Origin: a virus
Taxonomy: Duplodnaviria > Heunggongvirae > Uroviricota > Caudoviricetes
Length of the DNA: 22,388 nt
Direction: 5' to 3' (one strand)
IMG/VR virus record: IMGVR_UViG_2778261036_000014
Part shown: positions 1-22,388 of the stretch, piece after piece
Position numbering within the stretch: the stretch's first letter is position 1
How the letters are laid out: each line of letters opens with the position of its first letter
Position numbers and translations under genes: made by a program
Notes under the pieces: generated by a model
What the model saw: the letters and a program-made list of their open reading frames with translations, nothing else
The model's database searches: none
Told to the model about the DNA's origin: nothing

Positions 1-2
1 AG

Positions 3-1103
<1,101 letters not shown>

Positions 1104-1123
1104 TAGAATGAGTTTTTAAGCGC

Positions 1124-1861
1124 TCATTCACTCTCTTTCAAACCAGTTTTAACTGTTTGTGGTTTTGGGTAAGGCTGGACTTTGAATAGCTTTGTGTTGA
1201 GGCGTTTTCTGGCCCTCTTGTTCAGAAACCGGATGTAACGAAACTGTCGGAACTTATGCACACTGGCTCTGTCGATATTAGCCCTCAGATGTTCACCTCG
1301 TTGTCCGCCTCGTTTAATGGCATTCCTGCAAATCTCGTGATACCACTCGCCATCAAGTTCATAGAATGTTGATTCATGGCTGCCTACATAATCAAAATTG
1401 CTTGCCTGATACACGACACCAAGACAGCCACAACGCTCATCTGCAAACGACTGAACCCACTGTACCTGCGGATAAAGCTGCCTGATTAGCTTGAGCGCGT
1501 AACTGATTGCCCTTGATTCGGAGTTTCTCGGCATACAGTCATGCATCCATAGCCGGTTAAGCTCCATATATTCTCGGTTCTGCGTACCCGTTACGACGCG
1601 TGCACCACTGTTTGGGTTAAGGGCGTAACCCCATTGCATTACGCCAACAAGTTCCCGTTCTGAAAATATACCCAGATGAAGGTAGGAATTATTTACGAAA
1701 CGGTGGCTGTAATGTTTATTGACGATAACCAGTCTGGCCAGCCAGCAACTTATTGTCTCAACCCGCAACTCACGGGAGCCATAACCAACGATATTGTCGT
1801 TATAGCGAATAAGTTCAGGCGTGCTGATGATACGGGATGTGACTTGCTTTCTGTTCCCCAC
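1124..1861 (-). CDS. mom: Mom-family DNA adenine modification protein (anti-restriction)
   Basis: 245-aa ORF as the last gene before the prophage end, overlapping the 3' end of a Com-like zinc-finger gene, as in Mu. Apparent start is GTG at 1861 and is uncertain. Confidence 0.75.
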
Positions 1862-2015
1862 GACAGGATTTCCTTGTGTATGTGGGGTGCTCTGTGGCGC
1901 TCGGAGATGTGATTTGATTGAGGGTTTTACTGCGCGGACATTTTACTTCCAGATAACTGAAACTGGCCCGTGCCAGTAGCTTATTGCAGTGTCGGCACCG
2001 TATGTTTCGATACAT
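1815..2015 (-). CDS. com: Com-like zinc-finger translational activator of mom
   Basis: ATG at 2013-2015 preceded by AGGAGG about 8 nt upstream. Product [29 protein letters not shown]... resembles Mu Com (RCKNCNKLL...IRCPRCK, from memory). Overlaps the mom start by about 47 nt. The ORF-track start at 2060 is a TTG and is not used here. Confidence 0.7.
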
Positions 2016-2205
2016 GACCGCATAACCTCCTGCTTTGTTGTTGATGCCTTTCTCATGCAATCGATCGACAAAAACGATCGATTCGATTTGTTTAATTGAT
2101 ACAACAAATAGATTGAAAAGTCATCAACAATGATTCAGGGAGGTGATTATTTACTTAAAGAAAACGAAGAGTTAGGTGGTGAAAACGATCATAAAATGAT
2201 CATTT
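2016..2205 (-). promoter_or_regulatory. com-mom upstream control region with clustered GATC (Dam) sites
   Basis: GATC at 2063, 2076, 2187 and 2198; the first two sit in the palindromic stretch aatCGATCGacaaaaaCGATCGatt roughly 50-65 bp upstream of the com ATG. Mu mom transcription is known to be controlled by Dam methylation of upstream GATC sites. Confidence 0.4.
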
Positions 2206-2267
2206 TATTGACTTTTTATACAGTGAAGGTAGGATCACGCGTATATGTAGTATGTTTCAAATCAACA

Positions 2268-2314
2268 GGATACTACATAAAAGTGAAACCCAGCATAGCT
2301 GGAACTATGCTGGG
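2268..2314 (-). terminator. Putative rho-independent terminator (minus strand) upstream of the com-mom control region
   Basis: Perfect 10-bp stem CCCAGCATAG / CTATGCTGGG with a 6-nt loop (2289-2314), followed on the minus strand by UUUCACUUUUAUG. On the plus strand it is not followed by a U-run. Confidence 0.45.
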
Positions 2315-2426
2315 TCAATCTGTAAAAACTTGCATCAATGCTTTACTTCGAGCTCGTGGCGTATCCTATGATATTCCCCGGTCTCCTGTAAAGCAGAGAT
2401 GCATAAAAAGGAGATCTTTATCATGG

Positions 2427-2594
2427 ATGAAAGAGCCTGTTTGCCCTGCCTGTAAGACTCCCTTACAGCTCATCTATCGCCGTTCTCGATCTCAAAATGG
2501 CAAGACATACAAACCCAAAAATGCTTCCTGTTTCAGGATGCTGATATGTCCTGCCTGTTCTCCCAGGAGGGAAAATACACAAAACGTGCATTAA
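2427..2594 (+). CDS. Hypothetical small zinc-ribbon protein (two CPAC motifs); reading frame is open from 2130 so the true start is uncertain
   Basis: AAGGAG at 2408-2413, 13 nt before the ATG at 2427. Product MKEPVCPACKTPLQLIYRRSRSQNGKTYKPKNASCFRMLICPACS... has CPAC-x27-CPAC. A possible sigma70 promoter (TTGACT 2208-2213, 16 bp, TAGGAT 2230-2235) lies upstream. The 5' part of the long ORF is AT-rich and may be non-coding. Confidence 0.35.
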   Translation: MKEPVCPACKTPLQLIYRRSRSQNGKTYKPKNASCFRMLICPACSPRRENTQNVH

Positions 2595-2603
2595 CAAACT
2601 CAC

Positions 2604-2623
2604 CCGGCAGGGAAACCTGCCGG
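2604..2623. terminator. Bidirectional hairpin between convergent small genes
   Basis: Perfect 8-bp stem CCGGCAGG / CCTGCCGG with a GAAA loop, lying between the stop of the plus-strand ORF (2592-2594) and the stop of the minus-strand 81-aa ORF (2633-2635). Moderately U-rich tails on both strands. Confidence 0.45.
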
Positions 2624-2632
2624 TCGGTATTG

Positions 2633-2878
2633 TTACATCATAGTACCGTCAGTTCCGGGCTGAACCGGCTCTGGTTGCTCTACGGGTTGAGGATCATTTT
2701 CCGTGCTGTTTTCAGCCGGAGAACGGCCAACCATTCGGGCCAGCACTTCATCAACATATGCGTCGATTTGTGCCTCAAAATCCTTGCGAACCTGCGCCTT
2801 CAGCACGCGGTTCACTTCTTCAGAATAAAGTGCCTGTTTGACAAGCTCTTCAGTAACCGTGCCTTTAATCTCTGGCAT
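2633..2878 (-). CDS. Hypothetical 81-aa acidic protein with predicted helical N-half and Pro/Glu-rich C-tail
   Basis: AAAGGAGA about 7 nt upstream of the ATG; hairpin immediately after the stop. No family recognised. Confidence 0.55.
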   Translation of the reverse strand: MPEIKGTVTEELVKQALYSEEVNRVLKAQVRKDFEAQIDAYVDEVLARMVGRSPAENSTENDPQPVEQPEPVQPGTDGTMM

Positions 2879-2913
2879 GAATATTCTCCTTTTGCAGGTA
2901 TATTGCCCCGTTA

Positions 2914-3096
2914 TCAGAGCGGGGTCGGGTCGTTTGGGGATGACGGTGCCTGTGCTGTTTTACTGAGTTTTTCAGCTGCCGCATCATCAATTTTACGGCG
3001 AATATAATTTCTGATGACCTTATAACCACCGCTCACCAGATATAACGCACTGACCACAGCGCAGAAATAAAGCAGCATTGTATGAACGAATGTCAT
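2914..3096 (-). CDS. Hypothetical 60-aa protein with one N-terminal hydrophobic (transmembrane-like) segment and a basic tail
   Basis: AAGGTAAGG a few nt upstream of the ATG. Hydrophobic stretch MLLYFCAVVSALYLVSGGY followed by KVIRNYIRRKIDD. Sits 35 nt upstream of the 81-aa ORF on the same strand, so probably a two-gene operon. Confidence 0.5.
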   Translation of the reverse strand: MTFVHTMLLYFCAVVSALYLVSGGYKVIRNYIRRKIDDAAAEKLSKTAQAPSSPNDPTPL

Positions 3097-3164
3097 ATAA
3101 CCTTACCTTTGATATTGACTACATAATTCGTTATCGGGTAAAAACATCGAAGCGACTGATAACC

Positions 3165-3245
3165 ACTCCTTCGGGAGTATTTTTATTTTCCTTTATGGGT
3201 TAGGTAGCTCCCGCCAGCCATATCATGACCGGCGGGATTTTTTTA
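3165..3245 (+). terminator. Two tandem plus-strand intrinsic terminator-like hairpins immediately 3' of the nanS-like gene
   Basis: ACTCC-TTCG-GGAGT followed by ATTTTTATTTTCC (3165-3191), and CCCGCCAG...CCGGCGGG followed by ATTTTTTTA (3210-3245). Both have T-runs only on the plus strand, yet no convincing plus-strand gene lies upstream. Confidence 0.4.
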
Positions 3246-5282
3246 TTCTGTTACCGCTTTTTTCACTTCCACCACAATGCTGTCAATCAGCACCGGGTAA
3301 GTTGCATTTTTTGTGATATCCGTTACGCGGAGTTTGTCCACCGGGAAAGTTCCTACTGGTGACTGCGTCAGGGTAAACGCGGCACCATCCTGACCATCAA
3401 TAACCGGAATAACCTGAAGGCTGTTATTTCCTGCAAAACGGAAGGCCAGCGTATGCCATTCATTATCAAATGCACCAAAGGTTCCCAGTTTCTGGTTATT
3501 TGTTGCCACTTTTGCATTGTGGTACATCACATTCAGGTCTTTTGCGTCTGTCTGGATGTAGAACGATGCCAGCAGATTATTCCCTGCATCCCCTGTCAGG
3601 GTGACACCCTGCGGCAGAGAGGAAACCGGCCAGTAAAGCCCCATGACATACTGGTTTGCCACCAGGTCGCCAGGTACTTTAAAACGACAACTGATTAAAC
3701 CACCATTTTTCAGCAGTTCAGCACCAGTACCGGCATCATGATCCAGATACCAAGATGATTTACCTGTTTCCTTGGTCAGTTTCATTGCCTTACCACCTGT
3801 GCCTCCTGCATCACTGATAATTTCAGCTTTACCGCCAGCCGGCTCCCAGCCCTGGGCTTTCAGATTTCCTTCTGACTCACTGACACGATAAGACAGCAGT
3901 GTTGTGGTTACTGCTTCAGTTTCTGAAGGTGACGGCACTGGTGCTTCAGTTTCAGAAGATGGAACATCGGCTTTTACTGTGGTTCGCCCCGCATGAGTCA
4001 GAACTGCCGTGGCCAGACGGTCGGAAATAATCCCACGACGTGCCCATGAACTGAAATGGCTGGCCCGGTCCGCAGATGTCCAGGTGGCGGCACTGTTACG
4101 CCACGTTGAGCCGTAATAACCAATGGATTCAATATCCGGGTCTTCTGCCGGATTGTTGGTGGGTACATTCGCGTCATTTTCATCTGTCATTAATGGAACG
4201 AAATGAATGTTTTTATCTGTTTTGTTTTTGTAGCCGCCATAGATTGCCTGGTATGCCGGTTCATTTTTCTGTTTCCAGAAATACGTGGTATCGCCACAAA
4301 TCCACGGAACGCCAGCAGCACTGCCACCGGTACACTGTTCCGCCTGTTCAGCCAGGTCTGCGCGGAATTTTTCCACCATCGCCAGAAACAGCGCGGAATG
4401 CTCCGTCGGCTTCGCATCAATATCAAACTCGCCCTGCATCCACACCACAGCAAGCAGGCGGTTTTTCGGGTTCTTCGCCAGTGCCGCTTTTGTCCGGCTG
4501 ATTAAGTCCTTATACAGCGGCTTATCCACACCCCAGCGGGCTGAGTCCTCTGAAGCACCCGTGCTGTCACTGTACGTGCCGTCAGCACCCGCCGTGAATG
4601 CAGAACCACCACGGCAGCAGGGAACCAGCAGAATCCCCGCATCTGCCGGAATAAACGGCAGCAGTTTTTTGGCAATGTGAAGCCCCTGACCCACGGTGCC
4701 ATATTGCCCTTTAGCCACATCCGCTTTCGGGTGATTTTTTCCACTCATATCCTGCACATCATGCAGACAGTGGTCGGCCAGAATGATGTCGTTATACTGA
4801 CAGGCTTTACCTCCCGGCGTGACTGTACTGCGACGGGCTAACTGCATAATACGCGGTTCGGGGCGGTCATATGTCTCCGGCAGTGGCAGACCTTCACCGT
4901 AAGCCATACCGTTTGACTGACCAGCAAGAACCACCACGTAATACCAGGAAGGGGAGCTGGAAGCAGTTTCATTTCCTGACGGACGGGTATGTGTTTCAGC
5001 ATTATCCCAGTCTGACGGTTCAGCAGTACCGGCAACATCAGCACTTAACGGAATGACCGCACCAATACCCGCTCCGGTAATTTCCACACTCGGATCACCG
5101 GATACTGGCCTTACCCACAGGCAATCCCGTGTATTAAAACTGATGAGACAGTCAGCAAATGTCATTCCTCCTTTTGTTTCGGCCGGAGGAAAGGGAGCCT
5201 CAAGAAATGCCGCTGTACCACCGGAAACTTTAACAGTAAAGTTTCCGGGCATTGATGATAGTTGAACCCATTTGGACGTCAT
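3243..5282 (-). CDS. nanS: NanS-like sialate (9-O-acetyl-N-acetylneuraminate) O-acetylesterase, prophage-encoded NanS-p type, with extra N- and C-terminal regions
   Basis: Central region YYVVVLAGQSNGMAYGEGLPLPETYDRPEPRIMQLARRS...ILLVPCCRGGSAFTAG...WMQGEFD...WICGDTTYFWK...HFSSWARRGIISDRL closely matches my recollection of E. coli NanS (YjhS) and the GQSN motif of SGNH/SASA esterases. About 115 aa precede and about 250 aa follow the esterase core. AGGAACAGG lies upstream of the ATG. Confidence 0.8.
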   Translation of the reverse strand: MTSKWVQLSSMPGNFTVKVSGGTAAFLEAPFPPAETKGGMTFADCLISFNTRDCLWVRPVSGDPSVEITGAGIGAVIPLSADVAGTAEPSDWDNAETHTRPSGNETASSSPSWYYVVVLAGQSNGMAYGEGLPLPETYDRPEPRIMQLARRSTVTPGGKACQYNDIILADHCLHDVQDMSGKNHPKADVAKGQYGTVGQGLHIAKKLLPFIPADAGILLVPCCRGGSAFTAGADGTYSDSTGASEDSARWGVDKPLYKDLISRTKAALAKNPKNRLLAVVWMQGEFDIDAKPTEHSALFLAMVEKFRADLAEQAEQCTGGSAAGVPWICGDTTYFWKQKNEPAYQAIYGGYKNKTDKNIHFVPLMTDENDANVPTNNPAEDPDIESIGYYGSTWRNSAATWTSADRASHFSSWARRGIISDRLATAVLTHAGRTTVKADVPSSETEAPVPSPSETEAVTTTLLSYRVSESEGNLKAQGWEPAGGKAEIISDAGGTGGKAMKLTKETGKSSWYLDHDAGTGAELLKNGGLISCRFKVPGDLVANQYVMGLYWPVSSLPQGVTLTGDAGNNLLASFYIQTDAKDLNVMYHNAKVATNNQKLGTFGAFDNEWHTLAFRFAGNNSLQVIPVIDGQDGAAFTLTQSPVGTFPVDKLRVTDITKNATYPVLIDSIVVEVKKAVTE

Positions 5283-5381
5283 AATAATCAGCCTGTTCCT
5301 GAATAAACTGAATTATCATATCCACAGACCGATAAACGCCATTTTGCGTTAATTCAGTAAAGGCCCAACAAAGGGAGCGTC

Positions 5382-5942
5382 TTATTTTTCCGAAACGCTC
5401 GCAGGATAATAACGATAAAGGGTTGAAAGGCCGATATCAAAAATAAGTGCCACCTGTCTTCGACTGACACCCCCGGCCAGTAAACGCCCGACCTGCTCGT
5501 ATTGTTCCTGCGTGAGACGACGGGGTCTGCCGCCGGTTCGTCCCCTTTCACGGGCAGCTGCAAGACCAGCCCGTGTCCGTTCGACAATTAATTCACGCTC
5601 CATTTCTGCCAGCGCACCCATTATGTGAAAAAAGAAGCGCCCCATGGGGGTTGACGTATCAATGTTGTCAGTAAGACTACGAAAATTTATCCCCTGTTGC
5701 TGTAATTCATCTGTCAGCGCAACAAGGTGGCGCATACTGCGCCCCAGCCTGTCCAGTTTCCAGACCATCAGTGTGTCACCGGGTTTTAGTTTCTTCAGTG
5801 CCCGCTTCAGTCCCGGCCGCTGTGTCGTTTTACCACTCATTTTATCTTCAAAAATCTGCTCACATCCTGCACATTCCAGCGCATTTCTTTGTAAACCTGT
5901 GTTCTGGTCATTTGTTGATACGCGTATATAGCCAATCAGCAT
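5382..5942 (-). CDS. pin: Serine-recombinase DNA invertase of the Pin/Gin/Hin/Cin family
   Basis: Product MLIGYIRVSTNDQNTGLQRNALECAGCEQIFEDKMSG...WKLDRLGRSM...GINFRSLTDNIDTSTPMGRFFFHIMGALAEMERELIVERT is near-identical in pattern to e14 Pin / Mu Gin as I recall them. AGGAAGG lies about 8 nt upstream of the ATG. Sits directly adjacent to a gix-like site. Confidence 0.9.
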   Translation of the reverse strand: MLIGYIRVSTNDQNTGLQRNALECAGCEQIFEDKMSGKTTQRPGLKRALKKLKPGDTLMVWKLDRLGRSMRHLVALTDELQQQGINFRSLTDNIDTSTPMGRFFFHIMGALAEMERELIVERTRAGLAAARERGRTGGRPRRLTQEQYEQVGRLLAGGVSRRQVALIFDIGLSTLYRYYPASVSEK

Positions 5943-5996
5943 GTATTTACCTTCCTTAAAAAGAGGTGGAAAGGCCTTTTAAAGCAGATATACGGC

Positions 5997-6022
5997 ATCC
6001 CTGAAACCTCGGTTTACGGGAT
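5997..6022. other. gix/pix-like invertase crossover site A (pin-proximal)
   Basis: ATCCCTGAAACC-TC-GGTTTACGGGAT; its reverse complement ATCCCGTAAACC-GA-GGTTTCAGGGAT resembles the Mu gix sequence TTCCTGTAAACC-GA-GGTTTTGGATAA (recalled). In inverted orientation relative to site B. Confidence 0.6.
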
Positions 6023-6367
6023 ACTGTAAACAGGGCCGCGAATGCCCTGCCATCGAACGGAGCGGCTGTTGCAGCGAATAAACTCGCCACTCCAAGAAAT
6101 ATTAATGGTGTCCCATTTGACGGAACGCAGGATATAAATATTACATCGGGGATGACGCAGTCTGTGGCTGACTCACGTTATGTTCAAAGCATTCGAAGAG
6201 GTTCAAGGTCAACGATTGGAATGCAATATAATATTTTTGAGGTTCCTGACGGATGCGTACTTACAGGGCTTGATGTCGCTGGTGATGGTAATGCAACGGT
6301 AACCGCATATTATCGACCTGTTCAGTTTCTGATAGATGGTTCGTGGAAAACAGCTTCCAGCGCATAA
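6011..6367 (+). CDS. Promoterless alternative tail-fibre C-terminal cassette (Sv'-like); would be fused in frame to the constant part of the tail fibre after inversion
   Basis: Frame open from 6005: NLGLRDTVNRAANALPSNGAAVAANKLATPRNINGVPFDGTQDINITSGMTQSVADSRYVQ...YYRPVQFLIDGSWKTASSA. The N-terminal ~50 residues parallel residues ~180-230 of the expressed tail fibre, while the downstream part diverges. No start codon or RBS at its 5' end. Confidence 0.6.
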   Translation, partial: GLRDTVNRAANALPSNGAAVAANKLATPRNINGVPFDGTQDINITSGMTQSVADSRYVQSIRRGSRSTIGMQYNIFEVPDGCVLTGLDVAGDGNATVTAYYRPVQFLIDGSWKTASSA

Positions 6368-6446
6368 AAGTGCAGTAGTTCAAAAAACAGATTATCTGAA
6401 TAAATATATGATGATTTTGTCTTTTCAACAAAAACAAGGTGAAATA

Positions 6447-6968
6447 ATGGAGCTTATTAACGTAAAACGATATTACCCGGAACACAAACCCTATGGTGAG
6501 GATGTTCAGTATTTCCAGAGTGAGGACGGAAGGGATTTTTATGAATCTATCCCGCTTTTCACAAAGAAATACAAACTCTGTATTTCGCCTGTAACGGGTA
6601 TTATCTGCTCTGTTGCTGAAGATGTCTCTGCTTTATATCCGGCAGGTTTTACTGTTGTTGAAGTGGACGAACTGCCGGAAGGTGTGAATATTGACGGTAA
6701 CTGGCAGTTTTCTGATGGCCTGATATCAAAGGTGCCGGTAAACTGGAAGACGGTTGCTGAAAAGCGCCGCTCATCGCTGCTCCAGGAAGCCAACGAAACT
6801 GTGGATGACTGGAAAACGGAATTAAAACTGGACATGATTAGCGATGAAAATAAATTACAGCTGACGCGCTGGATGGCGTATATCCGACAGCTTAAAGAAA
6901 TGCACTTTAATGATATTGCCAGTGAGGGGCATTACCAGGCGATTCCCTGGCCGGAAAAACCGGAATAA
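6447..6968 (+). CDS. Tail fibre assembly protein (Tfa/U-like chaperone) belonging to the silent cassette
   Basis: AAGGTGA before the ATG at 6447; about 173 aa, typical Tfa size; lies 80 bp downstream of the Sv' cassette inside the invertible segment; followed by a hairpin terminator. Confidence 0.75.
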   Translation: MELINVKRYYPEHKPYGEDVQYFQSEDGRDFYESIPLFTKKYKLCISPVTGIICSVAEDVSALYPAGFTVVEVDELPEGVNIDGNWQFSDGLISKVPVNWKTVAEKRRSSLLQEANETVDDWKTELKLDMISDENKLQLTRWMAYIRQLKEMHFNDIASEGHYQAIPWPEKPE

Positions 6969-6973
6969 TTCAG

Positions 6974-6996
6974 AGGGTGCATTCAGCACCCTTTTC
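6974..6996. terminator. Hairpin terminator between the convergent tfa and tail-fibre genes
   Basis: 7-bp stem AGGGTGC / GCACCCT with a 5-nt loop followed by TTTT on the plus strand; weaker U-tail on the minus strand. Confidence 0.5.
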
Positions 6997-7002
6997 TGTG
7001 GT

Positions 7003-7914
7003 TTACACTGAACTTACCGTTCTCCAGGCATTATTAATATAAATCTGAACCGGGCGATAATAGACCCCACCGATATTGTCCGCAGACCGGGAGCCGGTTT
7101 CCTGCACGTTAATTCCGGAAAGCATACAACCGGAAGGTGCGCTGTAATTCCATGACATTTCATTGCCTCCGGGTGAATGATAGCTCTGTGCTCCAAGCTG
7201 AACATTCTGTACATACCGGCCATCTGCGGTTGACTGCGTCATTCCTGACGTGATGTTGATATCCAGCGTTCCGTCAAAAGGAACACCATTAATATTTCTT
7301 GGGGTGGCGAGTCTGTTTGCTGCCACGGCGGTTCCACCCGATGGCAGGGCATCAGCAGCCTTATTTACCGTTTCCCGTAAACCGACGTTATCGATAAAAG
7401 CGCCTTTATCCGGAATGTCTGCGCCGTTCTGCTCCCTGCGCAGGTAACGGTTATCACCTTCGCTTTTGCTGTAAACATCCAGATTATTACGGGCGGTTCC
7501 CGCATTCTCCAGGTCGGCAAGGTTCTGATCCTTCGCCAGAGCATTAACGTCACCGGGACCAAGACTGTTTTTTGTGGCAAGCGCCCCAAGACCAAGATAA
7601 CCACGGGCAAGACGCTGGGCTTCCGCACCGGCATCAGCAATTTCTTTCAGGTTGTTTTTCCGGGAAAAGGCATTCGCAGCGATAATGGCTTTAATGGACA
7701 GCGTAAGCTGGTTTAACTGCGCCTTATCCGGCTGAATACTGGCTTCAGCCAGAATATTCAGCAGTTCGGCCTGGAGAATATTCAGCCAGTCCTGACCAAT
7801 CCAGCTGATACCTTTTTGTCCGTCACCTTCGGTAAACCAGGTGGTGGTATTACTCTGCGCCGGTGCCAGCGCAGGCATATTCGCCACGCCGGAATTATTA
7901 TCAACATGGAACAT
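7003..7914 (-). CDS. Tail fibre protein, currently expressed form (constant part ~7914-7398 plus variable C-terminal part ~7384-7003)
   Basis: ATG at 7912-7914 overlaps the upstream gene stop (TAATG) with GAAGAGGAG upstream. The C-terminus ...GGVYYRPVQIYINNAWRTVSSV resembles the C-terminal motif of P2 H / Mu S tail fibres as I recall them. A gix-like site lies inside the gene. Confidence 0.75.
   Translation of the reverse strand: MFHVDNNSGVANMPALAPAQSNTTTWFTEGDGQKGISWIGQDWLNILQAELLNILAEASIQPDKAQLNQLTLSIKAIIAANAFSRKNNLKEIADAGAEAQRLARGYLGLGALATKNSLGPGDVNALAKDQNLADLENAGTARNNLDVYSKSEGDNRYLRREQNGADIPDKGAFIDNVGLRETVNKAADALPSGGTAVAANRLATPRNINGVPFDGTLDINITSGMTQSTADGRYVQNVQLGAQSYHSPGGNEMSWNYSAPSGCMLSGINVQETGSRSADNIGGVYYRPVQIYINNAWRTVSSV
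7372..7397. other. gix/pix-like invertase crossover site B (within the tail-fibre gene)
   Basis: TTCCCGTAAACC-GA-CGTTATCGATAA; the left half matches the recalled Mu gix half-site TTCCTGTAAACC at 11 of 12 positions and the central dinucleotide is GA. Confidence 0.65.
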
Positions 7915-8474
7915 TAAATATTCTCCTCTTCGTGACTGTTTGCATATACGTAAATAAACGTCTGCCATGCAGGCTTATAACGGTTCAGAATACATTCCAG
8001 CGCACCGCCTTCATAAATACGCAGCGGCGTGAGAATATCATCCAGCACATTCATATTCCGGTAGCCGGTTTCACTGTTAATCGTGACAATACTGACCCAC
8101 TGTGAATCCGGTGATGGCTGAATATCTATTTCATAACCAAACTCTGCCGCAAACCGGATATAAAATTCACGGTTAAGAGAGGGTTTCATCCGGTATTTAT
8201 TCCCGGCATAACGCTGACGCTCCTGAATGGTTGCGCCGGTCATATCACATTCCGGTAACCCCAGATAACGCTCCCAGTCTTCCAGCAGCAGACGGGATGA
8301 ATCAGGAAAACGTTCTGCCAGCATCTGGTTACCGGTCCAGGAAACACGCTCCGTGGAATGACTGAGGCCCAGGCACAAAGCCGCAAGAACGGATGACGGC
8401 CGCTTATCCCATGCCAGCCCGTCAGGCAGCAACTGCAACAGGGCGCGCTGATGCGGGGTCAGGGTTACAGCCAT
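7914..8474 (-). CDS. Mu gp48-like tail/baseplate protein (DUF2313-type)
   Basis: 186 aa, immediately upstream of the tail fibre and downstream of the baseplate J-like gene, matching the Mu position; start overlaps the upstream gene. Confidence 0.6.
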   Translation of the reverse strand: MAVTLTPHQRALLQLLPDGLAWDKRPSSVLAALCLGLSHSTERVSWTGNQMLAERFPDSSRLLLEDWERYLGLPECDMTGATIQERQRYAGNKYRMKPSLNREFYIRFAAEFGYEIDIQPSPDSQWVSIVTINSETGYRNMNVLDDILTPLRIYEGGALECILNRYKPAWQTFIYVYANSHEEENI

Positions 8475-9550
8475 GTGATTTCCCCCACGGTCAGCAACTC
8501 TGTATCTCCGGCCATCACGGACTTCAGCGGGCTGCGAACTTCAAAATCCTCCAGTCCTTTCACCCCTGCAACAGCCCGCCAGAATGATGAAGGCAATACA
8601 AGTCCACCCGGCCGCGATTCGTTATAAAGCAGGTCTGTTAATGCCTGTTTTACGGCAGCCTGATTTTCCGGCGTTTTGGGTACAATCCTGATCTCAAACG
8701 CCACCGGCTTATTGGTCAGCTTAAACACGCTGATTGTCGGCCCAAGTGGCTGACCAACGGGCTGGCCCGTCGCCGGATCATCATGACTGCGGATATAATC
8801 CGCCACCCGCTTCACATCACCTTCTCCGGGGAAAATGTCAGGGTTATTATCCTGAACAAAAGTCACACCAACACTACCCGCCTCAGGCCATTCAGGCTTA
8901 CACCATGCCCGCGTCACGCCCGGTACTTCCCGTGCCCAGCGTTCAAAATCATACTGTGTTCCCCCTGATGGCGGGTTCTGTACCCGGAATACCAGCCTGG
9001 ACAGCAACTCCGGCACCGTTTCCACATCCGCACCACCGGTGAGTCCCGTGCCGGTGACCGTGGCTGTCTGGTTGATGCCCGCCTGTGGCGTGATAAAGGA
9101 CAGGCGGGTTCCGGTCGGGGTATTTCCAGCGCGCCCCGCACTTTCCGCCTCCACATTAACATTCAGTGTTCCGGCTTTTCCGGTCGCAGAGCCGGTGATG
9201 CGGTACACAACCCCATCGCTTCGCTGAAGGAGTACGCCTTCCGTGATCCCTGCATCCGTGGTCAGCATCAGTTGTACCGGTCCGTCAGCGCGGGAAGCCG
9301 GTTTACGGATGACACCCCAGAATGCGCAGTGTTTCAGGAGTTCGGCTTCATCAGCTTCTGTCGGAATTATCTGCCGGGAGATCCAGGCCAGATGTTCATG
9401 CTCCTGTGCTGACAGACCCGCCAGTGCATACGCAATGGCATTCAGGGTGGTTTCATTCACGCCCGGCTGCGAACCGGGCAGGCGCTGGCTGATATCCTGT
9501 TGTGTCTGTGTGATCAGTTGCGCCAGTGGTAAGGGCTGATAAGGCATCAT
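8465..9550 (-). CDS. Baseplate J-like protein (Mu gp47-like)
   Basis: 361 aa; position and size as in Mu; ATGA overlap with the upstream gene. Confidence 0.7.
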   Translation of the reverse strand: MMPYQPLPLAQLITQTQQDISQRLPGSQPGVNETTLNAIAYALAGLSAQEHEHLAWISRQIIPTEADEAELLKHCAFWGVIRKPASRADGPVQLMLTTDAGITEGVLLQRSDGVVYRITGSATGKAGTLNVNVEAESAGRAGNTPTGTRLSFITPQAGINQTATVTGTGLTGGADVETVPELLSRLVFRVQNPPSGGTQYDFERWAREVPGVTRAWCKPEWPEAGSVGVTFVQDNNPDIFPGEGDVKRVADYIRSHDDPATGQPVGQPLGPTISVFKLTNKPVAFEIRIVPKTPENQAAVKQALTDLLYNESRPGGLVLPSSFWRAVAGVKGLEDFEVRSPLKSVMAGDTELLTVGEITWL

Positions 9551-9984
9551 TCCCCCTTCATATCAGCATAAAAAATCATCGGATGTCTGCTTCCGTCCGG
9601 CAGGGTGATTTTCACGGAAAGCGAAAGGCGAGCATGCCCCACACGCATGGCATGACATACCACGGATGTGGCAGCACCGCTTTTATGCAGCCACGCCAGC
9701 GCTTCATCAGCATAGGCCTGTGCACGGCTGACCACGGAGGACAGCGTCTTTTCACGGCTTAACAGCCAGAGACGGGAGCCAACGGGGCGCTCCCGGAAAC
9801 TGTCTCCCCACCATCCCCGACGGTCACGGGTGCCGTCAGGGATTTCATCGGAATCCAGCGCCCGCCTGTCCGTAAACAGTGAAATAATGACCGCAGTCAG
9901 CAGGCTGTTATCCGTCAGAAGATCTGCGCCGTTCAGTTGCAGGGAACCGCAACCCTGATCCCAGACGACAGCAATATCAGCCAT
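9547..9984 (-). CDS. Baseplate wedge protein (Mu gp46 / GPW-gp25-like)
   Basis: Internal ATG at 9982-9984 (MADIAVVWDQ...) overlaps the stop of the upstream gene; about 145 aa as expected for this family. The longer ORF-track start at 10197 would overlap the upstream gene extensively. Confidence 0.65.
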   Translation of the reverse strand: MADIAVVWDQGCGSLQLNGADLLTDNSLLTAVIISLFTDRRALDSDEIPDGTRDRRGWWGDSFRERPVGSRLWLLSREKTLSSVVSRAQAYADEALAWLHKSGAATSVVCHAMRVGHARLSLSVKITLPDGSRHPMIFYADMKGE

Positions 9985-10591
9985 TCTCTGGTCCTCCCGT
10001 TTTGCTGCCTTCACCGTTATCGTGATGCACATGACCTGAATAGGTGATCCCGGCAATAACCGCTTCGGACATCGTGAACGTCCCCTGTGATCTTCCGGTG
10101 CCGTCAATGGACACATTGCCTTTGACATGCAGGTTCTTATCCACTGTGACATTACCGGTAAAGTGAGCCTCCGGTGTATCCACCTGAACACCTTCATCGG
10201 CGTAAATCTCCAGCGTCTTACAGGTCACAATGATCCGGCCGTTCTTTGTCAGACGTATACGGTGCCCCTCATGGTGATACACGCCGGTATCTCCGGCGGT
10301 AAGTCCGGTCGGGCGACTGCGGCGGTCTTCCACCACAAGCACCACGGCCTGATCCCGTTGTCCGCCAGCACAGGCCAGAAAAACTTCCGCACCAGGCAGG
10401 GGGACGCTGATTTGCCCGTACTGCTGGGGGCGTTCAACGTCATCAAAGGTTTCACCATCCATACCGGTGATTTGCACATTCTGGATTTTCAGCGTGTCCG
10501 TTGTGCCGGTCAGTACACCACGCCCGAACAGCAGACGAACACCCCGCATCACGGGGGCCAGAAGGCGGCTGATGACTTCGTCATTCATCAT
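9977..10591 (-). CDS. Baseplate assembly/spike protein (Mu gp45 / gpV-like)
   Basis: 204 aa with Gly-rich C-terminal region; position as in Mu. Confidence 0.65.
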   Translation of the reverse strand: MMNDEVISRLLAPVMRGVRLLFGRGVLTGTTDTLKIQNVQITGMDGETFDDVERPQQYGQISVPLPGAEVFLACAGGQRDQAVVLVVEDRRSRPTGLTAGDTGVYHHEGHRIRLTKNGRIIVTCKTLEIYADEGVQVDTPEAHFTGNVTVDKNLHVKGNVSIDGTGRSQGTFTMSEAVIAGITYSGHVHHDNGEGSKTGGPENG

Positions 10592-11705
10592 TGAATTTAA
10601 TCCCCTGTTTTTTCATCTGTGCCCGCACGAAGGCGTCCACGTCACCCGCATTTCCGCTTCCGCTGTTTCCCGGCTCTGCCGGAACAATAAAGCCGTCACG
10701 GGGTGCCAGAATCAGACGGGTGGTTTCGCCGTGATTTGCATCCAGCGAAAACTCCACCTGACAGACAAGAAGATCACGCTCTTCCACTCCGGTGCGGGGA
10801 GCCGTGACAGCCGTCAGCAGGTTGATATCCCACAACTGGCCGTTCTCCCGAAACCAGTGCCGCACGGTGGCTGTCAGGCGCACAGAGCGGGCAACCGCCC
10901 GGCGCATTTCCCGGACAGCCCTCTGGCGTGCACCGTCTGCATCAACAGCATGATCCGCCAGCACAATTTTCGGTCTGTAACGGTGGATGGCACTGTCTGT
11001 CACCGTACCAACGGGTGCGGCCAGCGTTCCGGCTGTCAGTGCATCCCCGGCATGACCACCACCACGCCCGTGCCCCCGTACACGGTATTCACTGTGGCGC
11101 AGACGGTGATCCACGTTGTGATCCAAATCCAGCAGATTTTCGCCCAGCGTCAGCGTGTCGCCACGCTGACTGCCGGCCTGAGTGAAAACCAGTTCACCGG
11201 CGGCATTACTGGTTACCAGGACGCCTCTGTGTCTCGCGGCCCGTGTCAGCGCATCTGCCACGGTTTCTGAGTTTTCCAGTGTGAAGGTGGAAAAGGGCCG
11301 GGCTGCCGTTGCATCATTTACCTGCCAGCGCACCGTGACCCCGAACGGAGCACACAAATCTGAAGCAATGTGCTCCAGCGTGCGGTTCCTCCACTGGCTG
11401 CCCGGATGAATGGCTGAACAGTCCACCAGGTCACCGGTTTTATCCCGTCCGCTGAGCGTGATCTGAAAACGCGTGGCGCTGATGCGCTGCCGGACCTGAT
11501 CCAGCCAGCCAGTGATCACAGGCTGACCGTCAATGCGCAATTCCAGAGACTGACCGGCACGGACGGATGACGGAAGGCGTACACCGGGCATCATTACCCC
11601 CAGTTCAAAGGAGCCCGCCAGATGTTCAAGAGAGCGACGAACACTCACCGTCAGCCAGCCGGAAAAAATCTCACCGCCCAGATACAGTTCAACCCTGCTG
11701 CTCAC
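10581..11705 (-). CDS. Mu P-like baseplate hub / late-control-D-like protein (gp44)
   Basis: 374 aa; size and position parallel Mu P. Confidence 0.65.
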   Translation of the reverse strand: MSSRVELYLGGEIFSGWLTVSVRRSLEHLAGSFELGVMMPGVRLPSSVRAGQSLELRIDGQPVITGWLDQVRQRISATRFQITLSGRDKTGDLVDCSAIHPGSQWRNRTLEHIASDLCAPFGVTVRWQVNDATAARPFSTFTLENSETVADALTRAARHRGVLVTSNAAGELVFTQAGSQRGDTLTLGENLLDLDHNVDHRLRHSEYRVRGHGRGGGHAGDALTAGTLAAPVGTVTDSAIHRYRPKIVLADHAVDADGARQRAVREMRRAVARSVRLTATVRHWFRENGQLWDINLLTAVTAPRTGVEERDLLVCQVEFSLDANHGETTRLILAPRDGFIVPAEPGNSGSGNAGDVDAFVRAQMKKQGIKFNDE

Positions 11706-13059
11706 TAATCACCTCCACTGAATGGCCTCCGGGAATGAACAGCGGATCAACAATACCGTTACGGCGCACAAAACGTTGCCAGCCGGTACTGTTCCCGGTG
11801 GCACGGTACAGGGTCACCAGTGCAGGCTCGGTGGTACGTACAGTCACTACTGTTGCACCGGGTAGCTGAACTCCCCGTGTATTCAGATCCTCTGTCAGTG
11901 CCAGTCTGGCATCACGAAGCGTCAGCGCCGTGGCGGTATACCCCTGCCCGGACAGTGTCATCACCTGCCGTTCGAGCGCTTCGCTTAAGTCACGGTTAAT
12001 GCGCTGAAGATCAACTGAACTTTCCAGCCAGACAGGCCAGGTACGGTGGGCTGCGTCACTGTCCGGCAGGGTTTCCTGACTGAGAACCTGATCCAGCAGT
12101 TTTCCCACGGTCTGTGCCTGGGCCACCACGGCAGCACTCTGCATTACCGCCCGTATCAGACGAATATTCTTTTGTGCTGCCGGTGTCAGACCGATGAGAG
12201 TCTGCGGATTATCCTGCTCATCCAGCACGTAACGCAGGGAAGATAATGTCCTGTACAGTTGCGGCATTCCCTGAGAGAAGGCGGATGTCGTCCGGCCGAT
12301 ACTGCCACCGGGCCGGGTATTCAGGCCTCCTGAAGACAGTGACGGCAGCGATGGCAGGGTGATCAGGGCACTGAAAAGCCCCGCAAAAGATGAGGCCATG
12401 CGGGAAGGTGCTGTCAGTAATGCCGTGGCATTCCCTTTCAGCGCCGTGAACGTGGCAGTAAAGGCACTGATATCCTGTACAATCCCCATGCCGGAAACGG
12501 CATTTTCCAGGGCGGACACCTTATCGCTGATGGTTTCGGTCATTGCCTGGACATCGTGCATTCCGTCAGAAATCACCGTCCAGCCCGCTTCCAGGGTTTC
12601 AAAAACCTTCCCGAGCGCGGTGGTACTCTTCTGCTCCAGAATGGCGGCCGTGTCCTGTGTGACAGCAGGTGCGGTATCATCACTTACCGGCGTGACATTA
12701 ATGGTGAACTCAACCACGCCCTGTTCAGCAGCGTTATAACGACTTTCAAAGCTGTTTATCAGCACATTTAACGTGCCGTAATCCGGGTGAAGCAGCTCCC
12801 CGGCACCGGGAGCACGAAGGGCATCACGCAGACGATTTCGCTGTGTCTGAACATCATCCCCCATCACAAGTACACTGAACGTAAATTCAGCCAGTTTAGG
12901 TCCCAGATCGTCTGCACCACCGGTTTCCCGTAACGGATATTCCCGACGGACAATGTTTCGCCCGCCACGTTCGCGCTGCTCACGCCAGACGAGGAACGGC
13001 ACACCACGGAACGCACCACGACCGTCACCAGAGGCCATAATTCCCTCCGTTCCAGACAT
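11689..13059 (-). CDS. Mu N-like DNA circularisation protein (gp43)
   Basis: 456 aa immediately downstream of the tape measure gene, as in Mu. Start could be 13059 or the internal Met at 13038. Confidence 0.65.
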   Translation of the reverse strand: MSGTEGIMASGDGRGAFRGVPFLVWREQRERGGRNIVRREYPLRETGGADDLGPKLAEFTFSVLVMGDDVQTQRNRLRDALRAPGAGELLHPDYGTLNVLINSFESRYNAAEQGVVEFTINVTPVSDDTAPAVTQDTAAILEQKSTTALGKVFETLEAGWTVISDGMHDVQAMTETISDKVSALENAVSGMGIVQDISAFTATFTALKGNATALLTAPSRMASSFAGLFSALITLPSLPSLSSGGLNTRPGGSIGRTTSAFSQGMPQLYRTLSSLRYVLDEQDNPQTLIGLTPAAQKNIRLIRAVMQSAAVVAQAQTVGKLLDQVLSQETLPDSDAAHRTWPVWLESSVDLQRINRDLSEALERQVMTLSGQGYTATALTLRDARLALTEDLNTRGVQLPGATVVTVRTTEPALVTLYRATGNSTGWQRFVRRNGIVDPLFIPGGHSVEVISEQQG

Positions 13060-15100
13060 TCACATCCAGTCCGTGACCGGACGTGTCATCAATATCAATA
13101 CTGCGAGCCTGCCACCCTTCCGGGGCAACCAGCTCCACACGGGCAGAGGCTTTTTGTACCGCCTGTCCACTGCTTTCATCATCACTGCCCCGTAATTTCT
13201 GCCAGGCTTCAGTCAGCCATCCCCCCAGATAGTTACCGAGATAGCTGCCCACCGTAGAACCAATGGCAATCCCCACAGGTCCGGCTGCCGCCCCCAGCGC
13301 ACCACCGGCAATACTGCCTGCAAGAGAGCCGACCGCTTCTCCCTTGTCTGTGGCACTGGCGCTGCCATCCAGCAGAACCGGGGCTGCCATCGCGCCAGCC
13401 CACAGGGCACCTCCACCCAGCCGGCCGGCCAGTCCACCGGCACTGCGGAAAAAGCCGGAGAAACGCCCCAGCCCCATGCGGCTACCGACAGACGAAAGTA
13501 ACCCACCGGCGCGCCCCATCATGCGCCCCCAGAACCCTGCCCCACCAGAAGAGGGAGACGGTGGCACTGGGGACGGTGGCAGGGGAGGCGTGACCGGTCT
13601 TCCGCGCCCCGGTCCGCGTTTCCTGCGGCCCCGCCCCTGACGTCCGCCTGAGGATGTATCGGTCGCGCCGGTGCCGGACAGTCCTCCTGTGGGCCAGTTT
13701 GTTACAAGTACTGGCTGAACGGCTGCCGGATTTACCCCGGTAAGAAAGTTTATAAAACGTTGCCCTCGTCCCTGAGATGTGCCTGGTGGTGTTCCGGCCG
13801 GAGGAGAGCGCCGGAAAGGTGAGGTCAGGAAGGCCGCCGCTGATAATCCGTATCCCAGCAATGCAGCACCCGGACGTATAATCCCCGTTCCGACAGCCCG
13901 CGCCATTTTCAGGGCACGGGTGGCGAGATACATGTACAGCAGGTATTTCGCGGCGGTCTGTGCCCCCTGACCAATGCGATCCAGCGCATCACCATAGCCC
14001 GCATCCCGCAGAGCCTGAAGCGTGTCGCGTACCTTTCTGATCGCCTGATAAAACCCAGTCACTGCATCACGGGCATACTCAAAGCCCTGGTTCATGGCTG
14101 ATGCCGTGCTTTCCGCCAGGGAATGGTAACTGCCATCAGATTTGGCACTGTCAACCCATGAAAGAAATCCCCTGAGATTACCCTTCAGTTTTTCAAATGG
14201 CCCACTGTCCATCACATCCCGGGCAAACTGGTCCCAGACGTCACCCATCATGGCCGTCAGGCCACTCCAGGAATTCATTGCGTCCTTTTGTGCTCCCCTG
14301 GCCTGTTCCGCCAGCGTCTGAAATAACAGGCGAATACTGTCCGGCCCAAGCAGCCCTTTTTCACCAAGTTTTCTGACCACTTTCTGGTCCACACCCAGAC
14401 GATCAGCCAGCACGCGGTAGGCATTAATGCCGTAGGTGGCAAGAATATTTGCATCCGCCGCCTGAATACTGCCTCTTGCATACATCTGTTTCAGTTGCAG
14501 GGATGCCCCCTGTGCATCGGACAGTGACCAGCCGCCCACGGCACCCTGATCCTGAAGCATGGTGACAAAATTTCGGGCCTCCCTGTCACTCATACCAAAG
14601 CCCAGACTGGACGTATATTCCTGCATGACGCCAGCCAGCCCCCAGGTGGTTTCCTTCGCATTCTGTATTGCCCACCTGCGGACATCATCAGTTTTCGCCC
14701 GATCCCCTTTGTAAAGGGAGTTCAGGCGAATCATATAGGTTTCCATCTCCGCTGCCGGGCGAATAAATCCCCGGTTAAAGCCATATACAGCAGCACCACC
14801 GGCCAGCATTCCGTAAAGATTGCTGATCCGCCCGATGGTGCCGGTAATACTGCCCTGAAGACGGTCAAAATCAGAAGTGACATGGCGGATACTGCCCCGC
14901 ACCCCGGCCAGCGTGCGCTGCATCCTGCTTCCGAGTACATCTGTTTCCTGCCCGGCACGGCGGGCAGCATTTCCCAGGCCACCCAGCCCCGCCTGGCCGG
15001 AGCGTGAGAATGCCCCCAGCTCCTGTGACCACTGGCGGGATTTGGCTGAGATATTGCCGAGCAAATCAACTATCAGAGATGCTCTGAGATTTCGGGCCAT
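13025..15100 (-). CDS. Tail tape measure protein
   Basis: 691 aa; long helical N-terminal region and Gly/Pro-rich C-terminal region (PPLPPSPVPPSPSSGGAG...); lies between the chaperone-like ORF and the baseplate genes. Confidence 0.8.
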   Translation of the reverse strand: MARNLRASLIVDLLGNISAKSRQWSQELGAFSRSGQAGLGGLGNAARRAGQETDVLGSRMQRTLAGVRGSIRHVTSDFDRLQGSITGTIGRISNLYGMLAGGAAVYGFNRGFIRPAAEMETYMIRLNSLYKGDRAKTDDVRRWAIQNAKETTWGLAGVMQEYTSSLGFGMSDREARNFVTMLQDQGAVGGWSLSDAQGASLQLKQMYARGSIQAADANILATYGINAYRVLADRLGVDQKVVRKLGEKGLLGPDSIRLLFQTLAEQARGAQKDAMNSWSGLTAMMGDVWDQFARDVMDSGPFEKLKGNLRGFLSWVDSAKSDGSYHSLAESTASAMNQGFEYARDAVTGFYQAIRKVRDTLQALRDAGYGDALDRIGQGAQTAAKYLLYMYLATRALKMARAVGTGIIRPGAALLGYGLSAAAFLTSPFRRSPPAGTPPGTSQGRGQRFINFLTGVNPAAVQPVLVTNWPTGGLSGTGATDTSSGGRQGRGRRKRGPGRGRPVTPPLPPSPVPPSPSSGGAGFWGRMMGRAGGLLSSVGSRMGLGRFSGFFRSAGGLAGRLGGGALWAGAMAAPVLLDGSASATDKGEAVGSLAGSIAGGALGAAAGPVGIAIGSTVGSYLGNYLGGWLTEAWQKLRGSDDESSGQAVQKASARVELVAPEGWQARSIDIDDTSGHGLDVNVWNGGNYGLW

Positions 15101-15102
15101 AC

Positions 15103-15285
15103 TTACTGCTTCGTTCTGATGATTTTTTCTGTCTGTCGGCAGTGCCGGTAAAGTTGCGACAGGGGGAGGTTAAGCGCCCATTCCGGACCGCTTTTTGTCA
15201 CCATCCCCAGGATAATTGCCGCTTCTTCAATCTGATCCCGACACTGCGCCTGATCGCCCCCGGTCAGCTGCCAGCTTTCCGGCAA
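15103..15285 (-). CDS. Open frame overlapping the 3' end of the chaperone-like gene in the +1 frame and ending 2 nt before the tape measure ATG; possible frameshift extension
   Basis: No ATG start (ORF track begins at a TTG); overlap of about 58 nt with the upstream gene; stop TAA at 15103-15105 and tape measure ATG at 15098-15100. Confidence 0.3.
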   Translation of the reverse strand: MPESWQLTGGDQAQCRDQIEEAAIILGMVTKSGPEWALNLPLSQLYRHCRQTEKIIRTKQ

Positions 15286-15721
15286 GCGCGGTATCCAGCA
15301 GGCTGACCGCTGCCATCAGGCGGGAGAGATCGCGCTCGCTTAACTGTCCAATCTGACGGGGTGACAACGGACCTTCAATGTCTCCCACTGCGGCAATCTG
15401 ACGGCGCAGCAGTGCAACACCGCGTAACGACGGAGACGCTATCAGCATCGGGCCATTGTTTGTCTCCACCACGCGCTCGGCTTCTGCTTCTGCGTCAATA
15501 CTGTCTTTCGCTGTCAGTTCCCGGAACGTGACACGATATTCACGGGTCTCACCAAACGGCAGACCATCAAGCAGATCCACATATCCCTTTGCCAGTTGCT
15601 CTGTCAGCCCGGCAGTGCGTGGATCAGCCCCCTCAAGTGCTTCCCGGATTGCCTCCATCACGGCTGCCTCGGAAACTGCCGTTTTTTTCTTACGTGTGGT
15701 CATTTTATTTTTCCTGATCAC
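15227..15721 (-). CDS. Mu gp41-like protein, probable tail assembly chaperone
   Basis: 164 aa located between the tail tube and tape measure genes; ATGA overlap with the tube gene stop. Confidence 0.55.
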   Translation of the reverse strand: MIRKNKMTTRKKKTAVSEAAVMEAIREALEGADPRTAGLTEQLAKGYVDLLDGLPFGETREYRVTFRELTAKDSIDAEAEAERVVETNNGPMLIASPSLRGVALLRRQIAAVGDIEGPLSPRQIGQLSERDLSRLMAAVSLLDTALAGKLAADRGRSGAVSGSD

Positions 15722-16083
15722 TGAACACGGGTACTGGAGGCGCTGGCGAACTTCACGGAGATCTCCCCGCCACCGTCAAGCGAGGCCGGTTCACTGCTCC
15801 AGGCCTTCGTCATCATGTGGACTTCGCCGGTATCCGCCACAAACTCGATAGTGACCGCAGTCCAGTTGTTGATTTCATCGGCGGCTGGTGAACCTTCTCC
15901 GCCTGCCGGAAATTTGCAGTCCAGCGTCGCTTCACGTGGTTTCTGGCGGTAACCATAGACTTTCGCGCCTTTCACCACTTCACGTTCAAAACCAGACGGA
16001 GAAAATGTAGCCCCCTCAAGCGTCTCGTATTCCTGACCGTTCACACGGATAGTGGCCGTACCCTGATACTGTTTTCCGCTCAT
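15718..16083 (-). CDS. M: Tail tube protein (Mu M-like)
   Basis: 121 aa directly downstream of the sheath gene; size and position as in Mu M. Confidence 0.75.
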   Translation of the reverse strand: MSGKQYQGTATIRVNGQEYETLEGATFSPSGFEREVVKGAKVYGYRQKPREATLDCKFPAGGEGSPAADEINNWTAVTIEFVADTGEVHMMTKAWSSEPASLDGGGEISVKFASASSTRVQ

Positions 16084-16091
16084 GCCTTACC

Positions 16092-17594
16092 TCACAAAAT
16101 GAAACGGATCTGTGCTGCCAGGAAGCGGAACTGGTTAACCAGATCCGGCGTGCATAACACGTCAAGACGGTTTCGATCTGACGCATTACGCTCCACAAGC
16201 AGATTCTTTTTAAAGGTGTCCAGATTTTCGACCAGCCCGAGTTCCACCCACTCTTCACCCAGCGAAATTAACTGAAGCTTCATGATCTCCGGCGTCACGA
16301 TATTCTGACCGGCACGAACGGGCGTCCCGTCATCAGCCAGTTTATGGCGCGGAAAACGTTGTGTGATAAAAGTACGCAGGGAATAACGCAGCCAGGAGAG
16401 GGTGTAGATGGTTTCCACATCCAGATAGCTGGGATCACTTTCGCCGTACACGTTCTGGCGATACATGGTCACCTGACGTTCGATCTGAACCACATCACCG
16501 GCAGCCACACTGACCGTGGCAATCCCTCCCCACAGCAGACTGTTACGCTCTTCACGCGTCAGACGATCGGCCGGAGCCGGGGCCATGCGTGACGGAAGCG
16601 CCAGCGTCTGAAGCGGACGCGCAGGATCTGCTCCCAGAGAGGGTGCACAGGTGGCACAGACCGCCGCTGCCCAGAGGTAATCCGGTTCAGGGGCTTTGGG
16701 AATGGATGTGCAGGTCGCCAGAAAATCATTGCGTTTTGCCCCGAATGCCTGCACCTCACCAAACGTGCCGGTATGTGCCAGCCACAGCACGCCGTCAGAC
16801 ATTTTGGCCGGTCCCCAGCGTTTCAGAAGCTCATCACTGATGATTTTCAGGTTTGCATCATCCTTATAGGGCATGACGACATAGTTGTACTGGCGATCGC
16901 CCATACCCGCCACGCTTCGGGTGATATCCGGGTTAGCCGCTTTTTGTTTCGGATAGGCTATAGCGACCTGTATTCCTTCCGGGGTTGCTTCCCCGTCGTG
17001 ATAGTTCAGGCGCACATCATGAACGGAGCATTCACCGGTAAAGCGGGCGGTGATCCCCAGAGACCCTTTCAGACCTGCGCCATTATCACCACTTCCTGCA
17101 CCAGAGGAGGCCGTGAAGGGCGCGTCAGGATCGGCATTGATCAGCGCGGCCAGCTCGTCGGTCAGTTCTTTGCCTTTCTTACCTTTTGGTGCCGGGAGTG
17201 TATAACGCCGCCCCCCCACGCAGGCATAAACAATCCCGTCACGGGTGACCGTTCCGGTCAGATTCATGGCCGCAGCCGTTGCCTGTCCGGTGCCGTTCCC
17301 CTGAGCAATGGCATACAGTTCAGCATCAGGATTGATGGCGATAAATTCCGCCACCATCAGGGCAATCATGGAGCCGCGCCCCCAGAGTTCTGTTGCCTGA
17401 GACGCACGGGTGATCCTGACCGGAACATCCAGAACACCGGCACCGTCCACGGCATTCTCTTTCATTCTCGCCTGACCAAACAGCAGCACACACTGACGCT
17501 GTGCCGGAGTGCCGGTGACAGCCATGGAGTTATTAAACTCAACCTCAATCAGCGGTATACGGCGGTCATTACCGATCCCGTCAAAATTAATCAT
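16092..17594 (-). CDS. L: Contractile tail sheath protein (Mu L-like)
   Basis: 500 aa; size and position as in Mu L; starts MINFDGIGND... Confidence 0.8.
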   Translation of the reverse strand: MINFDGIGNDRRIPLIEVEFNNSMAVTGTPAQRQCVLLFGQARMKENAVDGAGVLDVPVRITRASQATELWGRGSMIALMVAEFIAINPDAELYAIAQGNGTGQATAAAMNLTGTVTRDGIVYACVGGRRYTLPAPKGKKGKELTDELAALINADPDAPFTASSGAGSGDNGAGLKGSLGITARFTGECSVHDVRLNYHDGEATPEGIQVAIAYPKQKAANPDITRSVAGMGDRQYNYVVMPYKDDANLKIISDELLKRWGPAKMSDGVLWLAHTGTFGEVQAFGAKRNDFLATCTSIPKAPEPDYLWAAAVCATCAPSLGADPARPLQTLALPSRMAPAPADRLTREERNSLLWGGIATVSVAAGDVVQIERQVTMYRQNVYGESDPSYLDVETIYTLSWLRYSLRTFITQRFPRHKLADDGTPVRAGQNIVTPEIMKLQLISLGEEWVELGLVENLDTFKKNLLVERNASDRNRLDVLCTPDLVNQFRFLAAQIRFIL

Positions 17595-17836
17595 TGCGGT
17601 TTCTCCTTATCGGATGCCGGTTGGGCGACCGGTTTTTCTGTCGCAGTCGTTGCATCCGCAGATACAGCCGGAGCCTCTTCAGCGGCTTTTTCAGCCTGAA
17701 TGACATCGCCGTCATCAAGACGCCGACACCAGAACGGCGTAAAGGGCTTTTCCTCCCCCTCCTGTGCCAGCGGGCGCATTGTGTCGGGATCACGAATCAG
17801 GCGTCCCGGCGCGGGTTTGATAAAGATGGTTTTCAT
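17591..17836 (-). CDS. Small Mu gp38-like protein preceding the sheath gene
   Basis: 81 aa, ATGA-coupled to the sheath gene. Confidence 0.5.
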   Translation of the reverse strand: MKTIFIKPAPGRLIRDPDTMRPLAQEGEEKPFTPFWCRRLDDGDVIQAEKAAEEAPAVSADATTATEKPVAQPASDKEKPQ

Positions 17837-18397
17837 TTACAGTTCCTCCGGCGGTTCGACCGCCGTTGTCGTGTTCCCCGGCAAATCAATATGTGCCTCA
17901 AACGGCGGCGTACCGGGCGGCTCCACAAAGGTTTCGTAATGACGCAGGAAGTCGTCCAGCGAGCTGGTATCGGTCAGCGGTGCGATCATTTCCTCGCAGG
18001 AGAAATAAAGCGCATACATCACCGCACCACTGTCCGCCTGGGTTTCGGTGTAACCGTTGACCGCCTTTTCAAAGTAAAGCGGTGAGGTTTTTTCTGTTCT
18101 GAAGCCGTTAAGCACGGCAATCAGCCGGGCCACAATCTGATACAGTCCGGGACGGCTGGCCTCACGCCCGTTGAGCATGTCGCCGATGACGTAGAACACC
18201 CAGTGACTGACCAGGCGACCACGGGTACGGCCTTCACCGGCACCCAGCCAGGCAACGTAGATCGCCGGGGCGTTAATCAGCATGGTGCGCAGTACGCTGT
18301 CGCTCCAGTCGCCGGGATGCGTGTCAACAGACACCAGTTCATTCCCGAAATACTCACGGATACGGGCGATGTATGCCTGTTCGGTTTCCGTAATCAT
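17837..18397 (-). CDS. Mu gp37-like virion morphogenesis / head-tail joining protein
   Basis: 186 aa; position in the gene order. Confidence 0.55.
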   Translation of the reverse strand: MITETEQAYIARIREYFGNELVSVDTHPGDWSDSVLRTMLINAPAIYVAWLGAGEGRTRGRLVSHWVFYVIGDMLNGREASRPGLYQIVARLIAVLNGFRTEKTSPLYFEKAVNGYTETQADSGAVMYALYFSCEEMIAPLTDTSSLDDFLRHYETFVEPPGTPPFEAHIDLPGNTTTAVEPPEEL

Positions 18398-18813
18398 ATG
18401 AAGCCCTTCTGGTTGCGCCCGAATACCGCTGCATCAGACTGAACCTGTGGTAAATCCCCGGATTCAGGGGCCGCACCGTTCGTATCCACACCGACCGGCA
18501 CATTGCCGTTCATGACATCTTTCAGCCAGGCCAGCGCTTCACGGTAACGGTCACGCGCCTGATCGGAGGCTCGCTGATCGCACAGGTAATAAAAGGCAAT
18601 CGCGCAACAGTGCTGAACAAGAACGGCCGGAATAACCTCCAGCGGCAACGTGTAACGGGCGGACAGATAGCTGTCGATAAGGGCTGACGCATCTGTCAGC
18701 GCCCGGTTCAGCTTGCGCGTGTCCGGCTCATCCGAACGGGGCACAGCCAGTAACGGCCTGAGCAAATCCTCGCGGTAACGCGCCCGCATATCGGTTTCAG
18801 TGGCGTAATTCAT
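18394..18813 (-). CDS. Mu gp36-like head completion protein
   Basis: 139 aa; overlapping-stop coupling to its neighbours. Confidence 0.55.
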   Translation of the reverse strand: MNYATETDMRARYREDLLRPLLAVPRSDEPDTRKLNRALTDASALIDSYLSARYTLPLEVIPAVLVQHCCAIAFYYLCDQRASDQARDRYREALAWLKDVMNGNVPVGVDTNGAAPESGDLPQVQSDAAVFGRNQKGFI

Positions 18814-19178
18814 GCACGGGCCTGTTCCGCTTTGTTACCGGTCTTTTTCCGGGGAGCATCCTGTCCGGCTTCGGCTTCGGCTTCGGCTTCGGCTTCGGCT
18901 AAATCTGTACCGGCCACTGCATGAACCACACCCGCCACGCTCCCCGCATCATCAGCAGACGTCTGTAGTATTCGCACAGTGAGGCATGGCTCCTCCTCCA
19001 GTCGGGCAAGCTGCTCCGGGGTGACCTCAACCTGCTGACGTCCACGCGTGAACAGGAACCCCGCACGACGAAACGCCGAACGACTGCAACGCACTTCTGC
19101 CAGCACCGTGACAGAATTGTCACCACTGACCTGAAGACCTGAATCATCTGTTGCTGCCACAGTGTGATGTTCATTCAT
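18810..19178 (-). CDS. Hypothetical head-associated protein (Mu gp35 position) with C-terminal (Ala-Glu)n repeat
   Basis: 122 aa immediately downstream of the major capsid gene; contains AEAEAEAEAEA encoded by a hexanucleotide tandem repeat. Confidence 0.5.
   Translation of the reverse strand: MNEHHTVAATDDSGLQVSGDNSVTVLAEVRCSRSAFRRAGFLFTRGRQQVEVTPEQLARLEEEPCLTVRILQTSADDAGSVAGVVHAVAGTDLAEAEAEAEAEAGQDAPRKKTGNKAEQARA
18867..18900. repeat. Tandem hexanucleotide repeat (GGCTTC) x5.5 inside a coding region
   Basis: Plus strand reads ggcttcggcttcggcttcggcttcggcttcggct; encodes (Glu-Ala)n on the minus strand. Confidence 0.85.
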
Positions 19179-19221
19179 ATTTGCCCTCCGCAGGGGCCGG
19201 GCCGTAAGCCCGGCTCACCGT

Positions 19222-20169
19222 TTACAGATAATCCGCGACAACCAGCTCCAGCTTACCCTTCATCTCGTTAGAGACGGTTGCGTTTCCGTCTGCGAACAGT
19301 TCACGCTCCAGCAGCTGCACCGCCTGTTTTTCCAGCGAGGTGGGGACAACAATATGGGTGGGTTTAATGCCGAGTTTGCGGCCACCGTCAGCGGTAAATT
19401 CGCGCATGGCTGACCAGCCGTGCCACAGTGCATCCAGCGTCAGCGGTGACTGCATCATGTAGGCCATCTGCCAGAAGCCGTAGCCCACATTGCGACGGGC
19501 GGATGCACCAAACACAAATTCGTTATCGGTGAATGCGCGACCTTCATCGACTTTGGTCTGGGCAACCAGTTCAGCCTTACGGCGATCCTGATAAATCAGC
19601 GGTTTTACCGCGCGGGAGCAGTCAAGCAGATACCAGGCCGGACCGCTGTAATCAGCCTGTGCGCCGACAGAGCCGGTTTTTGCCACAAACATATTGCTGA
19701 CCATCTGCGCATCCCCGGAGCCATCCACTTTGGGGTAAACCGGATGTTCGGTATCAAAGAAGTTCTGACCGTCATAGCAGGCCGCACTGATCCCGTCACG
19801 CAGGGCAGCAAAGACCAGCTCATCCGGTTGTACCGCCGCAGCGCGCCCCATCTCCTGGAACAACGGGGAATAAATACCGAGGTTGTCGTCTTCGAAGTCA
19901 TCGCGGCTAATGGCGACAGTGCCTTCAAAAGTTTTGTTCACGATGGCATAGCCATAGGCTTTCATCTTCTCGATGACGCGGGAGCCGATCCACTCACGGA
20001 ACTGCGGGAACTGCCCCAGCCAGCCGTAGGTGTTGGATTTCGATGTGGAGGGCACGGTCATCGCAATTTTTTTATACTGCGACGGGGCCATGGACATCCC
20101 GGCCTGAAAATCAGAACGGTAGCCCGTCATCAGGGCTGTGATCATCGCCGGTGTAATCGGGGTAGGCAT
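19222..20169 (-). CDS. T: Major capsid protein (Mu T-like)
   Basis: 315 aa; ...APSQYKKIAMTVPSTSKSNTYGWLGQFPQFREWIGSR...FEGTVAISRDDFEDDNLGIYSPLFQEMGRAAAVQPDELVF... closely matches my recollection of Mu T. Confidence 0.85.
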   Translation of the reverse strand: MPTPITPAMITALMTGYRSDFQAGMSMAPSQYKKIAMTVPSTSKSNTYGWLGQFPQFREWIGSRVIEKMKAYGYAIVNKTFEGTVAISRDDFEDDNLGIYSPLFQEMGRAAAVQPDELVFAALRDGISAACYDGQNFFDTEHPVYPKVDGSGDAQMVSNMFVAKTGSVGAQADYSGPAWYLLDCSRAVKPLIYQDRRKAELVAQTKVDEGRAFTDNEFVFGASARRNVGYGFWQMAYMMQSPLTLDALWHGWSAMREFTADGGRKLGIKPTHIVVPTSLEKQAVQLLERELFADGNATVSNEMKGKLELVVADYL

Positions 20170-21293
20170 TATTGCATTTCCTCTTTCATTTTCAGGAACT
20201 CGGCTTCGGTTTTACCCAGCAGTTTGGCGGCCGCGATATCTTCAGCCGACAGCGCAGCGGTGGCAGTCTTTTTATCCGGCACGGTCACGGTGTCGGTCTG
20301 AAGAGAGGTCAGGGCCGCAACCGGCTGGCGGGCGTCAAGCTGTGCAGAAAGTGCCGCAACGCCAATCTGCCCGCCCAGTTGTTCCAGATAGCCGCGTTCG
20401 CTTTTGAAGATGCGCCCTTCGGATTCAGCCTTGTCCAGCACCTGCTCCAGCGTGGTGCTGCCGTGCTGCGCCGACAGCGCAACGTATTCGGTACGCAGGG
20501 CGTTATACGTTTCAACGGGCACGTATTTCGTCAGATCAATAATGCCGCCAGCCGGTGTGCCTTTTGCGGTTTCCAGCTCTGCCGACAGACTGGCGACCTG
20601 TGTTTTCAGGTTGTCGTGTGCATCCGCACGGGTTTTGATCCCGGTGAGGGCAGACAGCGCCGCCGTGCCCAGCTCCGGCGTAAATTCGTCACCGTCAGCC
20701 ACGGTCAGACCGAGCGCCGTCAGCAACTGGCGTAATTGCTCATTCATGGAGGTATCCTTTAAAGGAGGGTTTAAGGCGTTATAAAGGTCATCCGCCGACA
20801 GCGCGGCGACAGGATTCATGCCGGTCAGACCGGGGTCACCGGTAATAGCCAGCATCCGAAGTTCGACAGGTTCGCCGGTGTTCTCGTCATAGCCAATCAC
20901 CGGTGAAAACCAGGGGAATTCGTTATTACGCAGATGTTCAAGGGCCGGAGGGTTCCACTTCGGGCGCACCTCGAAGCCACGCTCTTCACTGAAGCGAAAA
21001 TTCTCCGGTGAGGCCATCACAAAACCGGCAGCCGGTGCCTGATGCCCCTTAATCAGGGTCTGGTGGTTGTAGTCAATTTTCACCGGCTGATTGAGCGCCA
21101 CAACCCGGGATACCATGCGCTCAACGGTCGCACGGTTAATCAGCCAGCCCTCGGCCGGTTTTTCCGGGCGACCGTCACGGGCCTTTACCCGACCGGCTGG
21201 CATGATCTGACACCAGTCACCGTCCCCGTCTGCGGACAGGCTGATGGCATTCAGAATGGCATAAGCAAGTTTGGGCGTGTTTTTCGTCTTCAT
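20169..21293 (-). CDS. I: Head maturation protease / scaffold protein (Mu I-like)
   Basis: 374 aa immediately upstream of the major capsid gene with an overlapping stop/start, as in Mu I. Confidence 0.75.
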   Translation of the reverse strand: MKTKNTPKLAYAILNAISLSADGDGDWCQIMPAGRVKARDGRPEKPAEGWLINRATVERMVSRVVALNQPVKIDYNHQTLIKGHQAPAAGFVMASPENFRFSEERGFEVRPKWNPPALEHLRNNEFPWFSPVIGYDENTGEPVELRMLAITGDPGLTGMNPVAALSADDLYNALNPPLKDTSMNEQLRQLLTALGLTVADGDEFTPELGTAALSALTGIKTRADAHDNLKTQVASLSAELETAKGTPAGGIIDLTKYVPVETYNALRTEYVALSAQHGSTTLEQVLDKAESEGRIFKSERGYLEQLGGQIGVAALSAQLDARQPVAALTSLQTDTVTVPDKKTATAALSAEDIAAAKLLGKTEAEFLKMKEEMQ

Positions 21294-21436
21294 TCCGGCA
21301 GCATAAGCCGGGAATTTTCAGGGCGGGTTTTGCGGGATTTCAGGAAGTGCTTCCAGGGGAAAAATACAAAGGCGCTTCACGCAGATTTTAAAGCCCGTTA
21401 AATACAGGTTAGAAAATCACGACACGCGCCTGAAGG

Positions 21437-21461
21437 GGGTAAGGTAATGCATTTGCATACC
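21437..21461. promoter_or_regulatory. Dyad-symmetry element in the G-I intergenic region; candidate operator of a late promoter
   Basis: TAAGGTAATGCATTTGCATACCTTA: 7-bp outer inverted repeat TAAGGTA / TACCTTA around a palindromic core. Lies about 145 bp upstream of the I-like start in a 177-bp gap; Mu has a C-activated late promoter upstream of I. Confidence 0.3.
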
Positions 21462-21469
21462 TTAAACAA

Positions 21470-21943
21470 TTAAGGCGTTTCTGTGGCCTTTTTAAAGCGT
21501 TTTCTGATTTCGTCCATGATCTCCTGCTCTGCCACCTGATCAAAGCCCATATACGGGCGTGCGCCAATGGCCGCCGGTCCCGGTGGCATACCAGGCAGGC
21601 CACCCCACTGATGAATGGCCGCATAAGGCTCATTTGATCCAATCAGCGCCCAGGTATCGCCATAATCCGTGGTCAGGCGTCGGGCCAGATCGCCGTTCAG
21701 CGTCAGGATTTTGCCGGGCATGTATCCCTTACGGGTACGCCACTTGCGGTAAGGATCTGACCAGTCATGCCAGCGTTCGCCGTCCGGCTCTTTTTCCTGT
21801 TCAAACGCCATTTCTGACGATGACAGAAGACTCGCCGCCACACTGCGGGCCAGGTCTTTCCCTCCACCCACAAACTGAAGCCGGGCAAAGACCCGCTGGA
21901 GACGCGTAACGTCAACAACGACAGCGGCATCAATGGATGACAT
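21470..21943 (-). CDS. Mu G-like virion morphogenesis protein (gp31)
   Basis: 157 aa; GGAGG upstream of the ATG; position between the F-like and I-like genes. Confidence 0.65.
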   Translation of the reverse strand: MSSIDAAVVVDVTRLQRVFARLQFVGGGKDLARSVAASLLSSSEMAFEQEKEPDGERWHDWSDPYRKWRTRKGYMPGKILTLNGDLARRLTTDYGDTWALIGSNEPYAAIHQWGGLPGMPPGPAAIGARPYMGFDQVAEQEIMDEIRKRFKKATETP

Positions 21944-22064
21944 ATTGCCTCCGCATAAAGGATGAATATAAAATAAACAGGCGGTCAGTGTACGCTTAAC
22001 TGGTAAAGTCGGTGCCTGCCTCCGGGTGGATCATGTATGCGGGTTCAACCCCCGCCACTGACCG

Positions 22065-22388
22065 TTAATCAATATCTCCTTCCAGTACCTCAAGCATTCC
22101 ACCCCGGATATCCGATTTCAGCTTATCCATATTGATAACCCGGTAAGCATTCACAATCACATCCAGTTTATCCGGCTGACGCTTCAGGCTGTACGGCGCA
22201 TTAACGGCAATCTGCACACTGCTATCCTTACTTTCCACGATATACATCAGATTGTTGTGGCGTTTGTCCCACAGCACCGCTTTTGGCTTTGCCAGCATTG
22301 CCGGTAATCGACCGAAATCCTCCGGCGTCAGGGCGATACCGTCATTCTGATGTTTCATGCTGTCCGCATGGAGCACATTTTTACCGCT
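22065..22388 (-). CDS. C-terminal part of a Mu F-like minor head protein; gene continues beyond the window end
   Basis: Frame is open to the window edge; position upstream of the G-like gene. Confidence 0.55.
   Translation of the reverse strand, partial: SGKNVLHADSMKHQNDGIALTPEDFGRLPAMLAKPKAVLWDKRHNNLMYIVESKDSSVQIAVNAPYSLKRQPDKLDVIVNAYRVINMDKLKSDIRGGMLEVLEGDID

Follow-up and report, generated by a model that had tools for sequence, protein, structure and literature searches.

A DUF1378-DUF826 gene pair behind nanS-p, and a separate swappable cargo slot, at the right end of a Mu-like prophage

Three small ORFs lie between nanS and the com-mom control region in the DNA studied here, two on the minus strand (60 and 81 aa) and one on the plus strand (~55 aa), facing each other across a hairpin: do they form one uncharacterised module, as a first-pass annotation of this DNA had proposed, and what might their products do? 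The window (the whole stretch of viral DNA that we analyzed, 22,388 nt, IMG/VR record IMGVR_UViG_2778261036_000014) corresponds to a Mu-like prophage's right end. The ORFs, the hairpin, the ribosome-binding sites and the AT-rich stretch are all present; the presumed three-ORF module, on the other hand, is two separate things, a known small-gene pair and a swappable cargo slot. The two minus-strand genes, DUF1378 and DUF826, form a single cassette with the nanS-p-like esterase gene, closed by the hairpin and located in the accessory DNA that separates the gin-like invertase from com-mom; positions 2113-2603 are a hypervariable cargo slot with at least five alleles, unrelated to that cassette (Table 1). 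We hold the identity of the pair, the cassette structure and the terminator, taken jointly, with high confidence; for the explanation as a whole, which adds the cargo slot and a lysis-stage role of the pair, we would put the probability at roughly 0.5.

Table 1. Features of the cassette, the cargo slot and their borders, in window coordinates.
Feature	Coordinates	Strand	Basis or remarks
com-mom upstream control region, conserved, with clustered GATC sites	2016..2112	-	True left boundary of the variable region
AT-rich left module	2113..2404	+	Common to slot alleles with different downstream genes; alignments
154-aa hypothetical protein called by PGAP	2130..2594	+	WP_115801860.1; phrog_26524; spans leader DNA and ORF55
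ORF55, orphan 55-aa basic protein	2427..2594	+	Cargo gene of the window's slot allele
Intrinsic-terminator hairpin (predicted) closing the nanS-DUF1378-DUF826 unit	2604..2623	-	Conservation and minus-strand wobbles
DUF826 protein, 81 aa	2633..2878	-	Pfam PF05696; RefSeq WP_001114104.1
DUF1378 family protein, 60 aa	2914..3096	-	Pfam PF07125; RefSeq WP_000144787.1
nanS-DUF1378 intergenic region	3097..3242		A-run, hairpins, promoter-like pair
nanS-p-like sialate O-acetylesterase	3243..5282	-	Pfam SASA and DUF6645 domains; cassette gene 1

None of the three ORFs had been thought to belong to a recognisable family, which is wrong for the two on the minus strand, both of which match Pfam families above the cut-off. 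The 60-aa ORF matches DUF1378 at full length (E 1e-38, 131.5 bits where the cut-off is 25; residues 1-59 cover profile positions 1-59 of 59) as well as PHROG 494; the 81-aa ORF matches DUF826 over residues 1-52 (E 3e-15, 56.7 bits, cut-off 25) as well as PHROG 311. For many E. coli genomes RefSeq already lists proteins identical to these two, and a search located the 1.4-kb region in 257. Because Pfam, PHROGs and RefSeq all include the two minus-strand genes and their position after nanS-p has been noted in the literature, as ORFs between nanS-p and S in Stx phages (AIMS Microbiol 2023, PMC10462455), the finding is not a new kind of element, and the region overall is ordinary and already catalogued. 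A literature search on the DUF names and old locus tags returned no functional study of the pair, and profile searches of the solved-structure database gave no significant match for either protein. The reference annotation of phage 933W misses DUF1378.

The original descriptions of the 60-aa protein as membrane-anchored and of the 81-aa protein as acidic and helical with a Pro/Glu-rich tail are borne out by hydropathy, pI and AlphaFold modeling. DUF1378 has a single strongly hydrophobic N-terminal segment (residues ~3-24, KD19 maximum 2.02) followed by the basic residues K26, R29, R33, R34 and K35, and carries the conserved motifs LYFC...LYLxSGGY(K/R)xxR, in which L9, Y10, F11, C12, S22, G23, G24, Y25 and R29 are invariant; it thus has the traits that mark the family, namely ~60 aa, one N-terminal hydrophobic helix and an (S/A)GG(Y/W) boundary motif. 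By the positive-inside rule it would be a bitopic inner-membrane protein, N-out/C-in, with its short basic amphipathic helix in the cytoplasm. DUF826 (pI 4.3) is modeled with helices at residues 10-17 and 20-50 (pLDDT >90 for residues 21-50) and a disordered Pro/Glu tail that ends in a conserved hydrophobic dipeptide (MM/ML), and is predicted to be a cytoplasmic, acidic long-helix protein. Both genes have the ribosome-binding sites attributed to them: SD-like AAGGAG stands 7 nt ahead of the start codon of DUF826, and SD-like AAGGTAAGG precedes that of DUF1378.

The unity of the cassette is evident across the 80 IMG/VR viral loci that carry the pair (25 Mu-like, 55 lambdoid): DUF826 lies directly after DUF1378 in 80 of 80, at a spacing of 30-45 nt, and nanS lies directly upstream of DUF1378 in all 78 loci that have the flank. 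All copies of both genes are intact and both are under purifying selection (dN/dS ~0.2-0.3; for DUF1378 0.19 overall and 0.24 within Mu-like loci, for DUF826 0.32 and 0.14), in keeping with the view that these are real, uncharacterised small genes. Conservation as a unit, conversely, holds only for the pair, which is kept together without frameshifts, and not for the trio: ORF55 is found in only 9 of the 25 Mu-like loci with the pair, as cargo past the terminator. Within the pair, the alleles reassort independently (the window and locus L006 are 94% identical in DUF826 and only 53% in DUF1378), and thus give no allele-specific sign of a physical complex.

The late region of Stx phages (stx, nanS-p, (DUF1378, DUF826), S, R, Rz) has the same nanS-p, DUF1378, DUF826 order, whereas in the window the cassette is followed by the terminator, the cargo slot and com-mom rather than by lysis genes. 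The DUF1378/PHROG 494 proteins of Stx phages share with ours the length of ~60 aa, the N-terminal TM segment, the LYFC and SGGY(K/R) motifs and the position after nanS-p, but are ~45-53% identical to it, and the window copy sits in a Mu-like prophage with no holin downstream. Similarly, DUF826/PHROG 311 of lambdoid phages resembles the window protein in its helical N-terminal part, the 52 residues covered by the HMM match, in a variable, acidic tail with a hydrophobic end dipeptide and in having DUF1378 in front, but is only 33-41% identical to it; tblastn at E ≤1e-3 misses most of these lambdoid copies. The window's NanS-p-like esterase shares 59-71% aa identity with the NanS-p proteins of two lambdoid phages (ArgO145, PhiR5_2), and nanS and the pair would have travelled together into the Mu-like prophage, with selection persisting there. 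Phage Mu itself has a similar right end (the window's Mom is 71% identical to it at the DNA level, and the Com zinc ribbon and upstream GATC cluster are shared), but its gin-com gap is 95 nt with three GATC sites, whereas that of the window prophage is ~3.3 kb and holds the nanS cassette and the cargo slot.

The hairpin between the stop codons of DUF826 and ORF55 (CCGGCAGG-GAAA-CCTGCCGG) is the cassette's predicted terminator. Its perfect 8-bp stem, for which simple arithmetic gives a chance expectation of ~0.1 per kb, had been correctly noted, and every Mu-like variant keeps the hairpin; across these variants one pair forms the series G-C, G.U, A-U, with wobbles valid only on the minus strand, and paired cells make up 90.9% of the hairpin alignment versus 16-59% in slid controls. 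The U-tract is weak or degraded in the window allele (GUGAGUUUGUU, GTGAGTTTGTT) and strong or good in other alleles (UUUUAUUUU, TTTTATTTT). At the other end of the pair, the nanS-DUF1378 spacer contains an A-run and then a GC-rich hairpin (3209-3237, with T7 after it on the plus strand), together with a UUCG hairpin (3165-3178) and a plus-strand promoter-like pair (TTGACT...TAAAAA, 3114-3143). A-run and hairpin are kept in 44 of 45 distinct spacer variants analyzed, and the arms covary. In 32 of 44 variants the hairpin has its greater stability on the sense strand (median 2 kcal/mol); contrary to this, the conserved A-run suggests that the antisense strand is the relevant one. Rfam recognizes no family in the region of the three ORFs or in this spacer. 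The Rfam families STnc100 and AsxR/AgvB occur upstream of nanS-p, in lambdoid loci only.

The function of the pair is best approached through the company that the DUF1378 family keeps. In Stx and lambdoid phages the order is nanS-p, DUF1378, DUF826, holin S, lysozyme, and in most Stx phages the pair is immediately upstream of pinholin S. There is also a distant branch of the family (Pfam 42 bits; hhalign 99% for residues 1-43), with proteins of 80-91 aa bearing a helical Ala/Glu/Lys-rich extension. In 32 of its 34 loci the DUF1378 gene immediately follows holin-endolysin-Rz/Rz1, and in most of these its start codon overlaps the preceding stop codon (ATGA). The branch accompanies several different holin and endolysin types; phage EKP1 has the same order. 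The 55 lambdoid loci and the distant branch thus both have the gene next to holin or endolysin, by two layouts that are independent of each other: directly ahead of the holin in one, in overlap with the spanin gene's stop codon in the other. Therefore action at the lysis stage is the function that we place first for the pair, although we regard it as tentative and somewhat short of an even chance. At that stage the pair would act on the cytoplasmic side of the inner membrane, and we propose it as a non-essential modulator of holin or spanin timing. Phage T4 has accessory lysis regulators, RI and RIII, that consist of a small membrane protein and a cytoplasmic helical partner. Like this antiholin and co-antiholin, the pair combines a small bitopic membrane protein with a cytoplasmic helical protein of ~80 aa; there is, however, no sequence or fold homology, the predicted topology of DUF1378 is unlike that of RI, and the analogy is one of logic alone.

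Several observations temper this proposal. DUF1378 has generic holin/antiholin traits (60 aa, one TMD, a charged C-tail), which are not diagnostic, and neither the window nor any Mu-like locus has an adjacent holin or endolysin, the neighborhood expected of a holin or antiholin. Morons, too, are commonly found at the ends of lysis cassettes, and the adjacency may therefore stem from a preference of insertion and not from function. A scan of a genome collection with DUF1378 patterns confirmed at least one further locus among the matches listed, a lone DUF1378 gene between a tail-fibre gene and a Dam methylase in Cedecea neteri; a further viral scan (P0207) for distant DUF1378 relatives found nothing. 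The extensions of the distant proteins looked DUF826-like by eye, and a DUF1378-DUF826 fusion was considered and rejected (hhalign probability against DUF826, 0.9%).

The pair might instead serve the NanS-p esterase, by anchoring, releasing, chaperoning or regulating an enzyme that has no signal peptide, the lysis genes being incidental. The invariable nanS upstream in those 78 E. coli phage loci, the joint entry of nanS and the pair into Mu-like prophages without a holin, the retained architecture of the nanS-DUF1378 spacer and the similar record counts in the phage collection (347 with nanS, 309 with DUF1378) all fit such a role, which we nevertheless consider unlikely: nanS and DUF826 are both absent from 32 of the 34 loci of the distant DUF1378 branch and from the locus in Cedecea, and nanS-p occurs without the pair in CMS-2020a and in phage Stx1_499, where it is followed by a 447-nt ORF-free spacer. 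Moreover, in some prophages the gap between nanS and the holin has the PasA/PasC sRNAs instead (Zhu, Shabalina and Storz, bioRxiv 10.64898/2026.05.13.724894), a locus between sialic-acid esterase and holin that shares with the pair the gap downstream of nanS-p in lambdoid prophages but is an alternative occupant, RNA instead of two proteins. The window itself has no Pas or Rfam match.

Somewhat less probable again is a moron for lysogenic conversion at the membrane, for example one that excludes superinfecting phages by keeping their DNA out of the cell. A small protein of the inner membrane, encoded in accessory parts of prophages (the Mu right end; after the Cedecea tail fibre), a cassette with its own terminator and purifying selection within prophages are what one would expect of it, but no defence-system model matched significantly (best E 0.05), the lambdoid copies belong to the late operon, where they stand between stx/nanS and S and show no evident promoter for the lysogenic state, and the stop/start overlap with the spanin gene in the distant branch points to late co-expression. 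The architecture, a hydrophobic 60-aa peptide followed by an acidic 81-aa protein, is all that recommends a small membrane toxin with a neutralising partner, which is very improbable given that no TA or defence model matched significantly, that DUF1378 occurs without DUF826 in 33 loci, that the pair forms part of phage operons instead of a self-contained unit with autoregulation, and that the alleles of the two genes reassort freely. The first-pass toxin-partner and exclusion readings accordingly found no direct support, with PADLOC returning nothing for DUF1378 and one chance-level match for DUF826 (E 0.05) and NCBIfam nothing significant.

A spanin-like pair had also been suggested. Spanin pairs of the Rz/Rz1 type consist of an o-spanin, a lipoprotein marked by its signal peptide and lipobox Cys, and an i-spanin, whose N-terminal TMD leads into a long periplasmic coiled coil. 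This candidate was rejected: DUF826 has no Cys, lipobox or hydrophobic N-terminus, DUF1378 has only ~35 residues after its TM segment, with five adjoining basic residues that predict a cytoplasmic tail, and phages with the pair already encode Rz/Rz1.

On the far side of the terminator lies the plus-strand cargo slot. GC content is 0.33-0.40 over 2001-2400 versus ~0.45-0.55 on either side, and the idea that this AT-rich part was separately acquired agrees with its behavior as a replaceable segment: the Mu-like variants are all alike up to ACAACAAATA (~2112) and diverge beyond it, and L016-type prophages have entirely different DNA from window position ~2113 onward. This cargo hot-spot adjoins the mom control region of Sp18-type Mu-like prophages. 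The left module of the slot is a shared, promoter/leader-like element in front of whichever small gene the allele carries. Within it are three hairpins (2244-2279, 2288-2315 and 2331-2403), of which the second covaries (L013), a palindrome that holds two GATC sites (2182-2217) and the promoter-like sequence TTGACT-16-TAGGAT (2208-2235); promoter calls here are consensus matches at chance frequency, and by itself the promoter scan does not rise above chance. With one compensatory change and several G.U-compatible changes in its consensus fold, valid on the plus strand, the module is likely a promoter with a structured 5' leader.

The gene behind it in the window, ORF55, has CPAC at residues 6-9 and 42-45 (CPAC-x32-CPAC). 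Its SD lies 13 nt from ATG2427 and 9 nt from an out-of-frame ATG2423; other ORF55 alleles are one base shorter and start at the first ATG (MDKEP...), so that the frame is kept via either ATG. Variant codons in this frame show 6 synonymous to 4 nonsynonymous changes versus 1:8 and 3:6 in the other frames (p ~0.01). Database matches are limited to near-identical proteins, zinc-ribbon matches in Pfam stay below threshold, the best being Trm112p (17.2 bits, cut-off 22), and a single-sequence AlphaFold model, with strands at 14-19 and 35-40 and a low pLDDT of 69, gave no Foldseek match at E <1. One natural allele carries C6Y. ORF55 is an orphan and a candidate zinc-ribbon-like protein.

This short reading, which the first-pass annotation had preferred, is better than the RefSeq call of a 154-aa protein, which would make the AT-rich left part coding. 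The longer frame is called by PGAP and matches phrog_26524 over residues 1-104, but it ends after 17, 56, 99, 106, 135 or 154 aa in 12 variants, including loci with intact ORF55, relatives show indels of 1, 3, 16 and 79 nt, a covarying hairpin lies inside its span and agreement of variant codons with the ORF55 frame begins only at 2427, so that it is hardly credible as the plus-strand gene. In L004 and L006 PGAP itself marks this ORF as a pseudogene, and in L005 it makes no call; the ORF looks like an annotation artefact, and WP_115801860.1 and phrog_26524 look spurious.

In most Stx phages the DUF1378-DUF826 pair has the toxin/esterase genes on one side and the lysis genes on the other, and it is on lysis by the phage that the release of Stx depends. 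That DUF1378, with DUF826 in E. coli phages, represents an unrecognised class of lysis-timing factor is possible, if rather unlikely; were it true, the pair would help to set the timing and amount of Shiga toxin and NanS-p release upon induction, and the Mu-like copy would show action on an unrelated lysis system. The association of the DUF1378 family with lysis cassettes thus offers a hypothesis that is both cheap and testable.

The two conserved minus-strand ORFs in this region belong to known families with no assigned function, in an arrangement that was already known. The first-pass annotation had recognized no family in either, wrongly: their products score 131.5 bits against Pfam DUF1378 (60 aa) and 56.7 bits against DUF826 (81 aa), far above the cut-off of 25 bits for both, and PHROGs 494 and 311 concur. 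Its physical description held up. DUF1378 has one strongly hydrophobic stretch at the N-terminus with five basic residues after it, DUF826 is acidic, and good SD sequences precede both. The AlphaFold model of DUF826 has a short helix, a long helix (residues 20-50, pLDDT >90) and a disordered Pro/Glu tail.

In Stx and other lambdoid phages, the gene order is nanS-p, DUF1378, DUF826, holin S, lysozyme. Both small ORFs are also mentioned, in the interval from nanS-p to S, in a survey of Stx2a phages published in 2023 (PMC10462455). When IMG/VR was scanned with the DUF1378 alignment and neighbors were counted in 80 loci, DUF826 lay 30-45 nt after DUF1378 in every one and a nanS-like gene immediately upstream of DUF1378 in all 78 loci with flank; the only contexts seen were Mu-like (n = 25) and lambdoid (n = 55). 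The pair is part of a nanS cassette; the three ORFs do not form the module originally proposed, the plus-strand side being a separate hypervariable slot.

Coordinates of features in the window
Feature	Position	Strand
Region with the interrupted lambdoid tail host-specificity (J-type) gene	1-991	
Frame upstream of com, fused in P0064	~1943-2107	-
GC of 0.33-0.40	2001-2400	
Variable slot	2113-2603	
AT-rich left module	2113-2404	
PGAP 154-aa ORF	2130-2594	+
Palindrome and overlapping promoter-like site	2182-2235	
ORF55	2427-2594	+
Hairpin (predicted terminator)	2604-2623	
DUF826	2633-2878	-
DUF1378	2914-3096	-
nanS-DUF1378 spacer	3097-3242	
Spacer promoter-like pair	3114-3143	+
Spacer UUCG hairpin	3165-3178	+
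Spacer hairpin + T7	3209-3247	+
nanS-p-like esterase	3243-5282	-
nanS 3' patch	3254-3300	

Both genes are intact in every copy, with overall dN/dS of 0.19 for DUF1378 and 0.32 for DUF826 (0.24 and 0.14 in Mu-like loci alone), so the genes are functional even without a neighboring holin. The window copies are 45-53% (DUF1378) and 38-39% (DUF826) identical to lambdoid ones, and the alleles are mosaic: against the Mu-like prophage L006, identity is 94% in DUF826 and just 53% in DUF1378. In the reference annotations of 933W (L091 3308-3754) and VT2-Sakai (L092 4023-4442), DUF1378 is left uncalled and a single ORF of 139-148 aa corresponds to DUF826 plus an N-terminal extension.

Many Stx phages match a patch of 40-47 nt at the 3' end of nanS at 89-97% identity, and the DNA on its flanks has diverged beyond the reach of blastn; the patch may be a recombination junction aiding cassette exchange among phage types. 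Lambdoid loci (L002 1518-1777, L003, L069) carry STnc100 and AsxR/AgvB sRNA genes between stxB and nanS-p, and nothing upstream of nanS in the Mu-like cassette of the window is a counterpart to them. Of 45 distinct variants examined of the spacer between nanS and DUF1378 (window and L002-L087), 44 keep one architecture: an A5-8 run and a GC-rich hairpin whose arms covary, followed on the opposite strand by TTGAC(A/T)-17/18-TAAAAA. Its plus-strand elements make it a candidate antisense RNA of ~100 nt, although the wobble pairs favor the sense strand instead; no Rfam family matches the spacer.

The perfect 8-bp hairpin reported between the convergent ORFs is indeed present. Read in the DUF826 sense, all Mu-like variants have ATGATGTAA, a short spacer, a GC stem of 7-8 bp and a T-rich run (TTTTATTTTCAT in most, GTGAGTTTGTT in the window allele). 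A single stem position varies among G-C, G.U and A-U, another variant has two wobble pairs, and all of these are validly paired only as minus-strand RNA. In the alignment, 90.9% of cells are paired vs 16-59% with partners slid; a shuffle control was non-significant, with too few sequences. The hairpin is thus a predicted terminator of the nanS cassette.

Between this terminator and the com-mom control region, which is conserved up to ~2112, Sp18-type Mu-like prophages (L004-L032) carry at least five slot alleles: ORF55 (the window), two convergent ORFs of 68 and 66 aa, a 175-aa protein that combines a zinc ribbon with a TM segment, a 97-aa ORF, and a deletion. Prophages of the L016 type have entirely different DNA past ~2112. 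All of the allele genes are orphans in Pfam and PHROGs, and two alleles start with zinc-ribbon motifs. The low GC noted on the left was verified, and this AT-rich module is common to several alleles; it contains a promoter-like TTGACT-16-TAGGAT, a palindrome in which GATC occurs twice, and three hairpins. In the 73% identical L005, these hairpins still pair on the plus strand through one compensatory and several G.U-compatible changes. With its two Dam sites, the palindrome (AAAACGATCATAAAATGA/TCATTTTATTGACTTTTT) overlaps the -35 element of the promoter-like sequence on the plus strand, an arrangement that suggests, on the model of the mom promoter, that the cargo gene may be under methylation-sensitive or repressor control. 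In P0064, a protein of one E. coli variant, DUF826 residues 1-34 are joined to the frame upstream of com, implying a putative natural deletion of ~0.7 kb with loss of the slot and the DUF826 C-terminus.

ORF55, with its two CPAC motifs, was found as first described and is probably a real orphan gene: its frame survives a 1-nt indel at the start via either of two ATGs, and among its variant codons 6 are synonymous and 4 nonsynonymous, against ratios of 1:8 and 3:6 when the other frames are read (binomial p ~0.01). Its database relatives are near-identical only, and zinc-ribbon matches fall below threshold. The 154-aa PGAP ORF is not conserved; across 12 variants its frame stops after 17-154 aa, with ORF55 intact in some. 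WP_115801860.1 (154 aa) and phrog_26524 (135 aa) look like annotation artefacts, made of leader DNA fused to ORF55 or to out-of-frame read-through.

The window represents the right end, on the minus strand, of an Sp18-type Mu-like prophage; this type is known in E. coli O157 and O26, and a 1.4-kb stretch of the window has identical copies across many complete E. coli genomes. RefSeq for PA20 gives the order tail genes, invertible tail-fibre segment, recombinase, DUF6645/SASA esterase, DUF1378 family protein, DUF826 protein, plus-strand 154-aa “hypothetical protein,” Com, Mom and prophage end. Since the gin-com gap in phage Mu is only 95 nt, the window from ~5382 down to ~2113 is extra DNA relative to Mu. 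The prophage end at ~991 (TGGAGTATAGCGCGGCG...) disrupts the J-type gene; this junction had 0 matches in 5,426 complete E. coli genomes, as expected because the phage transposes. Two GenBank Stx phages (LC727881, LC727895) carry an inserted Mu-like phage.

Searched exhaustively by profile, 1.84 billion cluster representatives yielded only 35 DUF1378 clusters, so the family is narrow. Divergent members, 50-91 aa long, have residues 1-43 in common with DUF1378 (hhalign probability 99%). In 32 of the 34 viral loci retrieved for one such member, the gene lies directly 3' of holin, endolysin and Rz/Rz1, in most of these with an ATGA stop/start overlap; the holins are of several types (P21-S and lambda-S among them) and the endolysins differ (lysozyme, GH19). 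All 32 lack nanS and DUF826. The isolated phage EKP1 has this same gene order. By gene order, then, two independent layouts link the family to lysis cassettes, and for that reason we prefer a function as a lysis-stage membrane factor.

DUF1378 would be a non-essential membrane factor acting at the lysis stage, with DUF826 as its cytoplasmic partner in E. coli phages; we give this accessory role a probability of roughly 35-40%. Several observations count against it. A solo DUF1378 in Cedecea neteri (L007 4797-4961) is flanked by genes for a tail fibre and a Dam-type DNA methylase, nanS-p is known without the pair, and in some prophages PasA/PasC sRNAs fill the nanS-holin gap. The ends of lysis cassettes are also frequent insertion sites for accessory genes. 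Structure, defence-system and literature searches on DUF1378 and DUF826 gave no support for a function. The Cedecea copy (71% identity over residues 1-38) lies in a prophage tail module, in a locus with neither nanS nor DUF826. In the Stx1_499 phage (L089 4187-4633) the pair is missing, and the nanS-holin gap, with no convincing ORF, has an “A-run + GCCAGC hairpin” motif twice and a sense-strand terminator immediately before the holin, a layout that fits the published PasA/PasC position. The lysis-accessory reading offers a testable lead: lysis in Stx phages may be modulated by DUF1378, with DUF826.

What the first reader, a model, noticed from the sequence alone, without database searches (positions are those of the whole stretch)
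3243..5282. NanS-like sialate O-acetylesterase carried as cargo in a Mu-like prophage, with extra terminal domains
The esterase core matches E. coli NanS as I recall it. Prophage NanS-p genes are known to me from lambdoid Stx phages of EHEC, where they sit in the late region. Here the gene lies between the invertase and com-mom of a Mu-like element, where canonical Mu has no gene. The ~115-aa N-terminal and ~250-aa C-terminal extensions are unassigned; the C-terminal one may be a carbohydrate-binding module.
Basis: partly seen in the sequence, partly recalled or inferred. Interest (0 to 1): 0.6.

Follow-up and report, generated by a model that had tools for sequence, protein, structure and literature searches.

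The report
Mu-like prophage sialate esterase, swapped N-domain
This gene encodes a well-known type of phage-borne enzyme that strips acetyl groups from gut-mucus sialic acids, but it sits in a transposable Mu-like prophage of Shiga-toxin E. coli and has a different small N-terminal domain where lambdoid-phage versions have their capsid-binding domain.

Summary
Window 5282..3243 (minus strand) is an intact 679-aa ORF between the Gin invertase and Com/Mom of a Mu-like (Sakai Sp18-type) prophage.

- **Esterase (aa 113-435):** a NanS-type SGNH/SASA esterase. It matches PDB 3PT5 at E 2e-118, and the catalytic Ser123 and His409 are kept.
- **C-terminal domain (aa 459-674):** this is not unassigned. 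It is the lectin-like jelly-roll domain of NanS-p (DUF6645, PDB 6YP6, E 1e-111). All four proposed sugar-binding aromatic residues are kept.
- **Overall identity:** from aa 113 on, the protein is about 80% identical to Stx-phage NanS-p.
- **Downstream genes:** DUF1378 and DUF826 follow, in the order seen in lambdoid late regions.
- **N-terminus (the real difference):** DUF1737 is absent. Instead there is an ~80-aa all-beta domain plus a disordered linker. I found this domain only in Mu-like prophages of E. coli/Shigella and Salmonella, always fused to the esterase.
- **Selection and shuffling:** the N-domain is under purifying selection. It is joined at the linker to at least four different esterase/C-domain alleles.

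The gene is 100% identical in at least 30 listed complete STEC genomes (152 records at ≥99%), so it is not a new sequence. It is an architectural variant of NanS-p that I did not find described in the papers I could search. A 2026 preprint shows that DUF1737 anchors NanS-p to the phi24B capsid, which makes a virion-anchor role for this N-domain testable. Interest is moderate.

The parts
3243..5282 (-). Complete gene for a 679-aa NanS-p-type sialate O-acetylesterase. RefSeq calls it WP_010917876.1, 'DUF6645 domain-containing protein'.
   Evidence: ORF. Pfam SASA and DUF6645. PDB 3PT5 and 6YP6. All 30 listed complete E. coli genomes are 100% identical, and 152 records are at >=99%.
5043..5282 (-). 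N-terminal domain, aa 1-80: a small all-beta domain that is not DUF1737 and was found only in Mu-like prophages.
   Evidence: No Pfam or NCBIfam hit. The AF2 model has six strands with pLDDT 72-86. hhalign against DUF1737 gives probability 0.3%. There is a weak match to phrog_4772. Homologues occur only in Mu-like contexts. dN/dS is about 0.10 against the class B allele.
4947..5042 (-). Linker 1, aa 81-112: predicted disordered, rich in Ser/Thr/Pro, ending in ASSSP just before the esterase. It is a recombination breakpoint between alleles.
   Evidence: pLDDT is below 50 for aa 80-109. DNA and protein homology to lambdoid NanS-p starts at aa ~113 (window 4944). Breakpoints fall at or within the linker in L008/L018 and L021.
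3978..4946 (-). SGNH/SASA catalytic domain, aa 113-435. It contains GQS123N (block I), GGS (block II), WMQGE (block III) and RASH409 (His block).
   Evidence: 3PT5 alignment, in which native NanS Ser19 aligns to S123 and His301 to H409. It is 81-82% identical to the Stx-phage NanS-p esterase domain with dN/dS 0.10. Motifs are located.
3909..3977 (-). Linker 2, aa 436-458: a variable Ser/Pro/Glu/Thr-rich stretch between the esterase and the C-terminal domain.
   Evidence: It is 35% identical to lambdoid alleles while the flanking domains are 78-82% identical. Sequence.
3246..3908 (-). C-terminal lectin-like jelly-roll domain, aa 459-679 (DUF6645), the proposed carbohydrate-binding module.
   Evidence: 6YP6 match at E 1e-111 and Pfam DUF6645. 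The aromatic residues Y510, Y515, Y540 and F611 of vb_24B_21 are conserved here as Y545, Y550, Y575 and F646 (residues named in PMC10462455).
2914..3096 (-). DUF1378 small protein (60 aa), co-oriented and directly downstream of the esterase gene.
   Evidence: Pfam DUF1378, E 1.2e-38. The same gene follows NanS-p in the Stx1-converting phage late region. It is present in all Mu-like loci that extend far enough.
2633..2878 (-). DUF826 small protein (81 aa), the last gene of the co-oriented block.
   Evidence: Pfam DUF826, E 2.8e-15. PMC10462455 notes DUF826/DUF1378 ORFs between nanS-p and S in Stx2a phages. Conserved in Mu-like loci.
2130..2594 (+). Opposite-strand ORF of 154 aa (phrog_26524, function unknown, Cys-rich C-terminus) inside the gin-com insert. 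It is variable or frameshifted in other genomes.
   Evidence: Annotated as hypothetical in L002 and as frameshifted in L008 and L009.
5382..5942 (-). Gin-type serine invertase, directly upstream and co-oriented, 99 bp from the esterase start.
   Evidence: Pfam Resolvase and HTH_7. Matches Mu gin.
1124..2015 (-). com (about 2015..1815) and mom (1861..1124), the right-end genes of the Mu-like prophage.
   Evidence: Pfam Zn_ribbon_Com and Mom. RefSeq boundaries taken from L002.
63..1000 (+). Fragment of a lambda-type tail tip gene J (profile positions 490-802 of 1163), cut by the end of the Mu-like prophage at about 992-1000.
   Evidence: NCBIfam lambda_TipJ and Pfam Ig_J. Sequence. Mu-side matches in other genomes begin at window ~975-995 next to many different host genes.

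Best explanation

Shown here:
- The central SGNH/SASA domain (aa 113-435) is a close homologue of E. coli NanS. It keeps the nucleophile Ser123 (GQSN) and His409 (RASH).
- The C-terminal domain (aa 459-679) is the lectin-like jelly-roll of NanS-p, with its four proposed sugar-binding aromatic residues intact.
- The gene is followed by DUF1378 and DUF826, as in lambdoid late regions. Esterase, C-domain and small ORFs therefore share ancestry with the lambdoid nanS-p block.
- The N-terminal 80 aa are a different, all-beta domain joined through a disordered ~30-aa linker. This domain occurs only in Mu-like prophages, is under purifying selection, and is recombined at the linker with at least four divergent esterase/C-domain alleles.

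Inferred from published work on NanS and NanS-p:
- The enzyme removes 9-O-acetyl groups from Neu5,9Ac2 on free or mucin-bound sialic acid. This makes the sugar usable through the host nan pathway.
- The lectin domain targets the enzyme to glycans.
- The protein has no signal peptide, so it most likely reaches its substrate when cells lyse.

Inferred more weakly:
- The N-domain is the Mu-lineage counterpart of DUF1737, which is a stand-alone-type phage domain that tethers the enzyme to a phage structure.
- Transcription comes by read-through from gin or the late tail operon, because the genes are co-oriented and I saw no terminator between gin and the esterase gene.
For: - **ORF and domains:**
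- **Similarity to lambdoid NanS-p:** the protein is 73% identical to two Stx-phage NanS-p proteins overall. It is about 81% identical in the esterase and 78% in the C-domain, with dN/dS 0.10-0.13.
- **Key residues:** the catalytic Ser and His and the aromatic residues of the binding site are conserved.
- **Synteny:** DUF1378 and DUF826 follow in the same order as in an Stx1 phage.
- **Mu-like context:**
- **Occurrence:** the same gene is 100% identical in at least 30 listed complete E. coli genomes (152 records at ≥99%), at many different chromosomal sites. These include the described Mu-like prophage Phi804-3 of FRIK804. The N-domain DNA is present in 205 of 5426 genomes.
- **N-domain is real and coding:**
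  - The only ATG codons upstream of the catalytic Ser are M1, M11 and M40, so some extension must be translated.
  - Against the class B allele there are 6 synonymous and 2 non-synonymous differences.
  - Homologues 59% and 29% identical keep the reading frame and the fusion to GQSN.
  - The AF2 beta fold has pLDDT 72-86.
- **N-domain is specific to the Mu lineage:** all 34 IMG/VR loci and the Salmonella locus have it downstream of Gin in a Mu-type tail/baseplate context. In the GenBank phage collection it occurs only in two records that carry an inserted Mu-like phage.
- **Published enzymology:** esterase activity of NanS-p alleles on Neu5,9Ac2 and mucin O-glycans, and the growth advantage it gives, are summarised in PMC8065619.
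Against: - No experiment exists for this allele. Esterase activity, substrate and expression are all inferred from homologues 70-80% identical.
- The promoter scan found nothing above chance, so it is unknown how or when the gene is transcribed. Sp18 is reported as not inducible by mitomycin C (PMC2669165).
- Alleles whose N-domains are only 59% identical sit on backbones that are 92-99% identical. That would be unexpected if the N-domain had to fit a nearly invariant virion protein. Block recombination that includes gin could also explain it.
Confidence: 0.85

Rival explanations
1. The protein is primarily a virion component. The N-terminal beta domain would anchor the esterase and lectin module to the Mu-like capsid or tail, as DUF1737 anchors gp84 to central hexons of phage phi24B. 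The particle would then carry a mucin-binding, de-O-acetylating decoration, possibly released by cleavage at the SSSP linker.
For: - The phi24B preprint shows NanS-p/gp84 is a capsid decoration protein bound through DUF1737. It is processed in its linkers near SSP motifs (10.64898/2026.04.10.717836).
- Here DUF1737 is replaced precisely at the linker by a domain found only in Mu-like phages.
- That domain stays constant while the enzyme modules are exchanged.
- It resembles a PHROG of ~79-aa stand-alone phage proteins. This parallels DUF1737, which is mostly stand-alone according to the preprint.
- The linker ends in SSSP.
- The gene is co-oriented with, and directly follows, the tail-fibre/gin block.
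Against: - There are no virion proteomics or structures for any Sp18-type phage.
- Fold matches carry no information on function.
- N-domains that are 59% identical occur on backbones 92-99% identical.
- The gene lies outside the head and tail operons, in the accessory right end.
Confidence: 0.3
2. The enzyme acts on bacterial rather than host glycans. It would remove O-acetyl groups from capsule (for example O-acetylated polysialic acid) or O-antigen, either to help the phage adsorb or to remodel the lysogen surface.
For: This possibility is raised for NanS-p in the review PMC8065619. The gene sits next to the host-range (tail fibre / invertible segment) module.
Against: - The catalytic domain is closest to NanS, whose demonstrated substrate is Neu5,9Ac2.
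- The characterised NanS-p alleles act on sialic acid and mucin glycans.
- STEC hosts of this prophage are not known, to my knowledge, for sialic acid capsules.
- No tail-attachment domain was detected.
Confidence: 0.08
3. The N-terminal 112 aa are an annotation artefact or a fusion scar with no function. On this view the working protein is only the esterase plus the lectin domain, or the whole gene is a decaying relic.
For: - The Shine-Dalgarno sequence before ATG 5282 is weak.
- A few loci carry truncated copies of 318, 499 or 523 aa.
- Word-indexed protein searches return only partial entries.
Against: - The only ATG codons upstream of catalytic Ser123 are M1, M11 and M40.
- The frame and the fusion are kept in homologues down to 29% identity, in another genus.
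- dN/dS is about 0.1.
- A confident beta fold is predicted.
- 29 of the 32 IMG/VR copies that contain the whole gene are full length.
- The gene is 100% identical in all 30 listed complete genomes, with 152 records at >=99%.
Confidence: 0.04

Closest known systems
NanS-p of lambdoid Stx phages (933W L0105/933Wp42, phi24B vb_24B_21/gp84, EDL933 z1466 and paralogues)
   Same: - The SGNH/SASA esterase domain is about 81% identical and the DUF6645 lectin-like C-terminal domain about 78% identical.
- The catalytic blocks and the aromatic residues of the binding site are the same.
- The three-part layout with flexible linkers is the same.
- DUF1378 and DUF826 lie downstream in both.

   Different: - The N-terminal domain is not DUF1737 (hhalign probability 0.3%). 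It is an unrelated ~80-aa all-beta domain, whereas DUF1737 is described as one helix plus three strands.
- The carrier is a transposable Mu-like myovirus rather than a lambdoid phage.
- The gene lies between gin and com/mom, not downstream of Q-stx and upstream of the lysis genes.
Chromosomal NanS (YjhS) of E. coli, PDB 3PT5
   Same: Homologous catalytic domain over its whole length (E 1.9e-118), with equivalent Ser and His.
   Different: NanS is a single-domain protein of about 326 aa, encoded with nanC and nanM in the chromosomal sialic acid regulon (PMC3658417). [quoted passage not shown]
Sp18 of E. coli O157:H7 Sakai and related Mu-like prophages (for example Phi804-3 of FRIK804, and Mu-like phages inserted in Stx phages of CC119)
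   Same: This window is such a prophage. The backbone and right end are the same, the esterase gene is 100% identical, and insertion sites vary, including inside other prophages.
   Different: The papers on these prophages that I could search do not mention the esterase gene or its domain structure. The insertion into a lambda-type J gene seen here is not shared by any complete genome in the collection.
Bacteriophage Mu (AF083977)
   Same: The order S/U tail fibre - invertible segment - gin - com - mom and the Mu-type head and tail genes are the same.
   Different: Mu has 94 bp between gin and com. This prophage has a 3.3-kb insert holding the esterase, DUF1378, DUF826 and an opposite-strand ORF.

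Membership tests
NanS-p (prophage-borne sialate O-acetylesterase) | SGNH/SASA catalytic domain homologous to E. coli NanS | tested here: met
   Pfam SASA, E 6.5e-12. 3PT5 match, E 1.9e-118, over aa 104-428.
NanS-p (prophage-borne sialate O-acetylesterase) | Catalytic Ser in the GQSN block and His in the R-x-S-H block, plus blocks II and III as in NanS | tested here: met
   S123 and H409 align to NanS Ser19 and His301. GQSN, GGS, WMQGE and RASH are located. They are kept in all Mu-type allele classes. Block definitions come from PMC10462455.
NanS-p (prophage-borne sialate O-acetylesterase) | C-terminal lectin-like jelly-roll domain (DUF6645, PDB 6YP6) with aromatic residues Y510, Y515, Y540 and F611 | tested here: met
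   The residues map to Y545, Y550, Y575 and F646.
NanS-p (prophage-borne sialate O-acetylesterase) | N-terminal DUF1737 domain | tested here: not met
   Pfam finds DUF1737 in the phage 1717 protein but not here. The alignment shows no similarity before aa 113. hhalign probability is 0.3%.
NanS-p (prophage-borne sialate O-acetylesterase) | Location in the late region of a lambdoid prophage (downstream of Q/stx, upstream of the lysis genes) | tested here: not met
   The gene lies between gin and com/mom of a Mu-like prophage. Only the downstream DUF1378/DUF826 synteny is retained.
NanS-p (prophage-borne sialate O-acetylesterase) | Esterase activity on Neu5,9Ac2 and O-acetylated mucin glycans | not testable with these tools
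   This needs a biochemical assay. Activity is published only for lambdoid alleles (PMC8065619).
Chromosomal NanS (YjhS) | Single-domain protein of about 326 aa encoded in the nanCMS sialoregulon operon | tested here: not met
   The protein is 679 aa with three domains and lies in a prophage.
Mu-like transposable prophage (Sp18 type) | Mu-type structural genes, a Gin invertase with an invertible tail-fibre segment, Com/Mom at the right end, and variable insertion sites | tested here: met
   Insertion next to many different host genes is seen in other genomes. The transposase end lies outside the window.
Capsid decoration protein of the phi24B gp84 type | N-terminal domain that binds capsid hexons, with the protein present in virions | not testable with these tools
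   The DUF1737 anchor is absent. Whether the replacement domain binds a virion cannot be decided from sequence, and fold searches were uninformative.

The most novel reading that the evidence does not exclude
The ~80-aa N-terminal beta domain would be a previously unrecognised virion-anchoring adaptor specific to Mu-like myoviruses. NanS-p esterases would then be modular 'plug-in' decorations: the same mucin-targeting enzyme and lectin cassette mounted on unrelated phage particles (lambdoid podoviruses through DUF1737, Mu-like myoviruses through this domain) by swapping the N-terminal anchor at a flexible linker. On this reading the gene serves the phage particle in mucus as much as it serves the lysogen's nutrition.
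Probability: 0.25. Interest if true: 0.65.

Novelty: new variant of a known kind. Interest (0 to 1): 0.4.

Why it matters
NanS-p esterases are thought to help Shiga-toxin-producing E. coli feed on O-acetylated sialic acids of gut mucus. STEC genomes carry several copies, with a median of 3 nanS-p-like places per positive genome.

This allele adds a copy that travels on a transposing Mu-like phage rather than a lambdoid one. It is present in about 4% of complete E. coli genomes (205 of 5426), most of the listed ones STEC. Copy-number surveys that define NanS-p by DUF1737 or by Stx-phage context will miss it.

The clean replacement of DUF1737 by a Mu-lineage-specific domain matters because DUF1737 has recently been reported as the capsid-binding domain of phi24B gp84. 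Together with the shuffling of enzyme cassettes behind a constant N-domain, this gives a simple and testable model for how one enzyme cassette is adapted to different phage particles. If the N-domain turns out to have no structural role, the finding is just one more NanS-p paralogue.

Tried and rejected
- **Signal peptide or periplasmic targeting in the N-extension.** Rejected by eye: the first 30 residues (MTSKWVQLSSMPGNFTVKVSGGTAAFLEAP) have no hydrophobic core. No predictor was run.
- **Remote DUF1737 homology.** Rejected (hhalign probability 0.3%).
- **Naming the N-domain by fold.**
  - Foldseek against BFVD gave unnamed phage proteins of about 90 aa, with E above 0.001.
  - No function could be drawn from either.
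- **Exhaustive phmmer of the N-domain against 1.84 billion representatives.** It returned 5 hits. All were fragments of the same fusion, except a 1445-aa repeat protein (P0005) that looks like a compositional match.
- **Scan of the GTDB species-representative genomes with N-domain patterns.** Nothing was confirmed.
- **Rfam scan of the whole window.** No hit.
- **Sigma-70 promoter scan of 1000-6400.** Fewer sites than in shuffled sequence, so no promoter is assigned.
- **Local alignment of the Mu gin-com intergenic region to both ends of the insert.** No significant similarity, so exact insertion boundaries relative to Mu could not be drawn.
- **Literature.**
  - No paper in the searchable library combines NanS-p, or O-acetylesterase in E. 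coli, with Mu-like phages.
  - Saile et al. 2016 (PMC5038053) is not held.
  - Franke et al. 2020 and Rangel et al. 2016 did not appear in my searches and were not read.
  - A mention in those papers therefore cannot be excluded.
- **Steps not run.** I did not use the third large protein search or the second structure job. A full-length model would not have decided any open question.
Full report
**1. The observation**

Window 5282..3243 on the minus strand is an uninterrupted ATG-initiated ORF of 679 aa.
- Pfam assigns a SASA sialate acetylesterase domain (aa 116-312) and DUF6645 (aa 524-642).
- NCBIfam has no model for the protein.
- A sequence search of the PDB gives E. coli NanS/YjhS (3PT5) over aa 104-428 at E 1.9e-118. 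It also gives a chain named NanS-p (6YP6) over aa 459-674 at E 1e-111.

**2. The context**

Directly upstream, co-oriented and 99 bp away, lies a Gin-type serine invertase (5942..5382). Downstream lie four further genes:
- DUF1378 (3096..2914);
- DUF826 (2878..2633);
- an opposite-strand 154-aa ORF (2130..2594);
- Com and Mom (about 2015..1124).

The rest of the window encodes Mu-type proteins: gp48, baseplate J, gp45, GpP, DNA_circ_N, tape measure, sheath, the major head protein gpT and protease I. A 182-nt inverted repeat (6005-6186 / 7208-7389) brackets an alternative tail-fibre tip and a chaperone, as in the Mu G segment.

In phage Mu itself, gin and com are separated by 94 bp that hold Pmom. 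Here the interval is 3.3 kb.

At the left edge of the window, a lambda-type tail-tip gene J (profile positions 490-802 of 1163) is cut off at about 992-1000 by the prophage end. This copy of the Mu-like phage has therefore transposed into another prophage. The same behaviour is documented for Sp18-like phages in STEC CC119 (PMC10132054) and in two GenBank Stx-phage records.

**3. How common the gene is**

- The gene is 100% identical in all 30 complete E. coli genomes listed, and 152 records match at ≥99%. RefSeq names it 'DUF6645 domain-containing protein', WP_010917876.1.
- The N-terminal segment is found in 205 of 5426 genomes, with 1-4 copies per genome.
- Flanking host genes differ from genome to genome: frvX, cas7e, garP, phnM, ypdA and others. 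This fits transposition.
- One of the identical copies lies inside the published Mu-like prophage Phi804-3 of FRIK804.
- Sp18 of Sakai is described as an apparently intact Mu-like prophage that is not induced by mitomycin C (PMC2669165).

This is therefore a sequence that has been in the databases for years.

**4. Anatomy of the protein**

Alignment with NanS-p of Stx2 phage 1717 and of an Stx1 phage shows 73% overall identity. By domain the figures are as follows:

| Region | Identity to lambdoid NanS-p | dN/dS |
|---|---|---|
| Esterase domain | 81-82% | 0.10 |
| C-terminal domain | 78% | 0.12-0.13 |
| Before aa 113 | no similarity | n/a |

DNA similarity to about 300 Stx-phage records likewise starts at window 4944 (aa 113) and ends at the stop codon.

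The catalytic residues are in place. The 3PT5 alignment puts native NanS Ser19 on Ser123 (GQSN) and His301 on His409 (RASH). The GGS and WMQGE blocks are also present. These are the blocks described for NanS and NanS-p in PMC10462455.

The C-terminal domain is the one crystallised from phi24B vb_24B_21. It is described as a lectin-like jelly-roll and a probable carbohydrate-binding module (Franke et al. 2020, as cited in PMC8065619 and PMC10462455). Its four proposed binding-site aromatic residues (Y510, Y515, Y540, F611) are conserved here as Y545, Y550, Y575 and F646.

**5. The N-terminal extension is the real difference**

Canonical NanS-p begins with DUF1737. Pfam finds that domain in the 1717 protein but not here. 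A profile-profile comparison gives a probability of 0.3%.

The first 80 residues are predicted, from a shallow alignment, to form a six-stranded all-beta domain (pLDDT 72-86). A disordered linker (aa 80-109) follows and ends in ASSSP just before the esterase. DUF1737, by contrast, is described as one helix plus three strands.

Several results show that the extension is coding:
- The only ATG codons upstream of catalytic Ser123 are M1, M11 and M40.
- Against a second allele there are 6 synonymous and 2 non-synonymous changes in 80 codons.
- Homologues 59% and 29% identical keep both the frame and the fusion to GQSN.

The only family-level lead is phrog_4772, a PHROG of ~79-aa phage proteins of unknown function. 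The Salmonella copy matches it over its whole length at E 6.8e-6, and the window copy at E 6e-3.

**6. Distribution of the N-domain**

- An exhaustive phmmer search of 1.84 billion representative proteins found only fragments of the same fusion, plus one probable compositional hit.
- Word-indexed searches found E. coli, Shigella sonnei and Salmonella enterica entries.
- The Salmonella copy lies at a contig end, downstream of an invertase, in a clearly Mu-type baseplate and tail-fibre region.
- In IMG/VR, all 34 loci found show the same order: gp47 - gp48 - tail fibre - Gin - [N-domain - esterase - DUF6645] - DUF1378 - DUF826 - (ORF154) - Com - Mom.
- 29 of the 32 copies that contain the whole gene are full length.
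- In the GenBank phage collection the N-domain occurs only in the two Stx-phage records that carry an inserted Mu-like phage.

I found no case of this domain in a lambdoid late region.

**7. Modular exchange**

At least four allele classes exist on backbones that are 92-100% identical in gp47, gp48 and Mom. Identities below are relative to the window protein.

| Class | Example loci | N-domain | Esterase | C-domain | Other |
|---|---|---|---|---|---|
| A | window | 100% | 100% | 100% | n/a |
| B | L008, L018-L020 | 98% | 67% | 40% | n/a |
| B' | L021 | 99% | 69% | 47% | breakpoint inside the linker |
| C | L022-L043 | 59% | 70% | 72% | Gin 81% |

All classes keep the Ser, Gly, QGE and His blocks. 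The flexible linker is thus a recombination joint. Behind a constant N-domain the enzyme cassette is exchanged, and in class C the whole gin-to-DUF826 block has been exchanged.

**8. What it most likely does**

By homology, the protein is a sialate 9-O-acetylesterase with an attached lectin-like targeting domain. Lambdoid NanS-p alleles have been shown to de-O-acetylate Neu5,9Ac2 and mucin glycans and to support growth on Neu5,9Ac2 (summarised in PMC8065619). That is the best-supported function here. With no signal peptide visible, release by lysis is the likely route to the substrate.

What the N-domain does is open. A 2026 preprint shows that phi24B gp84 (a NanS-p) is a capsid decoration protein. 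It is held on central hexons by DUF1737 and is processed in its linkers.

The following observations make an anchor role plausible:
- DUF1737 is replaced exactly at the linker by a domain specific to the Mu lineage.
- That domain stays constant while the enzyme cassettes change.
- It resembles a family of small stand-alone phage proteins.
- The linker ends in an SSSP motif.

Three points count against it. N-domains only 59% identical occur on nearly identical backbones. The gene sits in the accessory right end rather than in the head or tail operons. No virion data exist. I put this reading at roughly 0.25-0.3.

**9. Comparison with what is known, and novelty**

The protein works like NanS-p. 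It meets the family's catalytic and C-terminal criteria. It fails two features of the described family: the DUF1737 N-terminus and the lambdoid late-region location.

I found no paper in the searchable library that links NanS-p or an O-acetylesterase to Mu-like phages of E. coli. The papers on Sp18-like phages that I read do not mention the gene. Key subscription papers (Saile 2016, Rangel 2016, Franke 2020) could not be read, so an earlier mention cannot be excluded.

I rate it a new variant of a known kind. The enzyme and the prophage are ordinary. The N-terminal domain swap and its lineage specificity are the new points.

**10. Verdict**

Interest is moderate (0.4). The enzymology is expected, but the domain swap gives a direct test of whether NanS-p cassettes are fitted to different virions through exchangeable N-terminal anchors.

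Noticed in passing
window 63-1000 (+), junction at about 992-1000: A lambda-type tail-tip gene J (profile positions 490-802 of 1163) is truncated by the end of the Mu-like prophage, so the Mu-like phage has transposed into another, lambdoid prophage. No complete E. coli genome in the collection shares this junction.
   Followed up: partly
window 2696-7526 compared with 8690-22388: GATC is strongly depleted across the accessory and host-range region (esterase block, gin, invertible segment). There are 2 sites in about 4.8 kb, against 68 sites in about 13.7 kb of the structural genes. No local statistics were run and the cause is unknown. By contrast, GATC sites cluster just upstream of com (2063, 2076, 2187, 2198, 2233). 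This recalls, from my own knowledge, the Dam-regulated Pmom region of Mu.
   Followed up: no
window 3165-3178 and about 3210-3244 (+ strand): Two terminator-like hairpins followed by T-runs face the + strand, antisense to the esterase operon, in the 147-bp gap between DUF1378 and the esterase stop codon. The second overlaps the stop codon. The first was reported by the scan. The second I read from the sequence. They would stop + strand transcription, for example from ORF154, from entering the esterase gene antisense.
   Followed up: no
window 2130-2594 (+): A 154-aa opposite-strand ORF lies in the insert. It matches phrog_26524 (unknown function) and has a Cys-rich, zinc-ribbon-like C-terminus (CPAC...CPAC). 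It is annotated as frameshifted in two other genomes and is only partly present in many IMG/VR loci.
   Followed up: partly
window 6005-6186 and 7208-7389: A 182-nt inverted repeat (79% complementary) brackets about 1 kb that carries an alternative tail-fibre C-terminus (6152..6367 +) and a tail-fibre assembly gene (6336..6968 +). This is a G-segment-like invertible host-range switch next to gin.
   Followed up: partly
L005 9426-9910 (Salmonella enterica GCA_037428405.1): In the Salmonella Mu-like prophage, two extra small ORFs lie between the invertase and the N-domain-esterase gene. One is a 58-aa protein with a hydrophobic C-terminus and the other an 87-aa protein. The esterase gene runs off the contig end, so its C-terminal architecture is unknown.
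   Followed up: no
L012, L025 and L037 (IMG/VR loci): Three of the Mu-type esterase genes are truncated, at 523, 499 and 318 aa. The cause (frameshift or insertion) was not examined.
   Followed up: no
P0005 (1445-aa protein from the representative library): A large protein built of about 9 tandem repeats matched aa 53-103 of the N-terminal region at E 1.7e-8 (35% identity). It looks like a compositional match (Gly/Ala/Val/Thr/Pro-rich), but a true beta-repeat relationship was not excluded.
   Followed up: no

Follow-up and report, generated by a model that had tools for sequence, protein, structure and literature searches.

Background

The small serine DNA invertases of the Gin/Hin/Pin/Cin class are proteins of about 190 residues that have an N-terminal catalytic domain, with the active-site serine near residue 9-10, and a C-terminal helix-turn-helix (HTH). 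They act on two inverted 26-bp sites, in which imperfect 12-bp half-sites surround an identical central dinucleotide, and they use a Fis-bound recombinational enhancer in cis, usually located within the invertase gene, in its 5' part. In phage Mu, the invertible G segment carries the S/U and S'/U' cassettes, and the system includes gix sites, the sis enhancer and Fis. The C segment of P1 with Cin and the P segment of e14 with Pin similarly place a serine invertase beside a switch, flanked by 26-bp sites, for the C-terminal part of the tail fibre, and Min of plasmid p15B is a multi-cassette inversion system that has more cassettes than chaperone genes.

Identity and gene content of the locus

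The DNA that we analysed, a stretch of 22,388 nucleotides referred to as the window, is identified as the Mu-like prophage Sp18 of EHEC O157:H7. Many O157 genomes match it at 100%, with mom/com, the invertase, tfa and the fibre annotated there, and Sp18 of strain Sakai agrees with it in gene set and orientation (ECs_4989 to ECs_4992, with the annotations tail fiber, tail fiber assembly protein, tail fiber protein fragment and DNA-invertase). The insertion site of Sp18 varies among strains, the structure being otherwise as in Sakai. Sp18 shares with Mu the succession gp47, gp48, S, invertible segment, invertase, com and mom, and its invertible segment is the equivalent of the Mu G segment. By contrast with Mu, Sp18 has a NanS-p-like esterase module between the invertase and com/mom, its segment measures 1.38 kb instead of 3 kb, and its cassettes encode about 120 residues where those of Mu encode about 330.

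An invertible host-specificity region of Sp18 was already noted in 2009 (Asadulghani et al.), and the portions of that report available to us contain neither a discussion of the single tfa nor inversion data. The switch itself is therefore a known system which, as close kin of Mu G/Gin in a region noted before, adds little on its own; the modest question that remains concerns the single tfa.

Crossover sites and invertase

A preliminary description of this DNA had placed two inverted 26-bp sites resembling Mu gix at 5997-6022 and 7372-7397, and both direct reading and alignment with gix agree with it. Site A (5997-6022; ATCCCTGAAACC TC GGTTTACGGGAT) adjoins the invertase gene and site B (7372-7397; reverse complement TTATCGATAACG TC GGTTTACGGGAA) falls within the tail-fibre gene. 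The two are in inverted orientation and have the same central dinucleotide, as in other members of the class; it is TC in both (GA on one of them when read along the plus strand) and is included in a 13-bp core, TCGGTTTACGGGA, that is identical in A and B. By manual count, site A is identical to Mu gix (TTATCCAAAACCTCGGTTTACAGGAA) at 19 of 26 positions and site B at 22 of 26, the left half-site of B (TTATCGATAACG) being three positions off the Mu half-site. As in Mu, both sites lie at the same codons of S as the boundary of the G segment (N-L-G-L-Q-E-T in Mu, N-V-G-L-R-E-T in Sp18). They lie where an inverted repeat of 182 nt (6005-6186 and 7208-7389; arms 79% complementary) has its outer ends. 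A loose core pattern alone is matched 12 times in the window against 9.75 expected, which is not significant, the exact core is present once, and a search of the window for a third crossover site gave no plausible one.

The adjacent invertase gene (5382-5942, minus strand; ECs_4992 in Sakai) encodes 186 residues and shows 76% identity with Mu Gin in an alignment of 181 aa, which bears out the neighbouring invertase of the preliminary description. The product carries the Pfam domains Resolvase (PF00239, 1.4e-51) and HTH_7 (PF02796, 1.7e-14), falls in the PHROG DNA invertase family and is annotated as "DNA-invertase" in Sakai; its N-terminus, MLIGYIRVSTNDQ, is conserved with Gin, and the protein is thus a small serine recombinase of the Gin/Pin/Cin/Hin type with a C-terminal HTH. 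The 5' part of the gene (5840-5942, minus strand) is, by its position, a candidate enhancer region. The first 100 nt or so, a stretch that also encodes the conserved catalytic N-terminus, agree base for base over long runs with Mu gin and with a Citrobacter invertase gene, and the aligned part of Mu gin is where the Fis-dependent enhancer (sis) lies. The Sp18 switch is predicted to depend on Fis and on an enhancer.

Inversion in natural genomes

Between the central dinucleotides of the two sites the segment measures 1377 bp (6009-7385). We flipped it in silico exactly at the site centres and compared the product with complete E. coli genomes, where the flipped sequence is found at 100.0% identity over 3201 bp in a single piece (FORC_044, O157:H7 2-6-2, 07_3636 and others). 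The flanks differ on both sides, so that such a match requires exchange inside the 13-bp core, and as both orientations occur at 100% identity in genomes, inversion happens in nature. The orientation of the window, with cassette Sv1 expressed, was counted in 182 genomes and the flipped one, with Sv2, in 26; strain 07_3636 has two copies, one in each orientation. Likewise, the Sv1 fusion protein is present on at least 1000 contigs of public assemblies and the Sv2 fusion on 153, IMG/VR contigs hold both orientations (12 versus 4), and flipped forms are also present in diverged relatives. Most lysogens, at different insertion sites, have the Sv1 orientation. The skew of about 7:1 could reflect slow or biased inversion, or the shared ancestry of the sampled strains.

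The Pin/Gin-type invertible switch proposed in the preliminary description is thereby upheld, its predicted flipped form being found at 100% identity in complete genomes, and differences between genomes, from which its rate and present activity are judged, make it very probable that Sp18 has a real and active Gin-type tail-fibre switch. The repeat arms, 79% identical over 182 nt, and the skewed orientation ratio would also suit an origin of the two orientations by RecA-dependent recombination between the repeats, or by assembly error, with the invertase and its sites as fossils. We consider this highly improbable, however, because all near-identical flipped genomes fit a flip exactly at the site centres, which puts the exchange in the 13-bp core; this core is too short for RecA, and longer identical stretches of the arms are unused. 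Moreover, the reading frame of the invertase is unbroken and 98-100% conserved, and the flipped forms extend to the diverged relatives and the IMG/VR contigs.

Tail-fibre cassettes

The whole fibre gene of the window (7003-7914, minus strand; ECs_4989 in Sakai) encodes 303 residues. Its constant N-terminal part, Sc (7384-7914, minus strand), is homologous to Mu S (46% identity to residues 1-191) and matches PDB 5YVQ_A (4.3e-49) and the tail fiber family phrog_1833. It is followed by the expressed cassette Sv1 (7003-7383, minus strand, 126 aa), which has no tfa downstream on its own strand, while the silent cassette Sv2 (6011-6367, plus strand, 118 aa) has no start codon of its own. Both cassettes are in frame with the crossover and the translations are open in both orientations, so the constant part has alternative in-frame 3' cassettes as in the Mu G segment; in flipped genomes, a 295-aa Sv2 fusion protein is annotated. 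Sv1 and Sv2 are 57% identical overall, almost identical over the first 55 residues or so and divergent beyond, with receptor-binding tips that are about 37% identical to each other and about 40% identical to those of Mu. Each of the two has a homologue in the tip of Mu S (PDB 5YVQ).

This alignment agrees with the earlier picture of two opposite-strand tail-fibre C-terminal cassettes that are in frame, begin alike and then diverge. Two checks on it also gave the expected result: the plus-strand cassette, examined for frame disruption, is open and in frame with the crossover, and in homology searches of the fibre parts and Tfa the constant part and both tips match Mu S and Tfa matches Caudo_TAP. 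The dN/dS of Sv1, 0.06-0.18 in four diverged relatives, indicates that this cassette is under purifying selection and functional. Because the tips share no more than about 37% identity, inversion would probably alter the host range, as it does in Mu.

The single tfa and its spacer

The tail-fibre assembly gene tfa (6447-6968, plus strand; ECs_4990 in Sakai) encodes 173 residues with matches to Pfam Caudo_TAP (PF02413, 1.9e-18), to the tail fiber assembly family phrog_136 (1.1e-57) and to chain B of PDB 5YVQ (5YVQ_B, 2.3e-15). Its product, which is 28% identical to the homologous Mu U and was aligned with Mu U, U' and P2-type G, is classed on these grounds as a Tfa of the Caudo_TAP family, whose members combine an N domain that binds the fibre with a conserved C domain, and is a predicted chaperone. 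It is the only Caudo_TAP gene in the segment and lies downstream of the silent Sv2, as it does in diverged relatives; the claim that only the silent cassette carries a tfa is therefore correct, and the Mu arrangement, in which each cassette has its own (U and U'), is not that of Sp18. A 98-aa antisense ORF inside tfa (6539-6835) was considered as a hidden accessory gene behind Sv1 and rejected, as it is closed in a diverged tfa allele and, not being conserved, leaves no hidden gene downstream of Sv1.

Between the Sv2 stop and the tfa start lies an AT-rich spacer of 79 nt (6368-6446, plus strand; GC 0.26), a candidate site for an independent tfa promoter. A sigma-70 scan of the spacer gave no match at the scan threshold and a looser one gave -10-like hexamers with a poor -35, such scans being weak evidence either way. 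On its late-gene strand the window lacks the C-box CATAACCCC that Mu Plys, PI, PP and Pmom have in common, and no clear motif unites the three regions in which late promoters of Sp18 would be expected. Two spacer types exist in the Sp18 family, of 79 and 120 nt, and they are unrelated in sequence.

One-tfa and two-tfa loci

The single tfa with its 79-nt spacer is the main feature that sets Sp18 apart from Mu, where there are two such genes and the gap is 2 nt. It also differs from P1, from e14 and from a D108-like prophage in E. coli FDAARGOS_1059, which resembles these systems in having a serine invertase beside a fibre C-terminal switch with 26-bp sites: all three have a pair of convergent tfa genes that lie 1-2 nt from their respective cassettes. 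The layout of Sp18 is nonetheless conserved across its diverged relatives, and Citrobacter as well as P2-like viral contigs yielded similar switches with one tfa and several cassettes. At the C. braakii locus L008 and at the IMG/VR loci L104/L115, three cassettes and three sites are accompanied by a single tfa with a 69-72-nt spacer. In these loci, as in Sp18, cassettes outnumber chaperone genes; unlike such multi-cassette systems, Sp18 has only two sites and two cassettes, and the P2-like loci further differ from it in their fibre families (tips ending ...FNYIVRA).

Every truly single-tfa system examined (the Sp18 family, L104/L115 and C. braakii) has an AT-rich spacer of 51-121 nt before tfa, whereas in 18 two-tfa loci nearly all tfa genes start -4 to +20 nt from the cassette stop, an exception being L116 with a 118-nt gap before one tfa. 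Three further IMG/VR loci (L109, L101 and L122) were left out of the one-tfa count, their second cassette being followed by an unrelated 90-aa ORF. When species-representative genomes were searched with the fibre protein, only Citrobacter and a truncated contig of Edwardsiella proved to be useful relatives; the remaining matches had only the common NINGVPFDG fibre repeat in common and were discarded as relatives. Two other candidates were set aside: the short tail fibre of phiTE (PDB 9CUY), whose tip resembles Sv1, is modelled at its N-terminus alone, so that it gives no evidence on a Tfa cap, and CP066032, which Milman et al. (2023) cite for a Mu-type inversion confirmed by long reads, is a canonical two-tfa prophage and not of the Sp18 type.

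Possible supply of Tfa to the Sv1 fibre

In the mechanism that we propose, the Gin-type invertase would recombine sites A and B and flip the 1377 bp, joining the constant N-terminal 177 residues in frame to either Sv1 or Sv2 (about 120 residues each), and tfa would share a transcript with the fibre gene in the Sv2 orientation alone. For the Sv1 orientation we tentatively prefer, at somewhat under an even chance, a single Tfa that is made in both orientations and serves both tips, tfa being transcribed from a promoter in the AT-rich spacer that would invert together with it; alternatively, Tfa proteins of other prophages might supplement the supply. Tfa proteins that are 97-99% identical stand behind Sv2 tips that are only 38% identical, and conversely 97% identical tips are paired with Tfa alleles 74% (N domain) and 49% (C domain) identical; the same allele behind such different tips makes a shared chaperone at least as likely as chaperone independence of Sv1. 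Inversion in C. braakii would leave two cassettes with a common downstream tfa, which counts for a shared Tfa, as does the contrast between the AT-rich spacers of single-tfa systems and the short gaps of two-tfa loci. Several observations count against it: no sigma-70-like promoter above threshold in 6368-6446, a C-box missing on the late-gene strand and a late-promoter motif that could not be defined, spacers of 79 and 120 nt unrelated in sequence within the Sp18 family, and a long gap in the two-tfa locus L116 also. In addition, a transcript from a spacer promoter would, in the orientation of the window, converge with the late operon.

It is possible, though we think it rather unlikely, that folding and trimerisation of the Sv1 fibre require no Tfa at all. 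The orientations would then differ in chaperone dependence and receptor specificity, as the preliminary description suggested, and also in the presence of a Tfa cap at the tip of the fibre. No tfa stands behind Sv1 across diverged relatives, Sv1 is under purifying selection and in the commoner orientation in lysogens, and the sigma-70 scan found no tfa promoter. The Tfa of Mu reportedly stays on the virion and contributes to receptor recognition (PMC9608196; the title of North and Davidson 2021 is to the same effect), so that its presence or absence could itself alter specificity. Against a Tfa-free Sv1 fibre, the Sv1 tip is homologous to that of Mu S, which was solved in complex with Tfa (5YVQ), tips of P2-like phages that are 55-64% identical to Sv1 are directly followed by gene G/tfa, and an Sv1-like cassette in C. 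braakii also has a downstream tfa; the comparative evidence thus leans against a chaperone-independent Sv1. These Sv1-type tips paired with tfa elsewhere, together with a tfa on the opposite strand that has no detectable promoter, would also suit an Sv1 fibre that needs Tfa and gets none, so that particles would be poorly infectious or fibre-defective and the switch would turn infectivity on and off. We regard this as improbable in view of the strong purifying selection on Sv1 (dN/dS 0.06-0.18), of the predominance of the Sv1 orientation among lysogens with several independent sites of insertion and of the recurrence of the one-tfa layout in unrelated fibre families; moreover, if inversion is slow as in Mu, the orientation of a lysogen would be that of the particle that infected it.

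Returning to the shared Tfa, we suggest with considerable doubt that Sp18 belongs to a recurrent, undescribed class of switch in which one tfa with an orientation-independent spacer promoter serves two or three tips, or else toggles between a Tfa-capped and an uncapped fibre. Were the toggle true, host range would be varied by the presence or absence of a chaperone as well as by tip sequence. With a conserved one-tfa layout that recurs in other fibre families and a chaperone-less cassette under selection, the locus offers a simple natural system in which to ask whether Tfa proteins can act as generalists for several tips, or whether certain Mu/P2-type tips can be assembled and work uncapped by Tfa. 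Whichever holds, the outcome matters for engineering the host ranges of phages and tailocins and for how the Mu-like prophage spreads among EHEC serotypes.

The hairpin downstream of tfa

A terminator scan and fold energies place a hairpin terminator of tfa at 6972-6994 (plus strand), with -17.8 and -20.1 kcal/mol on the two strands and z of about -3.5. The preliminary description had the expressed cassette ending at a terminator; this does not hold, as the U-tract is present only on the plus strand, that of tfa, and not on that of the fibre gene. The hairpin may end transcription well in one direction only, in which case late read-through into the invertase and NanS-p-like esterase genes would occur only in the Sv1 orientation.

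Identity of the element and architecture of the switch

The window region matches, at 100% identity, a prophage that many EHEC genomes contain and that carries Mu-type tail and baseplate genes together with com and mom. In O157:H7 Sakai it corresponds to prophage Sp18, from ECs_4989 to ECs_4992, in the same orientation as in the window, and these genes are annotated as tail fiber, tail fiber assembly protein, tail fiber protein (fragment) and DNA-invertase. The prophage adjoins frvB in FDAARGOS_293 and is found in sorM in Sakai, in the prpD/prpE interval in FRIK804 and near rimJ in 2-6-2; such insertion sites, varying by strain, are as expected of a transposing phage. Asadulghani et al. 2009 noted an invertible host-specificity region in Sp18 and, with the matching Sakai annotation, this indicates that the switch was already known.

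The preliminary description had placed two inverted gix-like sites at 5997-6022 and 7372-7397, and direct reading and alignment of the sequence bear this out. Site A (5997-6022) reads ATCCCTGAAACC TC GGTTTACGGGAT and site B (7372-7397), as its reverse complement, TTATCGATAACG TC GGTTTACGGGAA; they are mutually inverted, share a 13-bp core, TCGGTTTACGGGA, that includes the central TC, and match Mu gix by our own count at 19/26 and 22/26 positions. The exact core has a single occurrence in the window; a loose core pattern gives 12 hits vs 9.75 expected and alone is not rare. Both sites fall at the codons where the Mu G segment starts (...IQNLGLQETVN in Mu, ...IDNVGLRETVN in the window) and form the outer ends of an inverted repeat of 182 nt, the arms of which are 79% complementary.

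The tail-fibre gene (7914 to 7003, minus strand) encodes 303 aa, of which 126 aa belong to the current cassette, Sv1; the promoterless cassette Sv2 (6011-6367, plus strand) encodes 118 aa. The claim that two alternative cassettes on opposite strands start alike and then diverge also holds, as they are 57% identical overall with near-identity over the first ~55 residues. The constant part aligns with Mu S residues 1-191 at 46% identity, and the tips (last ~70 aa) of Sv1 and Sv2 each align with the Mu S tip at about 40%; the crystal structure of the Mu tip was determined together with its chaperone (PDB 5YVQ). As described, tfa is found behind the silent cassette only: the sole copy (6447-6968, plus strand, Caudo_TAP) follows Sv2, and its product shares 28% identity with Mu U and matches chain B of 5YVQ. 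The adjacent invertase gene, likewise where it had been reported (5382-5942, minus strand), encodes a protein with Resolvase and HTH_7 domains that shares 76% identity with Mu Gin. The first ~100 nt of the gene, where the Fis-dependent enhancer lies in Mu, are strongly conserved; the same stretch codes for the catalytic N-terminus, so that this conservation does not by itself indicate an enhancer.

A terminator had been proposed to end the expressed cassette. Between the two convergent genes, a hairpin (6972-6994) folds on both strands, but a U-tract follows on the plus strand only, which is that of tfa and not that of the fibre. Late transcripts of the flipped state would therefore end behind tfa; those of the window state may run on across tfa in antisense and reach the genes for the invertase and the esterase. 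A 98-aa ORF antisense to tfa, considered as a hidden gene behind Sv1, is closed in a diverged tfa allele and was rejected on that ground.

Inversion in natural genomes

Using the flipped form (reverse complement of 6009-7385) as a query against 5,426 complete E. coli genomes, we recovered matches of 100.0% over 3201 bp, in one piece, in FORC_044, O157:H7 2-6-2, 07_3636 and others; in this collection 26 were flipped vs 182 in the window orientation. In the flipped genomes the fibre is annotated as the S-Sv2 fusion that the flip predicts, and tfa comes next on that strand. E. coli 07_3636 (NZ_CP074928.1) has two copies, one per orientation (at 4689392-4692592 and 2102378-2105578), each matching the window sequence at 100% identity. 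Since the flanks of the core differ between the sites, the perfect flipped matches place the exchange inside the 13-bp core, which speaks for site-specific recombination rather than a RecA-type exchange in the 182-nt arms. In a collection of 15 billion proteins, the exact S-Sv1 protein was found on at least 1000 contigs and the exact S-Sv2 on 153. Among Sp18-family IMG/VR contigs, tfa is opposite to the fibre gene in 12 and co-oriented in 4. At the sequence level, the parts of the switch and its outcome are apparent, and very probably it operates like Mu G/Gin; it would depend on Fis, and inversion would change the host range.

Distribution of the single-chaperone layout

The same layout, with two cassettes and one tfa, is kept in relatives at only 84-93% nucleotide identity, and also in a sub-family with an invertase only 81% identical; it is no recent accident. 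Surveying 51 IMG/VR loci around Gin-like invertases, each with 3.5 kb or more of sequence upstream, we found two convergent tfa genes in 18, the Sp18-family single tfa in 16, one detected tfa in 8 others and none detected in 9. Where a locus has two tfa genes, almost every one starts -4 to +20 nt from the stop of its own cassette, L116 showing one gap of 118 nt; the corresponding distance in Mu and a D108-like prophage is 1-2 nt. All truly single-tfa systems examined have an AT-rich spacer before tfa. Its length is 79 and 120-121 nt in the Sp18 family, 51 nt in the sub-family with the 81% identical invertase, 72 nt in L104 and 69 nt in Citrobacter braakii; its GC is 0.21-0.39, and it carries -10-like hexamers and no good -35.

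A related Mu-type fibre locus in C. braakii ATCC 51113 (L008, 4819-7223) has gix-like sites at 4819, 6846 and 7212, three alternative cassettes, a sole tfa (5480-6169, minus strand, 229 aa), a bidirectional terminator with a 17-bp stem (5428-5464) and an adjacent invertase gene (7293-7871). It amounts to the Sp18 design in a nested form with multiple inversions, and one of the two possible inversions would put two cassettes upstream of the sole tfa. The P2-like IMG/VR locus L104 (3812-5903; L115 is similar) combines one expressed and two silent cassettes, all three ending ...FNYIVRA, with one tfa and an adjacent Gin-like invertase. In another P2-like switch, L109 (5407-5929; likewise in L101 and L122), a 90-aa ORF with no relation to Caudo_TAP comes after the second cassette, and its product may be a fibre accessory protein of another type. 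In the literature searchable here we found no discussion of the single-tfa layout, its conservation or its recurrence with a spacer; this part is a modest, testable addition and not a new kind of system.

Possible chaperone use by the Sv1 fibre

The Sp18 family is mosaic (L004-L006 vs L003, alignment A2). Sv1 is near-constant, Sv2 occurs in two tip types that are only 38% identical, one of them 57-59% identical to the Mu S tip, and at least two tfa alleles have recombined independently of the tips. Tfa proteins 97-99% identical are found behind Sv2 tips just 38% identical, and tips 97% identical are paired with Tfa alleles whose N domains are 74% and C domains 49% identical, so that Tfa and tip are loosely coupled. 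The tips of Sv1 and Sv2 are 37% identical, comparable to the distance between the interchangeable Sv2 tips.

We tentatively favour a single Tfa that would serve both tips, made in either orientation from the spacer or supplied in trans. This is supported by the loose coupling, by the correlation of a single tfa with spacers, by the H-fibre tips of P2-like phages that are 55-64% identical to Sv1 and have gene G/tfa directly after them, and by the fact that the Sv1 orientation prevails in lysogens. Inversion is slow in Mu; if likewise slow here, the orientation of a lysogen would be inherited from the infecting, hence infectious, particle. That the Sv1 state yields defective particles is improbable, given this prevalence and the selection on Sv1, whose dN/dS (0.06-0.18 across four variants) is as low as that of the constant part and tfa and marks it as a working coding cassette. 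The suggestion of the preliminary description, that the Sv1 fibre has no need of Tfa, seems to us only somewhat less likely than a shared Tfa; its interest lies in the report that Mu Tfa remains on the virion and aids receptor recognition (PMC9608196).

For a shared Tfa made from the spacer, neither a sigma-70 scan including the spacer (6368-6446) nor a Mu C-box search in the window demonstrated a tfa promoter. The C-box common to the four late promoters of Mu (CATAACCCC) is absent from the late-gene strand of the window and the expected late-promoter regions (minus strand, 2010-2140, 11990-12160 and 21290-21475) have no obvious common motif, so that late activation in Sp18 probably uses a different recognition sequence.

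Neighbouring genes

A 154-aa ORF (2130-2594, plus strand), annotated as hypothetical, is oriented against every prophage gene around it and has phrog_26524, of unknown function, as its sole match. Between the invertase and com/mom, a gene at 3243-5282 (minus strand) encodes 679 aa, including a SASA sialate O-acetylesterase domain and, at the C-terminus, DUF6645, and is followed by DUF1378 (2914-3096, minus strand) and DUF826 (2633-2878, minus strand) genes. This module resembles the nanS-p module located downstream of stx in lambdoid Stx phages, although Pfam reports no DUF1737 N-terminal domain in the 679-aa protein; it looks like lambdoid cargo inside a Mu-like prophage.
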